A stretch of 64,000 nucleotides of DNA from an uncultured Chloroflexia bacterium. Lineage in GTDB: Bacteria > Chloroflexota > Anaerolineae > Anaerolineales > Anaerolineaceae. Shown here piece after piece: positions 1-64,000 of the stretch. Below the pieces are notes generated by a model. The model did not search any database, was not told the DNA's origin, and saw nothing but the letters and a program-made list of their open reading frames with translations. A program made the position numbers and the translations under genes. How positions within the stretch are numbered: position 1 is the first letter of the stretch; every line of letters starts with the position of its first letter. The stretch covers positions 300,762 through 364,761 of the forward strand of contig CAWEQO010000004.1 of NCBI GenBank assembly GCA_963811225.1, in the 5' to 3' direction.

Positions 1-1006
1 GGGTGGGGTCGCTGGGGCGGAAGGTGGCCGGGACGATGTACTTCATGTCGGACACGTATTCGGTCACCATGCGGCCGGTACCCTCGGTGATGTCCTCCAC
101 GGAGACCACGTAGGATTCGTTGTCGCGCAGCGTGCCCACAGACGACCATTGGAGGGTGACGCTGTCGCCGGCGGACATGAAAGCGGCGCCATCGGCTGGC
201 AGCAGCAGGTTAGCGGCTGCGTATGGTGGGGGCGGCGTGGCGGTGGGGGTGGGCCCGGGGGTCGGATTGCGGCGGCACAGCGGGATCTTCAGCAGCATAC
301 CCTCGTAGACGGTATCGCTGAGCATGCCGTTGTACTCCTTGATCGCGTCCATGCTGACGTTGTAGTTCCCGGCGATGCCGCTCAACGTGTCGTTGGCGCT
401 GACGGTGTAATCGAACTTCTCGCAGGCCACGTCGGTCGCCTCGGCCGCGCTTAAAGTGGTGGTGGGTTGGGGCGATGCTGTTGGGGTGGGCTGCGGGATC
501 TGCAGCGCCTGGCCGACGGACAAATTGGTGCAGTCGGCGGATAACTTATTGAGCAGGACGATGCTTTGGATCGTAACATCGAACTGCGATGCGATCACAA
601 TGCAGTTGTCGCCGGACTGGACGGTATATTCCAGCGGAGGCAGCGGAGTCCAAGTTGCCATGGGGGTGGCAGTGGCGGCGGTGGTGGGCGTCAGCGTGAT
701 GGTGGGTGTGACGGAACTGGTCGGTGTGAGGGTGACTTCCGCCAAGGCTTGCCCGCCCGGGCCGCCACCCAGGAGCATGTAAACGGTTCCCGCGCCGATG
801 GCAAGCACCAGCACGATCATTCCAAGGACCACCGGCAGGCTGACGGTCAGCGTCGGCAAATGTGGTCCTTGGATCGCTTTCGCCGCCTTTTTCCCCTCGG
901 CTGCCGTAAAATTCCTGCCGCACACCAGGCAGCGAGTGGCATTCTCGCTCAGGCGTGAACCGCAGGTCGGACAGACTTTTGTGTTTGAGGTTGAGGATTC
1001 AGTCAT
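1..1006 (-). CDS. Zinc-ribbon / single-pass membrane / tandem LysM-domain protein (3' end runs off the window)
   Basis: Own minus-strand translation from ATG at 1006. It is absent from the ORF track because it is open at the window edge. It reads MTESSTSNTKVCPTCGSRLSENATRCLVCG (CxxC..CxxC), then a hydrophobic helix LPVVLGMIVLVLAIGAGTVYML, a PT-rich linker, and two LysM-like units (YTVQSGDNCIVIASQF..VGQALQIP; YTVSANDTLSGIAGNY..GMLLKIP). Listed ORFs 546..923(-) and 566..958(+) are shadow frames of it. Confidence 0.75.
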   Translation of the reverse strand, partial: MTESSTSNTKVCPTCGSRLSENATRCLVCGRNFTAAEGKKAAKAIQGPHLPTLTVSLPVVLGMIVLVLAIGAGTVYMLLGGGPGGQALAEVTLTPTSSVTPTITLTPTTAATATPMATWTPLPPLEYTVQSGDNCIVIASQFDVTIQSIVLLNKLSADCTNLSVGQALQIPQPTPTASPQPTTTLSAAEATDVACEKFDYTVSANDTLSGIAGNYNVSMDAIKEYNGMLSDTVYEGMLLKIPLCRRNPTPGPTPTATPPPPYAAANLLLPADGAAFMSAGDSVTLQWSSVGTLRDNESYVVSVEDITEGTGRMVTEYVSDMKYIVPATFRPSDPT

Positions 1007-1144
1007 AGGCTTTTTCTGGGGGTTTCCCTTGCATAGCGGGAAATTATATCACATCCTTTTCTCGCTTCTGGAAATGGGGATTTACCGGGTCTAAAATGTT
1101 GCTTACCTTTGCAACCATTTGCGATTGTGATATCCTGTCAGTTG

Positions 1145-2332
1145 ATGAAAGATCTTAGCCTTTACGTGCATATACCATTTTGCAGGCACCGCTGCGCCTA
1201 CTGCGATTTTAACACAGTTGCCGGGCATGAACCGATGATTCCCGAATACGTGCGGGCGCTGTGCCGGGAGATTGAGCTGGTGGCCCAATCGGCCGGGCCG
1301 CGCTTGTCTGCGCATACCATCTTCTTTGGCGGCGGCACGCCCTCGCTGCTCCCGTTGGCCGATCTGGAGACGGTCCTGGACACGCTGGCGCAGAACTTCA
1401 CCTTGCGGGAAGGGGCGGAGGTCAGCCTGGAGGCCAACCCCGGCACCGTCTCGCCCGAGTATCTGAAAGGCCTGCGCCGCGCCGGGGTCAACCGCTTGAG
1501 CTTCGGGATGCAGTCGGCCAACCCGGACGATTTGCGCCTGCTGGAGCGCATCCACAGTTATCAAGATGTGGCCGCTGCAGTGCGCTGGGCGCGCCAGGCG
1601 GGCTTTGATAACCTCAACCTGGACCTGATCTTCGGCTTGCCTTACCAGAGCATTGAGCGTTGGGGGGAAACCCTCGACCGGGCGCTGGCGCTGCAGCCCG
1701 AACACTTCTCGCTGTACTCGCTGATCGTCGAGCCGGGCACGCCGCTGCATCGTTGGGTTGGCCGCGGGCTGCTGGATGCGCCGGACGATGAACTGGCTGC
1801 CGATATGTACGATCTGGCGAGTGAGCGGTTGGAGGCTGCGGGTTACCATCAATATGAGATCTCGAACTGGGCGCGCTGCGGCGAGGATGGGCAGGTGCTG
1901 GCCTGCCGGCACAACTTGCAGTACTGGCGGAACCAGCCCTATCTTGGGCTTGGATCGGGCGCTCATGGTTATGCCAACGGAAAACGTGTAGCAAATGTAA
2001 AGGGAATCAAGCCATTTGTCAAGCGCAGCCTGGAGCGTGAAGCGCAGGGATTCCCGGCCGGCCCGGCGGTTGAGGACGTGAATCCGATCGACCGCCGAAC
2101 GGAAATGCAGGAGACGCTCATGGTGGGGCTGCGCCTGACGGAAGAGGGGGTCTCGGCGCAGGCTTTCCAGGAGCGATTCGGAGAGCCGCTGCAGCAGGTC
2201 TTCCGGCGCGAGATCCGGCGGCTGACGGACATCGGTTTGCTGGAATGGGCAGGGCCAGAGGGGGACATCCTGCGCCTGACCAAACGCGGCCGTTTGCTGG
2301 GCAATCAAGTTTTCATGCAGTTTGTGGGTTAA
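1145..2332 (+). CDS. hemW: Radical SAM family heme chaperone HemW (oxygen-independent coproporphyrinogen oxidase-like)
   Basis: MKDLSLYVHIPFCRHRCAYCDFN carries the CxxxCxxC radical-SAM motif at the N-terminus, with family-typical length and C-terminal region. Start moved from the TTG at 1109 to the in-frame ATG at 1145, which gives the canonical N-terminus. Confidence 0.9.
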   Translation: MKDLSLYVHIPFCRHRCAYCDFNTVAGHEPMIPEYVRALCREIELVAQSAGPRLSAHTIFFGGGTPSLLPLADLETVLDTLAQNFTLREGAEVSLEANPGTVSPEYLKGLRRAGVNRLSFGMQSANPDDLRLLERIHSYQDVAAAVRWARQAGFDNLNLDLIFGLPYQSIERWGETLDRALALQPEHFSLYSLIVEPGTPLHRWVGRGLLDAPDDELAADMYDLASERLEAAGYHQYEISNWARCGEDGQVLACRHNLQYWRNQPYLGLGSGAHGYANGKRVANVKGIKPFVKRSLEREAQGFPAGPAVEDVNPIDRRTEMQETLMVGLRLTEEGVSAQAFQERFGEPLQQVFRREIRRLTDIGLLEWAGPEGDILRLTKRGRLLGNQVFMQFVG

Positions 2333-2389
2333 AAAGGGAACGCAGGCAGTGGATGGCTGCAGCCATCCACTGCCTGCGTTCTCTTTTTA
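2331..2389. terminator. Bidirectional intrinsic terminator (44-bp perfect palindrome)
   Basis: Arms 2338..2359 and 2360..2381 (GAACGCAGGCAGTGGATGGCTG / CAGCCATCCACTGCCTGCGTTC) are flanked by AAAAA on the 5' side and TCTTTTT on the 3' side. It sits between the convergent hemW and L,D-transpeptidase genes. Confidence 0.7.
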
Positions 2390-3415
2390 ACCCACAACCA
2401 CTTCGGTTCCAAAACCTCGGGTCTCCCTCATTGCATCGTCTGCGACCGGAGTTGTCCAACGGAAAATCCATTTGGCGTCGGCAGAGGGCATGTTGACGCA
2501 GCCGTGGCTCATGGGGGCGCCGTAGTTGGTGTGCCAGTAGGTGCCGTGGGTTGCCACACCGGTTGGGTGGAAGAAGCACACCCAGGGCACGCCGGGCAGC
2601 TCGTATGCGTCGATGTCGGAGGTCAGGTCGCCGTTGCCCATGTGCTTGGAGGGCATCTTGGAGAAGATGTGCCAGGTACCGGAGGGGGTTTTCCAGGGAA
2701 TCTCGCCATCTGGGCGGCGGTTCAGCCCGGACGAAATCCGCGTTTGCCTGACGGGTTCGTCGTTCTCATAGGCGGTGAGCGTTTGCTTGGAAATGCTGAC
2801 TTCGATGCGTTTTTTGTGAGCCGGTACGTTCGACGAGAGCGGGGTCAGTTCTTCCGGCGGGATCAAGCGCACCTGGGATGCGGGCACGGTGTACAACATT
2901 TTGCTCCAGGCTTCCTTGATCTGGTACCAGGGCTGGCTGTCCGGGCCTTCCACAATGTCGTTGACCCAGTGGACCGATTGGTAATACAGGCGGTAGAGCG
3001 CCTGCCAGCGCCCACCGGTATTCTGCATGGAATCACTAAACGGCACGGTGATCTCGCCAAGCTGACCGTGCTCCGGAATAGAAGAGGCCACCGGGTTGTA
3101 CTGCGTCATGACGTGCTGCAGGCGGGCGCTGTGGATATAACCGCCCCACACCCGGTACCACAGCGGATTGTATTCCGGGCCGTGCTCGGAGACCACCGAA
3201 TAATACAGGTTCACCAGCTGATCGCGGTACAGCGAAAACATGACTTCGCTTTCGTCCCAGGGCTCTTTGTACACAGAGACGGACTCAATCGTGATGCGGG
3301 CAAATTCTAAGTTGGAGGGTGTGTCGGAGGGGTGGAAGTATGGGCGGAAAGCTAAACCGCCCAGTCCGAGCAGGCTGAGCTTGAGGAAATCACGCCGAGA
3401 GTGCACACGCTTCAT
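2387..3415 (-). CDS. L,D-transpeptidase family protein (YkuD domain) with Tat-like signal
   Basis: N-terminus MKRVHSRRDFLKLSLLGLGGLAF is a twin-arginine-like signal. The C-terminal HGTYWHTNYGAPMSHGCVNM matches the YkuD catalytic His/Cys motif. Paralog of 22145..23188. Confidence 0.85.
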   Translation of the reverse strand: MKRVHSRRDFLKLSLLGLGGLAFRPYFHPSDTPSNLEFARITIESVSVYKEPWDESEVMFSLYRDQLVNLYYSVVSEHGPEYNPLWYRVWGGYIHSARLQHVMTQYNPVASSIPEHGQLGEITVPFSDSMQNTGGRWQALYRLYYQSVHWVNDIVEGPDSQPWYQIKEAWSKMLYTVPASQVRLIPPEELTPLSSNVPAHKKRIEVSISKQTLTAYENDEPVRQTRISSGLNRRPDGEIPWKTPSGTWHIFSKMPSKHMGNGDLTSDIDAYELPGVPWVCFFHPTGVATHGTYWHTNYGAPMSHGCVNMPSADAKWIFRWTTPVADDAMRETRGFGTEVVVG

Positions 3416-3422
3416 ATTTTGG

Positions 3423-3430
3423 ATTATACA
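3423..3430 (-). promoter_or_regulatory. Extended -10 element (TGTATAAT) 7 nt upstream of the ATG; implies a leaderless mRNA
   Basis: The minus strand reads cTGTATAATccaaaatATG with no Shine-Dalgarno sequence. The same architecture is seen at the paralog (22129..22137). Confidence 0.45.
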
Positions 3431-3454
3431 GGGAAAAGCCGCATTTTTTGCATC

Positions 3455-4405
3455 CTAATGCAGCTCGCCGTCTGTACATGGGCAGATCAGCTCGATGGCA
3501 TGCGGCACGATCTCGATGATGACTTGCTCGCAGCCCTCGCTAATCTCCTCACCGTCTGCATGCACGGGCAGCTGTCCAGCGATTGCCCGCACGGTTACTC
3601 TCTCTGTACGGCAGAACTTGATCGCAGGGTGGCCGAACTGGCTGCCCTGCAAGAAACGAGGGATCAGCTGCCAGATGACCGAGGGAGGAACTTCATCGGC
3701 GATGACCACGTCGAACAGGCCGTCGTTTGGGGCTGCCTGGGGCGCCATCATAAAGCCGCCCGCCATGCGCCGGCCGTTCATAATCGAGACCATCAAAGAA
3801 GGCTGCACGAAGGATTCACCCCCCAAATCGATCTTGACCGTAGGAGCTTCGAAGTAGCGGTAAATGGTCTGTATGGCAGCGATCAGGTAACCGGCAAAAC
3901 CGCGCAAGCGTTTCTGGCTTGCAACGAAACTGACCACGGCATCGAAACCGATTCCGACCCCGTTACCAAAGTAGCGCCCTTCCGGGTACTGTCCGCCGCA
4001 CAGAAGGCCGATGTCTACCCAGCGCGTTTCGCGTTCCGCCAGGATCTTAATGCTCTTGCGAAAGTCGAGCGGCAAGCCCATGCCGAAGGCGAAGTCATTG
4101 CCCCCGCCGATGGGGATGATGCCCAGCGCCGCCGTTCCGACCCCGGCCTGCCGAGCGCGGATAATGCCGTTAATGATCTCATTGGTGGTGCCGTCTCCGC
4201 CGACCGCGATCAGGGTGTCGAAGCCTTCCAGAATGGCAGACTCGGCGATGTCGGCGGCGTGGAAGGGGAACTCGGTGCAAACCAGATCGTATCCGATGCC
4301 ATACTTGCTCAGGGCTTCCTCGACAGCCGGAATCGCTCGCCTGGCTGCGCCTCTGCCTGCGGTTGGATTGACGATCACTTTATAGCGGTTGGCGTCATCT
4401 CTCAT
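3455..4405 (-). CDS. Diacylglycerol kinase family lipid kinase (YegS/BmrU-like)
   Basis: KVIVNPTAGRGAA ... LIAVGGDGTTNE matches the DAGK catalytic-domain signature. Confidence 0.85.
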   Translation of the reverse strand: MRDDANRYKVIVNPTAGRGAARRAIPAVEEALSKYGIGYDLVCTEFPFHAADIAESAILEGFDTLIAVGGDGTTNEIINGIIRARQAGVGTAALGIIPIGGGNDFAFGMGLPLDFRKSIKILAERETRWVDIGLLCGGQYPEGRYFGNGVGIGFDAVVSFVASQKRLRGFAGYLIAAIQTIYRYFEAPTVKIDLGGESFVQPSLMVSIMNGRRMAGGFMMAPQAAPNDGLFDVVIADEVPPSVIWQLIPRFLQGSQFGHPAIKFCRTERVTVRAIAGQLPVHADGEEISEGCEQVIIEIVPHAIELICPCTDGELH

Positions 4406-4559
4406 CGTAAATCTACCTGAATTGTATGGATTGGGCCGTCTGACAGCGTGAAAATTATAGCACCGGCGATTGATGATGGCAAAACCTACCTCATATAACC
4501 CAGGGCGCCGGTAGAAGTTGCGCCTGCAAGGGTCATACCCCAGTCACCCCAAAAGCGGA

Positions 4560-4589
4560 TTGACTTTCACCCCCGGCTCGCACTATTAT
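4560..4589 (+). promoter_or_regulatory. Sigma-70-like promoter candidate for the six-gene operon
   Basis: TTGACT (4560..4565), an 18-nt spacer, then TATTAT (4584..4589). It lies 44 nt upstream of the ATG at 4633, which has a GGGAGG Shine-Dalgarno at 4618..4623. Confidence 0.4.
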
Positions 4590-4632
4590 GTAAATGGTAG
4601 AGTTTGTCTTTTTTATAGGGAGGAATCTCAAT

Positions 4633-6099
4633 ATGTTCGCCGTGCATGCGTTTTCTCAGCAAGACCCACAGTGGAAAGAGAAAAAGCTCGGCCTCAGCAA
4701 AGAGCTGACGATTGGGCAGTTCGGCTGCCTGCTGACCTCTATTACGATGGTATCCAATGGATTCGGTTACAGCGAAACCCCGGCTTCCTTAAATGACAAA
4801 ATGGCCGCGGCAGGCGGCTTTGTGGGCGGCCTGATCCGGCCCACCACAGTCTCGAACGTGCTCCCCGGCGTTCGTTATCAAAAGCGCATCCAATGCAACA
4901 ACCCGCCTGCGCCGTTATCGGAGATCGATGCGGCCCTAAGCGCGGGGATGCCGGTAATCGTCAAGGTGGACGCATCCCCCGCCGATGGTGTGCAGGATCA
5001 CTGGATCGTCGTGGTGGGCAAGGCAGACGGAGGTGATTACTGGGTCCAGGATACCTGGCGCTTTCCCACCGAGGCGAAATTGATCTTGATCACCAGCCGG
5101 TATGGCTTTGGGCGCAAACCGAACGAAATCATCAAGGATTCCCTCTTCTACGAGGGCACACCGCGCCCGGATGCCAAAGGCAGCACGACTGTTCCTGCGC
5201 CGGTTGTGGTGGCCCCTCGCAGCGGTCCAAAGCCCATTCCTGCCAACGCATTAAATGTCTACGTCACCGCCGACAGCCTTGCTCTCCGCGAGCAGCCCTT
5301 CATTGAGAACAACATCATGCGCCGTCTGCCGATCCAGACCAGGCTGATCGTGCTGGAACCGCCGGAAGAGGCGCAGAAGAAGATCGGGGTGGACAACCAG
5401 TGGTTGGAGATCGAGGAGCCCGTGCGCCATGAGCAAGGCTATGTGGCGGCCTGGTACGTCTCGATGACCACGCCCGAGGTTCCAGATATCCCCGCTGCGC
5501 CTGACGGGACAGCAACCCAACCCCAGCAGCCCAGGCCTGAGGGCTTCGTGGTGTACGCTTCGGGCGATAACCTGGCCGTGCGCAGTAGTCCGATGATCGG
5601 GAATAACTTGCTCAAGCGCGTGCCGGTCAACACGCAATTTATTGCGCTCGACTCAGAATACTCGGCGAAACAGAAGTTCGGCAAAGAGGGCCAGTGGCTG
5701 AAGGTGCGCGATATTTCAGGGGATGAGGGCTATGTGGCTGCCTGGTGCCTGTCGCTGTACGAGTTTACCCCACCGCTGGGGCCTGTCCCGGCGACACCGA
5801 CCCCGCCTTCGGCCACCATCACGGCGGCGGTGAATGGATCCGGCCAACTGATCGTGCGGACCACCGTATCGGACCTGGCGTTCCGCTCGCAGCCGGTCAT
5901 CCTGGGTTCCACGCTGATCAAACGCCTGCCGCTGTCGACCGAGCTGCTGGCGATCGAACCGGTCAACGAGGCTGCGGCGAAGATCGGGGTGGTGAACCAG
6001 TGGATCCAAGTGCGTGATATTCAAGGGAATGAAGGCTATGTCGCAGCCTGGTACGTGGTGAAGAGTCCAAAATCATCGCTATCAGAGCAAACCGGGTAG
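4633..6099 (+). CDS. Papain-fold C39-like cysteine peptidase fused to three SH3b repeats, no signal peptide
   Basis: N-terminus FSQQDPQW..GQFGCLLTSITMV (Cys32) and DHWIVVVG (His123) resemble the Peptidase_C39_2-type Gln/Cys/His arrangement. Three repeats of about 70 aa each end in GYVAAW(Y/C)(V/L), which is SH3_3-like. Start set at the ATG with the GGGAGG SD; the ATG at 4594 lies at the predicted transcription start site. Confidence 0.75.
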   Translation: MFAVHAFSQQDPQWKEKKLGLSKELTIGQFGCLLTSITMVSNGFGYSETPASLNDKMAAAGGFVGGLIRPTTVSNVLPGVRYQKRIQCNNPPAPLSEIDAALSAGMPVIVKVDASPADGVQDHWIVVVGKADGGDYWVQDTWRFPTEAKLILITSRYGFGRKPNEIIKDSLFYEGTPRPDAKGSTTVPAPVVVAPRSGPKPIPANALNVYVTADSLALREQPFIENNIMRRLPIQTRLIVLEPPEEAQKKIGVDNQWLEIEEPVRHEQGYVAAWYVSMTTPEVPDIPAAPDGTATQPQQPRPEGFVVYASGDNLAVRSSPMIGNNLLKRVPVNTQFIALDSEYSAKQKFGKEGQWLKVRDISGDEGYVAAWCLSLYEFTPPLGPVPATPTPPSATITAAVNGSGQLIVRTTVSDLAFRSQPVILGSTLIKRLPLSTELLAIEPVNEAAAKIGVVNQWIQVRDIQGNEGYVAAWYVVKSPKSSLSEQTG

Positions 6100-6137
6100 A
6101 ACTGCTGCAGCAAGACAGGGCTGAAAGAAGGAGGCCC

Positions 6138-8237
6138 ATGAGCACAACTGCCGATCTTGAAATTGGCTTGCATCGTTATGATAGCAAGCAGTATGTCGTG
6201 GAGTTCCGCTTCAGCCCTCCAAACAGTGAGGGAGACATCCGCCTGGGGCAGAGCGACGTGATGACCGCTCAATTCGATTTTACGAAATTGAGCTCGCTCA
6301 TCTATGATTTACAGGAATACGGTAAGCTGCTGACGGCCGGGTTATTCTCCGACTCGGATGTCAAGTCTGCCTTTGCCCAGGCCTTCACAGCCGCCCAGTC
6401 GAATAGTACTCCCCTGCGCGTGCAGCTGCTGATCGGCCCGAGCGCCCCCGAGCTGCACGCGCTGCATTGGGAAACGCTGCGCGACCCCGCCGACGGCTCA
6501 CCCCTATGTACCAACCAAAATATTTTGTTCTCGCGCTACCTGAGCAGCCTGGATTGGCGTCCGGTGCGCCTGCGTCCCAAGCAGCAGTTCCGGGCCTTAC
6601 TGGTGGTGGCCAACCCGGAAGACCTGTCCGAGTTCGATCTCAACCCAGTCGATGTGCCGGGTGAGACCGGGCGTGCCAAAGCTGCTATGGAAAACGTGGC
6701 AGTCGATACGCTGCCGGACGAGCAAGGGGCGCGAGCGACGCTCAAGAACATCATCGGGCGCCTGGACGATGAGGATTACGACGTACTGTACCTGGTTGCT
6801 CATGGGGCGCTGATCAAGGACGAAGCCTGGCTGTGGCTGGAAGACGATGAGGGCTGCGTGGCCCGCACGGCAGGCAGCGATCTGGTCATGCGGCTCAAGG
6901 AGCTGGAGCAGCGGCCGCGCTTGATTGTTTTAGCGTCTTGCCAGAGCGCGGGCAAGGAGGATGCAGGCGCCGGCCGGCAGGGTGAAGCCCTGGCAGCCCT
7001 GGGGCCGCGCCTGGCCGAGGCAGGCATTCCGGCGGTGCTGGCCATGCAGGGCAACATCAGTCTCGAGACGGTCGCCGGCTTCATGCCGGAGTTCTTCAAG
7101 CAGCTGACCGACGACGGGCAGATCGACCGGGCGGCAGCGGTGGCGCGCGGAACGGTGCGCGAGCGCAGCGATGCCTGGATGCCGGCGCTGTTCATGCGCT
7201 TGCGCAGCGGCCGGATCTGGTACCTGCCGGGCTTCGGGGAGCAGCGCACGGATTTCGAAAAATGGCCCTCGCTCTTGCAGCGCATCAGCGATGGGCAGTG
7301 CACGCCTATCCTTGGTCAGGGCTTGACCGAGCCGATCATCGGCTCGCTGCACGATCTGGCCCGCCGCTGGGCCGAGAACTATCACTATCCCATGGCGCCT
7401 TACGAACGCGAGTCTTTGCCGCAAGTGGCCCAATACCTGACGATCAACCAGGACCCCAGCTTTCCCTTAGACACCCTTAAGAAGTACTTGCGCCAGGAAC
7501 TGCTGCAGAAGTTCGGGGATGATTTGCCGCCCGAGCTGGCGAAACCGAATTCGGCGCTGGACGATGTGCTGGATGCGGTGGGACGCAAGCGCTGGAAGGA
7601 CTCCCCGCAAGATCCATATCAGGTGCTGGCGCATTTACCCTTGCCGGTCTACATCACCACCACCTACAACCATTTGATGGTGGCGGCGTTGAAGGACGCC
7701 GGGAAAGACCCGCAGATGGTGGTGTGCCCCTGGAATGAGTATATTCAGCAGCCCAAATCGATCTACAACCGTGAGCCGAATTACTATCCCACCTGCCAGC
7801 GCCCGCTGGTCTACCAGCTGTTCGGCAGCCTTTCTGTCCAGGATTCGGTGGTGCTCACTGAGGATGATTACTTCGATTTCTTGATTGGGATCACCGGCAA
7901 CAAAGATCTGATCCCCCCGGTTGTGCGGGCTGCCCTGGCGAACACGGCCTTGTTGTTCCTCGGCTTCCAAATGGACGAGTGGAACTTCCGGGTGCTGTTC
8001 CGCAGCATCCTGGCTCAACAGGGCAGCGGACGCCGAGACCGCTACACCCACATTGCCGCCCAAATTGAGCCGGAAGAGGGACGGCTGCTTTCCCCAATCA
8101 ACGCGCAGCGCTACCTGGAAAATTATTTCAAAACCGAGTACATCAGCATCTTCTGGGGGAGTGCGGATGACTTTATCAAGCAGCTTTGGCAGAACTGGCA
8201 GCAGTACGGCCCAGGAGAATGCCATGACGATGCATGA
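6138..8237 (+). CDS. CHAT (caspase-like clan CD) protease fused to a C-terminal SIR2_2-like domain
   Basis: CHAT dyad: YLVAHG (His222) and LIVLASCQSAG (Cys268), preceded by LHWETLRDP. The C-terminal half follows the SIR2_2 motif order: ILGQGLT (Gly-rich loop), VYITTTYNHL (vs TTNYD), LVYQLFGSL..SVVLTEDDY (vs K-L-H-G-S..vlT..dY), LLFLGFQMDEWNF (vs GyS..D). GGAGG SD at 6129..6133. Confidence 0.8.
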   Translation: MSTTADLEIGLHRYDSKQYVVEFRFSPPNSEGDIRLGQSDVMTAQFDFTKLSSLIYDLQEYGKLLTAGLFSDSDVKSAFAQAFTAAQSNSTPLRVQLLIGPSAPELHALHWETLRDPADGSPLCTNQNILFSRYLSSLDWRPVRLRPKQQFRALLVVANPEDLSEFDLNPVDVPGETGRAKAAMENVAVDTLPDEQGARATLKNIIGRLDDEDYDVLYLVAHGALIKDEAWLWLEDDEGCVARTAGSDLVMRLKELEQRPRLIVLASCQSAGKEDAGAGRQGEALAALGPRLAEAGIPAVLAMQGNISLETVAGFMPEFFKQLTDDGQIDRAAAVARGTVRERSDAWMPALFMRLRSGRIWYLPGFGEQRTDFEKWPSLLQRISDGQCTPILGQGLTEPIIGSLHDLARRWAENYHYPMAPYERESLPQVAQYLTINQDPSFPLDTLKKYLRQELLQKFGDDLPPELAKPNSALDDVLDAVGRKRWKDSPQDPYQVLAHLPLPVYITTTYNHLMVAALKDAGKDPQMVVCPWNEYIQQPKSIYNREPNYYPTCQRPLVYQLFGSLSVQDSVVLTEDDYFDFLIGITGNKDLIPPVVRAALANTALLFLGFQMDEWNFRVLFRSILAQQGSGRRDRYTHIAAQIEPEEGRLLSPINAQRYLENYFKTEYISIFWGSADDFIKQLWQNWQQYGPGECHDDA

Positions 8238-11200
8238 TGGAACCCTACCGCCCAACCCTTATGTGGGGCCGCGCTCATTTCAGACCGGCGAGAAGATGTA
8301 TGGCCGCGACACGGAGGTGCGCAGGCTGCTCGACCTGCTGATCGCCGAGCGTATCATGGTCCTGCACTCTCCTTCCGGCGCGGGAAAGAGCTCGCTGATC
8401 CAGGCCGGATTGATCCCACGCCTGGAAACCGAGGGGTTCCACATCTTCCCAACCGTGCGCATTAACCTGGATCTGCCCTCCGGCTGCCGTGACCGCGCCG
8501 ATTGCAACCGCTATGCCTTCAGCGCGCTGATGTCGTTGGAAGAAGCCCTGGGCGAAGAACATAAGCATCCGGTGGATCAACTGACCGGCTTAACGTTGGA
8601 GGCGTATCTCTCGCAGCGTGAGGCGCCGCAGGATGAGCCGGCTTCGAAATTGCTGATCTTTGACCAGTTCGAGGAGATCCTGACGGTCGCCCCAACCGAC
8701 CAGGAAGGCAAAGCGGCCTTCTTCAAGCAGCTGGGGGCGCTGCTGCGCGATCGCAAGTACTGGGCGCTGTTTGCCATCCGCGAGGACTTCATCGCCGCGA
8801 TCGACCCATACGTCCGCCCGGTGCCGACCCGCCTGAACAACCGCTTCCGCCTGGACTTCCTGGGCGTGCATGCGGCCCTGCAGGCCATCCAGAAACCGGC
8901 ACAGGTGTCGGGTGTATCCTTCAAGGAGGATGCGGTCGAGAAGCTGGTCAACGACCTGCGCCAGGTGCGCATCCAGCAGGCGGACGGCAGCATGCAGGTG
9001 GAGTCGGGGCCGTACGTAGAGCCGGTGCAGCTGCAGGTGGTGTGCTACAACCTGTGGCAGCACCTGCCGCCCGGGACCAAGGAGATCACCCTGCGCCAGA
9101 TCACGGACGTGGGGGATGTGGACGAGTCGCTGGCGAGTTACTATGCGGAAAAGGTTAGCGAGGCGGCGCAGGCCTGCAGCTTGCCCGAACGCCGGGTGCG
9201 GGACTGGTTCGAACGACATTTGATCACCAAGCAGGGCATCCGCGGCCTGGTGCAGATGGGCTCGGAGCGGAGTGAAGGGTTGGATAACCACGCCATCCGA
9301 ATGCTGGAGAACGATCACCTGGTGCGCTCCGAGAAGCGCCTGGGATCCACCTGGTTCGAGCTGGCGCATGACCGCCTGATTGACCCGGTTCGCAAGAACA
9401 ACGCCGCCTGGATGCAGCAAAACCTCAACTTACTGCAGCGCCAGGCCGCCATTTGGATCCAGCAGGGCCGCCCGGACAGCCTCTTGCTGCATGGCGAGGA
9501 TCTGGAAAACGCCGGCCGCTGGGCAGAGGCTAATCCCAATGACCTGACGGAGGAAGAGAAAGACTTCCTGGCAGACTGCCAGGAGGCCGAAGAGCACCGG
9601 AAAGCGCAGATCGAGCAGCAGCGGTTGGAGCAGGAGCGCCGCGAGCAGTCCTTGAAGCTGGAAGCAGCCGAGAAGCTGGCGGGCTCCGAGCGGAAGCGCG
9701 CCGAGGAACAGTCGAAAGCGGCGGTGTCGCTGCGCCGGCGGGCGATCTTCCTGGCGCTGGCGCTGGTGCTGGCCCTGGGCTTGGCGGGTGTGGCCGGGTA
9801 CTACTACCAGGATTCCAACAAGAATTTCCGGGATGCTCAGTCCCAGGCGGTCACGGCGGACTCGGCCCGCAAGCTGGCCGAGAGCGCTAACGAAACGTCG
9901 GTGGTGAATGCGAGCATTGCTCAGGCGGCCAGCAACCTCTCCAACGCCGAAAGGCTGAAGGCGGAGGCGCAGAAAGGGTTGGCGGACATCGCTTCCACCC
10001 AGGCCATCGATCAGAAGAACACCGCCGTGGTGGAGTCACAGCTGCGCGGCACGGCCCAAGCCAAGGTGACCCGTTCGCGGGCGGATTCCCTGGCTTCGGT
10101 GACCTATATGCTGGCGTCGCAGCCGGACCTGCGCGACCTGCTCAGCGTGGAGGCTTTCCGCATCCTGGATACCTCGCAGACCCGGCTGGCGCTGCTGTCG
10201 TCCCTGTTGTCGGGCCAGGACGTGCTGTTTAATTCGCTGGGCTTCGGCATCCCGCCGGAAGTCTCTACGGTGACTCAGATGAGCATTCAGGGCGACGGCC
10301 AGTACGCCGCCTGGGGAAACAACGATGGAGAAGTCGTTTTCTACAGCGTCAACCAGCAGGAAGCGCTGTGGCGCAAACGGGCGCACTCGGGCGCGGTCCC
10401 GGCGGTGGCGCTGTGCAGCGCAAACGGCGAGCAGGTGCTGGCAACCGGTGGGGTAGACAATTACGTGCGGGTGTGGAACCCGATGGACGGCTCCATCCGC
10501 TGGAGCAACCGCACCCCAAACATTATCGCAGCCATCTCGATGAGCGGGGATTGCTCACAGATGGCGGTGGCAGCCGGGGCGGCGGTGGAAATCTACAACA
10601 CCCAAAGTCGCGCGCTGCTGCACCGGATCAACCAGCCGCAGGTCATTTCAAGTGTCGCTATGTCTGAGGACGGCAAACAACTGGCTGTTGGACTGCCGAA
10701 CGGGCAGATTGTGATCTACCTTACAGACAGCAAAGACACTTTCACTCTCGGATATCAAAGCGCGGCGGTGATCAGCCTGGCCTGGCTGCCGGACAACCTC
10801 ACGCTGGCCTCGACCGGTCACCAGCAGACGGTGAACCTGTGGAACACTGAGCTGCGCAAACCCGTGAAGACCTACCGGAAGGATATTGTGGGCAAATCCG
10901 ACAGCATCGCCATTAGCCCGGACGGCAAGCTGTTAGCAGCCGGGGAGGGGCGAGGCGAGGTCCAGGTGTGGGACATGGAAAGCGGCGAAATGTTTAGCTC
11001 GCAGGTGCATACCAATGACGTGGAGCACGTCGCCTTTGCCAATAACCAGGGTAAGCTGATCCTGGCATCGAGTGGAGGGGACCGGCGCGTGATTTTGACC
11101 GAGCTGCGCGTCCAGCAGCGTCTTAGCCGGACCGTGAACAACCAGGGACCATCTTCGATGGCGCTGGCGTTCAACCGGGATGGAAATTTGCTGAGCGCCG

Positions 11201-12057
11201 GCCCGCAGGACAATAAGCTGGTGGTGTTGAACATCGACGGTAAAACGATGGCCGAACCCGGCGTGCAGGTGGAGATGAGCCGCATGGCGCTCAGCGCCGA
11301 CGGCTCGACCCTGGCCGTGGGCGGCAAGGATGGCTCGATTGCAGTGGTGGCCGGTCTGGACACGCCCGATCCGGCCCCGCTGCCAGTGATCCAGGCGGCG
11401 CCCGCAGCGATTGACGGACTGGCATTCAGCCCGAACGGCAAGACGCTGGCCTCGATCTACTGCGAGGGGGGAAGTCTGGTAAACGGCCAGCCCGCTTGCG
11501 CGAAAGGCGTAATCCAGTTCTGGGACGTGGCCAGCGGCAAGTCGAAGCACTCTGATTACACCTACACGGACATTCGCTTGACTTCGCTGGTCTACTCGCC
11601 GGACGGATACACCCTGGTATGCGGCAGTAACGGCTCCTTGATCTCTTGGGATTTGACCAACGGTAAGCCGCGTATGCTGAGCAACGTTTTCGGCGGGAAC
11701 GCCAGCTGGATCTCCAGCATGGCCTTCAGCCCGGACGGCAAGACGCTGGCGGTCGGCAGCCAGGATGCCTGGGTGAGCCTGATAGATTTGGCCTCGGGCG
11801 CCAGTTACAGCCCACTGTTCACCACCCCGGGCCAGGTATTCAGCCTGACCTATGATGCGACGGGCGGCTACCTGTATTCCGGTCAAAGCGACGGCACGGT
11901 CCTGCGCTGGGACGCCAGCCCGAAGCTGTGGGTGGACACGGCCTGCCAGTTCGCCGGGCGCAACATGGCGGAGTACACCGAGTGGGACCGCTACTTGCCC
12001 GGCGATCCATACCGGCTTACCTGCCCACAGTACCCCTCTGGGGCGGCGGGATCTTAA
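8224..12057 (+). CDS. STAND-type P-loop NTPase, coiled coil, TM helix and a roughly 14-repeat WD40 array
   Basis: [42 protein letters not shown] (Walker A, K55) and LLIFDQFEE (Walker B, D147). Helical/coiled-coil region [20 protein letters not shown], then hydrophobic helix [22 protein letters not shown] (nt 9742..9807). Repeats such as [20 protein letters not shown] and GVIQFWD run to the C-terminus. The ATG at 8224 overlaps the upstream stop by 14 nt. The ORF-track start at 7921 lies inside the upstream gene and was rejected. Confidence 0.85.
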
Positions 12058-12065
12058 TCAAAAGG

Positions 12066-13997
12066 ATGGCGAGGATGAGCGCAGACTTTCTATATTTCAA
12101 CGGCGTGGATGGGGCCAGCGGAGACTACTTGCTGCCGCCGATGTCACCCGCCGACGTGAGCAAGGTGGCCACCGGCGCGCCTCTGGACGAGGCTCAGCTC
12201 AAAGAGCTGAAATGGTGGCACGAACGCTCGACCAGCGGGAACTATGGAGTCAAGGAGGGTGTGGATCCCAAGGACCTGTCTCAGGCGGGGTGGGGCGTTA
12301 TTTTCGCCCACAACGCCGATCCGGCTGTGCGAGATGCGCTAAAAGAGCTGCTCGACTGGCGCAAGCAGCAAGCCGGGAATTATTACCGTGAATACAGTGG
12401 GGCCGAGGGCTACCGTCCGGGCGAGTCGAAGCCGGATTTTTTGGCGCGCCACGGCGCGGGGCCCGGCCCGGCAGATCCAGAGAAGGTGCCGTATTATCTG
12501 CTGATCGCCGGCGATCCGGAGGCCATCCCCTACCGCTTCCAATCCCAACTGGACGTGCAGTACGCGGTGGGGCGCATCCACTTTGACCGGATCGAGGATT
12601 ACGCCGTGTACGCGCACAGTGTGGTGGAAGCCGAGAAGCAGGGATTATCACTGCCGGCTCAGGCGGCTTTTTTCGGCACGTGCAACACGGACGACCCGGC
12701 CACCAACATGAGCGCCGGTGACCTGGTGACGCCGCTGTCCGAGAGCATGGGCAAGGAGAACGAGGGCTGGAAGGTGGATTCGTGGGTCGGGGAGAAAGCC
12801 ACCAAAGCGGACCTGGCGGCGCTGATGGGCGGCGCTCAAACCCCGGCTTTGCTGTTTACCGCCAGCCACGGCATGGGTTTCCCAAACGGCGACCCGCGCC
12901 AGCTGTCTCATCAGGGGGCTTTGTTGTGTCAGGACTGGCCGGGGCCTAAAGCCTGGAAGAAGTCGATCCCCGAGGACTTCTATTTTTCAGCCGATGATAT
13001 CGGCGAGGACGCCCGCCTGTTTGGGATGATCGCCTTTCACTTCGCCTGTTACGGGGCGGGCACACCCCGCAGCGACGAGTTCGCCCAGCAGGCTTTCCGC
13101 AGCCGGGCGGATATCGCTCCGCACGCCTTCCTGGCGCGCCTGCCACAGCGCATTCTGGCGCACCCGAAAGGTGGGGCGCTGGCGGTGATGGGCCATGTCG
13201 AGCGAGCCTGGGGCTATTCCTTCAGTTGGGGCAAAGCCGGGCGACAGCTGGCGGTGTTCGAAAGCGCCCTCAAACGCCTTGCGGACGGGTTCCCGGTGGG
13301 CTCCGCGTTCGAGAAATTCAATGAGCGCTACGCCGAGTTGTCGTCGGACCTGTCGGTGGAGCTGGAGGATATCCAGTTTGGGAAGAAGGCGGACCCCTAC
13401 AATCTGGCAGGGATGTGGACGGCCAACAATGACGCCCGCAATTACGTGGTGCTGGGTGACCCGGCGGTGCGGTTGATGGTTGGAACGGGGGACGCCCCCA
13501 CGAGGCGGCCGGCGCTCGAGATTCAAGGGCCGGTTATCGAGGCGGCGGATGCGAGCGCTGCGGCCACGATCATCGCACCCGGCATGGGAACGCCGCCGCC
13601 GGCCGGGGTGGACTATGGCCTGGTGGACAACTTCCGTCAGGTGCAGGCCAACGTGAGCGAGACGCTGCAGCAGTTTGTGAACCGGCTGGGGACGTTCCTG
13701 GGCGAGGCCCTGGAGGATGCTTCCAGTTTGGAGGTGGGTACATACGTCAGCGATGACATGACCCAGGTCAAGTACGAAAAGGGTCAGTTCAGCGGGGCGA
13801 AACTGCGAGCCTATACCCACATCAAGGTCGACGGTGATACGCTCGTTTGCGTCCCTGAAGAGGATGGCGAGCTAGACCTGGCCTTGTGGAACGTGCACGT
13901 CGAGATGGTCAAACAGGCGCAAGCCAACCGGATGGAATTCCTGCGAACGGTGGTGTCGGCGGCCACCGGACTGGTCGACCTGATCAAGCCGGGTTAA
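12066..13997 (+). CDS. Gingipain/C25-like clan-CD cysteine peptidase with an unknown C-terminal domain, no signal peptide
   Basis: His-Gly/Ala-Cys dyad [10 protein letters not shown] (His268) and [12 protein letters not shown] (Cys328). C25-like landmarks are [22 protein letters not shown] and [12 protein letters not shown]. The ATG at 12066 lies 8 nt after the upstream stop. Confidence 0.7.
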
Positions 13998-14016
13998 CCT
14001 GGCAGGAGGAGTCTGG

Positions 14017-14766
14017 ATGGCGCATGAGGAGTTCGCTTTACCGAGTGCCCTGAGCGCCTGGGAAACATCCCCGGCTGGGGATGAAGCGGTTTCCTTTGAG
14101 GTTGGGGAAGCCACGGAGAAGATGCCGGTCTGGCGCACAGCCCTCCCAGACAATCCCGAAGAGGCCGAGGCTCAGTTGGAGCGGGTCGAGCGTCAGCTGC
14201 AGACCGCACAGATCGCACTGGGTGAGGTCTCGCAGCGTGTGGAGACGCTGGCAGCCGGCGGGCGCGGAGCGGCTTCGTTTGGCGTGGAGCAGCTGCCGGA
14301 GGCCGAAGCCGAGCTGCTCGCCCTGTTGGCGTCGGTGGGCGCCGAGCAGACCGGATTAAGCTTTGGCATTGCCGGTGTTTCATTGAGCGACTTCGAGCAG
14401 GCCCAGGAGTTCTTCGCTTCTTCGCTGCAGCGATTGTCGAGCGCGATCACCCGACTGGCTCTTGTAGAGACGAGCGTAGGCGGTACAGCGGTCGGCAGGA
14501 CGATGATCGATTGGAGCGGCGATCTGGAGACGGCCTGGCTGCCGCCGCTGCTGCCCGAGCGCCAACGTCAGCACGAACGCTCGCTGCAGAACGCGCTGGC
14601 GTCGCGCACGCTGCTGATGCGCATGCTGTTCACCTCGGCGCAGAGCGCGGCCAAGATTGCCGCGGCGCTGGCGGTTCCAGGCGGTGCAATCATGGCGCTC
14701 CCCGCAGCATGGAAATTCATCATGCGAATCATGCAAGAAATGGAGGAAATACAACATGGCGAATGA
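14017..14766 (+). CDS. Hypothetical coiled-coil protein with a hydrophobic/amphipathic C-terminal segment
   Basis: Helical heptad-like stretch EEAEAQLERVERQLQTAQIALGEVSQRVETL. C-terminus reads LLMRMLFTSAQSAAKIAAALAVPGGAIMALPAAWKFIM. A GGAGG-like SD (caggaggag) lies upstream. I recognise no family. Confidence 0.6.
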   Translation: MAHEEFALPSALSAWETSPAGDEAVSFEVGEATEKMPVWRTALPDNPEEAEAQLERVERQLQTAQIALGEVSQRVETLAAGGRGAASFGVEQLPEAEAELLALLASVGAEQTGLSFGIAGVSLSDFEQAQEFFASSLQRLSSAITRLALVETSVGGTAVGRTMIDWSGDLETAWLPPLLPERQRQHERSLQNALASRTLLMRMLFTSAQSAAKIAAALAVPGGAIMALPAAWKFIMRIMQEMEEIQHGE

Positions 14767-15085
14767 GTTCGAGAATGCAGTGAAGAGTGCGGCAGCGACC
14801 GTGGCGAAGTACGTGGATGACGCCGCTGAGCTGACGGTGGAGACAAAGTTTGTCGAGGCGGGGCAGCAGGGCTTTAGTGATTTCAACTCAGCCATGCCCG
14901 CCGCCCGCACCATTATTCGCCTAGACGGCGATTGCGAAGTGGTGGCGCCAATGCGCAAGACGGAGAATGGCGTGCTGGAGGTGGACACCGGGCTGTTCGA
15001 GTTACACCAGAAGAACGTGCAGACCGCGATCGACTACCGGGCACGGATCCTGGATGCGCTGCTCGGCGTGATCAAACGGGGCTGA
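14756..15085 (+). CDS. Small (109 aa) protein resembling the C-terminal domain of the C25-like peptidase
   Basis: The ATG at 14756 is preceded by GGAGGAAAT and overlaps the upstream stop by 11 nt. By-eye alignment to residues 550..643 of the 12066..13997 product: [83 protein letters not shown]. Confidence 0.6.
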   Translation: MANEFENAVKSAAATVAKYVDDAAELTVETKFVEAGQQGFSDFNSAMPAARTIIRLDGDCEVVAPMRKTENGVLEVDTGLFELHQKNVQTAIDYRARILDALLGVIKRG

Positions 15086-15166
15086 GAATTTATCCGAGGG
15101 ACCGGAATAGGCGGAATAACGCCCCACTCCGGCTCCTCGGATAGATTCATCGGGCAGCGGTTTATA

Positions 15167-15215
15167 GTAGGGGCTGCGAAACAATCGCAGCCCCTACGTT
15201 TATTGATTCTTTTTG
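15167..15215. terminator. Intrinsic terminator closing the six-gene operon (convergent with the DUF305 gene)
   Basis: GTAGGGGCTGCGA-aacaa-TCGCAGCCCCTAC (15167..15197) followed by GTTTATTGATTCTTTTT. A weaker hairpin lies at 15092..15142. Confidence 0.6.
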
Positions 15216-15226
15216 CGACCTGGAAT

Positions 15227-16270
15227 TTATCGAGTTGGCTCAGGAATATTTTCAACGCTCTTCGCAAGCTGCATCGGATCGGTTGGGACGTTTTCGCCGT
15301 ACCAATTCTGCAGCATACCGGCCATCTCATTGATTTGAGCGGTCTGGGCGTACGTCATCGCCTGGCAGAGTGCGATAACATCGTAGTGAGCCGAACCGCT
15401 GGCGCAGACCTTTGACGTCACCACGGCTTGGCCGTGATGCGGCAGCATCAACTCCAGCCAGACTTTGTCAAACTGGCCGTCCGGCGTGTTTTGCAGCTCC
15501 TGGATGATAAACTCGTCCTGCTCCAGCTCGGACGGATCCTGGTACAGATCGTAGAACTTTGCCAGGTAGAAGTTCTGTTGAGCAATTTGAATCGACTGCG
15601 CTTTGCCAATCTCTTCGCACAAGCTGCGCAGCTCTGCGTGTGAGGCTCGTTGCATGCACTCGTAAGCCATCCGCACGGCCACATTGTGGTGCACGATCAT
15701 GAAGGGCATGAAGTCCTTCTCCACCTGCTGGCCGGTTTGACGGTATGAGTTGTTGAGCACCGCTTGCAAGAACTGCGACTTGTAGCTTTCCGGCTGATCG
15801 ACGCTCGACATTGGTTCGGAGGCCATCATCTGCTCGACCAACGCCATGACCGCGTTCTTTGGCCCGGCGGCTGCGGCCGCGCCGGTTTGAGGAATGCCCA
15901 ACGTAGGCGTGGCAGCCGGGGGGTTGCCATCCAGATACTTAGGGGTCGGGCTAGGGACGGCAGGCAGCGTATTGATCGGGGTCGGGCTCGGCGAGAGCGC
16001 GACTTGCGTCCCTGCGGGCGTAACCTGCGGCGACGGAACCATGTAGGTGCCCTCGAAGGTTGGTGTTGGGCTGGGGGTCGGTGAGGCGCCTGCGGTAACG
16101 GGCGTCGAGCTGGGCAGCGAGGTATTCATCGCGGGCGTGACGCTCGGCAGGAGCGTCACTTGAGCTTTCCCCGGCGCGGCGAAGCCAACGGATGCCGTTC
16201 CGGCAAGCACAGCAATCACAAGAATGGCGGCAAGATACTGCGCCATTTTCGGTAGATTTATTTTTTTCAT
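15227..16270 (-). CDS. Secreted DUF305-domain protein with a PT/ST-rich linker
   Basis: Signal/TM region MKKINLPKMAQYLAAILVIAVLAGTASVGFA and a proline/threonine-rich spacer. The C-terminal domain has two HH motifs (MIVHHNVAV, LMLPHHGQAV) typical of DUF305. Start set at the internal ATG (M10 of the track ORF). Confidence 0.75.
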   Translation of the reverse strand: MKKINLPKMAQYLAAILVIAVLAGTASVGFAAPGKAQVTLLPSVTPAMNTSLPSSTPVTAGASPTPSPTPTFEGTYMVPSPQVTPAGTQVALSPSPTPINTLPAVPSPTPKYLDGNPPAATPTLGIPQTGAAAAAGPKNAVMALVEQMMASEPMSSVDQPESYKSQFLQAVLNNSYRQTGQQVEKDFMPFMIVHHNVAVRMAYECMQRASHAELRSLCEEIGKAQSIQIAQQNFYLAKFYDLYQDPSELEQDEFIIQELQNTPDGQFDKVWLELMLPHHGQAVVTSKVCASGSAHYDVIALCQAMTYAQTAQINEMAGMLQNWYGENVPTDPMQLAKSVENIPEPTR

Positions 16271-16476
16271 GTTTATTTCCCACCTTTTTGTAACCATTAA
16301 ATTTTGTATTCAGTCTATCGGTCGCACATATCGCATCCTATAAGAGCGCTTCTTCTTTGTCTATAGGAGAATCCAGGTGTAAAAAAGTAGGGAAAACCCC
16401 CAATGTTCTGTGGTTGAGTGAAGAGCTGGAACGGACTTCCAAAGCGCGGCAGGCTATCTCCTTGTGGATAGATCAC

Positions 16477-16510
16477 AAAAGACCGGCCCGCTTATTCGGG
16501 CCGGTCTTTT
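16477..16510. terminator. Intrinsic terminator hairpin
   Basis: AAAAGACCGGCCCG-cttattc-GGGCCGGTCTTTT lies directly 3' of the minus-strand hemerythrin-like gene. Confidence 0.6.
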
Positions 16511-16532
16511 GGCGTTGTTCGGTTGACATCAT

Positions 16533-17204
16533 TTACATCAAAAGGAACGGCTGCATGGAAATCCACTTATCCTTCCAGACGACCGGCACCAGTTCCTGGG
16601 TCACTACCGGCGGCAGCATCCTTGACCATGTCATCCTGTCTTCCGGGGAGAGATTGTAAAGCATAAACGGCAGCAACAGGTAATCGGGCTGCGAAGTTTT
16701 TATGCCGTGCTCGGACAACTTGCGCTGCATATCCACTTCCTCGTACTCTTTGAAGACCTCGCGGATCCTTTTGACCGTCAAAACCTCTTCTTCCACCGGA
16801 ATGTGCCGGGCCCAAATCTCACGGAGCTGCTCCATCTGAGCCGAGATGGAGGATAGCGATTCCTGATCGCTTTGCCCACCGGCCGCGCGGTCGAGCTGGT
16901 GGTTGATTTGTTCCAGGACGGTTTGCATTTGCTGGTGCTCCGCGCACAGCGTATCCACGGGTGCAGTAGGAATGCGCACTCTTAATTCGGGAAAGGTGAT
17001 ATCATCTTCGCCGGTATGGTGCGAGTGCAGCATGATCGATAGGCTGCGGATGAAGTTGAAGAAGCCCTCGCGGGTGGAATCGTCCGGGAAGCCGGAAGCG
17101 ACGAAACGCAGGCTGTGGTCTAGCCCAACCTGAATGGCGCGGGTGGCGATGCGATGGATAATCAAGAGATCTCTAGCGAGGTTGACTTGAGTAGGTTCGG
17201 CCAT
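16533..17204 (-). CDS. Hemerythrin-like (HHE cation-binding) domain protein
   Basis: His/Glu motifs LHSHHTGEDDITFPEL, CAEHQQM and HIPVEEEVL are spaced as in hemerythrin-like domains. Confidence 0.7.
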   Translation of the reverse strand: MAEPTQVNLARDLLIIHRIATRAIQVGLDHSLRFVASGFPDDSTREGFFNFIRSLSIMLHSHHTGEDDITFPELRVRIPTAPVDTLCAEHQQMQTVLEQINHQLDRAAGGQSDQESLSSISAQMEQLREIWARHIPVEEEVLTVKRIREVFKEYEEVDMQRKLSEHGIKTSQPDYLLLPFMLYNLSPEDRMTWSRMLPPVVTQELVPVVWKDKWISMQPFLLM

Positions 17205-17356
17205 AATTTTCCTCCTTTTGCCAAATCATTCGATGGGTCTGTTAGAATACGATTATGTTGGTTTCTATGCGATTGATCGCGATTATACAACATTTAGCAC
17301 TAAATTGATAGTTAATATCTTTAAAATTTAGGGAAAATACCCAAAGGAGGGAAACG

Positions 17357-17755
17357 ATGTCACTCGAAGGGATCACAACGTTCGAGATCTTGCGTTGGGA
17401 CGAAGAAGCCTATTCCGAGGTGGAGGGAGCCGGGAAATTGACTCTGGCCAGCATCGACAAGACCTACGAGGGCGACCTGACCGGCACCGGGGCACTCAAT
17501 TATTTGATGAACTACAACACGGACGGCACGACCAACTTCCTTGGTTACGAGCGGGTGGCCGGTAAAGTCGGTGGGCGCGAGGGCAGCTTCGTGCTGAAGC
17601 ACGAGGGCGTTGACGATGGCAAGGTGGTGCGCGGCAACTGCGTGGTCATGCCCGATTCAGGTACGGGCGAACTCTCGGGATTGCAAGGTGGGGCCAGCTA
17701 TGCGCTCGGTCGCATGGAAGGCTTTTCAATGACGTTCAGTTTCGATTTGCCGTAA
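17357..17755 (+). CDS. DUF3224-like small beta-rich protein
   Basis: 132 aa with a GGAGGG SD. Pattern: KTYEGDLTGTG..LMNY....GYERVAGKVGGREGSFVLKHEG..G. Confidence 0.65.
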   Translation: MSLEGITTFEILRWDEEAYSEVEGAGKLTLASIDKTYEGDLTGTGALNYLMNYNTDGTTNFLGYERVAGKVGGREGSFVLKHEGVDDGKVVRGNCVVMPDSGTGELSGLQGGASYALGRMEGFSMTFSFDLP

Positions 17756-17773
17756 GGGGGATAATTCGATAAC

Positions 17774-17809
17774 CGTCAGGGGCGCCGATGACCATCGGCG
17801 CCCCTGACG
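17774..17809. terminator. Bidirectional terminator hairpin (17-bp stem)
   Basis: CGTCAGGGGCGCCGATG / CATCGGCGCCCCTGACG lies between convergent genes. Confidence 0.65.
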
Positions 17810-17821
17810 CTCGTTTAATCA

Positions 17822-19288
17822 TCAGGTTCGTTTCTTGATGGAAAACCCGACAATCAATGCCAACCCTACCACAGCCATGCCGATGAAGAAGAAGCCGAAG
17901 GGGGCGTTCTTGCCCAACGAGAAGGCAGGCTTGGGTGTAGGGGTGGGCGGGACCTGTGTGGCGTTCGGATGCACGGCGGTGGCACGGATGGTGGGCTTGG
18001 CGGTGTTGGAGGGGAGGGGCGTGGCGGTGGCGGGACCAGGAGTAGGCGTGATCGTGGCGGGTGGGGTGACTTGCAGAACCAGCTGCTGGTCGGGGTACAG
18101 GATCGAATCCATGCCCAAGCCGTTCCAGGCCATCAGGTCGTTTAGCTGGATTTCGTACAGCTGGGCAATGTAGGCCGGGTTTTCGCCGCTGTGGACGGTG
18201 TGGTAATACTTGCCGTCGGCCGCCGGGGTCAGCTTTTCGATGGGCGTGAGCGGGCGGGGTGTGGGGCTGGGGGTGATGTCGCCGGGGTAGATGAGCAGTT
18301 TCTGCCCAATCTGCAGCGGCCAGTCGGCCTGCAGGCCGTTCAGCTGCAGGATGGTGTCGATGCTGACCTTGTAAGCCTCGGCGATGGAGGTCAATGTCTG
18401 GTAGGCAGCCACGGTGTGGACGATCTTGCCGTCCGGACCGGGTGTGGCGACCGCAAACCAGCCGACCGGAGTGGGGGTAGCGTAACCTTTGGTGTTTTCG
18501 CCTGGAATAAAGAGCTTCTGCCCAATCAGCAATCCGCCACTGCTGGAGATGTTGTTGAAGTACTCGATGTCTTTGATGGTAACTTTGTAGGCGATAGCGA
18601 TCGACCAGAAGGACTGCCCGGCCTGGACGACGTGATAGATGTTGCCGTCCTCATCGGGCTTAGCCACTTTGACAGGCACGATGATCTGCGAGATGCCGCC
18701 GGCGCGGCCCTCGTTGGTGGTGCCTTCGGTGTTGGGCTTCCAGCCCTCGGGCGGCTTGTACTCGCCGCAGGCCTTATTGGAAGTGTAAGCCGCTTGCAGC
18801 ACGTAGTAGGTCAGGCCGTTGGCCGACTTCGCCACGCCTGCGCCGACGTTGCAGTAGGCCGGGTTGACCGCAGGGATCATGTGGGATGGGTCGGCCCAGA
18901 CCAGCATGACCTCGTCGATCGACATGTGCCCGACGGCGAAGTTCTCGGTGCCCCATACGGTCGCACTGCCGCCGTAGCCTGCCGAAGCCAGTCGCCCGGA
19001 GACGTCGCCAATGTGCCATGACATCTCGTTAGCCGCCATGATCTCGGCCGTCCCCTGCGCCACCGCATCGATGATCGGGTCCTCAATCAGGGCCGGGAGA
19101 CCGTTGGACGAGCGCAGCGTGTTCATCGCTACAATCAAGTCGTAGGCGGTAACGCCGTCGGCCAGCGGTGCGGCCGGGGGCGCATCCAACAGAATGCTCG
19201 CCTGCGCGTCCGTTCCAATCGGCGGGACGAGCCATCCGGCCAGCAGGACAAGTAAAATAAACCAGCGAGTTAGATGAGTAGAGCGCAC
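17822..19288 (-). CDS. Secreted CAP (SCP/PR1-like) domain protein with three LysM domains and a C-terminal membrane anchor
   Basis: Signal peptide, then LRSSNGLPAL..AQGTAEIMAANEMSWH..GTENFAVGH (CAP-like). Three LysM units follow (YHVVQAGQSFWSIAIAY.., HTVAAYQTLTSIAEAY.., HTVHSGENPAYIAQLY..). C-terminus is FGFFFIGMAVVGLALIVGFSIKKRT. Confidence 0.8.
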   Translation of the reverse strand: MRSTHLTRWFILLVLLAGWLVPPIGTDAQASILLDAPPAAPLADGVTAYDLIVAMNTLRSSNGLPALIEDPIIDAVAQGTAEIMAANEMSWHIGDVSGRLASAGYGGSATVWGTENFAVGHMSIDEVMLVWADPSHMIPAVNPAYCNVGAGVAKSANGLTYYVLQAAYTSNKACGEYKPPEGWKPNTEGTTNEGRAGGISQIIVPVKVAKPDEDGNIYHVVQAGQSFWSIAIAYKVTIKDIEYFNNISSSGGLLIGQKLFIPGENTKGYATPTPVGWFAVATPGPDGKIVHTVAAYQTLTSIAEAYKVSIDTILQLNGLQADWPLQIGQKLLIYPGDITPSPTPRPLTPIEKLTPAADGKYYHTVHSGENPAYIAQLYEIQLNDLMAWNGLGMDSILYPDQQLVLQVTPPATITPTPGPATATPLPSNTAKPTIRATAVHPNATQVPPTPTPKPAFSLGKNAPFGFFFIGMAVVGLALIVGFSIKKRT

Positions 19289-19342
19289 TCCGGTATTATA
19301 AGGGTAAAATTAAAGAACTGACAAGGCCAAAGGAATCAACTC

Positions 19343-21451
19343 TTGCCCACCAAATCTCCTATCTATCGCTTTTTGGATCGAATTGCACTGGCGCTGTTCC
19401 CATCGGCGTCTGGGTTAAGCGAGCGCGAGCATGTTGCCTTCGTCGGCGATGTGGTTGGCTCGCTGTATACCCTGCCGCTGGCGCTTGGCGGGCTGGTGTG
19501 GCTGATCACAGCGACCGATCCAGGCAGCCTGGTCCTGCAGCTGCCGTCGCTGGCGGTTACGCTGGTCCTGACACTGCTGCTGTTCCGCTTTGACTTTGTG
19601 GCGCTGATCGAACTGACCCCGGGGGCCATTTCTGACATTAGCGGAACGCTGGCAAACGTGCTGTCGGTGGCGGCGGTGTTGATGTTTGGGGTTAACGGGT
19701 TATGGGTGGCGTTCCTGGCCGAATTGGGGTATCAGTGGATGCACTACGGCGGAACCCGACCGTTGAACCGGCGGCTGAATGCCTTGCGCAATCTGGGGGT
19801 CAACCTCGCGCACATCCTGCCGGGTGGGATGGCCGTTCTGGCCCTCTACCATGCAATTGGCGGGGCGATCCCACTGGCGGGCCTGAGCCTGCCGGCCATT
19901 GGGGTCGGGCTGGTGTTCTGGATGGCCTGGGCAGCGGCGGGCGTGCTGGTCTGGCTGCCGATGCTTCTATATATCGGCTACAGCCTCGATTGGCTGCGCG
20001 CCGGTCAGAATGCATGGCCGCTGCTGCGCTTCTTCCTGATCTCGCTGGTGTTGTTCGACGTGGGTGGCGCTTTCGGGCCGCTGGCGGCGGGCCTGTATGC
20101 GGCCTTTGGCATGCCCGCTTTTCTGTTCTTCTCCGTGGCCCTGCTGCTGGTTGGCTTCCTGGCTAACCGTTTCAGCCGTGCACTGGTGCGGGTCCGGCGG
20201 CAGACGACCTTGTTGGAAGGGCTGGAGCAGCTGGGCCGTGAGCTGATCGCCGCGCCGCCGCAAGTGCAGGCCATCTCGCGCATCCTCAACGACTACCTTA
20301 CCAATGCGCCGCTGCTCATGCCGCGCCGGGCCGAAGTGCGCCTGCGAGACGGCTCTCTGCTGGCGCATTCACCCGCAGACTGGCAGCCCAACCTGGAAGC
20401 GGCCTGGGACTGGATGTGGGCGCACGAGTCCGCGCTGGTGGCGCTGCCGCGCCAAGAGCTGCCCTGGGGCGGCAGCCTGTATGAAGAGAGCCTGGTGTTC
20501 GTGCCGATCGAGCGGGAGTTTGCGGAGGACGGATTCGACCCGCGCTTCTTGGGTGGGCTGTACATGCAGGCCCGGCTGGGACCGTTCGTCGGGCGCGACC
20601 AGCGCGAGATGCTCAACATGCTGACGCCGGCGATGCGCACCCTGACGGCGCAGGTGGCCGGAGCGCTGCAGCACATCGACGATTACCAGACTGCGCTGGA
20701 ACGCCAGCGCATGGAGCGTGAGCTGGAGCTGGCCGGGCAGATCCAATCCACCTTTTTGCCGGATGCCGACAACGTCCCGCGCTTGCCGGGCTGGCAGGTG
20801 TCCGTCTCACTGCAGTCGGCCCGCGAGACCTCGGGTGACTTCTTCGACCTGATCGAGCTGCCTGGCCAACGGATGGGGGTGGTGGTGGCAGACGTGGCCG
20901 ACAAGGGCGTGGGCGCGGCGCTCTACATGGCGCTGTCGCGCACTTACATCCGGGCGATTGCCCTGGGCGGAATGGACTGCTGCCCTGGTCAGACGCTCAG
21001 CGCCGTCAATCGGCGCATTCTAGAGGATACCCACTCCGACCAGTTCGTGACCGTGTTTTACGCCGTGCTGGAATCGGTGACCGGCAAGCTGGCCTACGCC
21101 AATGCCGGGCATCCCCCGGCGCTGTGGCTGCCGGCGCAGGTTGAACGCCCGGTGCAGCCGCTCACCCGAACCGGAATGGCGCTGGGCGTCATGAAAGACG
21201 AGACGGTGGCGGAGGGCAGCATCCTCATGGCTGCGGGCGACCTGCTGGTGTTCTACAGCGACGGCATTTCCGAGGCCGAAAACAACCAGGGCGAACCGTT
21301 TGGGATCGAGCGGCTGGCGCAGACGCTGGCCGGTTTGCGCGGGATGGAAACAAGGGATGTGCAGGCGGCAATCCTCGAACGGGTGCGGGAGTTTACACAG
21401 GGCGCGGCGCAGATGGATGACATGACCTTGCTGGTGGTAGGAAGAGAGTAA
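19343..21451 (+). CDS. Polytopic-membrane SpoIIE/PP2C-family serine phosphatase
   Basis: About 280 aa of multiple TM helices, a linker, then the PP2C/SpoIIE motifs LELAGQIQSTFLP, SGDFFDLIEL, VVVADVADKGVGAALYM, YANAGHPP and DDMTLLVV. The start is a TTG per the track and is uncertain. Confidence 0.85.
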   Translation: MPTKSPIYRFLDRIALALFPSASGLSEREHVAFVGDVVGSLYTLPLALGGLVWLITATDPGSLVLQLPSLAVTLVLTLLLFRFDFVALIELTPGAISDISGTLANVLSVAAVLMFGVNGLWVAFLAELGYQWMHYGGTRPLNRRLNALRNLGVNLAHILPGGMAVLALYHAIGGAIPLAGLSLPAIGVGLVFWMAWAAAGVLVWLPMLLYIGYSLDWLRAGQNAWPLLRFFLISLVLFDVGGAFGPLAAGLYAAFGMPAFLFFSVALLLVGFLANRFSRALVRVRRQTTLLEGLEQLGRELIAAPPQVQAISRILNDYLTNAPLLMPRRAEVRLRDGSLLAHSPADWQPNLEAAWDWMWAHESALVALPRQELPWGGSLYEESLVFVPIEREFAEDGFDPRFLGGLYMQARLGPFVGRDQREMLNMLTPAMRTLTAQVAGALQHIDDYQTALERQRMERELELAGQIQSTFLPDADNVPRLPGWQVSVSLQSARETSGDFFDLIELPGQRMGVVVADVADKGVGAALYMALSRTYIRAIALGGMDCCPGQTLSAVNRRILEDTHSDQFVTVFYAVLESVTGKLAYANAGHPPALWLPAQVERPVQPLTRTGMALGVMKDETVAEGSILMAAGDLLVFYSDGISEAENNQGEPFGIERLAQTLAGLRGMETRDVQAAILERVREFTQGAAQMDDMTLLVVGRE

Positions 21452-21620
21452 TGGAAGAAAGTAGGACTGGAAATATGCCTGAAGATTCCTACCCTCCATA
21501 TGGGGAATATCCCTCCTTGCCAGGGGTAAACCGGTCTCCTACAATGGAAAATGCAACTGGAGCGAACCCGGGGTGCAGCCTGTGGCGCCCCGCCGGAACC
21601 CAAAGAAGGAGGTATTTTCC

Positions 21621-22025
21621 ATGAAGTATGACAAGTTTATCGATGAGGTGCAGACCCGCGCCCATCTGGATAATGAAGACCAGGCGCTGCGGGCGGTCGA
21701 GGCAGCGCTTAATACCCTGGCCGAGCGCATCCTGAAGACCGAGGCGGACGATCTCGCGGCCCAACTGCCGCAGCAGATCGGTGTTTATCTGGTGGCAGAC
21801 GAGTACGCCCAGTCCTTCGACATGAAGCAGTTCTATTACAAGGTGTCGCTGCGCGAATCGGTCGGGCAGCCGTTGGCCATGATGCATGCCCGGGCGGTGA
21901 TGTCGGTGGTGGAACAAGCGGTTTCGCCGGGTGAGCTGCGTGATATGTTGGCCGAGCTGCCGACCGAGGAATACGAATCGTTGTTCACGTATGGAAGTGA
22001 GTATCGGAACTTAGAGGGGAAGTGA
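21621..22025 (+). CDS. DUF2267-like protein
   Basis: MKYDKFIDEVQTRAHLDNEDQALRAVEAALNTLAERI.. with an AGGAGG SD. Start moved to M17 of the track ORF. Confidence 0.65.
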   Translation: MKYDKFIDEVQTRAHLDNEDQALRAVEAALNTLAERILKTEADDLAAQLPQQIGVYLVADEYAQSFDMKQFYYKVSLRESVGQPLAMMHARAVMSVVEQAVSPGELRDMLAELPTEEYESLFTYGSEYRNLEGK

Positions 22026-22064
22026 GTTCTCCGATTTGTGCGATTAATCAATAGCCGTTCGAAC

Positions 22065-22120
22065 AGCCAGTTCGTCAAGTCGTCAATTAGGGCCCTAATT
22101 GACGACTTGACGAACTGGCT
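22065..22120. repeat. 56-bp perfect palindrome (28-bp arms, no spacer)
   Basis: AGCCAGTTCGTCAAGTCGTCAATTAGGG | CCCTAATTGACGACTTGACGAACTGGCT, checked base by base. It lies between the DUF2267 gene and the second L,D-transpeptidase gene, so it is probably a terminator. Confidence 0.8.
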
Positions 22121-22137
22121 CTTAATCCTGTTATAAT
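22107..22137 (+). promoter_or_regulatory. Promoter candidate with an extended -10 (TGTTATAAT) 7 nt upstream of the ATG; implies a leaderless mRNA
   Basis: TTGACG (22107..22112), a 19-nt spacer, TATAAT (22132..22137) with TG at 22129..22130, and the ATG at 22145. No SD is present. Confidence 0.45.
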
Positions 22138-22144
22138 CCGAACT

Positions 22145-23188
22145 ATGACACGCTTTTACTCCCGCCGCGATTTCCTCAAATTTGGTGCACTGATGCTGCC
22201 GGGGCTGGCGTTCGCTCCTCGAAAGCTGCCCGCGTTTGCCGAGCCGGACGTGCCCGGCGACGGCTTGCTCGGACGGGTGGCGATCGATTCGATCAGCGTC
22301 TCCAGTCAGCCATGGGACGAAGCCCGGATCGTGTTCCAGCGCTACCGGGATGAGTTGGTGCACCTGTACGACACGGTCGTTTCGGAGCACGGGCCGGGAT
22401 ACAACCCGGTTTGGTACCGCGTGTGGGGCGGCTACATGCACTCGGCCCGCATTCAGTTGGTGAGACAGCGCTTGAACCCGGTGGCGAGCAGCCTTCCGGA
22501 AGGGGGCCAGGTTGGCGAGATCACCGTGCCGGTGTCGCAGCCGTTCTACTACAACGGCAAAGACACCTGGAGGCCGCTGTATCCGCTCTACTACGAGTCG
22601 GTACATTGGATCACCGACATTATTGAAGGGCCGGATGGCTCACCCTGGTACCAGATCACAGAGGCGTGGAGTAAGGAGAAGTACTACGTCCCGGCGGAAG
22701 GGGTGCGGCTGATCCCGGCAGAGGAGATATCGCCGCTCTCGCCAGACGTGCCCGCTCACGAGAAACGCATCGATATCTCCATCGATATGCAGACACTGAC
22801 CGCTTACGAGGGCGAAAAAGAGGTCTTTAAGACCAGGGTCTCGACCGGCCTGTTCAAGGAAGTGGTGGGGGAGCTGCCCTGGCGTACGCCGACTGGAGAT
22901 TGGCGGGTGACCTCCAAGATGCCGTCGCAGCGGATGGGCGACGATGCCATCACTTCGGACGTCAGCGGCTACGTCTTGCCGGGTGTGCCGTGGGTGAGCT
23001 ATTTCCACCAGACCGGCGTGGCGATGCACGGATGCTACTGGCACAACAACTACGGCGCGCCGATGAGCCACGGCTGTGTGAACATGCGGCCTGAAGAAGC
23101 CAAATGGATCTACCGTTGGACGACGCCTGCGCCGGTGGATGGCAAGGGTGAGACCAGGGGCAACGGGACGCGAGTACGCGTGCATTAG
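22145..23188 (+). CDS. L,D-transpeptidase family protein (YkuD domain) with Tat-like signal, paralog of 2387..3415
   Basis: MTRFYSRRDFLKFGALMLPGLAF at the N-terminus and HGCYWHNNYGAPMSHGCVNM near the C-terminus. Collinear similarity to the other copy along the whole length. Confidence 0.85.
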   Translation: MTRFYSRRDFLKFGALMLPGLAFAPRKLPAFAEPDVPGDGLLGRVAIDSISVSSQPWDEARIVFQRYRDELVHLYDTVVSEHGPGYNPVWYRVWGGYMHSARIQLVRQRLNPVASSLPEGGQVGEITVPVSQPFYYNGKDTWRPLYPLYYESVHWITDIIEGPDGSPWYQITEAWSKEKYYVPAEGVRLIPAEEISPLSPDVPAHEKRIDISIDMQTLTAYEGEKEVFKTRVSTGLFKEVVGELPWRTPTGDWRVTSKMPSQRMGDDAITSDVSGYVLPGVPWVSYFHQTGVAMHGCYWHNNYGAPMSHGCVNMRPEEAKWIYRWTTPAPVDGKGETRGNGTRVRVH

Positions 23189-23190
23189 GA

Positions 23191-23273
23191 GAACGGGGTC
23201 CAAAACGAGAGCCGGGGAGATGGGTGAATTTGAAGGTCACCCATCTCCCCGGCTCTCGTTTTGGACCCCGTTC
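23191..23273. terminator. Very long bidirectional terminator-like hairpin (37-bp perfect stem, 9-nt loop)
   Basis: Arms 23191..23227 and 23237..23273 (GAACGGGGTCCAAAACGAGAGCCGGGGAGATGGGTGA and its reverse complement) lie between convergent genes. Confidence 0.75.
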
Positions 23274-23274
23274 C

Positions 23275-24387
23275 CTAGGCCATTACGTCCCAAACTTGTA
23301 AGACCACCTGGATGAGCAGCTGCATTCCCTTCTCGACCGGTTTGGTATCGATATATTCATGGATGGTGTGCGATTTGCCGCCGACCGTCAGGCCGAAGCA
23401 GATGGCCGGGAGGCCGCGGCTGAGGGGAATGTTGGCGTCGGTGGAGGCGCTGCCGATGTGCGGGGTGAGCCCGAGCTGCTCGACGGCGTCTCGCGCCAGG
23501 CGCACGAGCGGGTGGGTGGCCGGGATCGAACCGGCCGGGCGGTGCCCGATGCGTTCGAGGGATACGCTTACGCCTGGGCGTTCGGCAGTCTGTACGATAT
23601 GATGAACGTCCTCCACCATGCGCTGCAGCGTAGAGGCGGATTCCGAGCGCAGGTCGAGGGTGCAGGTGGCGTGCGGGGCGATGGTGTTGATCGAGGTGCC
23701 GCCTTCGATCGTCCCGATGTTGAAGGTGCTGCGCGGTTTTTTCGGCAGGGGCAGGGCAGTCAGGCTGGTGATGATGCCCGCCAGTTCATGGATGGCGGAG
23801 GGGCTGCCAAAGTCGGCCCAGGAGTGACCGCCTGCTGTTTCCACATCGATTTGATAGCGCTCCACGCCCAGCCCGCCGTAATAGATATTGCCGAGCCCAA
23901 TCCCTTCAACGATGAGATAGGCCAGGGGCTGGCTTTCGAGCCGGTTGACAATGGCTTGCATGCCATACAGATTGCCCATGCCCTCTTCACAAGTGTTGGC
24001 GATGAAAATCAGGTCGCCGGGTAAGTGGATGTCCTGGTTTTGGAGGTAGCGAATCAAGCCAAGCGTACCGGCCAGGCCGAGCGAGTTATCGCCGATGGCG
24101 GGGCCGGTGATGCGCCCCGGGTTGCGCTGCAAGGGCAGCGGGCGCTGGAGGGGGTGGACGGTATCCATGTGAGCGCTGACGGCCAGGGGAGGGCGGTCGC
24201 CGCCGGTGAGCCGCGCCCATACGTTGCCCACCTCGTCGATCTCAATGTCTTGCAGGCCGGCTTCACGGAAGCGCTCGCGCATGAACTGGGCTCGCTCGGC
24301 CTCCTTAAACGTGGGGGATGGGATTTGTTGGATCGTGCAAGCCATATCGAGCACGAAATCGATCAGGGAAGCAGGTACAAGTCTCAT
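23275..24387 (-). CDS. M20 family metallopeptidase (ArgE/DapE/ACY1-like)
   Basis: MRLVPASLIDFVLDMACTIQQIPSPTFKEAERA.., PLAVSAHMDTV, CEEGMGNL. The start at 24387 forms an ATGA overlap with the upstream kinase stop. The track's 551-aa extension to 24930 is antisense noise inside the kinase gene. Confidence 0.85.
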   Translation of the reverse strand: MRLVPASLIDFVLDMACTIQQIPSPTFKEAERAQFMRERFREAGLQDIEIDEVGNVWARLTGGDRPPLAVSAHMDTVHPLQRPLPLQRNPGRITGPAIGDNSLGLAGTLGLIRYLQNQDIHLPGDLIFIANTCEEGMGNLYGMQAIVNRLESQPLAYLIVEGIGLGNIYYGGLGVERYQIDVETAGGHSWADFGSPSAIHELAGIITSLTALPLPKKPRSTFNIGTIEGGTSINTIAPHATCTLDLRSESASTLQRMVEDVHHIVQTAERPGVSVSLERIGHRPAGSIPATHPLVRLARDAVEQLGLTPHIGSASTDANIPLSRGLPAICFGLTVGGKSHTIHEYIDTKPVEKGMQLLIQVVLQVWDVMA

Positions 24388-25406
24388 GCAGTCCTCACCG
24401 AGCTGCGCAGGCTTTCGAGGCGGGCATCGGCCAGTCCTGGCAGCGCGTCCAAGGGATATAGAGGGGAGTTGCCCTCCACCACCAGCGATGCGGAGATGTT
24501 GCCATGCAGGGCGGCCCGCAGCGGGTCGTAGGAGGAGCGATAACCGGCCAGGAAGCCGCCGCAGAAGGCATCCCCCGCGCCGAGGGGATTGACCACCTGA
24601 GCCGGATAAGCCGGGATCATCCAGCGGTTGTGCCCGGCGTGGTCGTAGACAAACTGCCCGCGCGCCTGGCGCTTGATCACTACAATCTCGCAGCCGAAGC
24701 CGGCGATGGTCTCGGCCATTTCCCAGAGATCGGAAGTGCGCCCCTGGAACAGGCCGCGCAGTTTTTCTTCTGAGGAGAGAAAGGCGGTGATGCCCTTGAC
24801 GATGACCGGGATGTCGTTCCAGAAGACCGGGTTCATGTAACCGGCCGACGGGTCGAGGGTAATGGTGGTAATGCGACCCTGGCGCAGGGCCGAGGGTAAC
24901 AAGGTGTGGCTGAGAAAGTCCAGCGGGCACAGGTGAGCGGCGGTGGCATCCAGGTAATCATCGGGGATTTCATTGGCGCGGATGGTGAGGCGAGTGGGCT
25001 GCGTGCGGCTGTCGGGTTGGGGCGTGGCTGGGCTGTAGCCCAACAGGCTTTTGGGGTAGGGCAGGTTCAAGCGAGCGAAATGCGAAACCGGGCTGTCCGT
25101 CTGGCGAGTTTCCAGATCGGGGAAGGCCATGAAGAAGCGGTGGTCGATGGCCTCCGGCAGCACCCGGACGCCGCGCAGGTCGAGGTCGAAGTCGGAGATG
25201 CGCTCCAGCCACTCGCGCGGATAGTCTTCCCCGACTCGTCCGATCAGACCGACGCCCGATTCCCAGACGGCCACACCGGCGGCAGCGTACATCAGACTGC
25301 CGCCGAGCACGTCCGTCAGGGCTGCGCCGTTGGGGGGGATGACGTAGTCACGCCGCAGTTGCCCGGCGACCAGATAACGAAGAACGGGAGGGCTTTCCAT
25401 TGCCAC
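24384..25406 (-). CDS. PfkB-family carbohydrate kinase
   Basis: LGGSLMYAAAG near the N-terminus and NPLGAGDAFCGGFLAGY, the PfkB signature 2 (GAGD). Confidence 0.85.
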   Translation of the reverse strand: MAMESPPVLRYLVAGQLRRDYVIPPNGAALTDVLGGSLMYAAAGVAVWESGVGLIGRVGEDYPREWLERISDFDLDLRGVRVLPEAIDHRFFMAFPDLETRQTDSPVSHFARLNLPYPKSLLGYSPATPQPDSRTQPTRLTIRANEIPDDYLDATAAHLCPLDFLSHTLLPSALRQGRITTITLDPSAGYMNPVFWNDIPVIVKGITAFLSSEEKLRGLFQGRTSDLWEMAETIAGFGCEIVVIKRQARGQFVYDHAGHNRWMIPAYPAQVVNPLGAGDAFCGGFLAGYRSSYDPLRAALHGNISASLVVEGNSPLYPLDALPGLADARLESLRSSVRTA

Positions 25407-25434
25407 AGATACTGAACTCCAAGGAAAAAGATGG

Positions 25435-25498
25435 TGGATGGTTTGCGTGATGGGGAAACGCCCTCACGCAACCATCCAAACTTAAAAAGTTTCGGCAA
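25435..25498 (-). terminator. Imperfect terminator hairpin with a GTGGATGG core
   Basis: TGGATGGTTTGCGTGATGGGG-aaac-GCCCTCACGCAACCATCCA is flanked by A/T runs and lies 3' of the small membrane-protein gene. Confidence 0.5.
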
Positions 25499-25560
25499 GT
25501 TTCCAAGGCTTGCCGAAACGATCGAGTCAATTTTCAAATCAGATCAAGCTTCAAAAGCGC

Positions 25561-25755
25561 CTAGCGACCGAACTGCTGCACTTGTCGTACCAGTCCCAGC
25601 ACGCCGAGGCCGAGCGTCACACCCTCGCGACTTGTTAACTGGGGTGTCGTATTATTCTCTTCAGCTTTCTGAATCAATGCATAAGCGGCGAATATGCCAA
25701 CCACGACACCAATAGCAGCGCCGAAGATCAGCGTTTGTTTTTTCCAACTTTCCAT
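25561..25755 (-). CDS. Small single-pass membrane protein (hypothetical)
   Basis: MESWKKQTLIFGAAIGVVVGIFAAYALI.. with a GGAGG SD. Start moved to M22 of the track ORF. Confidence 0.5.
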   Translation of the reverse strand: MESWKKQTLIFGAAIGVVVGIFAAYALIQKAEENNTTPQLTSREGVTLGLGVLGLVRQVQQFGR

Positions 25756-25792
25756 AAATTCCTCCCTTAGAAAAATGACAGTCTTGCTCTGG

Positions 25793-26251
25793 TTACTCGG
25801 TCTCTTGGACCACACCAAGATCCTTCAGCGCAGTTTTTAAGCCGGTCCAAGCGCTCGCAATGGCGATAATGATCTTTGCCCCCGAATTTGAGAATTGAAG
25901 GATGTAACCCTGGATGCGATACAGGAACGTCATCGCGCGCAGGGAATAGTACGGGGTCAATTTGAGCAGCTTGGCTGCCAGCCAGATTCCACCGGCAATC
26001 ACGGCGAGAACAATCAAACCAATCACGAGGTAGATTAAGACAAGATAGGCTACTGAAAGAGCCATCCAGTTATCTGCAACGATGATGTTGTTCGCCGATG
26101 CGATCGTCACCCAAACCGCCAGGCCGATTATGATGGCGATGGTAGCGCCGAGTGGAACCCAGATCTGCCACAACGTTTGCTTTTGATGCGCTTCGCTGGT
26201 TGGGATCTCCAGTTTATCACGTTGATAAGCAGGTTTTGTACTCATAGGCAT
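25793..26251 (-). CDS. Hypothetical integral membrane protein (about 4 TM)
   Basis: Hydrophobic segments WQIWVPLGATIAIIIGLAVWVTI and LSVAYLVLIYLVIGLIVLAVIAGGIWLAA. I recognise no family. Confidence 0.55.
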   Translation of the reverse strand: MPMSTKPAYQRDKLEIPTSEAHQKQTLWQIWVPLGATIAIIIGLAVWVTIASANNIIVADNWMALSVAYLVLIYLVIGLIVLAVIAGGIWLAAKLLKLTPYYSLRAMTFLYRIQGYILQFSNSGAKIIIAIASAWTGLKTALKDLGVVQETE

Positions 26252-26310
26252 ATTGTAGCATGGAACCAGGTCATTTGTTTAGACCTGGAGAGGGGAATTT
26301 AATGTTTCGT

Positions 26311-26358
26311 TGGAAAAGAGAGCAGAGAACAACCCCTTGAGGCTGGTCTCTGCTCTCT
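26311..26358 (-). terminator. Terminator hairpin 3' of the malic enzyme gene
   Basis: AGAGAGCAGAGA (26317..26328) pairs with TCTCTGCTCTCT (26347..26358), and a T-run follows on the minus strand. Confidence 0.55.
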
Positions 26359-26363
26359 GAACT

Positions 26364-27656
26364 TTAGCTGCAATCCGCAACGAGGCGGGCGTTACGGGCT
26401 TGCAGCTGCCGGCGGTAGGCTTCCAGGTCGATCGGCTTACGAGCGACGCAGGACTCGACCGCGGCGCGAGCTACAGCCAGCGACTCCCACTCATATACGC
26501 GTGAGTTTAGCGGCTTGGGGACGATGTAATCCCGGCCAAACTCCAGATGGTCGAGGCAGTAGGCCTTCAACACCTGGGCAGGGACGGGCTCTTTTGCCAG
26601 AGCAGACAGCGCATAGGAAGCGGCGGTCTTCATCTCATCGTTGACGGACCGGGCGCGAACGTCGAGGGCGCCCCGGAAGATGAAGGGGAAGCCGAGCACG
26701 TTGTTGATCTGGTTGGGATAGTCTGAACGGCCGGTGGCGACAATGGCGTCTGGACGGCAAGTGCGCGCCTGCTCGTACTTGATCTCAGGGTCGGGGTTGG
26801 CCATGGCGAAAATGATCGGGTTGGGGGTCATCTTCTGGCACATCTCCGGGGTGAGGACGTTGGCGACCGATAGGCCAATGAATACATCCGCGTCTTCGAT
26901 GGTTTCGGCCAGGCCGCAGGGGCAGTCGCCCTGGGCGAAGACGTCCTTCTCGGGGAACATCTCACGCTGGCGGCCGTTGTAAACCAGCCCGGCGATATCG
27001 CACATCCAGATATGCTCGCGCGGCACACCGACTCGCACCAGCTGGCGAGCGCACGAGATGGCCGCCGCGCCTGCACCTGAGAAGACGACTTTAATGTCCG
27101 CTATCTTCCGGCCGGTCAGTTCCAGGGCGTTCATCAGGGCCGCAGCCAGGATGATGGCGGTGCCGTGCTGGTCATCGTGGAACACGGGAATGTCAAGCTT
27201 CTCCTGCAGCCGGGGCTCGATGTAGAAACACTCCGGTGAGCGGATGTCCTCCAGGTTGATGCCACCGAAGGAGCAGCCGATTGCGGCTACCACATCGATG
27301 AACCGGTCGGGATCGTGCGTGTCGACTTCGATGTCGAACACGTCGATATCGGCGAACCTCTTGAAGAGCACACCTTTGCCTTCCATGACCGGTTTCGAGG
27401 CCAGCGCGCCGCGGTCACCGAGGCCAAGGATGGCCGTGCCGTTGGAGATGACGGCTACCAGATTGCCTTTATTCGTGTATTCATAGGCGGTTTGGATGTC
27501 CTTTTCGATCTCTAAGACGGGAAAAGCGACACCGGGAGTATAGGCGAGGCTGAGGTCTCGCTGGGTTTCGAGAGGTTTGGTTGGCGTTACGGAAAGTTTG
27601 CCCGGCACACCATTCAAATGATGGTATTCGAGCGCATCTTCACGAGTAATGGCCAT
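26364..27656 (-). CDS. NAD(P)-dependent malic enzyme (short, no PTA domain)
   Basis: [37 protein letters not shown].., [22 protein letters not shown] (Rossmann). Confidence 0.9.
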
Positions 27657-27731
27657 GAAGGGCCTCCTTTAAGATTGTGATATTTTGAACAATCTTATTG
27701 TACACCGGATATAAAGAGCGTATCCCCCAAG

Positions 27732-29435
27732 TGCCCACATTCCGCACCTTGGAATAGCGGATTTTGGGAATATCGGGTAATCTTGGGGGATGAACCCCGA
27801 AACGCGCTATGAAACACAACGGATGGATCACCTGGGGATTGTGGCTGGGATCTGCCAGGAGATCGGGCTGATCGAAGAAATCGACCGGCAAGTTGGGCCC
27901 AGCGAACAAAAGGTGAGTGTTGGGCAAGGAACGCAGGCAATGGTACTGAATGCTCTGGGCTTCAGCAGCCGGGCATTGTATTTGATGCCGGACTATCTGC
28001 ACAACAAACCGGTGGATTTACTGATTGGTCCGGGTCTGGTTGCCGAAGATTTCAACGATGACAGCCTGGGACGCAGCCTGGAGGCACTTTACGCTAAAGG
28101 AGTGACCGAGGTATTTGCCCAAGTGGCGGCGCGAGCCTTAGGGGTGTACGGGATTGAACACCATTTTGTGCATGTGGACAGCAGTTCTTTTCACTTGCAT
28201 GGGCAATATGAAATCGAAGAGCCGAACAAGGAAGCGATCACAATCACGGAAGGCTACTCGCGGGATCACCGTCCAGATCTCAAGCAGGTGGTGGTGCAGT
28301 TGATCACCAGCCAGAAATCCGCACTGCCGGTTTGGTTGGAAGTATTGAGCGGCAACAGCAGTGATAAAGAGACCTTTCCCCTCAGCGTAGAAGCCTACAA
28401 CAAGCAGCTTGGAGGGGGTGAAACGCCATACTATGTCATGGACAGTGCGGGCTATGCGGCAGACAACCTGAAAACGTTGAAGGACATGCTGTGGTTGATG
28501 CGGGTGCCGGAGACGCTTGCGGAAGCCAAGCGGCTCGTGCGGGAGAGCGAAAAGGCAGACATGCAGTGTCTGACAGAAGGTTACTGGGGCAAAGAGGTTG
28601 CAGTTACCTATGGCGATATTGAACAGCGCTGGTTGGTGGTTTTCTCCCAGGCCGCTTATGAGCGCGAACTGCATACCTTGACCAAAAACCAGGAAAAAGA
28701 ACGTCAAGCGGCTGAGAAGCAGTGGCACAAGTTGGGTGGGCAGACCTTCAACTGCCAGGAAGACGCCGAAACCGCTGCAAAACAATTCAACCAGGGCTGG
28801 AAGTTCCACCAGGCAGATGCGGAAGCTGCCCCAATCACTCAATATGCCCGGCGCGGACGTCCCTCGGCTGAAGATAAGCCAGAGATTGTGGGGTACGGTT
28901 TGACAGGGAGCATTTCCGCCGACCCAGAGCGGGTCGAAGCGGCGAAACGCACCTTGGGCAAGTTCATCATCGCCACGAATGAACTCGACCCTCAAAAATT
29001 ATCCCCCATACAAATACTTGAGAACTATACCGACCAGGGCGTTTCGGTCGAGCGCGGTTTTCGCTTTCTCAAAGATCCGCTTTTCTTCGCTGATAGTCTA
29101 TTTCTCAAGAAACCCGAGCGGATCATGGCGTTGATGATGATTATGGGACTGGCACTGCTCATCTATGCTCTGGCAGAACGCCAACTTCGCCTGGGGTTGG
29201 AGGAAAGTAATGAAAAGATCCCCGATCAGAAGGGCAAACCGACCGCAACTCCCACTATTCGTTGGGTTTTTCAGACTTTTGAGGGAATTGATATTCTGTC
29301 CGTCTGGGTGAATGGGCAGCCAACGCTCCGTCAGGTACTCAACCTAAGACCCGTTCACCAGCAAGTTATTCGTTTGTTCGGTTCCCGTGTCCGTAATTGC
29401 TATTTCCTCGATCCTTGAGGTGCGGAATGTGGGCA
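27732..29435 (+). mobile_element. IS1634-family (IS4-like) insertion sequence
   Basis: 18-bp perfect terminal inverted repeats, TGCCCACATTCCGCACCT (27732..27749) and AGGTGCGGAATGTGGGCA (29418..29435), bracket a single transposase ORF. No unambiguous target-site duplication is visible. Confidence 0.8.
27790..29418 (+). CDS. IS1634-family transposase
   Basis: MDHLGIVAGICQEIGLIEEIDRQVG..GQGTQAMVLNALGF..R.LYLMPDY is the N-terminus typical of IS1634/IS4-type DDE transposases. The size (542 aa) fits, and the ORF is bracketed by inverted repeats. Confidence 0.85.
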   Translation: MNPETRYETQRMDHLGIVAGICQEIGLIEEIDRQVGPSEQKVSVGQGTQAMVLNALGFSSRALYLMPDYLHNKPVDLLIGPGLVAEDFNDDSLGRSLEALYAKGVTEVFAQVAARALGVYGIEHHFVHVDSSSFHLHGQYEIEEPNKEAITITEGYSRDHRPDLKQVVVQLITSQKSALPVWLEVLSGNSSDKETFPLSVEAYNKQLGGGETPYYVMDSAGYAADNLKTLKDMLWLMRVPETLAEAKRLVRESEKADMQCLTEGYWGKEVAVTYGDIEQRWLVVFSQAAYERELHTLTKNQEKERQAAEKQWHKLGGQTFNCQEDAETAAKQFNQGWKFHQADAEAAPITQYARRGRPSAEDKPEIVGYGLTGSISADPERVEAAKRTLGKFIIATNELDPQKLSPIQILENYTDQGVSVERGFRFLKDPLFFADSLFLKKPERIMALMMIMGLALLIYALAERQLRLGLEESNEKIPDQKGKPTATPTIRWVFQTFEGIDILSVWVNGQPTLRQVLNLRPVHQQVIRLFGSRVRNCYFLDP

Positions 29436-29438
29436 AGT

Positions 29439-29535
29439 GGGCTCGCCGGGTGCATTTATGCATTGTAGATTTGTGGTTTGGCGGCGCAGCTGCCAAACCA
29501 CAAATCTACAATGTCTAAATGCACCCGGCGAGCCC
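29439..29535. repeat. Very long palindromic hairpin (44-nt arms, 2 adjacent mismatches, 9-nt loop)
   Basis: Arms 29439..29482 and 29492..29535 (GGGCTCGCCGGGTGCATTTATGCATTGTAGATTTGTGGTTTGGC and near-complement). It starts 3 nt after the IS right end and ends 6 nt before the stop of the DUF389 gene. Confidence 0.75.
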
Positions 29536-29541
29536 CTCGTT

Positions 29542-30898
29542 TTACGGTTCTATTCTTAAGAAGCGGCCCTGGATCCAGCCAACGCGGCCCATCAGGTCGC
29601 GCACTTTAATCCATTCGAACTGGTCGACCGTGCGGCGCTCACCCAGCAGCTGGACAGGGGAGCCTTCGGGCAGGATGCTGGTGATCTTGCCGAGAGGGGC
29701 GTCGCGCAGGTATAGGCCTTTGTTCTTGGTGCCATAAACGTACGCCACAATGGGCGTGGGAGTGGCCGAGGGGGTAACCGTGGAGGTGGCGGTTGGCGTG
29801 AAGGTTTCGGTGGGGTTGGCTGTTTGGGTTGGAGTCTGGGTAGGCGTGCGGGTGGGCGTGGCGCTCGGGCCTGGCGTAGGCGTGGGCGTTTGGGTGGGCG
29901 GGATGAGTGGGTCCAGGCGGGTGGCGGGCACGACAATCAGCTGCAGCGCCACCGGCTCGTTCAGCCGCAAGGCAATCGCCGACTGCAGCGCGACCACCTG
30001 CTGGTAGGTAGGCTGGCGTTCGAAGCGGGCGGTGATATTGAGATTCAGCGCCTCATTTTCCTCGGTATAGTCCAGCTCGACCAGCTCGGCGGCGTTGATG
30101 TTCGTGATCTCTTCGTTCACGGCCTGACGGATCGAGCGGCTGCGGTCGGCATCGTGGACGAAACTGAGCGACATCACAATCAGTGGGATGGCGATCAGCA
30201 TCACCAGACCGGCGGAGACCAAGACGCTTTGCGACAGGCCGATCCAGCGCCGGGTGACGCGGCAGCGGGCGGAATCCAAGCACAATGAAAACCAGGATCC
30301 CGGCGAACGAGATGGCCGCCAGGTTGGTGATGAACAAGAGCGAGGCTCCGAAGGCTACGTCCTGGTGCCGGATGGCCGCTCCGATGCCGATGCTGCACAA
30401 AGGCGGCATCAGGGCGGTGGAGATGGCCACACCCGGCAGCGCCGCCGAGAGGTGCGGCTCGGCCAGGGCGTAAGCGGCCGCAGCGCCACCGGCCAGGGCG
30501 ATAGCCAGATCGAAGGGCGAAGGGTGGGTACGAGACAGCACTTCGAGAGGAATGTCTTGCAGTACCCCGAACGGTGAGCGGTATGCCATCAGGCTGATCA
30601 GCCACGACAACCCCACCGCCAGGCCGGCGCCTTCCAGCAGCGCCAGGATTGAGTGGCGGTACATTTTCTGCGCGCCCGAGACCGATGCCAGCGACAACCC
30701 CAGGATGGGCGACATGAGCGGCGCAACCAGCATCGCGCCGATAATGACCGCCGCCGAGTTGGTGATTAAACCAAACGTAGCAATTGTGCAGGAAAGGAAG
30801 ATGAGCAAGAAATAATCAAAACCAGGCTCAGAGGATTCACTGAGCTGCTGCAAGACGGCTTCGCGGCGATCGAAGTCTAAAGGCAGAAGAAGTCTCAT
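29542..30898 (-). pseudogene. DUF389-family membrane protein with a C-terminal PT-linker and SH3-like domain, split by an apparent 1-nt frameshift
   Basis: ORF 30053..30898 is DUF389-like up to ..AGILVFIVLGFRP and then turns into Arg/Pro-rich nonsense. ORF 29542..30285 resumes plausible sequence at RRWIGLSQSVLVSAGLVMLIAIPL.. in another frame. The frame switch must lie at about 30245..30270. Confidence 0.6.
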
Positions 30899-30911
30899 TT
30901 ATCGGGAATTC

Positions 30912-32783
30912 CTAATCGCAGTTCCATTGTCCAAAGAAGTGGCGCGCTTGTTCGACGTCTTCAGCCGCGCCGATCAGGGTGATACGATCGTCCCACGCCA
31001 GTTGTGTATCACTGTTGGGCACCATTAATTCCTCATTTCGACGAACGGCCAGGATCAGCAGGCCGGGGGGCAGGCCCAGATGGCGGAGGGGTTTATCGGT
31101 GGCATCCTCATTGCGGACAACCGCCTCGCAGATCTCGTTCTGTTCCGCCCGGGTCATCATCTCATACAGGGCCGGGTTGCGGGCCAGCATGACGATCATG
31201 GCGGCCCGGTCGACGGCTGGATTGACGGTTTTTACGCCGATCCGCTCGAAACGCGACAGCTCAGAGGGTTGGTTGATTTGAGCAATCACGAGCGGAACAT
31301 TATAAGCGTAACGGGCGATCTCGCATACCTGAAAACTGACGTCAGCGTCATTATAGGTGGAGATGAGGGTCTGCGCTTCTGCCAGGAGATCTTTCACTTC
31401 AGGATTATCAAAATTAGGCTCTGCCAGAACGGTTTGCACACCGGAAACCTGAATGCCTTTCAGACGCTCTCCATTATAATCGATGATCGCGATTGCTTCA
31501 TGATGCTCTAAAAGTTGGCGGGCAATTTGCGCTGAAAGCGGATTGGCCCCAGCCAGGATAATCGGGCGCTCGGGCGGCTCGGTTGGCTTGGGCGCAATCA
31601 GGATAAACAGGATCGGCGACAGGGTCGCCAGGATCATGGCGCTCAGCACGATGGCGGCATCCAGCGCCGGGCTGAGATAGCCAAGCTGCACGCCAATCGT
31701 GGCGGCCGCGATGATCAGCGACAGGCGGGCCGACAGCAGCACCCCGGCCGAAAAGGTTTCGCGCCAGGAGAAGTTTAGTTTAAAAATCAGCGCCGGGATC
31801 AATTTCACCAGCAGGGCCGAGCCGAGCATCAACGGCACCAGCCACAGCGCCTGTGGCGAAACGAACAGGCTGGAAGCGTCGAAGCGGACGCCGATCATGA
31901 TAAAGAAGATGGGGATAAAGAAACCGTAGCCGAAGCCTTCAAGCTGGTGTTTGATCGAAATGTCTTGGGGTGTAGACAGCAGCGAGAGGATTGCCCCGGC
32001 CAGGAAGGCGCCAAGCACGATCTCGACCTCAAAAACTTGCGAGAGCACCATGAACAGCAGCAGGATCGAGAAGGCCGCCCGGATCTTGATTTGGGCGGTC
32101 GCATGGCTGAGCTCTTCCAACAAGTTGCGGAACGCGCCAATCCGATAGAGCACGCTGGAAAAGCGATAGAAGAGCAAAAAGACGACGAACAGCAGCCCCA
32201 CCAGCAGGATTTCAACCGTCAATCCAAACGAGAGCAGGGCTACCACGATTGTCAGCAGAATGATGGTGCCGAAGTCGGCGAACATGGTGGCGACCATCAA
32301 GAACTGCCCCAGGCGGGTGCCGGTGAAGCGGTTCTCCTTGAGCACCGGGAATATGACCCCGAGGGCCGAAGGCGCAAGGACGACAGTCAGAATCCAGGGG
32401 GTGGATGAAAATCCTTGCCGGACGAGTACCAGGCTGACCAGGAAAGCCAGAACCAGGGTAGAGCCGTAAGAGATGAGCGAGAGCAGGGTGGGGTTTTCGG
32501 TCCACTTTTTCGAGCCGCCGGTGCGCAGCGACAGGAGTGAAAAGTCAATTTCGGTGCCGGCCAGGAAGAACAAGAAGACGAAGCCGAATTCGGCAAACAG
32601 GTTGAGCACCTCATCGTTTGGTGCAACCAGGTTGAAACCACTGCCACCGATCAGGATGCCCGCCAGGATTTCCCCGACCACGATCGGCAGGCGCAGCTTG
32701 CGAAACCGTGAGAGAACGACCGGCACGAAGAATGCCAACCCAACAACCAGCAGCATGGCAGTAAAATTATTGTGACCTTCCAT
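30912..32783 (-). CDS. Cation:proton antiporter (CPA2/Kef-type) with C-terminal RCK (TrkA-N/TrkA-C) domains
   Basis: LPIVVGEILAGILIGGSGFNLV plus about 12 TM helices, then PIILAGANPLSAQIARQL (Rossmann-like) and a TrkA-C-like tail. Confidence 0.85.
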   Translation of the reverse strand: MEGHNNFTAMLLVVGLAFFVPVVLSRFRKLRLPIVVGEILAGILIGGSGFNLVAPNDEVLNLFAEFGFVFLFFLAGTEIDFSLLSLRTGGSKKWTENPTLLSLISYGSTLVLAFLVSLVLVRQGFSSTPWILTVVLAPSALGVIFPVLKENRFTGTRLGQFLMVATMFADFGTIILLTIVVALLSFGLTVEILLVGLLFVVFLLFYRFSSVLYRIGAFRNLLEELSHATAQIKIRAAFSILLLFMVLSQVFEVEIVLGAFLAGAILSLLSTPQDISIKHQLEGFGYGFFIPIFFIMIGVRFDASSLFVSPQALWLVPLMLGSALLVKLIPALIFKLNFSWRETFSAGVLLSARLSLIIAAATIGVQLGYLSPALDAAIVLSAMILATLSPILFILIAPKPTEPPERPIILAGANPLSAQIARQLLEHHEAIAIIDYNGERLKGIQVSGVQTVLAEPNFDNPEVKDLLAEAQTLISTYNDADVSFQVCEIARYAYNVPLVIAQINQPSELSRFERIGVKTVNPAVDRAAMIVMLARNPALYEMMTRAEQNEICEAVVRNEDATDKPLRHLGLPPGLLILAVRRNEELMVPNSDTQLAWDDRITLIGAAEDVEQARHFFGQWNCD

Positions 32784-33379
32784 ATGATTCCTCCCTTATT
32801 ATTGTTCAGGCAGTGGCGCAAAGGGGATAGGGCTTTCCTCCTACGGAATGACGCCATTGTCTGGGCAATTGCCCCTCCCTGTTAACATTAATCTGCTTCC
32901 AACAATTATATATACGAATACACCAAAATCATGTATAATATTTCTTACAACAAAAATTGTTTCTTCTGTCAATTCTATCCGATTCGGATAGAATGGCGGG
33001 CCAAAGGCGAGCACATCACTTGCAAAAGCTGGGCATGTTATCTCACTCCGTTGGAGTGTTGTCGAAGAGACGTCGGTTATTCGGTAACCGTCGCATACGG
33101 TACTGATTATATACGGGCCTGTATCGTTTCCTTTTCTGACAAAGGAAATTCAACCAGGCTTGAGTTTTTTGCCAGGAGTAGACTTATTGAACAGACACAT
33201 TTCTGGCCTCAAAACGGGTAACCGAAGGGTATTGATTCTTTTGTTGATCTGCGATTTGATTCTGTAGACTGAAAAAGCAGTTTATTGGAATCGGATCGCC
33301 GCCCAGTTGATGAGCGGGATGATTTGCACAGCCGTGGCCTGCCAGTGCAGACTTGCTACGGCTGTGTTTGCTATTTATT

Positions 33380-34036
33380 ATGGAAGGCAAAATTACCGCG
33401 CTTAAAGCGCAAAAGCGAAATCAGAATCAAATCAGCGTATTCCTGGATGGTAAGTTCTCCTTCGGGCTTGCGCGAATTGTAGCTGCCTGGCTGCAGGTGG
33501 GTCAAGAGTTGACCTCCGAGCAGATTGCGAAGCTGCAAGCGCAAGACAACGTGGAAGTGGCTTACCTAAAAGCCTTGAATTTCCTCAGCTACCGTCCCCG
33601 GAGCGAGGCCGAAGTGAAAAAAAGGCTTGAGAAGCATGGGTACTTGGAGGCGGACATTGAAACCATCCTCCAGCGCCTGCGCGAAAACCGGTTCGTGCAA
33701 GATTCCGAATTCGCCCAACAATGGATCGAAAACAGGTCCACCTTCCGACCACGCAGCCGCCGAGTCCTGGCAATGGAGCTCCGTCAAAAAGGAGTTGGCG
33801 AAGAAACCATTCAAGACGCTCTGACCGACGCCGAAGATGACGAAGAACTGGCTTATCAGGCCGCTGTGAGCCGTTTGCAGCGGTATGAGAACCTGGACTG
33901 GGAGACGTTTCGTAAAAAGCTAGGCGGTTTTCTCCTTCGCCGCGGCTTCACTTATGGAACCGTTTCTCCCGTGATCCGCCGGTTATGGGAAGAACTGCAG
34001 TCAGGTCATGAGCGCCAACTCAACGAAGGGGACTGA
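33380..34036 (+). CDS. recX: Regulatory protein RecX
   Basis: ITALKAQKRNQNQISVFLDG...AYLKALNFLSYRPRSEAEVKKRL..G.., three-repeat helical RecX pattern. Start set at the internal ATG (M10). Confidence 0.8.
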   Translation: MEGKITALKAQKRNQNQISVFLDGKFSFGLARIVAAWLQVGQELTSEQIAKLQAQDNVEVAYLKALNFLSYRPRSEAEVKKRLEKHGYLEADIETILQRLRENRFVQDSEFAQQWIENRSTFRPRSRRVLAMELRQKGVGEETIQDALTDAEDDEELAYQAAVSRLQRYENLDWETFRKKLGGFLLRRGFTYGTVSPVIRRLWEELQSGHERQLNEGD

Positions 34037-34045
34037 GGCGTAAGT

Positions 34046-35590
34046 ATGATTGGATCAATAAATATCTTAATTCTCATCGTCGTAATGATTGTTGTCGACA
34101 TTATCATCGTCGGCGCAATCCTCTACTTCCTCATGAAGTCAATGTCGAAGCGCTTTCGAGTAGAGCAGGAGGCCAAGGCGGATAATGTCGTCCTGGTCGC
34201 CAAAGAAAAAGCTCAAGACATCATGATGGAAGCCAAAGACAAGGCCATGCGGGTTCTCCAAGAGGCCGAAACCGAAAATGGAAAGCGCAGAGCAGAGCTC
34301 TCGCGCGAAGAAGAGCGCTTGCAAAAACGGCGCTCGGAACTGGATCACCGCATCGAACGCTTGGAGCAGCGCGAAAACGCGATGAACAAACGTCAGAGTG
34401 CGATGGATCGTCGTGCAAACGAGATCGATAAGCTTTACAGCGATCAAGAAGAAGAACTGCAGCGCGTTGCCCAGATGACCAATGATGAGGCCCGTACCGT
34501 GATGCTGGAACGGGCGGAGAAAGAAGCCCGCTCCGATATGGCCCGCATCATTCGCCAGATCGAGGCGGAAGCCCGCCAGGAAGGCGAGAAGCGCGCTCGT
34601 GAAATCATCGCCGACGCCATCCAGCGTGTAGCCTCCGAGCATGTTTCGGAAGTGACCACGTCTGTGGTGACTCTGCCCAATGAAGAGATGAAGGGCCGCA
34701 TCGTGGGCCGCAACGGTCGCAACATCCGGGCCTTTGAACAGGCCGCGGGCGTGGATGTGATCGTGGACGACACCCCTGAAGCGGTGACCCTTTCGTGTTT
34801 CGACCCGGTACGGCGTGAGATCGCCCGGCGGGCGCTGGATCGACTGATCCAGGATGGCCGCATCCACCCGGCGCACATCGAAAAGGTACTCGGTGAGGAA
34901 GAGAAAGAGGTCGAGCGCGCCATCATCGATGCGGGCGAAGAGGCAGCCTTCGAAGCCAGTGTGCCAGGGCTGCACCCCGAGATCCTCAAGACGCTCGGCC
35001 GCTTGCGCTATCGCACATCCTACGGCCAGAACCAGTTGTCGCACGCTGTGGAAGTTTCCAAGCTGGCGGCGGTGATCGCTTCGGAACTGGGCGCAGACGT
35101 GGAGACCTCCAAAGCAGGCGCTCTGCTGCACGACCTGGGCAAAGCTCTGGACCACAACACCGAGGGTACCCATGCTCAGATCGGCGCGGAGATGGCCAAG
35201 CGTTACGGCGTCAATGCGAAGGTTGTAAACGCGATCGCCTCGCACCATCATGAGGTAGAGCAAGAAACGGTCGAAGCGGTGATCGTCGAGGCGGCCGACG
35301 CCATTTCAGGCGCTCGCCCAGGCGCTCGCCGTGAGGACTTGGAGCAGTACATCAAGCGCCTGCGCTCACTGGAAGAGATTGCCAATTCGTACAAGGGCGT
35401 CAACCAGAGCTACGCCATTCAGGCCGGCCGCGAACTGCGTATCATGGTTCGCCCGGACGACATCGACGACCTGGATGCGACGCGGCTGGCGCGTGACATC
35501 GCAAAGAAGATCGAGGAGACGATGCAGTACCCCGGTCAGATCAAGGTGACGGTCATCCGCGAGACGCGAGCGGTCGATTTCGCCAAGTAA
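34046..35590 (+). CDS. rny: Ribonuclease Y
   Basis: N-terminal TM helix, long coiled coil, KH domain (MKGRIVGRNGRNIRAFEQAAGVDVIVDD) and HD domain (SHAVEVSKLA..LLHDLGKA). Confidence 0.92.
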   Translation: MIGSINILILIVVMIVVDIIIVGAILYFLMKSMSKRFRVEQEAKADNVVLVAKEKAQDIMMEAKDKAMRVLQEAETENGKRRAELSREEERLQKRRSELDHRIERLEQRENAMNKRQSAMDRRANEIDKLYSDQEEELQRVAQMTNDEARTVMLERAEKEARSDMARIIRQIEAEARQEGEKRAREIIADAIQRVASEHVSEVTTSVVTLPNEEMKGRIVGRNGRNIRAFEQAAGVDVIVDDTPEAVTLSCFDPVRREIARRALDRLIQDGRIHPAHIEKVLGEEEKEVERAIIDAGEEAAFEASVPGLHPEILKTLGRLRYRTSYGQNQLSHAVEVSKLAAVIASELGADVETSKAGALLHDLGKALDHNTEGTHAQIGAEMAKRYGVNAKVVNAIASHHHEVEQETVEAVIVEAADAISGARPGARREDLEQYIKRLRSLEEIANSYKGVNQSYAIQAGRELRIMVRPDDIDDLDATRLARDIAKKIEETMQYPGQIKVTVIRETRAVDFAK

Positions 35591-35606
35591 ATAAGGAATT
35601 AAACAG

Positions 35607-35650
35607 AGAGCAGTTCACCCCCCTTCGGGTGGTGACTGCTCTTTTATTTT
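35607..35650 (+). terminator. Intrinsic terminator of rny
   Basis: AGAGCAGTTCACCCCCC-ttcg-GGTGGTGACTGCTCT followed by TTTATTTT. Confidence 0.7.
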
Positions 35651-35747
35651 AAGAACCTGTTCGAGAAATCGGGGTGATTGTGATAACATCCGCTCCAATT
35701 TCTCGGATCGGTTCTAATTAAGATCTCTTTACCAGGGATGGGTTGGG

Positions 35748-36383
35748 TTACACAAAAAAAGGATTGGTCTCCAGTTCTTGTTTGACCGTGGTTTCGGGGC
35801 CGTGACCGTTCAGCAGGCGGGTCTCGGGTGGGAGGGAGAAAACCTGGCTGCGGATGCTGTCGATCAGGGTCTGATAGTCGCCGCCCGGCAGGTCGGTGCG
35901 GCCGATGCTGCCGCGAAAGATCACGTCGCCGACGAAGGCCGCCCCGCCGCCGGGTGCGTAGAACAGCACGTGCCCGGGGGTGTGTCCCGGCACGTGGCGG
36001 ACCTCAACCCGGCTCTTGCCCAGGGGAAGATTCTGACCGTCGACCAGCAGGATGGTGGGCTGCGGCAGTCGCAGCACATTCAGGCCGAACATCGATGCTC
36101 CGCCGCCGGTGTTCCAAAGGTCTAGATCGGCGGGGTGCAGTGCGACTTGCAAAGGTTCTCGGATCGAATCCACGATCTCGTTGACCCCGGTCAGGTGGTC
36201 GAAGTGGGCGTGGGTCATCCATATCGAGCCCAGGTGATATTCCCGGCGTTTGGCTTCTGCGACGACCAATTCACAGCCCACTGCGGGATCGATGACGACG
36301 GCCTCGCCCGAGTCGAGGTCGGCCAGCAGGTAGGTGTTATTGTCGAGCGGACCCAGTACGAAGGTGACAATTTCGAGCGCCAT
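35748..36383 (-). CDS. MBL-fold metallo-hydrolase (glyoxalase II-like)
   Basis: The THAHFDHLTGV motif (HxHxDH) and downstream HVPGHTPGH. Confidence 0.8.
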   Translation of the reverse strand: MALEIVTFVLGPLDNNTYLLADLDSGEAVVIDPAVGCELVVAEAKRREYHLGSIWMTHAHFDHLTGVNEIVDSIREPLQVALHPADLDLWNTGGGASMFGLNVLRLPQPTILLVDGQNLPLGKSRVEVRHVPGHTPGHVLFYAPGGGAAFVGDVIFRGSIGRTDLPGGDYQTLIDSIRSQVFSLPPETRLLNGHGPETTVKQELETNPFFV

Positions 36384-37489
36384 CAGTGCAAAACCCTCCA
36401 GGAGCGATCGAAGTCGCTCAGGCTCTCGGCGCCGGTGGCGGTCACGACGACATCGTCCTCGATGCGCACGCCGTTACGGCCCGGCAGGTAGATGCCCGGC
36501 TCGACCGTGAAGGTCATCCCTTCCTGCAAGATCAACTCGTTCTCGCCAAACATATAGGGCGGCTCGTGACCTTCCATGCCCAGGCCATGCCCCACCCGGT
36601 GGGTGAAGTATTCTCCGTAACCGGCATGTTCGATTACGTCCCGGGCGGCCTTATCGACTTGCCCGGCCGGGATGCCGGGGCGGGCGGCTTCGCGCCCTGC
36701 AGTGTTGGCCGCCAGCACCGTCTCGAAGATGCGCTTCAGCTCTGGCCGGGTCTCGCCGATGGCGAAGGTGCGGGTCAGATCGGAGACGTAGCCACGGTAA
36801 GCGCCGCCCCAATCAATGACGAGCAAGTCGCCGGGCTGGAGCTTGCGCTCGGAGGGCGAGGCATGCGGGTTGGCGCTGTTGGGTCCGCTCGAGACGATCG
36901 GCGTGAACGGGAATTCAGAGTCCGAGCCGGCTTTCAGGAGTTGGATGGACAGCTCGGAGGCAATCTGGCGCTCGCTGACCCCGATGTGGATGAAGGGGAT
37001 GGTGGCTTGCAGGGCGTGCTGGGCGATATCGACCGCTTTGCGCATGGCGGCGATTTCATCCGTGTCTTTCTGCATGCGCAGCCGGCTGAGCACTTCGTCG
37101 GCGGAGACAAAACGGGCATGCGGGGCGGCGTCTTGCAGGAAGCGCATCTCCAGGAAGCGCAGCCGGTTGGGCTCGACGCCCACGGCCTTGCCGTCGAGGT
37201 CGATGGCTTTAGCTGCCTTTTCGAAGGCGCCGGCCCAGGAGGCCGGGTTGTCGCCGTAGGGGAAGCTCTGAATGGGGTATGGGTTGTTTTCCAGCTTGCG
37301 CAGTTCCAGCTCTGGCACGACGGCAGCGGCCCGGTCGGGCGGAGCCAGCAGCAGCACGGTGGGCCGCTCCATCAGGTGGAAGTTCAGCCCGGACAGGTAG
37401 GTGAGAGTGGGCCCGGGGTTCAGCGCGATGGCGTCAACGGGGGCGCTCTCCAGCAGTTGCATCAGGCGGTTCAGGCGTTGTTGGGACAT
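36383..37489 (-). CDS. M24-family Xaa-Pro aminopeptidase/dipeptidase
   Basis: DWGGAYRGYVSDLTRTF, HRVGHGLGMEGHEPP and EPGIYLPGRNGVRIEDDV carry the M24B metal ligands. Confidence 0.85.
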   Translation of the reverse strand: MSQQRLNRLMQLLESAPVDAIALNPGPTLTYLSGLNFHLMERPTVLLLAPPDRAAAVVPELELRKLENNPYPIQSFPYGDNPASWAGAFEKAAKAIDLDGKAVGVEPNRLRFLEMRFLQDAAPHARFVSADEVLSRLRMQKDTDEIAAMRKAVDIAQHALQATIPFIHIGVSERQIASELSIQLLKAGSDSEFPFTPIVSSGPNSANPHASPSERKLQPGDLLVIDWGGAYRGYVSDLTRTFAIGETRPELKRIFETVLAANTAGREAARPGIPAGQVDKAARDVIEHAGYGEYFTHRVGHGLGMEGHEPPYMFGENELILQEGMTFTVEPGIYLPGRNGVRIEDDVVVTATGAESLSDFDRSWRVLH

Positions 37490-37515
37490 AAGTCCTCCTG
37501 GAATGAATTATACAT

Positions 37516-37593
37516 GGAAGAGAACAGAGGGTAGAGAACAATTCCTGCAGGGTTGCTTTTGCAGGAATTGTTCTCTACCCTCTGTTCTCTTCC
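37516..37593. repeat. 33-bp perfect-stem palindrome (12-nt loop) overlapping the 3' end of the VOC gene
   Basis: Arms 37516..37548 and 37561..37593 (GGAAGAGAACAGAGGGTAGAGAACAATTCCTGC and its reverse complement). The 3' arm encodes the last residues and the stop (EENRG*) of 37575..37982. Confidence 0.8.
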
Positions 37594-37982
37594 TTCAACT
37601 GCAGCAGATCCCAGCGGTTGCCATACAGGTCCTCGAACACGGCCACCAGCCCATAGTCCGCTTCCTTCGGTGGGCGGATAAACCGGATCCCATTGGCCAC
37701 CATCTCGTGATAGTCGCGCCAGAAATCGTCCGTGTTCAGAAACAGGAATACTCTTCCCCCGGCCTGGTTACCGATGAACAGCTCCTGCTCGGGTTTGGAG
37801 GCTCTGGCCAGCAGCATTGTTGTCCCTATCGAGCCGGGCGGAGACACAACCACCCAGCGCTTATCCTGCTCCGGCTGGTAGGTATCCTCAACCAGGGTGA
37901 AATGGAGCTTCTGCGTATAAAACGCAATGGCCTCATCGTAATCCCGCACAACGAGCGCTACATGCACGATAGACTGTTTCAT
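37575..37982 (-). CDS. VOC (glyoxalase/bleomycin-resistance/dioxygenase) family protein
   Basis: VHVALVVRDYDEAIAFYTQKLHF..; ..YGLVAVFEDLYGNRWDLLQ, a typical VOC paired beta-alpha-beta-beta-beta pattern. Confidence 0.8.
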   Translation of the reverse strand: MKQSIVHVALVVRDYDEAIAFYTQKLHFTLVEDTYQPEQDKRWVVVSPPGSIGTTMLLARASKPEQELFIGNQAGGRVFLFLNTDDFWRDYHEMVANGIRFIRPPKEADYGLVAVFEDLYGNRWDLLQLKEENRG

Positions 37983-37983
37983 G

Positions 37984-38388
37984 TTAATCCCGTTCGCTCA
38001 CGATCCAGGTCTTAGCGACTTCAGGATCGCGAAAATACTTTACCGGCAAATTGGCAAACTCCCCGGCCGCCTTCAGGCGCTTGTTGATCCGCCGCTGGTC
38101 GCCAGTCGAACAGCCCACCAGGGCGAGCTTGAGAGTGCGAGGGCGAATCTGGCGCAGAAATTCAATGAACTCAGTGACAACTCGATCCGAGAGCCGGGTG
38201 CCATAGAAGTCAATCCACATCCCAATGCTGCGGTTTTGCTCCAGGAAGAAGGCAGCGTCGGCTTTCATCATGGCGATGAGCGCGTTTTCGTCGGCTTCGT
38301 AGCTGCCCAGGTGCAGGCCAAACAGCTCTCCTCCCTTATAAGGGTAGGGAAAAATTGCTCCATCGGGTGCTTTTTTATTGTAGGGCAT
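37984..38388 (-). CDS. Hypothetical protein
   Basis: 134-aa ORF placed 1 nt upstream of the VOC gene with coding-like composition. I recognise no family. Confidence 0.5.
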   Translation of the reverse strand: MPYNKKAPDGAIFPYPYKGGELFGLHLGSYEADENALIAMMKADAAFFLEQNRSIGMWIDFYGTRLSDRVVTEFIEFLRQIRPRTLKLALVGCSTGDQRRINKRLKAAGEFANLPVKYFRDPEVAKTWIVSERD

Positions 38389-38504
38389 TTTATTCTCCAG
38401 CCACTGCCGATATCTGACAGGAACAATACCTATTATAGCGAAGCAGCTCCCATCTAGTGATCGGATTTCTGCCAGAAACTCTCTTCTCCGTTTTTATTTT
38501 AGCC

Positions 38505-38533
38505 TTGACAGGACCACACCCTTGGGTTAAAAT
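38505..38533 (+). promoter_or_regulatory. Strong sigma-70-like promoter for the tRNA-Ala gene(s)
   Basis: TTGACA (38505..38510), a 17-nt spacer, then TAAAAT (38528..38533). It ends 19 nt upstream of the tRNA 5' end. Confidence 0.55.
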
Positions 38534-38552
38534 CTTGATCACCCTCCAACAG

Positions 38553-38625
38553 GGGCCTGTAGCGCAGTTGGGAGCGCGCTTCAATCGCACTGAAGAGGTC
38601 GAGGGTTCGAATCCCTCCAGGTCCA
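38553..38625 (+). tRNA. tRNA-Ala (anticodon CGC)
   Basis: Hand-folded cloverleaf. Acceptor GGGCCTG/CAGGTCC with a G3:U70 pair, D arm GCGC-AGTTGGGA-GCGC, anticodon arm CTTCA-ATCGCAC-TGAAG, T arm GAGGG-TTCGAAT-CCCTC, discriminator A. No CCA is encoded. Confidence 0.9.
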
Positions 38626-38674
38626 CTTGAAGCGAGCCCCGACCCGGCAGGTTGGTTGGTTGACAGTAGAATAA

Positions 38675-38747
38675 GGGCCCATAGCGCAGTTGGGAGCGCG
38701 CCTCAATGGCATTGAGGAGGCCGAGGGTTCGAATCCCTCTGGGTCCA
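38675..38747 (+). tRNA. tRNA-Ala (anticodon GGC)
   Basis: Acceptor GGGCCCA/TGGGTCC with a G3:U70 pair, anticodon arm CCTCA-ATGGCAT-TGAGG, and the same D and T arms as the neighbouring tRNA. Confidence 0.9.
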
Positions 38748-38804
38748 CTAAAATCAGGGAGTCGGGAATGAAAGAGGGTTCTGACTCCTTAATCGTTTAA
38801 ATGC

Positions 38805-39072
38805 AGAAAGCTGTGGCAGGAGTAGTAGATCATCCGCCAGCGAGCCGGGAAACTGGTGTGAGCCCGGCAGGTGCAAGCGGAGCGCCTGAGATCGAACTCG
38901 CCTGCCGGTCCATGTAAGTGGACGGGCTGTGCCGGTGAATATGTTCGACAGCCGGGGCCGGGTTTCGCCCGTTAGCGCGAACCAGAGCGGCCTGAGGAGA
39001 GAATCCTTGGGCAAGCAGGGTGGTACCACGGAGAATTGCCTTCGCCCCTGAACCGGGCGAAGGTTTTTGTTT
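38805..39072 (+). promoter_or_regulatory. T-box riboswitch leader of leuS
   Basis: Conserved T-box sequence GGGTGGTACCACGG (39018..39031), then a terminator GCCTTCGCCC..GGGCGAAGG (39038..39063) plus TTTTTGTTT. Stem-I-like AGCGAG (38839..38844) and GGTGTGAG (38855..38862) lie upstream. The specifier is possibly CTG at 38886..38888 (tentative). Confidence 0.75.
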
Positions 39073-39093
39073 GAAATGATAGAGGAGAAATTA

Positions 39094-41550
39094 ATGTCGA
39101 AACGCCAGGTTCCGGTCTATAAGCCGGAAGAGATTGAGCCCAAGTGGCAGGCCAAGTGGGAAGCGGACGGCCTGTATCACGCCGATATCGACCAGAGCCG
39201 CCCCAAGCATTACGCCTTAACCATGCTGCCGTATCCGTCGGGCAATTTGCACATTGGACACTGGTATGCCATGACCCCCTCGGACGCGCGCGCCCGTTAC
39301 ATGCGCATGCAGGGTTACAATGTGATGTTCCCGATGGGCTTCGACGCCTTTGGCCTCCCGGCCGAGAACGCCGCGATCAAGCGCAACATTCACCCCAAAG
39401 AGTGGACGTACAACAACATCGACACGATGCGCAAACAGCTCAAGAGCATGGGCGCGATGTTCGATTGGCGGCGTGAGATGGTCAGCGCCGACACGGAATA
39501 TTATCGCTGGACGCAATGGTTCTTTGTCCAGCTCTACACGCACGGCCTGGCTTACCGCAAGATGTCGCCCGTAGACTGGTGCCCCAACTGTAACACGACC
39601 CTGGCTCGCGAGCAGGTGTGGGGCGAAGACCGCCACTGCGAGCGCTGCGATACCCCCGTGATCAAAAAGAACCTGGAACAGTGGTTCTTCCGCACGACCC
39701 AGTACGCCGATGAGCTGCTGGATTTCGATGGCATGGACTGGCCCGAGCGTGTTCGCACCCTGCAGACCAACTGGATTGGCCGCTCAGAAGGCGCGGCGGT
39801 CACCTTCCAGACCGAGCAGGGCGACCCGCTGGAAGTGTTCACGACCCGTCCGGACACGCTGTGGGGCGCAACCTTCATGGTGCTGGCGCCCGAGCATCCG
39901 CTGGTTAAGCAGATCACCACCCAAGAGCAGCGCGCCGCGGTGGAGGAATACGTCGAACAGGCCGTGCGTCAGACAGACATCCAGCGTGAAGCCACCGACA
40001 AGGAAAAGACCGGCGTATTCACCGGCGGTTACGCCATCAACCCGGTCAATGGCGAACAAATCCCGATTTGGATTGCCGACTATGTGTTGATGACCTACGG
40101 AACCGGCGCGATCATGGCTGTGCCTGCCCACGATCAGCGCGACTTCGAGTTCGCCCGTGAGTTTGGACTGGAGATCCGCCCGGTGATCCAGCCGGAAGGC
40201 GTGGACGTGATTGAAGCGGGCGCAATGACCGAAGCGATCCCCGCCCACGGAACCATGATCAATTCCGGCCATCTGACCGGCACTACCGGGGAAGAGGCGT
40301 TCCCGAAGATCGTCGCGTACCTGGAAGAGAAAGGCGCCGGGCACGGAGCGGTCAACTACCGCCTGCGTGACTGGCTGATCTCGCGCCAGCGCTACTGGGG
40401 CGCGCCGATCCCGATGGTCTACTGCAAGGAATGCGGCGTGATGCCCGTGCCGGAGGATCAACTGCCGGTGACCCTGCCGGACGACGTGGAGTGGCGGCCG
40501 ACCGGTGAGAGCCCGCTGAAGCTGCACCCCACCTGGCGCTTCACCACCTGCCCCAAGTGCGGCGGTCCGGCCGAGCGTGACACAGACACGATGGACACTT
40601 TCATGTGCTCGTCGTGGTATCACTTGCGCTACCTGAGCCCGCACTACAATCAGGGCCCGTTCGACCCCAAGGAATATGATTACTGGATGCCGGTAGACGT
40701 CTATACGGGCGGTGTGGAACACGCCAACATGCACCTGATCTACACGCGTTTCTTCCACAAGGCCTTCCGCGACATGGGCGTCACCAAAGGCAAAGAGCCG
40801 ATGATTGTGATGCGCAACCAGGGCCAGATCTTGGGACCGGACGGCCAGCGGATGAGTAAGAGCCGCGGCAACGTCGTCGACCCGGACGAGCAGGTGCGCA
40901 TGTACGGCGCCGACACGGTGCGAGCCTACCTCATGTTTGGCTATCGATGGTCGGAGGGTGGGCCGTGGGACCCGGGCAACATCCAGGGGCCGACGCGCTG
41001 GCTGTACAAGACCTGGAGCACGGTGCTGGAACCTGGCGACAGCAAGCCGGTCTCGAAGGACGACCGCCGGGCGCTGCGGCGTAAGGTGCACCAGACCTTG
41101 GATCGGGTGACCAACGACTTTGAGGCGTTTGAGTTCAACACGGTCATCTCGTCGCTCATGGAGCTGATGAACGAGATGAGCCGCTACAAGGCCCAGGGCG
41201 GCTGCGATACGCCCGAATGGAATGAAGCGCTGGAGATCTACCTGCTCATGCTGGCGCCGGTGGCCCCCCATATTACCGAGGAACTGTGGTCGCAGATGGG
41301 CAAGCCTTACTCGATCCACACCCAGGAATGGCCAAAGGTGGACGAAAAAGCCGCCAAAGAGGATGAGATCATCCTGGTGGTGCAGATCAACGGCAAGCTG
41401 CGCGATCGCATCAACGTGCCGGTGGGGATCAGCGAGTTCGATGCCAAGGCCAAGGCGCTGGAGAGCGAAGCGGTCGTGCGCCAGTTGGATGGCAAGTCGC
41501 CGCGCAAGGTGATCTACGTGCCGGGGCGGCTGGTGAATATCGTAATGTAG
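39094..41550 (+). CDS. leuS: Leucine--tRNA ligase
   Basis: PYPSGNLHIGHWY (HIGH motif), KMSKSRGN (KMSKS motif), and a bacterial LeuRS CP1/editing region. GAGGAG SD. Start moved to M10 of the track ORF. Confidence 0.95.
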   Translation: MSKRQVPVYKPEEIEPKWQAKWEADGLYHADIDQSRPKHYALTMLPYPSGNLHIGHWYAMTPSDARARYMRMQGYNVMFPMGFDAFGLPAENAAIKRNIHPKEWTYNNIDTMRKQLKSMGAMFDWRREMVSADTEYYRWTQWFFVQLYTHGLAYRKMSPVDWCPNCNTTLAREQVWGEDRHCERCDTPVIKKNLEQWFFRTTQYADELLDFDGMDWPERVRTLQTNWIGRSEGAAVTFQTEQGDPLEVFTTRPDTLWGATFMVLAPEHPLVKQITTQEQRAAVEEYVEQAVRQTDIQREATDKEKTGVFTGGYAINPVNGEQIPIWIADYVLMTYGTGAIMAVPAHDQRDFEFAREFGLEIRPVIQPEGVDVIEAGAMTEAIPAHGTMINSGHLTGTTGEEAFPKIVAYLEEKGAGHGAVNYRLRDWLISRQRYWGAPIPMVYCKECGVMPVPEDQLPVTLPDDVEWRPTGESPLKLHPTWRFTTCPKCGGPAERDTDTMDTFMCSSWYHLRYLSPHYNQGPFDPKEYDYWMPVDVYTGGVEHANMHLIYTRFFHKAFRDMGVTKGKEPMIVMRNQGQILGPDGQRMSKSRGNVVDPDEQVRMYGADTVRAYLMFGYRWSEGGPWDPGNIQGPTRWLYKTWSTVLEPGDSKPVSKDDRRALRRKVHQTLDRVTNDFEAFEFNTVISSLMELMNEMSRYKAQGGCDTPEWNEALEIYLLMLAPVAPHITEELWSQMGKPYSIHTQEWPKVDEKAAKEDEIILVVQINGKLRDRINVPVGISEFDAKAKALESEAVVRQLDGKSPRKVIYVPGRLVNIVM

Positions 41551-41627
41551 ACGGATCCTACTTGCCAGCACAAATCATTGGAACGGACCTTCAAGGCGTG
41601 TTCCACTTTGCAAGAGGATAGTAGAAT

Positions 41628-41667
41628 AGGTGGAACGCACGCTTAGCGTGCGTTCCACCTTCTGTTT
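41628..41667 (+). terminator. Intrinsic terminator after leuS
   Basis: AGGTGGAACGCACGC-tta-GCGTGCGTTCCACCT followed by TCTGTTT. Confidence 0.65.
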
Positions 41668-41679
41668 AAGGAGACCGGT

Positions 41680-42360
41680 ATGCGTTTTGAAGAACTGAAC
41701 TGGATGGATGTGGAAGAGTACCTCAAGCACGATGACCGCTTGATGCTGGTGCTTGGCGCGACCGAGCAGCATGGCTACCTCAGCCTGGCTACGGATTCAT
41801 TGATCCCAATGACGCTGGCGGACTCGGCCAGTCGGCGCGCGAACGTGCTGGTGGCGCCGCCGATGAACTTCGGCGTGTCGCCCTACTTCCTGGCCTATCC
41901 CGGCACGATCAGCCTGCGGCCTGAGACCTTGATGGCGGTGGTGGAGGATGCGATCACTTCGCTGCACGGCTGCGGTTTCCGGCGCATCCTGGTGCTCAAC
42001 GGTCACGGCGGCAACGATGGGGTGCGCGGCAAGCTGTGGGAGCTTGCCAATCGCCTGCCGGGACTGCACCTGGCGTGGTATGCCTGGTGGACGTCGCACA
42101 GTGTAGAAGAGGTGGCCCGCAAGCACGAGATCAAACCTTATCACGCCAGTTGGCTGGAGGCCTTCCCGTTCACGACCGTGGCCGAGCTGCCGGAGGGCGT
42201 CAAGACGCCGGTATCGGTCAAGGGCATGCTGAACGCCGAAGAGAGCCGCAAGGCATACGGCGACGGCGTCTTCGGTGGGCCGTACAAGGTGGCCCCTGAG
42301 ATCATGGATGAGCTGTTCGCTGCGGCACTGGAGGACGTGCTGCATCTGCTGGAATTTTAA
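41680..42360 (+). CDS. Creatininase (creatinine amidohydrolase) family protein
   Basis: LVLGATEQHG, GTISL and ILVLNGHGGN motifs. AGGAGA SD. Confidence 0.8.
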   Translation: MRFEELNWMDVEEYLKHDDRLMLVLGATEQHGYLSLATDSLIPMTLADSASRRANVLVAPPMNFGVSPYFLAYPGTISLRPETLMAVVEDAITSLHGCGFRRILVLNGHGGNDGVRGKLWELANRLPGLHLAWYAWWTSHSVEEVARKHEIKPYHASWLEAFPFTTVAELPEGVKTPVSVKGMLNAEESRKAYGDGVFGGPYKVAPEIMDELFAAALEDVLHLLEF

Positions 42361-42449
42361 GAGGAAAGAAAGTTGAGAGCCGAGAGCAGTAAGAGTCCCT
42401 TTTGGTCAAAGGGGACTCTTACTGCTCTCTGTGCTCACTTTCTTTCCTC
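42361..42449. repeat. Long compound hairpin (about 89 nt) between the creatininase-family and MgtC-family genes
   Basis: Outer arms GAGGAAAGAAAGT../..ACTTTCTTTCCTC. Inner perfect arms GAGAGCAGTAAGAGTCCC (42382..42399) and GGGACTCTTACTGCTCTC (42412..42429). Probably a terminator or attenuator. Confidence 0.65.
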
Positions 42450-42475
42450 TTTTCCAAATCGGTTATACTTCAAAC

Positions 42476-43123
42476 ATGGAAACTGCCTACCCGATCCTAT
42501 CCGGAGAAATGATCAAGCTGCTGCTTGCCATCCTGGTGGGTGGGGCGATTGGGATCGAGCGTGAGCTGCGCGACAAGGATGCAGGCTTCCGCACCCTGAT
42601 CTTTATTTGCGTCGGCTCGACCATCTTCACGATCTTCTCACTGCGCCTGTCGCCCGAGGGTGACCCGACCCGCATCGCGTCGAACATCGTCAGCGGTGTG
42701 GGCTTCCTGGGCGCCGGAGTGATCCTGCGGGAACGCGGCCAGGTGCGCGGCCTGACGACTGCCTCGACCATCTGGTTGACGGCGGCGCTGGGGCTGGGCA
42801 TTGGTGCAGGGCACTACACCTTCGTGATCTTAGCGACGCTGACGATCTTGTTCATTCTGCTGTTCTTCCCGCGTATCGAGGGTTGGATGGGGCAGATGTC
42901 GGAGACCCGCATTTACGAGATCACCTGTAAGCAAGATCAGGCCAAAATGGAAGCGATCCGCAAGGCGTGGAAAGCGCATTCTCTGAAGATCATCGATCAC
43001 AAGCTGGGCAAGTATGAGGAACTGATGATGTGCACCTGGACCATCTACGGCAAGAGCGACAACCACGAGAAGATGGTCGATATGCTGTTCAACGATCCAG
43101 ATATCGTCTCCTTCAGCTTCTAG
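42476..43123 (+). CDS. MgtC/SapB-family membrane protein
   Basis: LLLAILVGGAIGIERE..GFRT..., NIVSGVGFLGAGVIL and GLTTASTIWLTAALGLGIGAG are canonical MgtC-family motifs. Start moved to M16. Confidence 0.85.
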   Translation: METAYPILSGEMIKLLLAILVGGAIGIERELRDKDAGFRTLIFICVGSTIFTIFSLRLSPEGDPTRIASNIVSGVGFLGAGVILRERGQVRGLTTASTIWLTAALGLGIGAGHYTFVILATLTILFILLFFPRIEGWMGQMSETRIYEITCKQDQAKMEAIRKAWKAHSLKIIDHKLGKYEELMMCTWTIYGKSDNHEKMVDMLFNDPDIVSFSF

Positions 43124-43167
43124 GCAGATTCTCGCGTAGCCAAAATACAAAGCGACAGGAACAAGAG

Positions 43168-44028
43168 ATGGTCACGATCCATGAAGCATTCGTAACGGCT
43201 GCGGGCCGCCGCATTCACTACTACCAGGCCGGGGAGCAGGGCTCTCCGGTCGTTCTGCTGCATGGGGGCGGGATCGACTCGGCCATGGTATCCTGGAGAC
43301 TGACCCTCCCCGCGCTGGCCGAATCGCACGTGGTCTATGCGCCCGATTTGCCGGGTTACGGCCTGAGCGAGTGGGAGGGTGGCGCTTACAGCATCCAACT
43401 GCTCATCCAAACCCTTCACGGGTTGATGGATGCCTGGGGGCTGCCGAAGGCGGCCCTGGTGGGCCTTTCGATGGGCGGCGGGACGGCGCTGGGTTATGCG
43501 CTGGCGCATCCTGAGCGGGTGTCGAAGCTGGTGCTGGTAGACAGCTACGGACTGTCGCGCAATGTGCCCTTCCAAACCCTCTCTTATCTATTCGTCAAGA
43601 TGCCGCTGGTCAACCCGATAACGTGGTGGAGCCTGCGCCAGAGCCGGGCGCTGACACGCTGGACCTTGAGCTATATTCTAAAGAATCCGGAGGCGATTAC
43701 TTCGGAACTGGTGGACGAGGTGTATGCGATCGTGCGCCGCCCGGGCATCGAGCAGGCCTTTGCCGCCTTCCAAAACGATGAAATCACCCCTCGTGGTTTG
43801 CGTACCAGCTACATGGATCGTCTGGATGAGCTGTCGGTGGAAACGTTAATCGTTCACGGCGACCAGGACATCCTCGTTCCGTTGAAGGATGCCCGGGAGG
43901 CGGCAGAGCGCATCCCCAACGCCCGCCTGGAGGTGCTGCATCACGCCGGTCACTGGTCTGCTCGCGACGATCCGGAGCAGTTCAACCGGCTGGTGGCGGA
44001 CTTCCTGTTCGAAAAATCCTCTGGGTAA
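43168..44028 (+). CDS. Alpha/beta-fold hydrolase
   Basis: VVLLHGGG (oxyanion region), the GLSMGGG nucleophile elbow, and a C-terminal HHAGHW. Start moved to M47 of the track ORF. Confidence 0.8.
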   Translation: MVTIHEAFVTAAGRRIHYYQAGEQGSPVVLLHGGGIDSAMVSWRLTLPALAESHVVYAPDLPGYGLSEWEGGAYSIQLLIQTLHGLMDAWGLPKAALVGLSMGGGTALGYALAHPERVSKLVLVDSYGLSRNVPFQTLSYLFVKMPLVNPITWWSLRQSRALTRWTLSYILKNPEAITSELVDEVYAIVRRPGIEQAFAAFQNDEITPRGLRTSYMDRLDELSVETLIVHGDQDILVPLKDAREAAERIPNARLEVLHHAGHWSARDDPEQFNRLVADFLFEKSSG

Positions 44029-44038
44029 GGAGAATGAC

Positions 44039-44530
44039 ATGAACCAAGACGCTGCAAAATGGATCGAGCGGTTGGAGCTGCAGCCGCATCCGGAGGGGGG
44101 CTATTTCCACGAGACGTATCGCTGCCGGGAGAGCATCCGGGCCGAGGGGCTGCCCGAGCGCTTCGATGGTTCGCGACCCTTTTCAACCGCAATCTACTTC
44201 CTGCTGGCCGGTGGCCAGTTCTCGGCCTTCCACCGCATCCGCTCGGACGAAATCTGGCATTTTTACGCCGGGTCGGGACTGACGCTGCACGTCATCCATG
44301 AAGATGGGCGCTACGAGCAGCGCAAGTTGGGCCTGGGGGAGTTCCAGCTGGTTGCGCCGGGTGGGTGCTGGTTCGGAGCCAGCCTGGACGAAGACGAAGG
44401 TTATACCCTGGTCGGCTGCACAGTCGCGCCCGGCTTCGATTATTGTGACTTCGAGCTGGCGGAACGGGCGGCTTTGCTGGAGCAGTTCCCCCAGCATGGA
44501 GAGATCATCACAAAATTGACACGGAGTTGA
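44039..44530 (+). CDS. Cupin-superfamily protein (DUF985-like)
   Basis: L.LQPHPEGGYFHETYR...STAIYFLL..GQFSAFHRIRSDEIWHFYAG...VGCTVAPGFDY.DFEL. Confidence 0.8.
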   Translation: MNQDAAKWIERLELQPHPEGGYFHETYRCRESIRAEGLPERFDGSRPFSTAIYFLLAGGQFSAFHRIRSDEIWHFYAGSGLTLHVIHEDGRYEQRKLGLGEFQLVAPGGCWFGASLDEDEGYTLVGCTVAPGFDYCDFELAERAALLEQFPQHGEIITKLTRS

Positions 44531-44538
44531 ACGCAAGG

Positions 44539-44959
44539 ATGAGCATCGAATACAGGCAGATGACGATCGAAGATTATGATGCCGTGGTCGAGCTGTGGGA
44601 AAACACACCCGGGATCGAATTGAGTTCGCGCCGATGAGCGCGATCCCATCGCCTACTTCCTGGAACACAACCCGGGGTTGAGCTTTCTGGCTGTGGACGG
44701 CGACCGGATCATCGGCACCTCTTTGACCGGCAACGATGGGCGGCGGGGCTACCTGCATCACGTGGTGGTGGCAGGGCCTTACCGGGGCCAGGGCATCGGC
44801 GCAGCGCTGGTCGAGCATTCGCTGGAGGCGCTGCAGGCCGAGGGCATCCAAAAGGTGCATCTGTTCGTGGTCAGGACCAATGAGATTGGCCAGCGTTTCT
44901 GGCGCAATCACGATTGGCACGAGCGGGTTGAACTGGTGATGTTCTCCAAGAACATCTAG
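44539..44959 (+). pseudogene. GNAT-family N-acetyltransferase interrupted by an apparent +1 frameshift
   Basis: Frame 1 reads MSIEYRQMTIEDYDAVVELWENTPGIELSSRR* with the stop at 44635..44637. Frame 2, open from 44624, reads (A)DERDPIAYFLEHNPGLSFLAVDGDRIIGTSLTGNDGRRGYLHHVVVAGPYRGQGIGAALV.. Together these make one typical GNAT, so the switch must occur within 44624..44634. Confidence 0.65.
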
Positions 44960-44964
44960 ACAAA

Positions 44965-46812
44965 ATGGAACGTATTCGCGATTCGAAAAACCGGGATTCG
45001 GAGTCGCTGCGGAGGCAGGAAAGCGCCGCAGCAGCGCCAAATCCCGGTTTTTCGAACCTGCGGTTGATAAAACAGGCTAAAACGGCCAGGGCAGCTTTGG
45101 CAGCCACGCTGCTGCTGGGGCTGCTGGGCGGCATACTGATCATCTTACAGGCGCGCCAGTTGAGCCGCATTGTCTCCGGGGTTTTCCTGGGAGGGCTAGG
45201 GCTGCCCGAGTTGATGCCGGCTCTGTGGCTGCTGCTGGTGTTCATCCTGGGGCGGGCCGGGCTGGCGCTGCTGGCCGAGGTCTCGGCCGCGGCGGTGGCG
45301 GTGCGGGTCAAGAACGCGCTGCGCTCCCTGTTGAGCCGCAAGCTGTTCGCTTTGGGTCCAACCTACCTGCAGGAGGGTCACAGCGGCGAGCTGGCGGCGG
45401 TGGCGTTGGAGGGCGTGGAGGGGCTGGACGCTTACTTCAGCCAATACCTGCCGCAGCTGGCGCTGGCAGCGCTGGTGCCGCTGGCGATCCTGGTTGCAGT
45501 GTTCCCGCTGGACCTGCTCTCGGGTGTGGCGCTGCTGGTCACCGCTCCGCTCATCCCAGCCTTCATGATCCTGATCGGTAAAGGCGCCGAGGAGGTGACC
45601 AGGCGCCAGTGGAACCTGTTGGGCCGCATGAGCGCCTATTTGCTGGATACGCTGCAGGGGTTGGCGACGCTGAAAGCCTTCAACCGCAGCCGGGACGAGG
45701 CGAAGCGGGTGGCGGCGGTCAGCGAGCGCTACCGTGAGGTGACGCTGCAAGCGCTGCGGGTGACCTTCCTCTCGGCGCTGGCGCTGGAGCTGATTGCTAC
45801 CATTAGCACGGCGGTGGTGGCGGTCGAGATCGGGCTGCGGCTGTTGTACGGGCGGCTGGCCTTCGAGCAGGCGTTCTTCATCCTGCTGTTAGCGCCGGAG
45901 TTCTACACGCCGCTGCGCCTGCTGGGGACGCGCTTCCATGCGGGCATGTCCGGTGTGACGGCCGCGAAACGCATCTTTGAGGTGTTGGATGCGCCGGAGC
46001 GGAATAAGCCTGCGGTTCGGACCCCACCCATGCGAAGCCCCCTTAATTGCAGGGAAGCCTTTCACCTTTCTAGCGCTCGAATTGAATTTCGGGAAGTTTA
46101 CTTTACCTATCCCCACCGGGGCGAAGCGGCGCTGCAGGGGGTGTCGTTTGCGATCCAACCCGGGCAGCATGTGGCGCTGGTGGGAGCGAGCGGCTCGGGC
46201 AAGAGTACGATCGCCCGGCTGCTGCTGCGTTTCCTTGAGCCCGAGGGAGGCGAAATCCGGGTGGACGGCCGGTCTCTGCAGGCCATCCCATTGGATGCGT
46301 GGCGGGCTCAGGTGGCCTGGGTGCCGCAGCAGCCGTATCTGTTTAATACCACCCTGGCCGAGAACATCCGTCTGGGCAAACCGGGCGCGCCGCTGGAGGA
46401 ACTGCGCCGGGCGGCGGAACTGGCGGGCATCGACGACTGGATCGAATCGCTGCCGCAGGGCAGCGCGACCCAGGCGGGCGAGGGCGGCGGGCAGCTGAGC
46501 GGCGGGCAGGCCCAGCGGATCGCGTTGGCGCGCGCTTTCCTCAAGGATGCGCCGCTGCTGGTGATGGACGAGCCGACCTCCCACCTCGACCCGCGTCAGG
46601 AGGCGCGGCTGCGAGCAGCCCTCGCCAGGCTGCGCAAGGGCCGCACGGTGGTGACGATCGCCCACCACCTGTCGACGGTGGCGCAGGCCGACCGCATCCT
46701 GGTGCTGGATGGGGGTAGGGTGATCGAGAGCGGCAGTCACGCCGGGCTGCTGGCCCAGGGCGGGGCGTATGCCCGGCTGGTGGCGGCGTATGCAAACGGA
46801 GGCCCGGGATGA
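44965..46812 (+). CDS. cydD: Thiol reductant ABC exporter subunit CydD
   Basis: Six-TM ABC exporter domain followed by GASGSGKST (Walker A), LSGGQAQRIALARA (signature) and LLVMDEPTSHLD (Walker B). Paired with cydC through an ATGA overlap. The start is uncertain: the in-frame TTG at 45064, just after the hairpin, would give a protein of E. coli CydD-like length. Confidence 0.8.
   Translation: MERIRDSKNRDSESLRRQESAAAAPNPGFSNLRLIKQAKTARAALAATLLLGLLGGILIILQARQLSRIVSGVFLGGLGLPELMPALWLLLVFILGRAGLALLAEVSAAAVAVRVKNALRSLLSRKLFALGPTYLQEGHSGELAAVALEGVEGLDAYFSQYLPQLALAALVPLAILVAVFPLDLLSGVALLVTAPLIPAFMILIGKGAEEVTRRQWNLLGRMSAYLLDTLQGLATLKAFNRSRDEAKRVAAVSERYREVTLQALRVTFLSALALELIATISTAVVAVEIGLRLLYGRLAFEQAFFILLLAPEFYTPLRLLGTRFHAGMSGVTAAKRIFEVLDAPERNKPAVRTPPMRSPLNCREAFHLSSARIEFREVYFTYPHRGEAALQGVSFAIQPGQHVALVGASGSGKSTIARLLLRFLEPEGGEIRVDGRSLQAIPLDAWRAQVAWVPQQPYLFNTTLAENIRLGKPGAPLEELRRAAELAGIDDWIESLPQGSATQAGEGGGQLSGGQAQRIALARAFLKDAPLLVMDEPTSHLDPRQEARLRAALARLRKGRTVVTIAHHLSTVAQADRILVLDGGRVIESGSHAGLLAQGGAYARLVAAYANGGPG
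44982..45056. repeat. Compound hairpin (17-bp outer stem plus 7-bp inner stem)
   Basis: TTCGAAAAACCGGGATT (44982..44998) pairs with AATCCCGGTTTTTCGAA (45040..45056). Inner stem GCTGCGG/CCGCAGC. It lies inside the 5' extension of the longest cydD ORF. Confidence 0.6.
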
Positions 46813-48539
46813 ACACCGTCTTGCGTTTGCTGCGCTTATTGAAACCGTTCGCCGGCTGGGTGGCGCTTTCGGCGCTGCTCAGCCTGGCAACCGTGGCAGC
46901 CGGGGTGGGGCTGCTGGGCACCTCGGCCTACCTGATCGCTCGGGCCGCGCTGCATCCTTCCATTGGCGCGCTGCAGGTGGCAATCGTAGGTGTGCGCTTC
47001 TTCGGCATCAGCCGCAGCGTCTTCCGCTATTCGGAGCGTTTAGCCTCGCACTCGGCCAACTTCCGGCTGCTGGCGCGGCTGAGAGTGACCGCTTACCGGG
47101 CGCTGGAGCCTCTGGCCCCGGCCCGCCTGCAGGCGTTCCAATCCGGGGATTTGCTCTCACGGGCCACCGCCGACATCGACACCCTGGAGAACTTCTATGT
47201 GCGGGTGATCTCGCCGCCGTTGGTGGCGCTGCTGACGACGGTCGGTATGGGCCTGTTCGCCGGGAGCTACGCCGGTCCGCTTGGGCTTTTGGTGGCCTTG
47301 GGGCTGGCGCTGGGTGGGCTGCTGCCGCCGCTGGCAGCCCATTGGCTGGGCCGTGCGCCGGGGCGAGAGCTGGTGGAGCAGGATGCGCGCCTGCGGGCTG
47401 CCATGGTGGACAGCGTGCAGGGCATGGGCGATCTGATTTCGTATCGCCAGGAGGGGGCGCGGATCGAGGAGATCGAAGGGTTGGGGCGCTTGCGCGGGCG
47501 GGCGCAGATGCGGCTTGCCTGGGCCGGCGGCGCCGCGACTGCGCTGGGACTGCTGATCGCCAACGGCACAGTTTGGGCGCTGCTGCTGGCAGCCATCCCC
47601 TTGGTGCAGGATCGGGCGCTGAGCGGTGTCTCGCTGGCGGTGCTTGCGCTGGCAGCCGCGGCCTCCTTTGAAGCGGTCACGCCGTTGGGGCCGGCCGCCC
47701 AGCAGTTGGGACGCAGCCTGCAAGCGGCGCGGCGGTTGTTCGCCCTGGTGGACGCCGAGCCGGAGGTGGTCGCGCCGTCCCAGCCGCTGCCTGCACCGGC
47801 CTCAGCGGCATTGACAATTCGAAACCTGCGTTTCCAGTATGCACCCGACTTGCCGCCCGCTCTGGACAGCTTTGACCTGGATCTGCCATCTGGGAAAAAG
47901 GTTGCGCTGGTGGGACCGAGCGGGGCGGGCAAGAGCACCCTGGTCAACTTGCTGCTGCGCTTTTGGGATTACCACCAGGGGGAGATTTGCCTGGACGGGC
48001 GCGACCTGCGCTGCTTTGCGCCCGAGGACGTTCGCAGAAAGATCGGGCTGGTCTCACAGTCGACTTACCTGTTTAGCGGCAGCATCCGCCATAACCTGCT
48101 GATGGCCGAGCCGCAGGCGACCCCCAACGATCTGCAGCTGGCGCTGGAACGGGCCGGGCTGGAAGAATGGTTGGCAGCGCTGCCGGAGGGCTTCGACACC
48201 TGGGTGGGCGAGCGCGGCGCAAGCGTCAGCGGGGGGGAGCTTCAACGCCTGGCGGTGGCGCGCTTCTTGCTGCGGGATGCGCCGCTGCTGCTGCTGGATG
48301 AGCCGACTGCCCACCTGGATGCCTTGACCGAACAACGCCTGGTGCAGACCTTGCTGAAGGCAATGCAAGGGCGCAGCGCACTGTGGATCACGCACCGTTT
48401 GGTCGGCCTGGAGCAGATGGACGAAATCCTGGTGCTGGACGAGGGCCGGGTGGTGGAGCGCGGCACGCAGGCGGAGTTGATGGAGAAGAAGGGGTTATTT
48501 GCCGATTTGTGGGGTTTGCAGAAGCGGATGTTGGCGTAA
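46809..48539 (+). CDS. cydC: Thiol reductant ABC exporter subunit CydC
   Basis: N-terminal TMD with VRFFGISRSVFRYSERL, which is typical of CydC. GPSGAGKST, VSGGELQRLAVARF, LLLLDEPTAHLD. Confidence 0.85.
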   Translation: MNTVLRLLRLLKPFAGWVALSALLSLATVAAGVGLLGTSAYLIARAALHPSIGALQVAIVGVRFFGISRSVFRYSERLASHSANFRLLARLRVTAYRALEPLAPARLQAFQSGDLLSRATADIDTLENFYVRVISPPLVALLTTVGMGLFAGSYAGPLGLLVALGLALGGLLPPLAAHWLGRAPGRELVEQDARLRAAMVDSVQGMGDLISYRQEGARIEEIEGLGRLRGRAQMRLAWAGGAATALGLLIANGTVWALLLAAIPLVQDRALSGVSLAVLALAAAASFEAVTPLGPAAQQLGRSLQAARRLFALVDAEPEVVAPSQPLPAPASAALTIRNLRFQYAPDLPPALDSFDLDLPSGKKVALVGPSGAGKSTLVNLLLRFWDYHQGEICLDGRDLRCFAPEDVRRKIGLVSQSTYLFSGSIRHNLLMAEPQATPNDLQLALERAGLEEWLAALPEGFDTWVGERGASVSGGELQRLAVARFLLRDAPLLLLDEPTAHLDALTEQRLVQTLLKAMQGRSALWITHRLVGLEQMDEILVLDEGRVVERGTQAELMEKKGLFADLWGLQKRMLA

Positions 48540-48663
48540 GGGCACTCAGGGATTGGGCAATTTGGATCAGGTAATTCGGGACGAGTGGGTCCCCAGGGGA
48601 ACTTAATCCTCCTTTGGAGCGTTTAATGCTCAGAGCCTGACAGGACCGCATTGGGAGGAGAAC

Positions 48664-51066
48664 ATGCACAAAAAAATATGGAGTTCCATTTTATTGGGGA
48701 TGATCTTGCTGATGGTTGGTTTCCAGCCGGCGCTTGCAGACGGCATCATCATCCCGCCAGAACCACCGGTCCCTTGCCGGGACTGCCCGCCTCCGCACTT
48801 CCCCCGCCCGATCTCACAACTCGAAATCAAATATCACCACGTCGATGTCAAGATCGTCGATCAGATTGCCATCACCCACGTCGATCAGGTGTTTTACAAC
48901 CCCAACGACTACCCGGTGGAGGGCACCTACATCTTCCCGCTGCCGCAGGACGCGGCCGTGAGCGATTTCACCCTGTGGGTGGATGGCAAGCCGGTCAAAG
49001 GTGAGGTGTTGGATGCCCAGCAAGCCCGCCAGAAGTATGAAGAGATCGTGCGCAGTCTGAAAGACCCGGCCCTGTTGGAGTATATCGGCCAGGGTGCGGT
49101 ACAGGCCAACGTTTTTCCAATCCCACCCAAGGGCGAGCGGCGCATCGAGCTGCAGTATCAGCAGGCGCTGACCGCCGACAACGGCCTGGTGCGCTACGTC
49201 TACCCGCTCAACACCGAGAAGTTCTCAGCCAAGCCCTTGCAGAGTGTGCGCGTGACCGTTGATATCGCCGCCGGGCAGTCGATCCGGGCGGTGTATTCGC
49301 CTAGCCACACCGTCACGGTCGAGCAGCCGGACGAGCGCCATGCCACCATCAGCTACGAGGACAGCAGCATCACGCCGGACGCAGACTTCACCCTGTACTA
49401 CTCGTTGGGTGAGAGTGAGGCCTTCCACCTGTTCAGCTACCGCGATCCGGCCGATCCGGTCGATGCGGATGGATTCTTCATGCTGCTGCTGGCGCCTAAA
49501 CCCGGCCAGCCCAGCCAGACTGTCAGCAAGGACGTGCTGCTGGTATTGGACCGGTCGGGCAGCATGGAGGGCGAGAAGTTCCAGCAAGCTCAGGCAGCGT
49601 TGAAGTATATCTTACGGCACCTCAACCCAGAGGACCGTTTTTACCTGACCACCTTTAGCTCCAACACCGCAGCCTACGCCAATCGCTTGCGCCCGGCCAG
49701 CGAGGCGGACGAAGCCATCGCCTGGGTGAACCACAGCGCCGCAGCCGGAAGCACCGACATCAACCGGGCGCTGCTGGAAACCGCAGCCGTGGTGGACAAG
49801 GAGCGCCCTACCTACCTGATCTTTCTGACCGACGGCCTGCCCACCGAGGGCATCATCGACAGCCAGGAGATCCTGGACAACTTCCAGCGTGCGGCCTCTA
49901 CCAACTTGCGCCTATTCGCCTTCGGCGTGGGCTACGACGTGGACACTTTCCTGCTCAACTCGCTCACGCGCGCCCACCACGGGCTGAGCGCCTACGTTCA
50001 ACCCGGTGAGAATCTGGACGAAACTGTGTCGAGCTTTTACGCTCGCATCAGCACCCCGGTGCTGACCAACCTTTCGCTCGACTTTGGCAAACTGTCCACC
50101 TACGATATCTATCCCAGCCCGCTGCCCGACCTGTTCGACGGCTCGCAAGTGATCGTGGTGGGACGCTACCGCGACGGTGGGACCGCGAACGTCACCCTGA
50201 CGGGACAGGTCAACGAGATGCTGCAGACCTTCCCCTTCAACGAGCAGACCTTCACCACAGACAGCCGGGATGAGACCGGCGCACTGGCCGGGCTGCCGCG
50301 CCTGTGGGCCACGCGGAAAATCGGCTACCTGCTGGAGCAGGTGCGCCTGGACGGGCCCAACCAGGAGACCGTCGACCAGATCGTCAAGCTAAGCATCCGT
50401 TACGGCATTGTCACGCCCTACACCTCTTACCTGGTCACAGAGGATATGCCATTGGGGGCGGCCAACCAGCGCCAGTTGGCGCAGGACACGTTCCAGGAAC
50501 TGCAAGCAGCCCCGAATGAAGTGACCGGTCGCGGCGCGGTGCAAAAAGCCGCCGGAGAGGGCGCGCTGTCGCAAGCGGAAGTAGCCCCGCCGGTGATCGC
50601 TGCCATCCCCAACGAGGGCGAGCAGGAGGTAGTGGCTCAGACCGTGCGCATGGCGGCCTCGCGCACCTTTGTACTCAGCAACGGAGTGTGGATGGATACC
50701 GCCTATGACCCCGACACGATGAAGACCATCAAGGTGGCTTTCCTTTCGCCCGAGTACTTCCAACTTGCGCAGTCGCGCGCCGACGTTGGCGCGGCCCTTG
50801 CACAGGCCGAGCGGGTGATCGTGGTGGTGGACGGTAAAGCCTATGAGGTGGTTGGCGAGGGCGAGCAGACCGGAGCGGTCGAGATGCCGTCCACTGCGGT
50901 GCCCCAACCCAAAGCCAGCGCAGCTCCCACTCAGGCGCCCGCAGCCACTCAGGCCCCGGTCAACCTGCCGGTCAAGCCGGTGGAGCCGGTGACGCCGAAC
51001 GCCTGCCTGGGAATCCTGCTGCCGCTGGCGGCGGTGGTGTCCGTCAAAGTATTCCTGCGGAAGTAA
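48664..51066 (+). CDS. Secreted VIT-domain plus von Willebrand factor A-domain protein with a C-terminal anchor
   Basis: Signal peptide MHKKIWSSILLGMILLMVGFQPALA. VIT-like region VDVKIVDQIAITHVDQVFYNP..EGTYIFPLP. vWA MIDAS motif LLVLDRSGSMEG. C-terminal hydrophobic helix LGILLPLAAVVSVKVFLRK. Confidence 0.85.
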   Translation: MHKKIWSSILLGMILLMVGFQPALADGIIIPPEPPVPCRDCPPPHFPRPISQLEIKYHHVDVKIVDQIAITHVDQVFYNPNDYPVEGTYIFPLPQDAAVSDFTLWVDGKPVKGEVLDAQQARQKYEEIVRSLKDPALLEYIGQGAVQANVFPIPPKGERRIELQYQQALTADNGLVRYVYPLNTEKFSAKPLQSVRVTVDIAAGQSIRAVYSPSHTVTVEQPDERHATISYEDSSITPDADFTLYYSLGESEAFHLFSYRDPADPVDADGFFMLLLAPKPGQPSQTVSKDVLLVLDRSGSMEGEKFQQAQAALKYILRHLNPEDRFYLTTFSSNTAAYANRLRPASEADEAIAWVNHSAAAGSTDINRALLETAAVVDKERPTYLIFLTDGLPTEGIIDSQEILDNFQRAASTNLRLFAFGVGYDVDTFLLNSLTRAHHGLSAYVQPGENLDETVSSFYARISTPVLTNLSLDFGKLSTYDIYPSPLPDLFDGSQVIVVGRYRDGGTANVTLTGQVNEMLQTFPFNEQTFTTDSRDETGALAGLPRLWATRKIGYLLEQVRLDGPNQETVDQIVKLSIRYGIVTPYTSYLVTEDMPLGAANQRQLAQDTFQELQAAPNEVTGRGAVQKAAGEGALSQAEVAPPVIAAIPNEGEQEVVAQTVRMAASRTFVLSNGVWMDTAYDPDTMKTIKVAFLSPEYFQLAQSRADVGAALAQAERVIVVVDGKAYEVVGEGEQTGAVEMPSTAVPQPKASAAPTQAPAATQAPVNLPVKPVEPVTPNACLGILLPLAAVVSVKVFLRK

Positions 51067-51072
51067 TCATCG

Positions 51073-51127
51073 AGAACACAGAACATAGAGCAATCCATTG
51101 GTGATGCCAGGGACTGCTCTGTGTTCT
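51073..51127 (+). terminator. Imperfect terminator hairpin after the VIT-vWA gene
   Basis: AGAACACAGA (51073..51082) pairs with TCTGTGTTCT (51118..51127), with an inner GCAATCC/GGACTGC segment. Confidence 0.5.
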
Positions 51128-51221
51128 ATATTCATTTGAATTAATCCTCGCAGATTTTCGCGCAAATGCTATAATTCGGTCTGCAATGATCAACCTCATA
51201 CTTGTCTGGAGCAAATAAAGG

Positions 51222-52286
51222 ATGAAGAAGAAATATCGTGTAGCCTTGCTGGCAAACTTGAAGAAAAATGCTCCTCACTGGGACGGGATGCCTCCTGATC
51301 AGTGGGACGACCTGGACTCCGAGCGAACTATGATTGCTTTGGTGAATGCGATCCGCGCCGGGGGCCATGAGTGCGAGTTTTTGGAAGGGGACTCCACCTT
51401 GTTAGACTCGATCCGGTCGTATCAACCGGATATTTGTTTTAATATCTGCGAGAGTCACTTTGGCGACGCTCGTGAGGCCCAGGTGCCGGCCCTGCTGGAG
51501 ATGCTGCGCATCCCCTATACCGGTTCGAAGGTGATGCCCCTGGCCCTGGCGCTGGACAAGCCGATGACCAAGCGCATCCTGGCCTGGCACGACCTGCCCA
51601 CCCCAGATTTCCAGACCTTCGAGCGCGTCGACGAACCCCTACACGACGACCTGACCTTCCCGCTGTTTGTCAAGCCGGCGCGCGAGGGTACCGGCATGGG
51701 CGTCAGCGCCAAGTCGGTGGTGCACAATGAGGATGAGCTGCGCGAGCAGGTGGATTTCATCATCGAGAAATACCACCAGACCGCCCTGGTCGAGGAGTTC
51801 ATCGACGGGCGTGAGGTGACGGTGGGCTTCGTTGGCAACTTGATCGGCCCGGTGGCGCGCCGCCTGCCGCACAACCTGAAGGCGCCGCGCATCCAGGCAG
51901 GCCTGCACTTCTTCCCGCCGATGGAGGTGGACTTGCAGCCCTATCTGGAGACCGACGCCGTCTACAGCAACCGTTTGAAGGTGGCCCTGGCGGATCAACT
52001 GAACTACCTGTGCCCTGCGCCCATCGATGACGATATGGTGGACGAGCTGAACTGGCTGGCGGCGGCGGTGTTCCGTGTGGTCGGTGGGAACGACGTCTCG
52101 CGCATCGATTTCCGGCTGGACGTCAACGATAATTGGAAGCCGTACATCCTCGAAATCAACCCGCTGCCCGGGCTGTCCCCTGGCATTTCGGATATCGTCA
52201 TCGAGGCGGCCGCGGACGGGATCGATCACACGGAATTGGTGAACATGATCCTGGATACGGCGCTGAAGCGTTACGGGATGCTGTAG
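51222..52286 (+). CDS. D-alanine--D-alanine ligase family ATP-grasp protein
   Basis: Ddl-like N-terminal domain (ESHFGDAREAQVPALLEMLRIPYTGS..) and ATP-grasp core (DKPMTKRIL.., PLFVKPAREGTGMGV, EEFIDGREVTV, EINPLPGL). Confidence 0.8.
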   Translation: MKKKYRVALLANLKKNAPHWDGMPPDQWDDLDSERTMIALVNAIRAGGHECEFLEGDSTLLDSIRSYQPDICFNICESHFGDAREAQVPALLEMLRIPYTGSKVMPLALALDKPMTKRILAWHDLPTPDFQTFERVDEPLHDDLTFPLFVKPAREGTGMGVSAKSVVHNEDELREQVDFIIEKYHQTALVEEFIDGREVTVGFVGNLIGPVARRLPHNLKAPRIQAGLHFFPPMEVDLQPYLETDAVYSNRLKVALADQLNYLCPAPIDDDMVDELNWLAAAVFRVVGGNDVSRIDFRLDVNDNWKPYILEINPLPGLSPGISDIVIEAAADGIDHTELVNMILDTALKRYGML

Positions 52287-52303
52287 GGGAGAGGATAGAG
52301 AAC

Positions 52304-52351
52304 AGAAAATAGAGAACGCCAGGGCATCAGCTCTGACGCTCTCTATTTTCT
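52304..52351. terminator. Bidirectional terminator-like hairpin (22-nt arms, 3 mismatches)
   Basis: AGAAAATAGAGAACGCCAGGGC (52304..52325) pairs with GCTCTGACGCTCTCTATTTTCT (52330..52351). It lies between convergent genes, and the 3' arm overlaps the tsaC stop region. Confidence 0.6.
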
Positions 52352-52963
52352 TAAGGCGTTGTTTATTTCTTCTTGTGAGATCGCTCCCTGACGTAAGATT
52401 TTAGGATCGGGAGCGGTGCAGTCGACCACAGTGGAGGGCACGCCGCCCGGGCAGGCGCCGCCGTCGATGAGGATCTCGATGCGGCCGCCCAGTTGGGTCA
52501 GCACCTCCACAGCGGTGGTGGGGCTGGGCCGGCCCGACAGGTTGGCCGAGGTGGTTGCCAGGGGACCGCTCTGGCGCAGCAGCTCGCGTGTGAAGGGGAG
52601 GTCCGGCATGCGTACGCCCACGGTGGGTAGGGGTGAGAGATTATCGGGCAGCGAGGGGTGGCGCGGCACCACCAGGGTCAGCGCGCCCGGCCAGAAATGA
52701 GCGGCCAGCCTGCGGGCGCATTCGGTCAGCTCCAGGGCTACCTCCTCCAGCTGCCCGGTCTCACCGACCAGCACTGGAATGGCCTTGTCCATCTGGCGGC
52801 CTTTGGCCTCGAATAAGCGGTCGATGGCGGCGGAGTCGTGCAGCCGGGCAGCCACGCCGTAGACTGTGTCTGTGGGGAAGGCGACCAACCCGCCGTTGTG
52901 CAGCGCTTCAATGGCGCGCCAGATGGCCTCAGGGTTATTGGCTGAAAATAACTGTGTTTGCAT
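52343..52963 (-). CDS. tsaC: L-threonylcarbamoyladenylate synthase (YrdC/TsaC-type)
   Basis: GGLVAFPTDTVYGVAA, KGRQMDKAIPVLV and SANLSGRPSPT are YrdC/Sua5-domain motifs. Single-domain length (206 aa). Confidence 0.85.
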   Translation of the reverse strand: MQTQLFSANNPEAIWRAIEALHNGGLVAFPTDTVYGVAARLHDSAAIDRLFEAKGRQMDKAIPVLVGETGQLEEVALELTECARRLAAHFWPGALTLVVPRHPSLPDNLSPLPTVGVRMPDLPFTRELLRQSGPLATTSANLSGRPSPTTAVEVLTQLGGRIEILIDGGACPGGVPSTVVDCTAPDPKILRQGAISQEEINNALRK

Positions 52964-53055
52964 GTCCCTCCTGATGATGAAACGTAAATGCTAAAGAAAG
53001 CGGGCTTCTTTTCCTTATTCCTGCGTGTCCTTGCGCCTTTGCGTTTCAACAATTT

Positions 53056-53943
53056 TCATGGTATTTGAACCGTCAACAACCGTGGCAGGCCGGAGAGATC
53101 CTGTTTGACGTGGATCTCAGCGGCTGGGCCTAAGATTTTCCGGGCTAACTCTGGGGCGGATTTCCCCTGGCCCGCTTCGATCTCGAACAGGGCCAGGCCA
53201 CCGGGAACCAGCTTGTCAGGCAGGCTGGCGAGCAGTTCGCCAATCAGCGCGAGGCCGTCTGGACCGCCGTCGAGCGCCGAGAGCGGCTCATAGCGGGCCA
53301 CATCCAGATGGGTGACTTTCGCGGTTGGAATGTAGGGCAGGTTGGCGCAGACCAGGTCGAACGGCCCGGGGACGCTTTCCAGCAGGTAGGTCTGCACCAG
53401 TCGGATCTGGTCGTGCACACTGTGGCGCGCAGTGTTGTCATGCGCCACTTGCAGGGCGGCGTCCGAGGCATCCGTGGCGACCAGGCGCAGGTCGGGCACC
53501 TGGCTGGCCAGCGTCACGGCGATGATGCCAGAGCCCGTGCCGACGTCGGCGGCTCTACGGCAGTCCGGGTTGGCCCGCAGCCAGTGGAGGGCGTGTTCCA
53601 CCAGCAGCTCGGTCTCGGGCCGCGGGATCAGCACCTCCGGAGTGACGGTGAACTTGAGGCCGAAAAACTCGGCTTGCCCGAGGATGTATGCCAGGGGTTC
53701 GCGACGCAAAAGACGCTCGAGCATGGCATCGAGCGTCTTAATCGTTTCTACAGGAAGGTTCGCGTCCGGATGGGACACCACCCAGGCACGCGAACGGTGC
53801 AAGGCAGCAGTTGCCAGCACCTGCGCTTCCAGGGCGGGCTGCTCGCTTACCGGCTCCAGCAGCCCATAAGCCCGCTTCAGCCAGCCGTCAAGTTCAATCG
53901 TCGGACTCATCCATCCCGGCCATTGCCAGTCGATCCGTCTCAT
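53056..53943 (-). CDS. prmC: Peptide chain release factor N(5)-glutamine methyltransferase
   Basis: AADVGTGSGIIAV (SAM motif I), DLVCANLPYIP (NPPY-type motif), and a position directly downstream of prfA. The start is uncertain; it overlaps prfA by 17 or 50 nt. Confidence 0.85.
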   Translation of the reverse strand: MRRIDWQWPGWMSPTIELDGWLKRAYGLLEPVSEQPALEAQVLATAALHRSRAWVVSHPDANLPVETIKTLDAMLERLLRREPLAYILGQAEFFGLKFTVTPEVLIPRPETELLVEHALHWLRANPDCRRAADVGTGSGIIAVTLASQVPDLRLVATDASDAALQVAHDNTARHSVHDQIRLVQTYLLESVPGPFDLVCANLPYIPTAKVTHLDVARYEPLSALDGGPDGLALIGELLASLPDKLVPGGLALFEIEAGQGKSAPELARKILGPAAEIHVKQDLSGLPRLLTVQIP

Positions 53944-54970
53944 CCCGCAGGGTCAGTTCGTCGATGAACTCATCCAGCGCGCCGTTCATCACACCTGGCA
54001 AGTTGTAAGAGGAGATGTTGATGCGGTGATCGGTGACGCGCGACTGGGGGTAGTTGTAGGTGCGGATCTTCTCGGATCGCTCTCCCGTGCCCACTTGCGA
54101 GCGGCGGGTGGCGTCCAGCGTATCCTGGCGCTTCTGCTCTTCCATTTCATACAATCGAGCGCGCAAGATGCTCATGGCGCGCAGGCGGTTCTGCAGCTGC
54201 GAGCGCTCGTCCTGGCAGGCAACCACCAGCCCGGTGGGGATGTGGGTAATGCGTACGGCGGTGGCGTTCTTCTGCACGTTCTGCCCGCCCGCGCCTGCCG
54301 AGCGGTACACATCCGTGCGGATGTCATTGTCGGGGATTGTCACGTCGACGTCTTCGACCTCGGCCAGCACGGCCACGGTCACAGTGGAGGTGTGGATGCG
54401 CCCCGAGGCTTCGGTGGCGGGCACGCGCTGCACGCGATGCACGCCCGATTCCCATTTCAGTCGTGAATAAGCGCCGCGACCCTTGACCAGGAAGATCACC
54501 TCTTTGTAGCCGCCGATGCCGGTTGGATTCTCGGAGAGGATCTCCACCGTCCAGCCGCGGCTTTCAGCGTAGTAGTTATACATGCGGAAAAGGTCGGCGG
54601 CAAACAAACCGGCTTCATCGCCGCCGGTGCCGGCACGGACCTCGACGATCACGTTACGCTTGTCGCGCGGATCCTTAGGAACCAGCATACTCTTCAGTTC
54701 GTTCTCCAGAGCATCCGCCTTGGGAAGCAGTTCGTCCAGGTCCATGCGAGCCAGCTCACGCAGTTCGTCGTCCTCGGCGTTCTCCAACTCGCGAGCCTGA
54801 TCGATCCGGTTAAGGATATCGCGGTACTGGCGGCCCTTAGTGACCACCGCTTCCAGGTCGGAGCGCTCCTTGGAGAGCTCTGCCGCTTTTTGATAGTCGT
54901 CAATGGTTTCTTCGAGCTGTCTTCCCAGCTCCTGATACCGTTCTTCAATGGAAGTAATATTTTCGAGCAT
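53894..54970 (-). CDS. prfA: Peptide chain release factor 1
   Basis: PATEASGRIHTS (PxT tripeptide region) and RSAGAGGQNVQKNATAVRITHIPTG (GGQ motif). Confidence 0.95.
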   Translation of the reverse strand: MLENITSIEERYQELGRQLEETIDDYQKAAELSKERSDLEAVVTKGRQYRDILNRIDQARELENAEDDELRELARMDLDELLPKADALENELKSMLVPKDPRDKRNVIVEVRAGTGGDEAGLFAADLFRMYNYYAESRGWTVEILSENPTGIGGYKEVIFLVKGRGAYSRLKWESGVHRVQRVPATEASGRIHTSTVTVAVLAEVEDVDVTIPDNDIRTDVYRSAGAGGQNVQKNATAVRITHIPTGLVVACQDERSQLQNRLRAMSILRARLYEMEEQKRQDTLDATRRSQVGTGERSEKIRTYNYPQSRVTDHRINISSYNLPGVMNGALDEFIDELTLRDETDRLAMAGMDESDD

Positions 54971-55030
54971 TCCGGCAAATCATCCTTCAGGCCGGCCTGA
55001 GAAGTTGAGGGTTGTGCTGTAGCGAAATGA

Positions 55031-55048
55031 TTGTGAACTACAACACAA
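55031..55048. promoter_or_regulatory. Rex-like operator candidate upstream of cydAB
   Basis: TTGTGAACTACAACACAA against the Rex consensus TTGTGAAnnnnTTCACAA matches 12 of 14 half-site positions. It lies in the prfA/cydA divergent region, overlapping the 3' arm of an 18-bp inverted repeat (55005..55022 / 55038..55055). Confidence 0.3.
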
Positions 55049-55291
55049 TCCTCAAGGTCTGAGGCGAGCGTTTCATGGTATTATCAAGGGATAAGGGTGC
55101 AGCAGGGGCGAAAATTTTCCATCGTCACTGCGCAGTTATCTCAGAAAGGGAATTATACCAGGAATGCAGGAGGGAATTCAGGGAGGGATAGGACAAACAT
55201 TATCTAGATGGGGGGCGTCCCGGTCGCTAGACTGGAAGCGAGATTGCTAATTTCAATCCTTTAACACATCAAAATCAGGGAGGGGAACTGG

Positions 55292-56686
55292 ATGGATCCG
55301 GTTTTACTTTCAAGGTGGCAGTTCGGTATCACTACGGTCTACCATTTCTTTTTCGTTCCGCTGACCATCGGCCTGTCGTTACTGGTCGCGATCATGGAGA
55401 CCATCTACGTCACCAGCGGTAACGAGGTGTACAAGCGCATGACGCGCTTCTGGGGGAAGCTGTTTTTGATCAACTTTGCCGTGGGGGTGGTGACCGGGCT
55501 GGTTCTGGAGTTTCAGTTTGGGATGAATTGGGCCGACTACTCGCGCTTTGTGGGGGATGTGTTCGGCGCCCCGCTGGCGATCGAATCGCTGCTGGCCTTC
55601 TTCCTCGAATCGATCTTCCTTGGTGTGTGGCTGTTTGGTTGGGATAAGATCTCCAAAGGGTGGCACGCGGTCAGCGCCTGGCTGGTGGCGATCGGGGCGA
55701 CCGTTTCGGCTTTCTGGATCCTGACGGCCAATTCATTCATGCAGCAGCCGGTGGGGTATGCCATCGAGAATGGCCGGGCGGTGATGCAGGACTTCGGCGC
55801 ACTGATCACCAACCCGTATGTGTGGCTTCAGTTCCCGCACACTGTATTCTCGGCCTTCACCACGGCGGGTTTCTTCATGATGGGCATCAGCGCTTATCAT
55901 CTGCTGCATAAACCGGAAGACGAACACTACACCCGCTCGTTCATCATCGGCAACCTGACTGCAATCATCGCCGCGTTCCTGGTAATCCTGGTCGGTCACT
56001 CGCAGGCGCAGCGCATGGTACGCGTCCAGCCGATGAAGATGGCCGCGGCCGAAGCGCTGTGGGAAAGCGAGAATCCGGCTTCGCTCTCGTTATTCACCAT
56101 CGGCAACGAGCGCGAACGTGAGGATGTTTTTGCCATCCGCATCCCGCGATTGTTAAGCTTGCTGGCTTACAACCGGCTGACCGGCGAGGTCAAGGGCATT
56201 AATGATCTGCAGCAGCAGTACGTCCAGCAGTACGGGCCGGGGGATTACGTCCCATCGGTGATCACGGCATACTGGTCGTTCCGCATCATGGTGGGGCTAG
56301 GGTTCCTGATGCTGCTGATGGCGGCCTATGCGATCTGGATGGTGATGCGCCACAAACCGCTGCACAAAATCCCCTTGTTCTGGTGGTTCATCCCGGCGAT
56401 CCTCTTGCCTTATATGGCCAACACGACCGGCTGGCTGCTGACCGAGACCGGGCGACAGCCTTGGGCTGTGTACGGGTTGATGCTGACTGCAAACGGAGTC
56501 TCGCCAACGGTTTCGCCCGGCTTAGTGATCACGTCGCTGGTTGGGTTTACGCTGATTTACGCCCTGCTGATCTTTGTCGATGTTTATTTACTGGCCAAGT
56601 ACGGGCGGGCGGGCATCGCTCCAGATGAGCCCGGCTCACCCATTGGCGGCGGCGAACAGAGCGGTGCGGACGTATTCCCGGCATAG
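55292..56686 (+). CDS. cydA: Cytochrome bd-type quinol oxidase subunit I
   Basis: LSRWQFGITTVYHFFFVPLTIGL.. at the N-terminus, a Q-loop region, and a GWLLTETGRQPW motif. Confidence 0.92.
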   Translation: MDPVLLSRWQFGITTVYHFFFVPLTIGLSLLVAIMETIYVTSGNEVYKRMTRFWGKLFLINFAVGVVTGLVLEFQFGMNWADYSRFVGDVFGAPLAIESLLAFFLESIFLGVWLFGWDKISKGWHAVSAWLVAIGATVSAFWILTANSFMQQPVGYAIENGRAVMQDFGALITNPYVWLQFPHTVFSAFTTAGFFMMGISAYHLLHKPEDEHYTRSFIIGNLTAIIAAFLVILVGHSQAQRMVRVQPMKMAAAEALWESENPASLSLFTIGNEREREDVFAIRIPRLLSLLAYNRLTGEVKGINDLQQQYVQQYGPGDYVPSVITAYWSFRIMVGLGFLMLLMAAYAIWMVMRHKPLHKIPLFWWFIPAILLPYMANTTGWLLTETGRQPWAVYGLMLTANGVSPTVSPGLVITSLVGFTLIYALLIFVDVYLLAKYGRAGIAPDEPGSPIGGGEQSGADVFPA

Positions 56687-56695
56687 GAGGTCACG

Positions 56696-57712
56696 ATGGC
56701 ATTACCAACCTTGTGGTTCATAATTATCGCGTTTCTGTTTATCGGTTACTTCGTGCTGGAAGGCTTCGACTTTGGCGTGGGCATGCTGATGCCGTTCCTG
56801 GGCAAGAACGATACCCAACGCCGGATCGTCATCAATACCATTGGCCCACACTGGGACGGCAACGAGGTCTGGCTGATCACGGCCGGCGCGGGCATGTTCG
56901 CAGCCTTCCCCGGCTGGTACGCAACCCTGTTCTCGGGCTTCTACCTGCCGCTGTTCCTGCTGCTGGTTGGGTTGATCATCCGCGGGGTCGCGTTTGAGTT
57001 CCGCAGCAAGGAAGAGGGCTCGCGCTGGCGCAAGACGTGGGACTGGATCCTGTTTACGGGCAGCGCCATCCCGGCGCTGTTGTGGGGTGTGGCGTTTGCC
57101 AATTTTATTCGAGGTGTGCCGATCAACGAAAACCAGAATTACGTCGGCGGGTTTTGGAATTTGCTCAACCCGTACGCCCTGGTGGGCGGGCTGGTGACAG
57201 TGACCGGCTTCTTGCTGATTGGCGCAGTCTACCTGACGCTGAAGACCTCCGGCGAACTCCGCGAAAGGTCTCGCCGGGCGGCAATATGGCTGTGGCTGCC
57301 CGCAGTGGTGGTGCTGGTGATCTTCACGATCATGACCTACCTGCAGACCGATATCCTGACCAAACTGGGCGTCAACCCGGGCGCGGTTCCGATTGGAGCC
57401 CTGCTGACCCTGCTGATCTCGGTTTATTTCATCCGCGAACGCCAAGAGGGCTGGGCCTTCGCCATGCTGGCCTCCTCGATCGTGCTGGCCACGGCTACGG
57501 CGTTCCTGCTGTTGTACCCGCGCGTGCTGATATCCAGCCTGAACCCGGCTTACACGCTCACGATCTTCAACACCGCCTCGGGTCAAACCACCTTGCGCAC
57601 GATGACCACGATCACGCTGATCTTCCTGCCAATCGTGCTGATCTACGAGGGCTGGTCGTATTGGGTGTTCCGCAAGCGGTTGACTGAGAAGGCGGAGGGA
57701 TTGGAATATTAA
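56696..57712 (+). CDS. cydB: Cytochrome bd-type quinol oxidase subunit II
   Basis: LPTLWFIIIAFLFIGYFVLEGFDFGVGML.., WDGNEVWLI. Confidence 0.9.
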   Translation: MALPTLWFIIIAFLFIGYFVLEGFDFGVGMLMPFLGKNDTQRRIVINTIGPHWDGNEVWLITAGAGMFAAFPGWYATLFSGFYLPLFLLLVGLIIRGVAFEFRSKEEGSRWRKTWDWILFTGSAIPALLWGVAFANFIRGVPINENQNYVGGFWNLLNPYALVGGLVTVTGFLLIGAVYLTLKTSGELRERSRRAAIWLWLPAVVVLVIFTIMTYLQTDILTKLGVNPGAVPIGALLTLLISVYFIRERQEGWAFAMLASSIVLATATAFLLLYPRVLISSLNPAYTLTIFNTASGQTTLRTMTTITLIFLPIVLIYEGWSYWVFRKRLTEKAEGLEY

Positions 57713-57720
57713 TCCCTACG

Positions 57721-57765
57721 AAAAAATGTGGATGGCGGCCACAGTGGCCGCCATCCACATTTTGC
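57721..57765 (+). terminator. Intrinsic terminator of cydAB (20-bp stem)
   Basis: AAAATGTGGATGGCGGCCAC (57723..57742) pairs with GTGGCCGCCATCCACATTTT (57744..57763). Confidence 0.7.
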
Positions 57766-57881
57766 ATCCTTTTAATCTTCTACTTTACCAAAACTTAGAT
57801 TTGACTTAGAATAATCGAGAAGAAGGAACTGCGTGGGCAGTTATTGAAGAAAAAGAACCGCAATATCATCGGAGGCGCATC

Positions 57882-58304
57882 ATGTGTTCTTGCTGTGAGA
57901 AAAAGGTCATCTCGTCGGACCAGGCACCCAAGGCAATTGGCCCGTATTCGGTCGGCATTCAAGGCGGGAATTACGTATTCACCGCCGGTCAACTTGGCAT
58001 CGACCCCGCGACCGGCAACATCGTCGAGGGCGGCGTCGAGGCAGAAACCCGCCAGGCGCTCACGAACGTGAAAAACATTCTCGAAGCCGCAGGCAGCAGC
58101 CTGAGCCGCGTGGTCAAGACGACCGTTTTCCTGGCAGATATTAACGACTTTACCCGTATGAATGGCGTGTACGGCGAATTTTTCACCGAGAATCCACCTG
58201 CCCGGTCGGCTTTTCAGGTGGCGGCGCTCCCTAAAGGGGCTGCCGTTGAGATCGAAACGATTGCAATGGCTGCGGAAAGCGATTGTTGTTGCAACAAGGA
58301 CTGA
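57882..58304 (+). CDS. ridA: RidA/YjgF-family reactive-intermediate deaminase with Cys-rich termini
   Basis: APKAIGPYSVGI..G.VFTAGQLGIDP.TG..V.G..E.ETRQALTNVKNILEAAGSSL..VVKTTVFL.D...F..MN.VY..FF....PARSAFQVAALPKGA.VEIE. GGAGG SD 7 nt upstream of the ATG. Confidence 0.85.
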   Translation: MCSCCEKKVISSDQAPKAIGPYSVGIQGGNYVFTAGQLGIDPATGNIVEGGVEAETRQALTNVKNILEAAGSSLSRVVKTTVFLADINDFTRMNGVYGEFFTENPPARSAFQVAALPKGAAVEIETIAMAAESDCCCNKD

Positions 58305-59305
58305 TCGAAGGAACGCCGCTCGTCTCACTGGTCGTTCCATGCTACAATGAACAGGCAACCATCCGGCTGCTGCTCGAAGCCATCTATCGCCAGACGTATC
58401 CCCGTCAAAGTCTGGAAGTTGTGATTGCCGATGGACAATCTGTGGATGGCACCCGCGCACAAGTGGCAGCATTCCAACAGGAGAACCCCGATTTATGCAT
58501 TCAGCTGGTAGATAACCCCCGGCGGATCATTCCTGCGGCTCTGAACTGCGCCATCCAGGCGGCTCAGGGGCAGGTGATCGTGCGCCTGGATGCACACTGC
58601 ATCCCCGCCGAGGATTACGTCCAGCGCTGTGTTGACGGCCTGGCAGCCGGGCTAGGCGACAATGTCGGTGGGGTGTGGGAAATCCGGCCATTTTCTACCG
58701 GCTGGCAGCCGCGCTCGATTGCACTGGCGGCGGCCCACCCGATTGGGGTCGGCGACGCACGCTATCGCTTGAACGGCAAGGCCGGCGCAGTGGATACGGT
58801 GCCGTTCGGCGCTTTTCGGCGGGAGCTGTTCGACAGAATCGGTCCGTTCGACGAGCGCCTGCTCACGAATGAAGATTACGAATACAACACTCGCATCCGC
58901 CAGAGCGGCGGGCGGGTATGGTATGACCCGCAAATCCGTTCGATCTACTACGCCCGGCCCGATCTGGGCAGCCTGTCTCGCCAGTACTGGCGCTACGGCT
59001 ACTGGAAACAGCGCATGCTGCGGCGCTACCCGGAGACCCTGCGCTGGCGCCAGGCCCTGCCGCCGCTGTTCGTGGCGAGCCTGATCGTACTGCTGCTGTT
59101 GGCCCCCTGGTGGGTGGTTGCCCGCCTACTGCTGGCGCTGGAGGCGCTCGGTTACATTCTGGCCCTGCTGGCCGGCTCGACGCCGCTGGCGCTGCGCCAT
59201 AAAGACTTGCGGCTGCTGTTAGGAGTTCCGGCGGCCATCTCCGTGATGCACTTCTCATGGGGCGCCGGATTTTTGTGGAGTGCAGTAAGCCAGGGAAAAC
59301 GTTGA
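58283..59305 (+). CDS. Family 2 glycosyltransferase (membrane-anchored at the C-terminus)
   Basis: VSLVVPCYNEQATI.., VIADGQSVDGT, RLDAH. C-terminal TM helices. The start is a TTG per the track and is uncertain. Confidence 0.8.
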   Translation: MLLQQGLIEGTPLVSLVVPCYNEQATIRLLLEAIYRQTYPRQSLEVVIADGQSVDGTRAQVAAFQQENPDLCIQLVDNPRRIIPAALNCAIQAAQGQVIVRLDAHCIPAEDYVQRCVDGLAAGLGDNVGGVWEIRPFSTGWQPRSIALAAAHPIGVGDARYRLNGKAGAVDTVPFGAFRRELFDRIGPFDERLLTNEDYEYNTRIRQSGGRVWYDPQIRSIYYARPDLGSLSRQYWRYGYWKQRMLRRYPETLRWRQALPPLFVASLIVLLLLAPWWVVARLLLALEALGYILALLAGSTPLALRHKDLRLLLGVPAAISVMHFSWGAGFLWSAVSQGKR

Positions 59306-60753
59306 GGATCCTCCCGTTGAAACCGATTACTTCGTATCGAATCACACGGAAGCCCATCTTCTGGCGCTTGCGCCCAGGCGAGCGCCGGACGATCCTGTTA
59401 ATCGGCGATTTGCTGGTGACGCTCGTGGCGTTGTTCATCGCGCTGTACTTCTGGGCCTACCGGGATAACTGGCTGGAATTTTCGTGGGAGTTCCTCAAGA
59501 GCCGCCCGGACTTCTGGTTTTACTGCATGCCGCTGGCGTGGATCATGCTGATGACCGAGCTGTACGATGTGCGCCGCGCCAGCCGGAGCAAAGAGACCCT
59601 CATCGGGATCATCACAGCCACCGCGATGGGGCTGGGCGTCTACTTCGTGGTGTTCTTCTTCGCGGCCAAAGGTTCGCTGCCCCGTTTTAGCGTCGCCATG
59701 TTCATTTTGTCGGTGTTTTTCCTGACGCTCCTCTGGCGGATGGCCTATATCAACGTCTTTACCGCGCCGCAGTTCATGCGGCGCGTGCTGGTCATCGGGG
59801 CAGGGCGTTCCGGAATCGCGCTTGCGCAGGTGGTCAAGGAAACCTGGCCGCCGCCATTTTACCTGGCCGGTTACATCGATGACGATCTGGACAAACGCGG
59901 CGAGACCTTCGAGGACCGGCCGGTGCTGGGCGGCTCGCAAAACTTGATGACCGCGGTCAAAGAGCAGAACATCACAGATTTGATCTTCGCCATCTCAGGC
60001 GAGATGAACCCAGAGATGTTCAAGGTGTTGATGCAGGCCGAAGAGCAAGGCGTAGAGATTACGACCATGCCGATGGTCTACGAGGAGCTTCTCGGGCGTG
60101 TGCCGATCTTCCTGCTGCAATCCGACTGGCTGCTGCGCTCGTTCGTCGACCAGGCTCACGCCGGGCAGCTGTTCGAGCTGGCCAAGCGCGCCATGGACAT
60201 CCTTGGCGGGCTAATCGGCTCACTGGCGCTGTTGGCGCTGTTCCCGTTCATCGCCCTGATGATCCTGCTCGACGACGGCTTTCCGATCACCCACACCCAG
60301 AAGCGGGTTGGGCGCAGCGGGCGGGTGTATAGGATTGTCAAGTTCCGCACGATGTGTAAAGACGCCGAGAAGGATGGTAAGCCGCTCCTGGCCCAGGAAA
60401 ATGACGATCGCGTGACCTGGGTGGGCCGCTTACTGCGCAAGAGCCACCTGGATGAGATGCCGCAGTTCCTGAATGTTTTGACCGGCGAGATGAGCCTGGT
60501 GGGACCGCGCTCAGAACGGCCCGAATTGGTGGACGATCTGCAGGAGTGCATCCCCTTCTATCGGGCGCGTTTGCTGGTCAAGCCCGGTTTGACCGGTTGG
60601 GCTCAGATCAACCAATCTTACGCTGCCAATATTGAGGAGATGGGTATCAAGCTGGAATACGACCTCTACTACATCAAGCACCGCAATCTGATGCTCGACT
60701 TTACCATCCTGCTGCAGACCTTTGGACAGGTGTTCGGGTTCCGGGGACAGTGA
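59257..60753 (+). CDS. Polyprenyl glycosylphosphotransferase (bacterial sugar transferase, WbaP/EpsB-like)
   Basis: N-terminal TM helices and a Rossmann-like linker. C-terminal KRAMDILGGLIGSLAL.., KFRTM, DEMPQFLNVLTGEMSLVGPR. The alternative TTG start at 59302 would overlap the upstream stop. Confidence 0.85.
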   Translation: MGRRIFVECSKPGKTLRILPLKPITSYRITRKPIFWRLRPGERRTILLIGDLLVTLVALFIALYFWAYRDNWLEFSWEFLKSRPDFWFYCMPLAWIMLMTELYDVRRASRSKETLIGIITATAMGLGVYFVVFFFAAKGSLPRFSVAMFILSVFFLTLLWRMAYINVFTAPQFMRRVLVIGAGRSGIALAQVVKETWPPPFYLAGYIDDDLDKRGETFEDRPVLGGSQNLMTAVKEQNITDLIFAISGEMNPEMFKVLMQAEEQGVEITTMPMVYEELLGRVPIFLLQSDWLLRSFVDQAHAGQLFELAKRAMDILGGLIGSLALLALFPFIALMILLDDGFPITHTQKRVGRSGRVYRIVKFRTMCKDAEKDGKPLLAQENDDRVTWVGRLLRKSHLDEMPQFLNVLTGEMSLVGPRSERPELVDDLQECIPFYRARLLVKPGLTGWAQINQSYAANIEEMGIKLEYDLYYIKHRNLMLDFTILLQTFGQVFGFRGQ

Positions 60754-60800
60754 GATGAAGATCTCTTAATCCTCCCGTTACGATCCGCAACCGCTATCTC

Positions 60801-62657
60801 ATGGCCGGGGACGCCTCACTGGCGATCATTTCGGTCTTTGCCGCGTACGTGCTGCGTGAGGAACTGGGGGCGCAGTTCAACCTCTACCTGCCCTCGGCGA
60901 TCTGGCTGGCCTGCCTGGCCCTGGTGATCAAGCCGCTTGTCTATTCCTCTTTCGGCCTGTACCGGCGCATCTGGTTATACGCCAGTATGCAGGAGCTGAA
61001 GCTCATCATGGCGGCGGTGACGGCCGCCTCGATCCTGGTGTCGATCGGCATCATCAGCCTGTTCCACGCCGGGGCGTTCGTCGGCTTCCCGCGCTCGGTG
61101 CTGATCATCGACTGGCTGCTCTCGATCCTGGCGGTTGGCGGCCTGCGCTTCACCCTGCGCTTGCTGGCCGAGAACCGCACCTTATCCATGCTGACCGGCA
61201 GCTCGATCCGCAGCAAGCGCGTGCTGATCGTCGGCGCGGGCGATGGCGGGGCGCTGGTCGTGCGCGAGATGCAGAAAAACCCACAGCTGAACCTGAACCC
61301 CGTGGGTTTCCTGGACGATAACCCGAACAAACAGCGCCAATCGATCTACGGTGTGCCGGTGGATGGGCCGCTAACCGACCTGGAACGGGTGCTGAGCAAC
61401 CGCCGGGTGGACGAGGTGGTGATTGCCATCCCGAGCGCTCCTGGACGGGTGGTGCGCCTGGTGGCGGACGTGTGCCGCTTGAAGGGTATTCCTTTCCGCA
61501 CCATGCCGGGTATCTACGAGCTGCTGGGCGGCAAGGTCAGCGTTAGCCGCTTGCGTGAGGTAGATATCACCGACCTGCTGCGGCGTGACACGACCCACAA
61601 CGAAGACTCGCGCATCGGGCCCAGCCTGAGCGGAAAAACAGTGCTGATCACCGGGGCGGGCGGCTCGATCGGCCGCGAGCTGTGTCGTCAGGTGGCGCGG
61701 TGGGGGCCGGCGGAGATGGTGCTGGTGGGGCATGGCGAAAACAGCATCTTCGAATCGATGCAGGAGATGCAGGAAACGTTTGGCTCTTTGCCGGTCCGCC
61801 CGGTGATTGCCAGCGTGACCGATGCATCCCGGCTGCAGAACGTCTTTGCCCGCCACCGCCCCGACGTGGTTTTCCACGCAGCGGCGCACAAACACGTCCC
61901 GTTAATGGAGAAGAACGTCGAGGAGGCCATCCTCAACAACGTGCTGGGCACCTGGAACGTGGTGCGGGCAGCGTTAGACAACGGCGTCGAGCGGCTGGTG
62001 ATGATCTCATCGGACAAGGCCGTGCGCCCGATCAACGTGATGGGCGCGACCAAGCGGCTGGCAGAGATGATCGTACTGGATGCGGCTGCCTGCTCGGGTC
62101 GCAGCTTCTCGATCGTGCGCTTCGGCAACGTGCTCGGCAGCCGCGGCAGTGTCGTGCCGCTGTTCAAGCGCCAGATCGCGCGCGGCGGCCCGGTGACCAT
62201 TACCCACCCGGATATGCGCCGCTACTTCATGACCATTCCTGAGGCGGTGTACCTCGTGCTGCAGTCGTGCGGTTTTGGCAGCGGCGGCGAGACCTTTGTG
62301 CTGAACATGGGCGAACAGGTACGCATCCTCGACCTGGCGGAAGACCTGATCCGCCTATCGGGACTGGAGCCGGGCAAGGACATTGACATCGTGTTTACCG
62401 GCATCCGCCCGGGCGACAAGCTCAGCGAAGACTTGTGGGACGAGGGCCAGGAGTTTACTCCAACCCAGCACCCGGACATTTTCCATTTGAACCGCGGCGA
62501 CGAGCTGCAGGGCGAGACCCTGCGCATGGCGGTCGACGAGTTGGTGCGGCTGGCGCGCGAGGGCGATGCTACCGCCATCGTCCACCTGCTGGATGATTTG
62601 ATCCCCGACGCGGCTGTTTTCAGCACACCTCCCCCAGAAATCAATTCGATCGATTAA
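60801..62657 (+). CDS. Polysaccharide biosynthesis protein, CapD/PglF/WbpM-like membrane-bound NDP-sugar 4,6-dehydratase
   Basis: Four N-terminal TM helices. VLIVGAGDGG and VLITGAGGSIGREL (two Rossmann motifs). SSDKAVRP and NVMGATKR match the SDR catalytic region. Confidence 0.85.
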   Translation: MAGDASLAIISVFAAYVLREELGAQFNLYLPSAIWLACLALVIKPLVYSSFGLYRRIWLYASMQELKLIMAAVTAASILVSIGIISLFHAGAFVGFPRSVLIIDWLLSILAVGGLRFTLRLLAENRTLSMLTGSSIRSKRVLIVGAGDGGALVVREMQKNPQLNLNPVGFLDDNPNKQRQSIYGVPVDGPLTDLERVLSNRRVDEVVIAIPSAPGRVVRLVADVCRLKGIPFRTMPGIYELLGGKVSVSRLREVDITDLLRRDTTHNEDSRIGPSLSGKTVLITGAGGSIGRELCRQVARWGPAEMVLVGHGENSIFESMQEMQETFGSLPVRPVIASVTDASRLQNVFARHRPDVVFHAAAHKHVPLMEKNVEEAILNNVLGTWNVVRAALDNGVERLVMISSDKAVRPINVMGATKRLAEMIVLDAAACSGRSFSIVRFGNVLGSRGSVVPLFKRQIARGGPVTITHPDMRRYFMTIPEAVYLVLQSCGFGSGGETFVLNMGEQVRILDLAEDLIRLSGLEPGKDIDIVFTGIRPGDKLSEDLWDEGQEFTPTQHPDIFHLNRGDELQGETLRMAVDELVRLAREGDATAIVHLLDDLIPDAAVFSTPPPEINSID

Positions 62658-63653
62658 ATGGCTGTCATCACCGCTTCTGAATGGGACGCCTTCTTGAGCC
62701 AGTATCCCGACGCGCACCTGCTGCAGACGTCCGCCTGGGGCGCATTGAAGTCGGATTTTGGCTGGCAGGCGCAGTATGTCCAGGTAGAGGATGCCGGGGT
62801 GCAGGTGCTGTTCCGAAAGCTGCCCCTGGGTTTGAGCGTGGGCTACATCCCCAAGGGGCCGGTGGGGTCAAACTGGGACTCGCTGCTGCCCGAGCTGGAC
62901 AGGCTGTGCCGCCGCAATCGAGCGATCTTCTTGAAGGTCGAGCCGGATGCCTGGGCTCCGGCGGCGCCGCCCCTGCTTGAGGAAATGAGCCGATTCGGAC
63001 GGCCAGCGGATCCGATCCAGCCGGCGAGAACCATTGTCGTGGATTTGCACGGCGGTGAGGAGGACTGGCTGGGGCGCATGAAACAGAAGACGCGCTACAA
63101 CATCCGCCTGGCTGCCAAGAAGGACGTGGTGGTGCGCGAATCGGATGACATTGAAGCATTCTACCGGTTGATGACCGCCACCGGCGAGCGGGACGCCTTT
63201 GGGGTGCATGGAATGGCGTATTACCGACGAGCTTACGACGTTTTTTCACCCCAAGGAGCTTGCGCGCTGCTGCTGGCTCATTACAACCAGCGTCCCCTGG
63301 CGGGATTGCTGGTGTTCCAGCGTGGGCCGCGCGCCTGGTACTTCTACGGCGCTTCCAGTGAGGAGGAGCGCAGCCGTATGCCGGCGTATCTGCTGCAGTT
63401 CGAAGCGATGCGCTGGGCGGCGGAGCGAGGCTGCACACTCTATGACCTGTGGGGTGTGCCGGATGCCGAGGAAGAAGCGTTGGAAGCAGGATTCACGGCC
63501 CGTTCGGACGGGCTGTGGGGAGTCTACCGCTTTAAGCGCGGCTTCGGGGGTGAGATGAAGCGCTCTGTGGGGGCCTGGGACCGGGTATACAACCCGCCGG
63601 TGTATGCGTTCTACCGCTGGGCGCTGGCGAGGCGGGCGACAGAAGGTGGATAA
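62658..63653 (+). CDS. FemAB-family peptidoglycan bridge-formation (aminoacyl-tRNA-dependent peptidyltransferase) protein
   Basis: WDAFLSQYPDAHLLQTSAWGALKSDFGW.., KTRYNIRLA, YYGASSEE.R...AYLLQFEAMRWA...G...YDLWGV. The ATG abuts the upstream stop. Confidence 0.8.
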   Translation: MAVITASEWDAFLSQYPDAHLLQTSAWGALKSDFGWQAQYVQVEDAGVQVLFRKLPLGLSVGYIPKGPVGSNWDSLLPELDRLCRRNRAIFLKVEPDAWAPAAPPLLEEMSRFGRPADPIQPARTIVVDLHGGEEDWLGRMKQKTRYNIRLAAKKDVVVRESDDIEAFYRLMTATGERDAFGVHGMAYYRRAYDVFSPQGACALLLAHYNQRPLAGLLVFQRGPRAWYFYGASSEEERSRMPAYLLQFEAMRWAAERGCTLYDLWGVPDAEEEALEAGFTARSDGLWGVYRFKRGFGGEMKRSVGAWDRVYNPPVYAFYRWALARRATEGG

Positions 63654-63654
63654 T

Positions 63655-64000
63655 TTGACCGATCAGCCGCAGTGGAATGACATTTTGGCCGGAATCCCCG
63701 GCGCGCATATTTTACAAACTGCGCAGTGGGGCCAGATTAAGGAACAGACCGGCTGGGAGATCTTGCCGCAGATCTGGCGGGATAAATTTCAACAAACCGG
63801 CTGCGGCCGCCCTGGCGCTGCAGCGCGAAATCCGCGTGCGCGGGCTGTCCCCGCGACTGCGGGTGCTGTACGTGCCGCGCGGTCCTGTGCTGCGCTGGAG
63901 CGATCCTGGATTGCGCAGCCGGGTGCTGGACGAACTGCAAGCCCTGGCCAGGCATCAGGGAGCGATCTTCATCAAGATCGACCCGGCGGTCATCCTGGGG
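63655..64000 (+). pseudogene. Second FemAB-family paralog, 3'-truncated by the window edge, with an apparent frameshift
   Basis: Frame from the TTG at 63655: TDQPQWNDILAGIPGAHILQTAQWGQIKEQTGWEILPQIWRD, which aligns to the N-terminus of 62658..63653. After about 63781..63800 the homologous continuation (PAAAALALQREIRVRGLSPRLRVLYVPRGPV..AIFIKIDP) is in the +1 frame. Confidence 0.55.

Follow-up and report, generated by a model that had tools for sequence, protein, structure and literature searches.

What is the function of an operon that combines a STAND-type NTPase with cysteine proteases and a SIR2-like domain? Such an operon lies in a stretch of 64,000 nucleotides (the window) from an uncultured Chloroflexia bacterium. 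The original prediction, made from the DNA letters, proposed an undescribed conflict system in which a STAND sensor controls a protease cascade. On balance, we regard the six genes as one operon encoding a candidate cell-death cassette.

The operon and its relatives

Six co-directional genes, G1 to G6, occupy positions 4633-15085 of the forward strand, with a promoter-like site ahead of them and a strong terminator behind (Table 1). The genes are separated by gaps of 38 nt (G1-G2, with AGGAGG inside), 8 nt (G3-G4) and 19 nt (G4-G5), or overlap by 14 nt (G2/G3) and 11 nt (G5/G6). G1 likely starts at the ATG at 4633, which has GGGAGG upstream; the first ATG, at 4594, is a less likely start. The terminator hairpin (15167-15197) is the best-scoring terminator of the region. 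This layout is present in the sequence as predicted, as are the catalytic positions C32 of G1, H222/C268 of G2, K55 of G3 and H268/C328 of G4.

Table 1. Coordinates of the operon's features within the window
Feature	Position	Strand	Description
Promoter-like site, sigma-70 type	4560-4589	+	TTGACT, 18 nt, TATTAT; 10/12 consensus match, sequence only
G1	4633-6099	+	Peptidase_C39_2-like papain fold, three SH3b repeats; accessory component
G2	6138-8237	+	CHAT caspase-fold protease with C-terminal SIR2-like domain (Pfam)
G2 CHAT domain	6402-7169	+	aa 89-344; Pfam 103 bits; catalytic His222 and Cys268
G2 SIR2_2-like domain	7647-8126	+	aa 504-663; Pfam 76.7 bits; canonical catalytic Asn and His absent
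G3	8224-12057	+	Predicted transmembrane nSTAND1 NTPase receptor (Pfam, TM prediction, topology)
G3 nSTAND1 NTPase module	8257-9429	+	aa 12-402; Pfam 122 bits (cut-off 27.1)
G3 TM helix (single)	9736-9807	+	aa 505-528; Kyte-Doolittle 19-residue window score 2.53
G3 WD40 beta-propeller sensor region	10264-12054	+	aa 681-1277, ~14 blades (Pfam); predicted extracytoplasmic
G4 catalytic part	12066-13505	+	Gingipain/C25-like clan-CD peptidase; His268 (SHG), Cys328 (ACYG)
G4 linker	13506-13655	+	Hypervariable, low-complexity; conserved [DS][YF][GA][LV] motif, DYGL at aa 516
G4 C-terminal shared alpha/beta/alpha domain	13656-13994	+	hhalign against the G6 family
G5	14017-14766	+	Non-enzymatic, 249 aa; no Pfam family
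G6	14756-15085	+	Stand-alone shared domain, 109 aa; no Pfam family
Intrinsic-terminator-like hairpin	15167-15215	+	13-bp stem, 9 G-C pairs, T-rich tail

Our comparison covered 79 related loci. They come from six phyla, namely Chloroflexota, Cyanobacteria, Acidobacteriota, Desulfobacterota, Actinomycetota and Latescibacterota, and 34 of them are flanked by 8 kb or more on either side. Chloroflexota account for 48 loci and mostly heterocystous or filamentous cyanobacteria for 14; non-filamentous Acidobacteriota also carry the cassette. Of the 34 long loci, 27 have CHAT and 25 have the NTPase (~75-80%). G4 has its C-terminal domain in 56 of the 79 loci, and G5 follows G4 in 52 of these 56. In eight loci G4 truly lacks the domain, and G5 is absent from all eight. 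(L017 was flagged as a ninth such locus, but this reflects a frameshift artefact; both genes are present.) Two loci in which G4 lacks the domain, L061 and L062, have a metallophosphoesterase in place of G5 and G6. The same gene set recurs with differing flanks and gene orders, and the family is patchy, with 525 matches among 185,579 species genomes. The neighbourhood is therefore conserved yet patchily distributed, a pattern that the original prediction associated with defence islands.

If the six genes were adjacent by chance and had no joint function, the limited co-conservation of G1 would be accounted for, but this is the sole point in favour. Against it, the junctions are overlapping or very short, the gene set recurs in many phyla amid other flanks, components are fused to one another in relatives, and three of the genes have one domain in common. 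Given the conservation data, chance adjacency is effectively refuted, and the arrangement is not fortuitous. The cassette is a co-conserved, patchily spread multigene system with caspase-fold proteases and a STAND NTPase at its centre. This core of the original prediction stands, while a SIR2 NADase effector, an Avs-like sensor inside the cell and a cascade role for G1 are unlikely, as detailed below.

The window locus and most others are surrounded by ordinary chromosomal genes rather than clear defence islands, and we found no relative among IMG/VR viral contigs; both observations argue against a conflict system. Synteny of the locus is preserved in the closest relative. Some related loci do adjoin restriction, type IV restriction or toxin-antitoxin genes.

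The receptor and the proteases

The CHAT, SIR2, STAND and C25 assignments of the original prediction all matched in Pfam. Peptidase_C25 is the weakest, at only 24.7 bits over aa 363-470 of G4, barely above the cut-off.

G3 has a Walker A motif (GAGK55S) and a further Walker motif (10 protein letters, not shown). Most homologues keep a TM helix just behind the NTPase module (~aa 430-550), and in some it lies further downstream or is one of several. In 24 homologues, the helix is flanked by a mean of 5.2 K/R residues N-terminally and 2.6 C-terminally. The conserved helix and the positive-inside rule suggest an N-in/C-out topology in which the WD40 propellers would lie outside the cytoplasm, so G3 is probably a receptor with an outward-facing sensor, unlike the intracellular sensors of Avs and Apaf-1. 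CHASE2 is an extracytoplasmic sensor domain, and it replaces WD40 in the cyanobacterial counterparts of G3. The WD40 region is 24-58% identical among relatives versus 51-74% for the NTPase module; the sensor is thus diverging about twice as fast.

The CHAT gene adjoins the nSTAND1 NTPase gene at related loci or is fused with it, and Leptolyngbya and Pantanalinema (cyanobacteria) have a single CHAT-nSTAND1-CHASE2 protein. The H222/C268 dyad of G2 is invariant in 28 aligned homologues. The SIR2-like domain of G2 was originally taken for an NADase effector, and one could accordingly imagine abortive infection similar to Avs or Thoeris, in which the STAND protein fires and SIR2, as the main effector, kills by NAD+ depletion. 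The Pfam match is clear, PADLOC ThsA models match the domain (E 7.8e-11), and its closest solved relatives, ThsA and 7uxt, are NADase-type SIR2 proteins. However, Thr and Phe occur at the positions of the catalytic Asn112 and His152 (ThsA numbering). The Phe is invariant in the 28 family members, and the catalytic-Asn position is variable. Moreover, fewer than half of the cassettes have the domain (15 of 34 long loci), whereas CHAT and G4-G5 are retained, the cassette has no ThsB/TIR partner, and none of the Avs models of PADLOC matches. Because the catalytic Asn and His are lacking, an NADase effector role is unlikely, and we consider NAD+ depletion an improbable mode of action for this cassette.

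G4 is the second protease. In 20 homologues H268 and C328 are invariant, and the linker motif occurs in 18. A Foldseek search of the PDB with the predicted structure, which is of moderate quality (pLDDT 60.8), returned gingipain K (4rbm, 6i9a) as the best match, with a probability of 0.99 and a low TM score. G4 retains 50-69% identity across phyla. This is unusually high for a component of an arms race and counts against a conflict system. CHAT and C25 peptidases both have the caspase fold (clan CD), so the cassette contains two cysteine-protease folds, not the three originally proposed.

The shared domain, G5 and the cell-wall hydrolase

One alpha/beta/alpha domain is common to the G4 C-terminus, the middle of G5 and G6. 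The kinship of G6 with the G4 C-terminus, suspected from the start, is clear by hhalign (98.7%, E 1.6e-16, with cross-matches in related loci too), though BLASTP finds no significant similarity (E ~2). The middle of G5 matches G6 at 92.5% (E 4.7e-7). The adaptor-like domain that had been proposed is thus real and links G4, G5 and G6. No Pfam model matches it. A library search retrieved 624 proteins at E<=0.001, 293 of them at E<=1e-10. Among 150 matches listed, most are stand-alone proteins of ~110 aa, and longer ones carry the domain at the C-terminus. One nSTAND1-WD40 protein (P0229) has four copies. G6 is very highly conserved, and so is G4.

G5 contains a coiled coil and, at aa 125-210, the shared domain; its C-terminal part (aa 210-236) forms a hydrophobic helical hairpin. 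Three disordered loops each bear a near-invariant [VIL][SA]F motif. The AF2 model (pLDDT 76, pTM 0.73) has no fold match in the PDB or BFVD. The hydrophobic tail is retained in 55 homologues (median KD 1.73), and that of the window protein has a KD of 1.69, which is borderline for a TM segment. G5 is therefore a candidate for either a latent membrane effector or a membrane anchor; that it could be a mere anchor counts against membrane damage as its role.

G1 matches Peptidase_C39_2 (30.8 bits) and SH3_3, and three SH3b repeats are readable in its sequence, together with Cys32 and His123. It looks like an endolysin-type cell-wall hydrolase rather than the cascade protease of the original prediction; being present at 2 of 34 long loci, it is classed as accessory. 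Its absence from most loci counts against a lysis cassette. On the other hand, signal-less peptidoglycan hydrolases of three unrelated types (G1, M23-SH3b and GH108) recur at related loci, and L072 and L082 encode a GH108 lysozyme and PG_binding_3 fused to the shared domain.

As predicted, the six proteins, G1 included, show no N-terminal hydrophobic segment and hence no signal peptide. In a hydrophobicity scan, none of the proteases carries a signal peptide or TM segment, which implies that they are cytoplasmic. This bears on a further explanation, in which G4 and CHAT mature surface proteins under a membrane NTPase, for processing, sorting or quality control of the envelope and with no death output. 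In its favour, gingipain and other C25-type peptidases are classic examples of secreted or surface proteases, G3 sits in the membrane, the G5 tail resembles a membrane anchor, and SH3b and PG-binding partners occur. However, the proteases appear to be cytoplasmic, and related loci have no co-conserved secretion-system, sortase or substrate genes. In addition, the combination of STAND, CHAT, a shared adaptor domain and alternative effectors, for instance the metallophosphoesterase, resembles conflict systems (PMC7159879). We therefore regard envelope processing as quite doubtful.

Gene order, domains, catalytic residues, topology signals, shared-domain homology and co-conservation are the observations from which we infer a mechanism. 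Its best reading is a suicide or lysis cassette of the apoptosome-like, proteolysis-gated kind found in multicellular and filamentous bacteria, with a probability of about 0.55. The outward double WD40 propeller of the membrane-spanning G3 would sense an extracytoplasmic cue, and ligand binding would lead to NTP-dependent oligomerisation of the cytoplasmic NTPase. The oligomer could then activate G2 by proximity, with the SIR2-like domain serving as a non-catalytic regulatory or scaffold module. G2 would act on the G4-G5-G6 triad, whose members may be joined through their common domain: G4 as a second-tier gingipain-like protease, G5 as a latent membrane-active protein that is cut or freed at its [VIL][SA]F loop motifs, and G6 as a domain-only adaptor or decoy. 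Membrane damage would finally give the endolysin-like G1 access to peptidoglycan, and the cell would lyse. The fast-diverging sensor, the CHAT-nSTAND1 fusions, the recurrent peptidoglycan hydrolases and the swapped metallophosphoesterase support a cell-death cassette. By contrast, the shared domain was not detected in G2 or G3 of the window, which leaves no visible tie between the NTPase/CHAT pair and the triad and counts against it.

The same machinery could have a non-immune purpose, namely autolysis or remodelling of the cell wall in filaments under developmental or stress control (e.g., necridium-like sacrificial cells, filament fragmentation or release of public goods), triggered by an envelope or neighbour-derived signal rather than by phage. 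The extracytoplasmic sensor (WD40 or CHASE2), the predominance of filamentous lineages among hosts, the very high conservation of G4 and G6, the housekeeping-gene context with synteny in the closest relative, and the recurring peptidoglycan hydrolase partners all fit this explanation. However, the patchiness and the variable flanks and gene order are typical of accessory, horizontally moved systems, some hosts are non-filamentous Acidobacteriota, the sensor diverges fast, and defence-type genes adjoin some loci. A non-immune role is thus possible, but we think that it probably does not apply.

Relationship to known systems

PADLOC gave only domain-level matches: its ThsA-type SIR2 and SAVED_CHAT models were hit, and the WD40 region matched a repeat model. 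None of its models matched G1, G4, G5 or G6.

The SIR2_2-type Rossmann domain of G2 is recognisably related to ThsA, but the cassette differs from Thoeris, DSR2 and other systems with SIR2 NADase effectors in its missing catalytic residues and ThsB/TIR partner, and in that the domain is dispensable in many cassettes. Phage holin-endolysin systems similarly combine a small membrane-active protein (here, the candidate G5) with a signal-less hydrolase that has C-terminal SH3b repeats (here G1, or M23-SH3b or GH108 in relatives) and that would depend on membrane damage to reach its substrate. However, control in the cassette would lie with an NTPase and proteases, not holin timing, no relatives were found on IMG/VR viral contigs, and G5 has no sequence or fold similarity to phage proteins.

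The apoptosome (Apaf-1) and bacterial Apaf-1-like WD40 STAND proteins with N-terminal caspase-like proteases (PMC12803255) share with the cassette an NTPase with a double WD40 propeller, a caspase-fold protease at or fused to the NTPase N-terminus, and the logic of a two-tier protease cascade. By contrast, the NTPase of the cassette belongs to the nSTAND1 clade rather than the AP-ATPases, its TM helix between NTPase and propellers suggests outside-in sensing, and there is no CARD or Death-fold adaptor.

In protease-gated latent effector modules (EACC1-caspase, Pepco-trypsin, MBL, alpha/beta-hydrolase; Evans et al. 2025, 10.1101/2025.11.14.688446), a cysteine protease likewise adjoins a small protein that is non-enzymatic and hydrophobic in its C-terminal part. 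Caspase-like proteases were found experimentally to cleave the neighbouring small latent pore-formers EACC1 and Pepco in STAND-linked systems, a precedent in favour of the proposed cell-death cassette. The sensors are diverse and include STAND NTPases, and metallophosphoesterase, the alternative effector in sister loci here, is listed as a protease-associated effector class (10.1101/2025.11.14.688446). However, G5 matches neither EACC1 nor Pepco-type models in sequence or fold, the cassette has two proteases instead of one and an extra domain-only protein, and cleavage is only predicted here.

The closest concept is that of Kaur et al. 2020/2021 (PMC7159879, PMC8195603), who conceptualised the shared-domain coupling of NTPase, caspase-like peptidase and effector in multicellular bacteria and named nSTAND1 (PMC8195603). 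Their systems also combine nSTAND1 STAND NTPases with caspase-superfamily peptidases, repeat one small domain in adjacent genes fused to varied effectors (EAD coupling), include peptidoglycan-attacking effectors and are enriched in filamentous Chloroflexota and Cyanobacteria. Unlike them, the cassette has a shared domain that is in no Pfam family and not on the window NTPase, and a transmembrane receptor with a predicted extracytoplasmic sensor. The gingipain-like protease, G5 and G6 are absent from the text of PMC7159879 and PMC8195603 and from the supplementary material examined. The claim of an undescribed system therefore holds for the specific cassette, whose gene set is uncatalogued, but not for the principle, since its general logic was already proposed (Kaur et al. 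2020).

Gene layout and chromosomal setting

The original prediction described one operon encoding three cysteine peptidases, a SIR2-like domain and a STAND NTPase, and this observation as a whole, with its six genes, domains and residues, is confirmed. Six open reading frames on the plus strand, here called G1 to G6, fill the region 4560-15215. The junctions between them all match those predicted (38-nt gap with AGGAGG, 14-nt overlap, 8-nt gap, 19-nt gap and 11-nt overlap), and every residue previously named lies at its predicted position. Purine-rich Shine-Dalgarno-like sequences are clear just 5′ of the starts of G1, G2, G5 and G6, and weaker at G3 and G4. For G4, a second start three codons further on is also possible; it is used in a database copy of the protein (P0001, 640 aa) and would make the G3-G4 gap 17 nt rather than 8 nt. 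A promoter-like site and a terminator-like hairpin, the strongest in the whole region, bracket the genes. The GC content of the operon is no different from that of its surroundings.

The flanking genes have ordinary chromosomal functions. Upstream are a HemN-like radical SAM protein, a YkuD protein and a DAG kinase, and downstream are DUF305, hemerythrin, LysM-CAP and SpoIIE proteins. RNase Y, LeuRS, cytochrome bd oxidase and an IS element lie farther away; the IS element (about 12 kb downstream) is an ORF with DUF4277 and a DDE_Tnp_1 transposase domain. A near-consensus promoter-like site on the minus strand faces the DAG-kinase-like gene and points away from the operon, so the spacer between that gene and G1 looks like a divergent promoter region. 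Two tRNA genes are the sole Rfam matches in the window, and no regulatory RNA was found near the operon with Rfam. An 800-aa protein with VIT and vWA domains is encoded downstream of two ABC-transporter ATPase genes. Proteins with vWA domains take part in other Kaur-type conflict systems.

Positions of features in the window and in related loci (L numbers)
Feature	Sequence	Positions	Strand	Remarks
DAG-kinase-like gene	window	3455-4405
Spacer	window	4406-4632
Divergent promoter-like site	window	4482..4454	-	TTGCCA-17-TATAAT, extended TG, 11/12
Promoter-like site	window	4560-4589		TTGACT-18-TATTAT, sequence match
G1	window	4633-6099	+	most plausible start
G2	window	6138-8237	+	most plausible start
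G3	window	8224-12057	+	most plausible start
G4	window	12066-13997	+	most plausible start; alternative ATG 12075
G5	window	14017-14766	+	most plausible start
G6	window	14756-15085	+	most plausible start
Terminator-like hairpin	window	15167-15197		13-bp stem, 9 G-C pairs, T-rich tail
IS element ORF	window	27790-29418	+
tRNA genes	window	38553-38625; 38675-38747	+
VIT + vWA protein	window	48664-51066	+
EcoRI-type methylase and GmrSD/HNH protein	L001	1-1939
MNT-HepT-like pair	L002	15821-16451		Pfam families
Run of N	L006	about 9036-9140
Three G4 paralogues, then G5	L053	7797-15002
Metallophosphoesterase	L061	12206-13564
Metallophosphoesterase	L062	12113-13480
Ser/Thr kinase-TPR protein	L064	7066-9393
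Ser/Thr kinase-TPR protein	L071	7134-9473
MNT-HepT-like pair	L072	4251-5035		ORF starts read by eye only
MNT-HepT-like pair	L082	8221-8885		ORF starts read by eye only

The six proteins and a shared domain

G3 would be the receptor. Its nSTAND1 module (Pfam PF20703, 122.3 bits against a cut-off of 27.1, aa 12-402) has an intact Walker A motif (GAGK55S) and a Walker B motif (LLIFDQFEE) at aa 143, and WD40 propellers follow. G3 has a single strong transmembrane helix at aa 505-528. In most homologues this helix comes just after the NTPase module, and in some it is further downstream or there are several. Lysine and arginine are more frequent on its N-terminal side (mean 5.2) than on its C-terminal side (mean 2.6). 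The helix and this asymmetry together predict that the NTPase is cytoplasmic and the WD40 propellers are outside, so the cytosolic sensing implied by the original prediction does not stand. The WD40 part diverges about twice as much as the NTPase part. Pfam searches of full ORFs show that G4-G5 is partnered in Leptolyngbya and Pantanalinema by one CHAT-nSTAND1-CHASE2 protein, which indicates that the CHAT protease works directly with the NTPase and that the sensor is again extracytoplasmic.

The CHAT domain of G2 is clear (103 bits against a Pfam cut-off of 24), and its dyad, H222 (VAHG) and C268 (ASCQ), is unchanged in 28 homologues. Another domain of G2 matches SIR2_2 (76.7 bits against 24.5) and the PADLOC ThsA model (E 7.8e-11), and had been put forward as an effector. 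That role is not upheld. On alignment to ThsA and 7uxt, Thr occupies the position of the catalytic Asn and Phe that of the catalytic His (TTTYN and QLFG in the window versus TTNYD, with N112, and KxHG, with H152, in ThsA). Phe is fixed at the His position among the 28 family members and the Asn position is variable; PDB mutant entries from the same search bear out these two positions as catalytic. Judged by these residues, the domain is degenerate and falls outside the SIR2 NADases. SIR2_2 matches should accordingly not all be read as NADases.

G4 appears to be a gingipain-like clan-CD peptidase, an assignment drawn from its dyad, SH268G and AC328YG, which is unchanged among homologues, and from its best fold matches. 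The AlphaFold model is of moderate quality (pLDDT 60.8), and its best Foldseek matches in the PDB are Kgp (gingipain K), 4rbm and 6i9a, with a probability of 0.99 and an E-value of 6e-4, but a TM score of only 0.27-0.38. The Peptidase_C25 match is marginal (24.7 bits against 23) and confined to the final 86 of the 374 profile positions, and a profile search of PDB sequences with G4 returned no gingipain. Membership in C25 is thus backed by the dyad and the modeled fold, and is weak on the profile. G4 lacks a signal peptide and is therefore predicted to be cytoplasmic; its N-terminus has no hydrophobic segment, so it departs from the secreted or surface-bound character of the C25 family. A linker that is otherwise hypervariable carries the motif [DS][YF][GA][LV] in 18 of 20 homologues. 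The C-terminal domain is not a T9SS CTD, but a domain that G4 has in common with G5 and G6.

This shared domain emerged from profile-profile comparison. Between the G6 family profile and the C-terminal domain of G4, the match has a probability of 98.7% (E 1.6e-16), a relationship for which BLASTP of G6 against G4 was not significant; for aa 125-210 of the G5 family profile and G6, the probability is 92.5% (E 4.7e-7). All three contain the pattern helix, VET, (A/G)RT.I..DGD, H...V..A...R, helix. No Pfam model covers the domain, and Pfam assigns no family to G5 or G6, likewise when all family members are scanned. PHROGs yielded only marginal matches and NCBIfam nothing useful. The domain was not detected in G2 or G3 of the window.

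An exhaustive profile search found the shared domain in 624 proteins at E<=0.001. The best 150 of these are mostly stand-alone proteins of about 110 aa, and the longer ones carry the domain at the C-terminus. In the Desulfatirhabdium loci (L072 and L082), it is fused to a GH108 lysozyme and PG_binding_3. A 2,675-aa metagenomic protein (P0229), which could come from one genuine gene or be a chimera created by assembly or gene calling, combines Trypsin_2, nSTAND1, a second P-loop region, four tandem shared domains and WD40 repeats. Several mid-length matches (P0313, P0363 and P0367) are truncated G4 fragments rather than new architectures.

G5 is a candidate membrane effector, although it could alternatively be a tail-anchored scaffold. 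Its C-terminal end is a conserved hydrophobic helical hairpin around a PGG turn (median KD 1.73 in 55 homologues). The structural model (pLDDT 76, pTM 0.73) has three low-confidence loops, and a near-invariant [VIL][SA]F motif lies in each of them (F27 and F88, both in 50/55 homologues; F or Y at position 116, in 53/55). Foldseek found no significant match to this model in the PDB or BFVD. We rejected G5 as a gasdermin, given that it has no Pfam gasdermin match and no significant PDB fold match, and as a member of the EACC1 or holin families, for which there is no sequence or fold support. These comparisons are analogies alone.

G1 joins a Peptidase_C39_2 domain (30.8 bits against 24, with Cys32 and His123 present) to three SH3b repeats. 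C39 bacteriocin processing is characterized by an ABC exporter and a double-glycine leader substrate; there is no ABC transporter inside or beside the operon, and G1 does not conform to this type. Its architecture, as read from the sequence, is that of an endolysin: the papain-fold catalytic domain is N-terminal, the SH3b repeats make up the C-terminal part, and a signal peptide is lacking. A PDB sequence search with G1 found nothing. Its place in other loci is taken by M23-SH3b proteins (L055, L080 and L035) or by the GH108 fusion.

Distribution of the cassette and its possible role

Over 7,500 homologues of G4 occur in the protein collection, and a pattern scan found 525 relatives among 185,579 species-representative genomes. 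All six proteins and their family HMMs were placed on the best 79 of these 525 loci, whose G4 proteins are 49-69% identical to that of the window; the closest G4 relatives, in Anaerolineales MAGs, reach up to 69-77%. These 79 loci belong to Chloroflexota (48), Cyanobacteria (14), Acidobacteriota (9), Desulfobacterota (5), Actinomycetota (1) and Latescibacterota (1), with one unclassified. No relative was found when IMG/VR viral contigs were scanned with the G4 profile, and a phage-borne origin is thus not supported.

The core of the cassette, by which we mean the recurring CHAT/NTPase and G4-G5-G6 gene set, is G4 with G5. G5 follows G4 in 52 of the 56 loci whose G4 has the C-terminal domain, and is missing in all eight whose G4 truly lacks it. 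A seeming ninth, L017, is a frameshift artefact, with both genes present. Stand-alone G6 genes occur in 34 of the 56. Of the 34 loci whose sequence extends 8 kb or more in both directions, 27 have CHAT, 25 nSTAND1, 15 the SIR2-like domain and two a G1-type gene. Anaerolineae have the CHAT/NTPase pair upstream; in Cyanobacteria, Acidobacteriota and Thermomicrobiales it lies downstream. The genes that flank the cassette vary from locus to locus. Judged from these gene neighborhoods, chance adjacency of the cassette genes and a universally conserved housekeeping locus are both excluded.

Some loci depart from this layout. Two (L061 and L062) have a G4 without the shared domain and a calcineurin-like metallophosphoesterase in place of G5 and G6, which adjoins G4 upstream of the CHAT-SIR2-like and NTPase genes. 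In two Acidobacteriaceae loci (L064 and L071), a Ser/Thr kinase-TPR protein and a 127-aa ORF precede G4 and a shortened G5-like ORF follows, with no CHAT or NTPase gene within 10 kb. A Chloroflexaceae MAG (L053) has three tandem G4 paralogues and then a single G5. In the complete Anaerolineales chromosome CP070639.1 (L006), a run of N lies directly upstream of G4; the masked bases probably hide the CHAT and NTPase genes, explaining their apparent absence.

Other genes adjoin the cassette in its relatives. The closest (L001, 76-77% identity in G4) has the cassette at the same downstream flank as the window. Directly upstream of it, where the window has HemN, YkuD and DAGK, are genes for an EcoRI-type methylase and a GmrSD/HNH type IV restriction-like protein. 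MNT-HepT-like (nucleotidyltransferase/HEPN) pairs adjoin the cassette, as in L002, or sit among its genes (L072 and L082).

Two roles may be considered. The cassette may be an accessory conflict system that provides anti-phage or kin-protective immunity, as its patchy distribution across many phyla, shuffled gene order, fast-evolving sensor and, in some loci, restriction or toxin-antitoxin neighbors suggest. It may instead serve developmental autolysis in filaments; G4 and G6 are very highly conserved, the locus lies among housekeeping genes and the sensor is predicted to face outward, all of which points this way.

As to mechanism, the WD40 sensor of G3 would read an extracytoplasmic cue, upon which the cytoplasmic nSTAND1 modules would oligomerize and switch on the CHAT protease by proximity. 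CHAT would then act on an assembly of G4, G5 and G6 joined through the shared domain, in which G4 would be a second-tier protease, G5 a latent membrane-active effector and G6 a domain-only adaptor or decoy. The damaged membrane would open the peptidoglycan to the signal-less wall hydrolase. A more specific version is an "outside-in apoptosome", to which we give a probability of about 30%. Here a membrane-spanning STAND receptor with a WD40 or CHASE2 sensor would bind an extracellular ligand (phage contact, lysis products of a neighbor or a wall-damage signal) and trigger a CHAT-then-gingipain-like cascade. The newly recognized adaptor domain would take a death-fold role, with G6 as its domain-only regulator, and the end point would be altruistic, holin/endolysin-style lysis of one cell in the filament.

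Comparison with known systems

PADLOC models gave matches at the level of domains only (ThsA-type SIR2, SAVED_CHAT and a repeat model on the WD40 region), and none for G1, G4, G5 or G6. For G3, PADLOC 2.0 found no Avs or NLR model, but only the HEAT-ARM_XIII repeat model. With respect to Thoeris, there is no TIR or ThsB match in the six proteins or immediate flanks, and with respect to type III-E CRISPR (Craspase), cas-like domains are absent among the neighbors scanned with Pfam. The operon does not qualify as an Avs, Thoeris or gasdermin system. G5 and G6 have no match that would relate them to EACC1-caspase systems in Pfam or PADLOC, but these libraries may lack an EACC1 model; G5 is also about twice as large as characterized EACC1. 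No CATRA/CATASP family was called for the six proteins, and these models are possibly absent from the library copy.

Work on bacterial NLR/STAND systems has to date dealt with the detection of phage proteins in the cytosol. The cassette would extend this biology by a transmembrane, extracellular-sensing branch, and would contribute a new shared adaptor domain and, in the gingipain-like enzyme, a second tier of proteolysis. With these two additions, initiator/executioner protease cascades and domain-only regulators could be tested directly in prokaryotes, and candidate new membrane-active and cell-wall effectors are on offer. The large G4 family, present in at least six phyla, is missing as a system from PADLOC 2.0.

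Kaur et al. (PMC7159879, PMC8195603) described a logic in which an NTPase acts as the switch and is combined with a caspase-fold protease and with a latent effector that site-specific cleavage sets free; Evans et al. (10.1101/2025.11.14.688446) put it to experimental test on other modules. The architecture of the cassette fits this logic. As in the EAD-coupled systems (Kaur et al. 2020), one small domain recurs in adjacent genes, here G4, G5 and G6, and is joined to different effectors (GH108 in the Desulfatirhabdium loci) and to an NTPase (four copies in P0229). The principle is already known, as are the nSTAND1, CHAT and SIR2_2 families. This cassette was found neither among PADLOC 2.0 models as a system nor in the literature on gingipain-like anti-phage proteins and conflict systems, and Pfam has no family for the shared domain or G5. 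For these reasons, we regard the cassette as a new form of this known principle, in which a predicted transmembrane nSTAND1 receptor is accompanied by a second protease of gingipain-like type and by a shared domain that is itself new. Of the earlier interpretation, the architecture and the novelty of the gene set thus stand, without the SIR2 effector and cytosolic sensing.

Follow-up and report, generated by a model that had tools for sequence, protein, structure and literature searches.

SIR2 domains of prokaryotic immunity are commonly regarded as effectors that deplete NAD+. What, then, is the role of a SIR2-like domain that is attached to a protease and departs from the NADase motifs at the usual landmarks? 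This question is raised by a gene at 6138..8237 (+) of the window, by which we mean the whole stretch of 64,000 nucleotides of DNA from an uncultured Chloroflexia bacterium that was analysed here. The open reading frame runs for 699 codons without a stop, and its product joins, judging from sequence, a caspase-like protease to a SIR2-like domain with degenerate catalytic residues, here called iSIR2.

The CHAT-iSIR2 family is very large, bacterial and unstudied. The SIR2-like half matches 1,193 clusters (50% identity) at E ≤ 1e-30, and 3,141 matching proteins were found at E ≤ 1e-5 when 8,000 candidates were scored; relatives are Chloroflexota MAGs. A phage origin was considered and rejected, as viral contigs hold no relatives save one weak CHAT-only fragment. 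The first-pass annotation, a reading of the bare sequence, had called a protease–SIR2 fusion unusual. This holds for the searchable literature, in which no description of a CHAT–SIR2 fusion was found and no paper in which "CHAT domain" and "SIR2" occur together, but it does not hold for sequence data, where the fusion is very common, as the number of clusters indicates.

A caspase-like protease joined to a SIR2 fold

The features of the protein are as follows, with the basis of each assignment in brackets.

6138..8237, + strand: CHAT-iSIR2 gene, 699 aa (open reading frame; Pfam CHAT and SIR2_2; AlphaFold2 model)
6138..6401, + strand: N-terminal beta/alpha region, residues 1-88 (secondary structure of the model)
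6402..7169, + strand: CHAT (clan CD) protease domain, residues 89-344 (Pfam PF12770, Foldseek)
6801..6803, + strand: catalytic His222 (AHG) of CHAT (conservation)
6939..6941, + strand: catalytic Cys268 (SCQS) of CHAT (conservation)
6945..6965, + strand: loop straight after the catalytic Cys, residues 270-276 (pLDDT)
7263..8207, + strand: iSIR2, SIR2-fold domain, residues 376-690 (Pfam SIR2_2, phmmer and profile matches, Foldseek)
7314..7328, + strand: Gly-rich loop GQGLT, which replaces GAGxS (aligned to GAGFS of KomC)
7662..7664, + strand: T509 at the catalytic Asn position, TTNYD to TTTYN (phmmer alignment)
7821..7823, + strand: F562 at the catalytic His position, HG to FG (phmmer alignment)
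7950..7982, + strand: LFLGFQMDEW, the equivalent of LFxGFSFxD (alignment)

The AlphaFold2 model of the 699-residue protein has a pLDDT of 92.8 and a pTM of 0.91. Residues 1-88 are its least conserved stretch, with a mean identity to the family representatives of 0.34 compared with 0.50 for CHAT. The CHAT domain itself is matched by PF12770 over residues 89-344 (E 2.7e-29, 103 bits against a gathering score of 24), and Foldseek searches with the N-terminal half of the model return the TPR-CHAT protein Csx29 (8eex) and SAVED-CHAT (8tl0), which identifies a caspase-hemoglobinase fold. The dyad that had been noted by eye is conserved: C268 is invariant both across 120 close homologues and across an alignment of 143 sequences, and H222 is invariant in 120/120 close homologues and at least 90% conserved in the larger alignment. 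With this dyad intact, CHAT is predicted to be a competent caspase-like protease. The only part of the model with a pLDDT below 50 is formed by residues 270-276, and this loop may lie at the place of the caspase inter-subunit linker.

The C-terminal half is, with high confidence for a modelled structure, a true SIR2 fold, in agreement with the first-pass annotation. SIR2_2 (PF13289) matches residues 504-663 (E 2.5e-21, 76.7 bits against a gathering score of 24.5), and the phmmer and profile matches of iSIR2 to PDB chains are ThsA, KomC and DSR2. The same proteins are found by structure: Foldseek ranks KomC/HAM-SIR2 first (TM-score 0.70, normalised to the target), and ThsA and DSR2 come next. 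The model keeps the Rossmann core and also the helical insert (about residues 398-500).

Loss of the SIR2 catalytic residues

The motifs read in the first pass are all found at the residues given for them: H222 in LVAHGALI, C268 in LASCQSAG, G393-T397 as GQGLT, T507-H512 as TTTYNH and F562 in QLFGS, with SVVLTEDDY and LFLGFQMDEW also present in the 699-residue protein. The by-eye SIR2 alignment behind them is upheld by phmmer against PDB chains, which aligns TTTYN to TTNYD of ThsA, SeThsA and KomC and pairs QLFGS with K[LMF]HG[DT], so that T509 takes the place of the catalytic Asn and F562 that of the catalytic His. The catalytically dead KomC mutant 9v12 (TTAYD / KFAGT) is altered in these same two columns.

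Is this a peculiarity of one protein? Among the query and 150 diverse representatives, column 562 holds F130/Y11/L9/A1, with H or N in 0/151, and the 120 close homologues give F111/Y7/L2. Column 509 is more permissive (N83/T18/D16/S11/Q6/A5 in the query and 150 representatives), with Asn at 55%. In the Gly-rich loop G393 is invariant and G395 is 80% conserved, with a variable Ser column and GPGLx as the family form, and the Ser of the GFS motif is replaced by Q/R/H/K in the family. The structural Gly, Pro and aromatic residues of iSIR2 are invariant while the serines of GAGxS and GFS are replaced, and W615, F617 and R618 are near-invariant and specific to the iSIR2 clade, as are Q642 and F679. 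The absence of canonical NADase residues that was first read in a single protein is therefore seen family-wide in 151 sequences, and these alignments indicate that the SIR2 catalytic loss is a trait of the whole family and not a local accident. Taken jointly with the docking role discussed below, we see an even chance that iSIR2 is a pseudo-enzyme, which keeps the SIR2 fold but has neither the Asn/His pair nor the polar NAD-motif residues any more.

Could iSIR2 still be an enzyme, an NADase or another NAD- or nucleotide-dependent one, with a remodelled active site? The first-pass annotation had suggested N511 and H512 as a shifted catalytic pair, and this candidate falls on the variability of both columns: in the query and 150 representatives column 511 holds D79/S20/G13/T13/N11 and column 512 N57/D27/S19/T11/G11, with His not among the six commonest residues. 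Another candidate would combine a His two residues upstream of the lost one with the acids E398, E575 and D576. H560 occurs in 70% of representatives and shares a strand with the canonical His, so that it probably points to the same side; E575 and D576 hardly vary; and there is precedent for an active SIR2 that lacks the His, since the NG variant of Avs5, with NG replacing HG, is functional (10.1101/2025.07.08.663546). Nevertheless, none of the candidate residues is invariant: the window protein has Gln at position 560, where 24% of representatives have Tyr or Gln, and only 55% keep the canonical Asn. E575 and D576 are part of the "TEDDY" helix that is common to the active ThsA, SeThsA and KomC, and are for this reason better seen as features of the scaffold. 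Furthermore, PaAvs5 loses its function with Ala or Gln at the His position or Ala at the Asn position (10.1101/2025.07.08.663546), where iSIR2 of the window has Phe and Thr. A cryptic activity of iSIR2 is in our opinion highly improbable.

A second possibility, in line with the degenerate NAD/nucleotide-binding sensor suggested in the first pass, is that the old cleft binds NAD+, ADP-ribose or a related nucleotide and does not hydrolyse it, so that iSIR2 would be a ligand sensor that gates CHAT allosterically. The helical insert, which is the lid equivalent, and the glycines of the nucleotide loops (G393, G395, G563 and G609) are kept, the nearest folds, ThsA and KomC, belong to nucleotide-regulated SIR2s, and 94% of representatives have H, Q or Y in column 560, which would allow hydrogen bonding. 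Variants of the family that carry a TIR domain place an NAD-processing enzyme in the very chain of iSIR2, and ligand-gated caspase-like proteases are known (10.1101/2024.10.24.620036; 10.1101/2023.06.23.546230). Against this stands that the polar residues that contact NAD in active SIR2s (the Ser of GAGxS, the Asn, the His and the Ser of GFS) are exactly those that are lost or variable. In addition, the operon has no conserved signal-producing enzyme; what is conserved beside iSIR2 is a STAND NTPase, which signals through oligomerisation, and the close tie between iSIR2 and this NTPase described below would be left unexplained by a sensor. We consider a ligand-sensing iSIR2 unlikely.

Partners of iSIR2 in the chain and in the operon

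The genes next to CHAT-iSIR2, which together with it form a tight cluster of five, are listed below.

4594..6099, + strand: C39-like peptidase with SH3 repeats (Pfam Peptidase_C39_2, SH3_3)
8224..12057, + strand: nSTAND1-WD40 NTPase gene (Pfam nSTAND1, E 5.7e-35; WD40 families)
8377-8391, + strand: Walker A GAGKS of the NTPase (sequence read)
8656-8676, + strand: Walker B IFDQFEE of the NTPase (sequence read)
about 10264-11940, + strand: WD40 repeats of the NTPase (Pfam)
12075..13997, + strand: gingipain-like (C25, clan CD) peptidase (weak Pfam C25 match, Foldseek)
12867-12869, + strand: catalytic H265 of the gingipain-like peptidase (SHG motif)
13047-13049, + strand: catalytic C325 of the gingipain-like peptidase (FACYGAG motif)
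14017..14766, + strand: 249-aa protein (tblastn)

The downstream STAND partner that had been supposed is confirmed by Pfam as nSTAND1 with WD40 repeats. Its start codon, ATG 8224 or 8230, overlaps the CHAT-iSIR2 stop by 14 or 8 nt. This arrangement is general: an nSTAND1 NTPase lies directly 3' of the iSIR2 open reading frame in 66/70 loci with enough sequence, the pairing extends to TIR, EAD1 and metallophosphoesterase variants of iSIR2, and stop and start overlap at 44/71 iSIR2–NTPase junctions (60/71 are within 30 nt). STAND proteins usually have the layout effector–NOD–sensor. Here the NTPase begins with the motif NPYVGPRSF from residue 9 and has neither an effector nor an adaptor domain in front of it, so that effector–iSIR2 followed by NTPase–repeats is collinear with that layout across two genes.

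Evolutionary distances point in the same direction. Over 51 loci, iSIR2 distances correlate with those of the NTPase, encoded by the other gene, at r 0.83, versus r 0.65 for CHAT in the same chain (bootstrap difference 0.18, 95% interval 0.03-0.29). The excess of the iSIR2–NTPase correlation over the CHAT–NTPase correlation is 0.10, with a 95% interval of -0.03 to 0.22, and is not significant. A clean natural fusion of iSIR2 with nSTAND1 was not found, also when a chimeric iSIR2+NTPase query was used. The candidate P0188 was rejected because its upstream CHAT is a separate overlapping open reading frame and its NTPase profile match is truncated; this contig is probably frameshifted. The only matches to the chimeric query, P0419 and P0450, are nSTAND1(NTPase)-CHAT-iSIR2 proteins in tandem arrays and thus have the wrong order, and P0253 is a similar composite; none of these four proteins was taken as evidence for docking.

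In contrast to this fixed neighbour, the N-terminal partners within the chain vary: CHAT, TIR, CHAT-TIR, CHAT-metallophosphoesterase and EAD1 are all found in the iSIR2 clade, and the closest iSIR2 relatives of the TIR-, EAD1- and metallophosphoesterase-type variants are CHAT-iSIR2 proteins. Sequence relationships thus indicate that iSIR2 is the constant module and that the N-terminal domain is swapped, even if the EAD1-iSIR2 variant can also be read as one in which iSIR2 itself is the effector. Three apparent stand-alone iSIR2 proteins of 340-370 aa were set aside, as P0199 is cut by a contig end and P0169 and P0223 are on contigs that are too short.

The swapping of partners also bears on the proposal, made in the first pass, that iSIR2 is a substrate of the protease. 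In its fuller form, iSIR2 would be a cleavable autoinhibitory prodomain that is released, and thereby activates the system, when CHAT cuts the linker. It is common for protease–effector systems to license linked modules by proteolysis (10.1101/2025.11.14.688446), the pTM of 0.91 suggests tight packing of CHAT against iSIR2, and the linker residue R354 is nearly invariant. Yet iSIR2 of the same clade also occurs in chains that hold no protease and have only TIR or only EAD1 as the fused domain, which speaks against a substrate role. The linker is ordered and conserved (pLDDT 85-97 over residues 350-390) and does not form an exposed loop; a dead SIR2 would have no obvious toxic activity once released; and the strict nSTAND1 pairing is again left unexplained. 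A prodomain role for iSIR2 would surprise us greatly.

Our preferred reading, on which we would bet neither way and which had not been offered in the first pass, is that iSIR2, as a pseudo-enzyme, serves to dock interchangeable effectors onto a STAND sensor, comparable to the non-catalytic SIR2-like domain of human SAMD9. Because the family sits beside an Apaf-1-like sensor ATPase, the dead SIR2-like domain probably couples the protease to that sensor. CHAT-iSIR2 would then provide the effector chain in a Chloroflexota conflict system of the STAND/NLR type that comprises two genes, or up to five in the present case. In such a system iSIR2 may dock the N-terminal effector onto the co-translated nSTAND1-WD40 NTPase and help to hold it inactive until the sensor fires. 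A ligand bound by the WD40 propellers could be the trigger, upon which NTP-dependent oligomerisation of nSTAND1 would gather the iSIR2-anchored CHAT domains and their proximity would switch the protease on. Active CHAT may cut cellular targets, possibly including the gingipain-like protease encoded two genes downstream, and the end result could be growth arrest or cell death in a defence role.

This second protease has an intact dyad, with SHG and FACYGAG invariant in 48 homologues, and the best Foldseek matches of its product are gingipain K and RgpB. The gene is a frequent accessory, present in 15/28 wide-flank loci. It was rejected as the PCaspase of type III CRISPR cascades, which is a C14 enzyme: the clan is shared, the family is not. 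The 249-aa protein that follows matches no Pfam or NCBIfam family, and has tblastn matches beside the C25-like gene in seven other loci (L004, L008, L027, L030, L033, L049 and L076). The C39-SH3 gene that opens the cluster has the same upstream place in L030, L033, L049 and L052, and whether it belongs to the CHAT-iSIR2 system is uncertain. PADLOC recognises no known defence system here, with ThsA matches that cover only the SIR2 part (residues 489-639). The other genes around the cluster within the window are housekeeping genes, and no defence-island context is present in the window.

A more far-reaching and tentative version, against which we would lean, pictures the pseudo-sirtuin as the adaptor of a bacterial "apoptosome". 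Here iSIR2 would take the place that CARD has between Apaf-1 and caspase-9, docking CHAT, TIR or another effector onto an Apaf-1-like WD40 STAND ring and gating its activation, with a two-step cascade through the gingipain-like enzyme in about half of the loci; it would be a counterpart or an independent reinvention of the SAMD9 clamp.

The family suggests another fate for SIR2, as an abundant clade without catalysis that is nonetheless strongly constrained and sits beside one STAND NTPase family. If the adaptor reading is true, thousands of "SIR2_2" annotations should not be taken as NADases. The family also represents a large caspase-like system of filamentous Chloroflexota that experiments have yet to touch.

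Comparison with known systems

ThsA (Thoeris), KomC/HAM-SIR2 (Kongming), DSR2 and Avs5 share the SIR2 fold and the Pfam family SIR2_2 with iSIR2 and include its best sequence and structure matches. Unlike these NADases, iSIR2 lacks the catalytic Asn (T509) and His (F562) and the serines of GAGxS and GFS. Thoeris differs further in that the window has no SLOG domain and no TIR/ThsB partner, with no TIR gene among the five genes of the cluster. Avs5 also joins a SIR2 domain with a STAND NTPase; iSIR2, however, is on a chain separate from the NTPase and has another effector attached N-terminally. The same distinction applies to Avs-type, NLR-like STAND proteins in general: the Walker A and B NTPase with a C-terminal repeat sensor is similar, but the effector is encoded by a separate upstream gene.

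Csx29 (Craspase), SAVED-CHAT and caspase–STAND proteins resemble the protease half in their clan CD fold, intact His/Cys dyad and association with oligomerising sensors, and caspase-like domains have already been described at the N-terminus of bacterial Apaf-1-like WD40 STANDs (PMC12803255). In our system the protease is instead on a separate chain and linked through a pseudo-SIR2, not NTPase-fused, TPR-coupled or SAVED-coupled. A CHAT protease that activates a second clan CD protease has a precedent in SAVED-CHAT and PCaspase (10.1101/2023.06.23.546230), and here too a second clan CD protease is nearby, though a gingipain-like (C25) one in place of the C14 PCaspase.

The EAD and Death-like systems (Kaur, Burroughs, Iyer, Aravind 2020, 2021), in which nSTAND1 was defined (PMC8195603), also combine a constant module with swappable effectors and an NTPase core in filamentous, multicellular taxa, and one variant here is EAD1-iSIR2. 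The CHAT-iSIR2 architecture is not mentioned in the 2020 and 2021 papers, and neither "CHAT domain" nor "SIR2" occurs in the text of that from 2020. The constant module here is an enzyme-derived SIR2 fold of about 320 residues and not a small helical domain, and since the nSTAND1 protein has no second copy of iSIR2, their interaction cannot be homotypic, unlike that of EAD. If iSIR2 is indeed an adaptor, an enzyme-derived class would join the small helical EAD, Death and CARD modules that link effectors to NLR-like sensors.

Closest in organisation are human SAMD9 and SAMD9L (tRNase-SIR2-like-Delta-NOD-TPR-OB), which likewise have an effector, a non-catalytic SIR2-like domain, a STAND NTPase and a repeat sensor in this order. 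In SAMD9, the SIR2-like domain keeps the NOD clamped in the autoinhibited state and must dimerise for activation to occur (PMC13600222); a role of this kind is what we propose for iSIR2. Here two genes that overlap at stop and start share these parts between them, the effector and sensor are a CHAT protease and WD40 repeats as opposed to a tRNase and TPR-OB, and the helical insert is still present in iSIR2, while the lid is said to be missing from the SAMD9 domain. Profile searches detect no sequence homology of iSIR2 to SAMD9. A SAMD9 chain is absent both from the PDB profile matches (only ThsA, KomC and DSR2) and from the 50 listed of 149 significant Foldseek matches, although SAMD9 structures may postdate the library. 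The relation is best described as a functional analogy, possibly a case of parallel evolution; if the adaptor reading is correct, the bacterial pair would offer a simple two-gene model of the interplay between SIR2-like domain and NOD that lies behind SAMD9/9L disease mutations.

Fold and catalytic columns of CHAT-iSIR2

The reading frame at 6138..8237 (+ strand, 699 open codons) encodes CHAT-iSIR2, whose C-terminal SIR2-like domain, which lacks the canonical catalytic pair, we call iSIR2. Two Pfam domains are recognised:

residues 89-344, + strand: CHAT domain (E 2.7e-29)
residues 504-663, + strand: SIR2_2 domain (E 2.5e-21)

The AlphaFold2 model, with 143 homologues as input, reached a pLDDT of 92.8 and a pTM of 0.91. 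In Foldseek comparisons with the PDB, the N-terminal half matches Csx29 and SAVED-CHAT. For the C-terminal half the top match is KomC/HAM-SIR2 (target-normalised TM 0.70), with ThsA and DSR2 next, which bears out the SIR2 fold assumed in the first-pass annotation. The CHAT dyad (H222 and C268) is invariant in 120 close homologues, and the N-terminal domain looks like a competent clan-CD protease. Directly after the catalytic Cys lies the sole stretch of CHAT-iSIR2 with pLDDT < 50 (residues 270-276, window 6945-6965), a loop that would correspond to the inter-subunit linker of caspases, where autoprocessing takes place. PADLOC gave only partial matches, of ThsA models to the SIR2 region and of a SAVED_CHAT model to the protease region, and called no known defence system at the locus; NCBIfam holds no family for CHAT-iSIR2 or its four cluster neighbours.

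The first-pass annotation had described the SIR2 landmarks as non-canonical. All residues that it cited lie where it placed them, and phmmer alignment to all PDB chains bears out its reading: the C-terminal half aligns with SeThsA (7uxt), KomC (9v0g) and BcThsA (6lhx, 8bto), and in CHAT-iSIR2 the TTNYD block reads TTTYN (residues 507-511), K[LMF]HG[DT] reads QLFGS (residues 560-564), GAGFS reads GQGLT and LF[LVI]G[FY]SFxD reads LFLGFQMDEW. Because the columns mutated in the dead KomC deposited as 9v12 (TTAYD, KFAGT) are these same two catalytic columns, T509 takes the place of the catalytic Asn in the alignments and F562 that of the catalytic His, and no conserved Asn/His pair occupies these columns. 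In Avs5, HG to NG is still active, while Ala or Gln at the His position, or Ala at the Asn position, is dead (10.1101/2025.07.08.663546). With Phe at the His position and Thr at the Asn position, canonical NADase chemistry in CHAT-iSIR2 is very unlikely.

Judged across the family's sequences, the altered landmarks are not an accident of one gene. A word-indexed search with CHAT-iSIR2, in which 8,000 candidates were scored, returned 3,141 of them at E<=1e-5, and 1,193 clusters (50% identity) at E<=1e-30 came from an exhaustive search that used only the SIR2-like half. The best 120 relatives all combine CHAT with SIR2_2 (120/120) at a length of ~690 aa; in the 120 close homologues, position 562 is F111/Y7/L2 and position 509 is N100/T13/S6.

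Residue counts in an alignment of the query and 150 representatives (151 sequences)
column 562 (canonical His): F130 / Y11 / L9 / A1; H or N in none
column 509 (canonical Asn): N83 / T18 / D16 / S11 / Q6 / A5
column 511: D79 / S20 / G13 / T13 / N11
column 512: N57 / D27 / S19 / T11 / G11

Within iSIR2, G393, P556 and G609 are invariant, and G563, W615, F617, R618 and D576 nearly so. One consistent pattern emerges: in this family the polar residues with which active SIR2s touch NAD have been lost or vary freely, and strong constraint acts on the scaffold and on a group of clade-specific residues. Column 560, two residues ahead of the lost His, is occupied by H, Q or Y in 94% of the representatives and may represent a vestige or a ligand contact that has moved. 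His stands here in 70% of the family, whereas the window has Gln (Q560, 7815-7817) and others have Tyr; active SIR2s have Lys.

Could iSIR2 then be a ligand sensor? This column, the retained helical insert and loop glycines, and the existence of ligand-gated caspase-like proteases (10.1101/2024.10.24.620036) would agree with such a role, but we consider it unlikely, as the residues lost are the NAD-contacting polar ones and the operon conserves no signal synthase. That iSIR2 is a cryptic enzyme seems quite improbable, since none of the candidate catalytic residues is invariant and position 560 is Gln in the window's own protein.

The NTPase partner and the exchangeable N-terminal domain

CHAT-iSIR2 and a STAND NTPase without its own effector form a tight, co-translated pair. 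The start of the downstream gene, nSTAND1-WD40 (ATG 8224 or 8230), overlaps the CHAT-iSIR2 stop codon (8235-8237), and its product carries Walker A (GAGKS), Walker B (IFDQFEE) and then WD40 repeats; the NTPase motif starts at about residue 9, so that neither an effector nor an adaptor domain precedes it. The related genome loci all come from Chloroflexota MAGs (8/8) and all have an nSTAND1 gene downstream (8/8), at locus L003 after a tandem second CHAT-iSIR2 copy. Among the fetched loci, 70 extend at least 400 nt downstream, and in 66 of these nSTAND1 starts directly after the iSIR2 reading frame; the junctions overlap in 44/71 cases (21 of them as ATGA), span <=30 nt in 60/71 and are in-frame fusions in 0/71.

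Apparent iSIR2/NTPase fusions were rejected as composites or as coming from a frameshifted contig. Such composites, of the form nSTAND1(NTPase without WD40)-CHAT-iSIR2, lie on the contigs of family representatives P0419 and P0450, with no WD40 protein encoded nearby at the P0450 locus. Tandem arrays of both genes are present in L003 (10001-14161), L015 (83-11511) and these two contigs.

In some members of the iSIR2 clade the N-terminus holds something other than CHAT alone:

TIR: P0176, P0251, P0266
CHAT-TIR: P0168
CHAT-metallophosphoesterase: P0218
EAD1: P0170

Wherever the context is readable, nSTAND1 comes next in these variants: the overlap is 1 nt at L009, the downstream fragment at L011 opens with an NPFIGP motif, and the NTPase at L012 and L013 shares 50% identity with that of the window. 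In their iSIR2 part, the variants are closest to CHAT-iSIR2 proteins rather than to one another. Over 51 loci, pairwise iSIR2 distances correlate with those of the separately encoded NTPase at r 0.83, against r 0.65 with the same-chain CHAT, a difference of 0.18 (bootstrap, 95% interval 0.03-0.29); the excess over CHAT-NTPase (r 0.74) is 0.10 and not significant, and the co-evolution signal is modest. Given the N-terminal swaps, the constant nSTAND1 and these correlations, the conserved module consists of iSIR2 and nSTAND1-WD40, and it is the effector at the N-terminus that can be exchanged. A cleavable prodomain or substrate of CHAT, as which iSIR2 might also be read, is very improbable: the TIR-only and EAD1-only variants do not fit, and the linker in CHAT-iSIR2 is ordered and conserved.

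The five-gene cluster and its surroundings

CHAT-iSIR2 and nSTAND1-WD40 are genes 2 and 3 of five tightly packed + strand genes between divergent housekeeping genes. The other three are:

4594-6099, + strand: C39-like peptidase with SH3 repeats
12075-13997, + strand: gingipain-like (C25, clan CD) peptidase
14017-14766, + strand: 249-aa Ala/Leu-rich protein, no Pfam or NCBIfam family

L030, L033 and L049 have all five genes in this order, with identities of only 46-48%. The C39-like gene, whose product has no evident signal peptide, is separated from CHAT-iSIR2 by 38 nt; it keeps this upstream position in L030, L033, L049 and L052 and is a possible member of the system. The gingipain-like family is large (7,389 matches at E<=1e-5), and 48 homologues share SHG (H265) and FACYGAG (C325) without exception. 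A model of the window's protein (pLDDT 79.6) has gingipain K and RgpB as its first matches, then separase, TPR-CHAT and CED-3; residues 487-529 form a disordered linker, followed by a small C-terminal alpha/beta domain. Present in 15/28 wide-flank loci with varying position and strand, this gene is thus a frequent accessory and not core. The 249-aa protein gene lies downstream of it in the window and in at least seven related loci.

Outside the cluster, the window is ordinary chromosome, with among others:

17822-19288, - strand: CAP + 3x LysM protein, divergent to 19343-21451
19343-21451, + strand: SpoIIE-type PP2C phosphatase, 702 aa, with a long N-terminal region, divergent to 17822-19288
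27790-29418, + strand: IS-type transposase (DUF4277 + DDE_Tnp_1), ~13 kb downstream of the cluster
48664-51066, + strand: VIT-VWA protein, 800 aa

Viral contigs contain no relative except one weak CHAT-only fragment.

Proposed mechanism and comparison with known systems

How might these parts work together? We propose that iSIR2 connects the effector chain with the NTPase and has both a docking and a regulatory function. The WD40 propellers would bind a ligand, NTP-driven oligomerisation would gather the CHAT domains, and these, activated by proximity, would cut cellular targets and perhaps the gingipain-like peptidase, which may act second in a protease cascade. Two published precedents make docking, activation and a cascade plausible. 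Human SAMD9 has a non-catalytic SIR2-like domain between effector and NOD; this domain clamps the closed NOD and must dimerise for activation to occur (PMC13600222). The SAVED-CHAT protein of a type III-B CRISPR system activates a second caspase-like protease by cleaving it (10.1101/2023.06.23.546230). WD40 STANDs of the bacterial Apaf-1-like type are also on record with caspase-like domains fused to them (PMC12803255). From its parts, we infer a role in defence; the system may instead have nothing to do with phage and serve programmed cell death in filamentous Chloroflexota.

No paper describing a CHAT-SIR2 protein was found in the literature searched, and the papers defining nSTAND1 and EADs do not mention the architecture. 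Sequence and fold assign the C-terminal half to Pfam SIR2_2, but it lacks three defining features of SIR2 NADases (Asn, His and GAGxS) and should therefore not be filed among them. The system resembles NLR/Avs-type STANDs in its working but places the effector on a separate chain; it shares the logic of EAD-coupled systems, whereas iSIR2 is large, enzyme-derived and without a second copy on the NTPase. Although a profile search detected no sequence homology, SAMD9 is its closest functional analogue.

Follow-up and report, generated by a model that had tools for sequence, protein, structure and literature searches.

Three ancient paralogues of one previously undescribed alpha-beta-alpha domain of ~100 residues, here called X, are encoded by the last three genes of an operon in an uncultured Chloroflexota bacterium. 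The first copy (X1) is the C-terminal domain of a caspase-fold cysteine peptidase (PEP), the second and divergent copy (Xy) lies inside a 249-residue protein (Y) with a hydrophobic tail, and the third (X2) stands alone as a 109-residue protein. We tentatively propose, with a confidence a little short of even, that X serves to couple the protease and to assemble the complex in a new protease-gated effector module, rather than acting as a Death-fold adaptor or a decoy.

All features of the operon lie on the plus strand of the window, the whole 64,000-nucleotide stretch of DNA that was analysed. A promoter-like site (4560-4589) precedes the first gene (4594..6099), whose 501-residue product has a C39-like papain-fold peptidase ahead of bacterial SH3 repeats (Pfam Peptidase_C39_2, 5e-7; SH3_3, 9e-16). 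The second gene (6138..8237) joins a CHAT caspase-fold peptidase and a SIR2-like domain in one protein of 699 residues (CHAT, 2.7e-29; SIR2_2, 2.5e-21), for which PADLOC gives weak matches to ThsA-SIR2 and SAVED_CHAT. The third (8230..12057) encodes the presumed sensor, an nSTAND1 NTPase of ~1275 residues with WD40 beta-propellers (nSTAND1, 4.8e-35; WD40, 7.9e-37). PEP (12066..13997), Y (14017..14766) and X2 (14756..15085) follow; the X2 gene starts at an ATG with GGAGG ahead of it and overlaps the end of the Y gene by 11 nt. A terminator-like hairpin with a 13-bp stem and a T-rich tail (15167..15197) closes the operon. The surroundings of these genes are ordinary chromosome with no obvious defence island. 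This is most likely an NLR-like bacterial operon for cell death or immunity, in which X would couple the protease to the conserved Y/X2 pair and that pair may be membrane-active.

X1 occupies the last 115 residues of PEP (13650..13994). Aligned with X2 by BLASTP, it is identical at 28 of 102 positions (27%; E=0.003, as a single comparison), in line with the original by-eye estimate of roughly a quarter. The Smith-Waterman score (BLOSUM62) is 67, against shuffle means of 27-32 (sd ~4.7; z ~7.7-8.3), and was reached by 0 of 2000 shuffles in each of three shuffle schemes. A profile-profile comparison by hhalign of 43 X2 homologues with 21 peptidase-tail homologues gave a probability of 98.0% and E=1.9e-13 over 94 columns. 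Together with the common topology of the predicted folds described below, these results bear out the original prediction that a domain of ~95 residues is found twice in one operon, once attached to an effector protease and once as a protein of its own; the shuffled controls and the comparison of folds had been proposed along with it. Its four motif pairs are all in register, although the last (LVDLIKPG / LGVIKRG) falls outside the confidently aligned part. Six columns of the joint alignment never vary across the two families (T30, D57, D59, P65, H84 and R95 in X2 numbering) and seven more are conserved at 90% or above; H84, V88, A91 and R95, spaced i, i+4, i+7 and i+11, share one face of the C-terminal helix. 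The X1 and X2 of the window are 24% identical, and the X1 domains of other loci are no closer to X2 (22-32%), compared with 44-79% among X2 orthologues. Low identity between types and high identity within X2 indicate that the paralogues are specialised and not interchangeable.

The PEP open reading frame spans 11928-13997, with a likely start at ATG 12066 or 12075, giving 643 or 640 residues. Its profile match places PEP in the Peptidase C25 / caspase-haemoglobinase fold (PF01364), as a distant member because the match is weak and partial (24.7 bits, cut-off 23); a sequence search found no relative in the PDB. The catalytic dyad is nonetheless well kept among 41 homologues, with H265-G266 and A324 conserved in 100% and C325 in 95%. 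A Pro/Ala-rich low-complexity linker (13482..13649) connects the peptidase to X1 and contains a VDYGL motif (13608-13622); the corresponding pattern, [DNE][YF]G[LVIMFW], lies shortly before X1 in 35 of 45 loci within the stretch examined, in fused and split forms alike. A real fission, with X1 as its own gene and the break within the linker, characterises one clade (L004/5, L027-29, L040, L049 and L053). In L001-L003, gene calling puts the peptidase and its tail into different frames, with the breaks variously in the linker, in the peptidase domain and in mid-X1. Because the three positions all differ and two of them fall within conserved domains, we attribute them to indel errors, suspected to stem from long-read assembly, and reject a programmed frameshift or truly separate genes in these loci. 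A homologue search with the peptidase tail returned only short proteins, most of which come from fragments at contig ends or from split genes; their lengths are therefore no sign that X1 is usually free-standing.

The Y gene, with its third copy of the domain and its hydrophobic tail, was overlooked by the original prediction. In an alignment of 46 sequences, Y consists of an N-terminal half with three conserved h-S-F motifs (S-F at residues 26-27, 87-88 and 115-116), an X-like domain and the tail. The core of the Y family matches the X profile with an hhalign probability of 93.4% (E=2.5e-7), and the C-terminal half alone does so at 94.7-95.4% (E=5.6e-8 to 5.6e-9, 92-97 columns). This region, Xy (about residues 125-216; 14389..14664), retains the VET, RT, GD, H and R positions of X; a fourth copy in the N-terminal half was rejected (hhalign probability 0.1%). 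The third copy makes the unit a triad and therefore not a pair. The S-F motifs resemble the motif ahead of X1, and Y, rich in Ala, Leu and Glu, looks helical by its composition. Its most hydrophobic 19-residue stretch, the Ala/Leu/Gly/Pro-rich segment IAAALAVPGGAIMALPAAW (14656..14712), has a Kyte-Doolittle value of 1.69. The corresponding stretch begins 32-59 residues before the C-terminus in 46 of 46 Y homologues, with a median of 1.65 and values of at least 1.6 in 27 of them; neither X1 nor X2 has such a stretch at or above 1.6. As a putative transmembrane segment, the tail is borderline. Eight Y homologues gave no gasdermin match in Pfam or PADLOC.

AlphaFold2 models of X1 and X2 share a sheet of four to five strands between two long helices, one N-terminal and one C-terminal (pLDDT 87 and 83, pTM 0.69 and 0.67, respectively); in X1 these are helix H2-24, five strands and helix H77-112. 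Death and CARD domains are all-alpha six-helix bundles. The CARD/Death-like analogy drawn in the original prediction is not supported by the fold, which is alpha+beta in both models, and no Death or CARD chain is among the 50 PDB matches listed for either. Foldseek found nothing at E<0.01 in the PDB for X2 or X1 (best E-values 0.58 and 0.05) or in BFVD for X1, and searching the sequences of the PDB with a profile produced nothing but spurious matches, such as GroEL at E=0.014. YbaB/EbfC (PDB 1pug and 1ybx), which acts as a dimer, has the same order of helix, small beta-sheet and helix as X. The resemblance is a lead, not a match: it is structural only, confined to the X1 model and non-significant (TM 0.35-0.44, E 0.39-0.91), with no sequence similarity, and YbaB is not among the top 50 PDB matches of the X2 model. 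The X family comprises 803 clusters at 50% identity. X2 and Y have no match in Pfam, NCBIfam or PADLOC, and an exact-sequence look-up of the window's X2 protein returned no record. The 97 X2 homologues found are all 90-143 residues long, and in 140 of 146 top representative clusters the domain ends at most 15 residues from the protein C-terminus.

The cassette of peptidase (usually with X1), Y and X2 is present in ~45 loci of Chloroflexota and Acidobacteriota. The search of other genomes for fusion partners, also suggested with the original prediction, yielded C25-like, C39_2-SH3 and CHAT peptidases and one trypsin-STAND protein. X1 is carried by the C25-like peptidase in 62 of the 146 top clusters. 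It is found on a C39_2-SH3 peptidase in P0229 and L055 (97% identical to each other), which are homologues of the product of the window's first operon gene, and on a CHAT peptidase in P0267, apparently from a single genome. A JGI metagenome scan returned no genomic context for P0267, which was taken instead from L042, where the linker sequence matches (ORF 6450-8876). Y and X2 follow in both cases, so that the peptidase type has been exchanged twice (C39, CHAT) while Y and X2 stay constant. In P0147, a trypsin-nSTAND1-WD40 protein, four tandem X-like repeats occur in cis, which fits a domain working in multiple copies. The STAND and CHAT-SIR2 genes are upstream, downstream or absent, and five loci (L017, L018, L025, L032 and L055) have the cassette with no SIR2 or STAND genes nearby. 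Not every locus could form a strict three-part complex, since L006 and L062 lack X2 and L043 lacks Y; L047 has an orphan X2-like gene outside the cassette. X1 and X2 are conserved like enzymes, with a median identity across loci of 54% for X2 and 52-61% for the catalytic domains. Y (34%) is the fastest-evolving cassette protein, and the sensor also changes fast in its WD40 part (26%, against 52% for the NTPase part).

The occurrence of an X1-type copy on three unrelated cysteine peptidases, each time ahead of Y and X2, is probably best read as coupling. We propose that X1, Xy and X2 would assemble as a hetero-oligomer, in which X1, on a Pro/Ala-rich tether of 50-90 residues, would keep the peptidase beside Y and X2. 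When the nSTAND1-WD40 sensor fires, the tethered peptidase, possibly activated beforehand by CHAT in the manner of the CHAT-to-PCaspase cascade, would cut within the complex; candidate cleavage sites are the D-Y-G-L motif ahead of X1 and the S-F motifs that resemble it in the N-terminal half of Y. As Pepco, EACC1 and gasdermin modules suggest by analogy, the cut would release or activate Y, setting free its hydrophobic C-terminal segment, possibly with X domains, and lead to membrane damage and cell death or arrest, while the SIR2 domain may deplete NAD+ in parallel. Several observations count against this model. The six invariant residues (T, D, D, P, H, R), most of them polar, might instead belong to a site for a ligand or metal, the triad is incomplete in the three loci named above and an orphan X2-like gene exists, the tail of Y is only borderline hydrophobic, the chromosomal context is ordinary, and the CHAT and C39 fusions come from few genomes. 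A bolder form of the proposal, which we regard as possible but rather doubtful, is that X1, Y and X2 are a hetero-oligomeric cell-death executioner of a new type, composed of three paralogues that share a new fold, which is licensed by cleavage by the tethered caspase-fold peptidase and then attacks the membrane.

The small size of X2, its want of enzymatic motifs and its place next to a cysteine peptidase recall Pepco and EACC1, and its N-terminal helix with beta-strands after it is a further likeness to Pepco. X2, and X1 after its release, might accordingly be latent toxins that the neighbouring peptidase trims into pore oligomers, with Y as an accessory or anchor; the high conservation of X1 and X2 and the large size of the family would suit such a role. 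We consider this unlikely. None of 43 X2 members matches Trypco2 (the Pepco family, which we take to be PF19631) or EACC1 in Pfam at E up to 1, and Trypco matches are equally absent from the peptidase and Y. X1 and X2 have no hydrophobic segment, that element of the cassette being on Y, whose PGG-centred segment likewise has no Pfam match to EACC1. The C-terminus of X is a long conserved helix and not a disordered, removable tail.

The decoy or inhibitor role suggested by the original prediction is not favoured. X2 is indeed a solo copy of the protease-attached domain in the same operon, it is dispensable in L006 and L062, and a small inhibitor of a prokaryotic caspase has a precedent in PCi; as with CARD-only proteins or PCi, X2 could rival X1 for a shared partner, or hold the peptidase inactive by binding X1. 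That is improbable, because X1 and X2 are old, specialised paralogues (~25% identity) and are thus unlikely to share one binding surface. The enzyme-like conservation of X2 and the overlap of its gene with Y suggest a stoichiometric subunit instead, and the third copy in Y leaves a simple two-way competition model incomplete. Distinctly improbable, too, is a regulatory domain for a small ligand or metal, with the invariant T, D-G-D, H and R as its site and the three copies sensing a signal, such as a SIR2-derived nucleotide, that gates the peptidase. The mostly polar character of the thirteen invariant and near-invariant positions, five of which Y retains, the clustering of four residues on one helix face and the SIR2 enzyme in the operon would agree with it. 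X, however, has no fold or sequence match to known ligand-binding domains, the cassette also occurs away from SIR2 and STAND genes, and the conserved polar residues could equally form a buried network or a subunit interface. Finally, that there is no shared domain, the similarity being due to chance or composition or the fusion to an assembly artefact, can be dismissed as very improbable, since the modest pairwise E-value and the separate overlapping genes called in three related long-read MAGs are outweighed by the shuffles, the hhalign score, the agreement of predicted topologies and a fusion that is intact in more than 25 loci besides L001-L003.

Bacterial STAND (NLR-like) systems with caspase-fold peptidases are seen as ancestors or analogues of the animal apoptosis and pyroptosis machinery. 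To our knowledge, the connection from protease to executioner has been made for few modules only, and the immune systems of the Chloroflexota, a filamentous phylum, have been little studied experimentally. What is new here is a sizeable uncurated domain family and a three-gene cassette, of which we found no description in the literature on nSTAND1/CHAT, EACC1, PCaspase and STAND/WD40/caspase-like systems. The same domain on a protease, inside a partner with a hydrophobic tail and on its own predicts a self-assembling, protease-coupled effector complex. If so, X would be a new adaptor or assembly fold for prokaryotic cell-death signalling and the module a new effector class in Chloroflexota. 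The executioner complex would add a further protease-gated effector class to gasdermin, Pepco and EACC1, and would be the first case of an effector whose own domain also serves to dock interchangeable peptidases (C25-like, CHAT, C39).

The adaptor logic of the original prediction stands in part: a coupling role fits the architectures, and three of four hallmarks of effector-associated domains (EADs) are absent while the fourth is seen in part. First, EADs usually sit at the N-terminus of the effector, whereas X is C-terminal in all but six of the 146 top clusters. Second, an EAD also occurs on the core NTPase or sensor; in this operon, X HMMs run against all ORFs of positions 1-22000 matched only the PEP tail and X2, leaving the STAND and CHAT-SIR2 proteins without X, and P0147 is the exception on a sensor-type protein. 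Third, adjacent EAD copies are each other's closest relatives, in contrast to X1 and X2, which are distant paralogues. Fourth, EADs are promiscuous; X has four partner architectures, all of them peptidase-containing and essentially with cysteine peptidases only; nucleases, TIR domains and the like were not among them. X further differs from EADs (Kaur et al., eLife 2020, PMC7159879) and from bacterial Death-like/CARD adaptors (Kaur, Iyer, Burroughs and Aravind, eLife 2021, PMC8195603) in its alpha+beta fold; it resembles both in that the same small domain is on the polypeptides of adjacent genes in an NTPase-centred conflict system, an architecture that suggests like binds like.

[quoted passage not shown] As in these and in gasdermin modules (see also Kaur et al. 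2020), a peptidase is conserved here beside small non-enzymatic proteins (~110-250 residues), in combination with STAND-type sensors or sometimes without them, in filamentous or multicellular bacteria; the hydrophobic Pro-Gly-Gly centre of Y loosely recalls the small-residue patch of the EACC1 transmembrane helix. The cassette differs in having no sequence match to Trypco1/2 or EACC1, in carrying X three times with one copy on the peptidase itself, and in a peptidase that is its own protein, unfused to a sensor. By its gene content it falls under the definition of a protease conserved with dedicated small partners and recombined with different sensors (Evans et al. 2025). Another close parallel is a cascade in which CHAT switches on a further caspase-like protease, PCaspase, which PCi, a small protein, inhibits (Steens et al., bioRxiv 10.1101/2023.06.23.546230). 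X is unrelated to PCi, for which a CI-2-like structure is predicted, the sensor there is SAVED with cA3 and here a STAND NTPase, and the second peptidase is C14 there and C25-like here. Both operons nevertheless combine two caspase-fold peptidases, CHAT and a second one, with small accessory proteins, which suggests an initiator-executioner arrangement.

The operon consists of six co-directional genes on the + strand (4594-15085), with small gaps or overlaps between them. By Pfam, the first four encode a C39-like peptidase with SH3 repeats (4594-6099), a CHAT-SIR2 protein (6138-8237), an nSTAND1 NTPase with WD40 propellers (~8230-12057), and PEP, a distant C25-like caspase-fold peptidase that starts at 12066 or 12075 and ends at 13997. 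The 249-residue protein Y (14017-14766) and the 109-residue protein X2 (14756-15085) follow; the ATG of X2 stands behind a GGAGG, and the first 11 nt of its gene are shared with the end of Y. A 13-bp terminator-like hairpin (15167-15197) closes the operon, and the gene beyond it is convergent. The nearest relatives are Chloroflexota (Anaerolineales-like) metagenome-assembled genomes. The flanks at 3455-4405 (- strand) and 15227-21451 are syntenic with two loci from other genomes, L001 and L003, where the upstream gene is diacylglycerol-kinase-like and the downstream genes encode hemerythrin, DUF3224, CAP/LysM, and SpoIIE proteins. These ordinary flanks place the operon in an ordinary chromosomal context, without an evident mobile element or defense island. 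A tandem tRNA-Ala pair at 38553-38748 (anticodons CGC and GGC, 49 nt spacing) is likewise ordinary; that pair aside, Rfam reported no feature in the window at gathering score.

The original prediction, that the C-terminus of PEP (X1, the last 115 residues, 13650-13994) and the last gene share a domain, is borne out by BLASTP, shuffled sequences, profile comparison, and AlphaFold2. BLASTP aligns X2 with the last ~100 residues of the peptidase (28/102 identical, 27%; E=0.003). The Smith-Waterman score of X1 against X2 is 67, well above the shuffled controls (means 27-32, sd ~4.7, z ~8 under three schemes), and was reached by 0/2000 shuffles. X2 has 97 homologues, all 90-143 residues long, for which no Pfam entry was found; for the peptidase tail, 38 homologues were obtained. 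Comparing the two family alignments profile to profile gave a probability of 98.0% over 94 columns (E=1.9e-13). The joint alignment has six columns without variation in either family (T30, D57, D59, P65, H84, and R95 in X2 numbering), and seven further columns are conserved at ≥90%. A score no better than that of shuffled sequences, or differing predicted folds, had been named as grounds for giving up the idea; neither applies. The AlphaFold2 models of X1 and X2 share one order of elements: an N-terminal helix of 22 residues, then four to five strands, then a C-terminal helix of 30-35 residues (pLDDT 83 and pTM 0.67 for X2; pLDDT 87 and pTM 0.69 for X1). Relative to X2, X1 is predicted to carry an extra β-hairpin insert.

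The domain, originally noticed in two copies, extends to a third, Xy, within Y. The C-terminal half of the Y alignment (n=46) reads AWVET..G..aRT.vgWsGD..T.W....LH.rsL.lAl.sR, echoing the X signature VET ... ART.I.LDGD ... H...V..A...R. The core of the Y family matches the X profile in hhalign with a probability of 93.4% (E=2.5e-7). For the C-terminal half alone, this rises to 94.7-95.4% over 92-97 columns (E=5.6e-8 to 5.6e-9), a match covering the whole X domain, from the N-terminal helix through the VET strand and the hairpin to the C-terminal helix. A further copy in the N-terminal half of Y was rejected (hhalign probability 0.1%). After the X-like part, Y continues into an Ala/Leu/Gly/Pro-rich hydrophobic segment, IAAALAVPGGAIMALPAAW, which in every homologue is the most hydrophobic window of the protein and starts 32-59 residues before the C-terminus (Kyte-Doolittle median 1.65; ≥1.6 in 27/46). 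No comparable segment was found in X1 or X2. The cassette is thus built from three paralogous domains: PEP-linker-X1; Y, with its N-terminal region, Xy, and hydrophobic tail; and X2.

Is X1 truly fused to the peptidase? Every protein returned with the tail as query was short, and in three closely related loci (L001-L003) the gene calls divide peptidase and tail into overlapping genes that occupy different frames. Reading three frames, we located a single-frameshift break in each of these MAG contigs (ENA ERZ25039483 and ERZ25039603): in the linker in L001 (9806-10041), within the peptidase domain in L002 (9989-10032), and mid-X1 in L003 (9947-10023). A biological frame split was rejected because the three break positions are unrelated and two of them fall inside conserved domains; we take the breaks to be long-read assembly indel errors. 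The resulting split gene calls explain why protein searches yield short fragments only. We surveyed stop-to-stop ORFs at 54 loci, 47 of them taken from a genome scan and 7 fetched around tail homologues that are split or stand alone, using local HMMs and phmmer. Peptidase and tail run on without a break in >25 of the 54. True fission occurs in one clade (L004/L005, L027-L029, L040, L049, and L053), where a ~480-residue peptidase stops and a separate gene of 170-220 residues begins within what was the linker; L004 and L005 were assembled independently, from two sequencing runs. Since fused and split loci both exist, X1 works with or without covalent attachment. The split X1 product of L004/L005 and relatives opens with a conserved peptide, MTD(T/S)RPTADIPAMPDF, which matches the motif (E)RPT(I/A).E found after the peptidase domain in fused forms. 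Through this peptide, the split X1 product could dock on the peptidase non-covalently.

The linker upstream of X1 is Pro/Ala-rich and 50-90 residues long. Just before X1, fused and split loci alike carry a conserved [DNE]-[YF]-G-[LVIM] motif (35/45 loci; 13608-13622 in the window), and the N-terminal half of Y contains three conserved h-S-F motifs at residues 26-27, 87-88, and 115-116 (14092-14097, 14275-14280, and 14359-14364), with S in 30-41/46 and F in 35-42/46. Both kinds of motif are short and aromatic, lie in linker-like regions, and may represent shared docking or cleavage sites.

An exhaustive HMM search of 1.84 billion representative proteins with the joint alignment found the X family in 803 clusters at E≤1e-3 and 516 at E≤1e-10. 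Among the best 146 of the 803, the domain ends ≤15 residues from the C-terminus in 140; X2-type copies are nearly all solo (27 with ≤15 extra N-terminal residues), and X1-type copies sit on a C25-like peptidase in 62 clusters and otherwise carry the linker only. Other peptidases take the same place. The protein P0229, a homologue of this operon's first gene, is a Peptidase_C39_2-SH3-X1 fusion, and in L055 the genes for Y and X2 come immediately after this fusion. P0267 joins CHAT to X1 and corresponds to the L042 ORF at 6450-8876, which precedes Y and X2; two C25-like peptidases without X lie upstream of it. Y and X2 are thus the constant part of the cassette and the peptidase the variable part, X1 traveling with whichever peptidase is coupled. 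This is the architecture classically associated with coupling or docking modules. Exceptions are L006 and L062, which lack X2, and L043, which lacks Y. STAND and CHAT-SIR2 genes often stand upstream; they are downstream or on the opposite strand in L026, L037, and L044, and absent from the fetched flank in L017, L018, L025, and L032.

Several loci depart from this layout. The variant cassette of L006 (7707-14419) comprises PEP-X1, a second X1-like gene, and Y, without X2. Genes for an ADP-ribosylglycohydrolase, a Peptidase_C14 (caspase), and an Amidase_2 protein come next, which suggests that effectors or regulators are swapped further around this core. L047 has an orphan X2-like gene (9923-10348) with LDGES replacing LDGD and no peptidase, X1, or Y nearby; it lies between housekeeping-looking genes and a convergent pair that, judged by eye from motifs, are vWA-like and ChlI/MoxR-like ATPase genes. 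In L048, an X2-like domain ends a 243-residue stop-to-stop ORF. P0147 (2675 residues) combines Trypsin_2, nSTAND1, four tandem X2-like repeats, and WD40. The repeats (residues 990-1330) lie, by eye, between a second Walker A (GMPGIGKT, ~930) and a possible Walker B (CLDAY, ~1356), and either interrupt a second NTPase domain as an insert or stem from a chimeric gene call. Four copies in cis fit a domain that forms multi-copy bundles.

X1 and X2 are conserved as well as the enzyme domains, with median identities to the window of 56% and 54%, compared with 57% for CHAT, 59% for SIR2, 52% for the NTPase, and 61% for the peptidase. Y and the WD40 sensor, at 34% and 26%, are fast-evolving. Within the STAND protein (8230-12057), the divergence of WD40 relative to the NTPase is the pattern of a fast-diversifying sensor, as in immune receptors. 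The PEP dyad is conserved across 41 sequences (His-Gly 100%, Ala-Cys 95%), so the peptidase is presumably active. Paralogues share 22-32% identity between types versus 44-79% within X2; the copies look old and specialized, more like distinct subunits than interchangeable homotypic adaptors. Given the homology of X1, Xy, and X2, a mechanism in which the paralogues assemble with one another is the simplest.

How does the X domain compare with known systems? The original prediction had read it as an adaptor or decoy with CARD/Death-like logic; the domain architectures favor the adaptor, whereas the decoy found no support and the CARD/Death-like comparison fails, the domain being α+β without a PDB match. 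The sole structural lead, a weak YbaB-like resemblance, comes from one model (TM 0.35-0.44, E 0.4-0.9). Effector-associated domains (EADs) usually sit at the N-terminus of the effector. The X domain differs from EADs (Kaur et al. 2020, PMC7159879) in three of four tested respects: it sits at the C-terminus, the STAND protein of this operon lacks it, and copies in neighboring genes are not one another's nearest relatives. In the fourth, promiscuous fusion to many kinds of effector, the partners found are all peptidase-containing proteins. Neither PADLOC nor NCBIfam contains the family, comparison with Trypco1/2 (Pepco) and EACC1 showed no relation in sequence, and literature searches covering nSTAND1, EACC1, PCaspase, and STAND sensors of bacteria turned up no description of the cassette. 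The X domain is a new family, which adds a further form to the protease-linked effector modules of STAND-type conflict systems. Most likely, by analogy, the nSTAND1-WD40 protein would detect a trigger and oligomerize, switching on the caspase-fold peptidases, possibly CHAT before the C25-like enzyme; SAVED-CHAT and PCaspase provide a documented cascade of this kind (bioRxiv 10.1101/2023.06.23.546230). The peptidase, tethered by X1, would then process a Y/X2 complex, and the freed hydrophobic tail of Y would damage the membrane while SIR2 depletes NAD+. The whole mechanism is likened to Pepco, EACC1, and gasdermin, small proteins encoded beside defense proteases that become pore-formers once cleaved (bioRxiv 10.1101/2025.11.14.688446).
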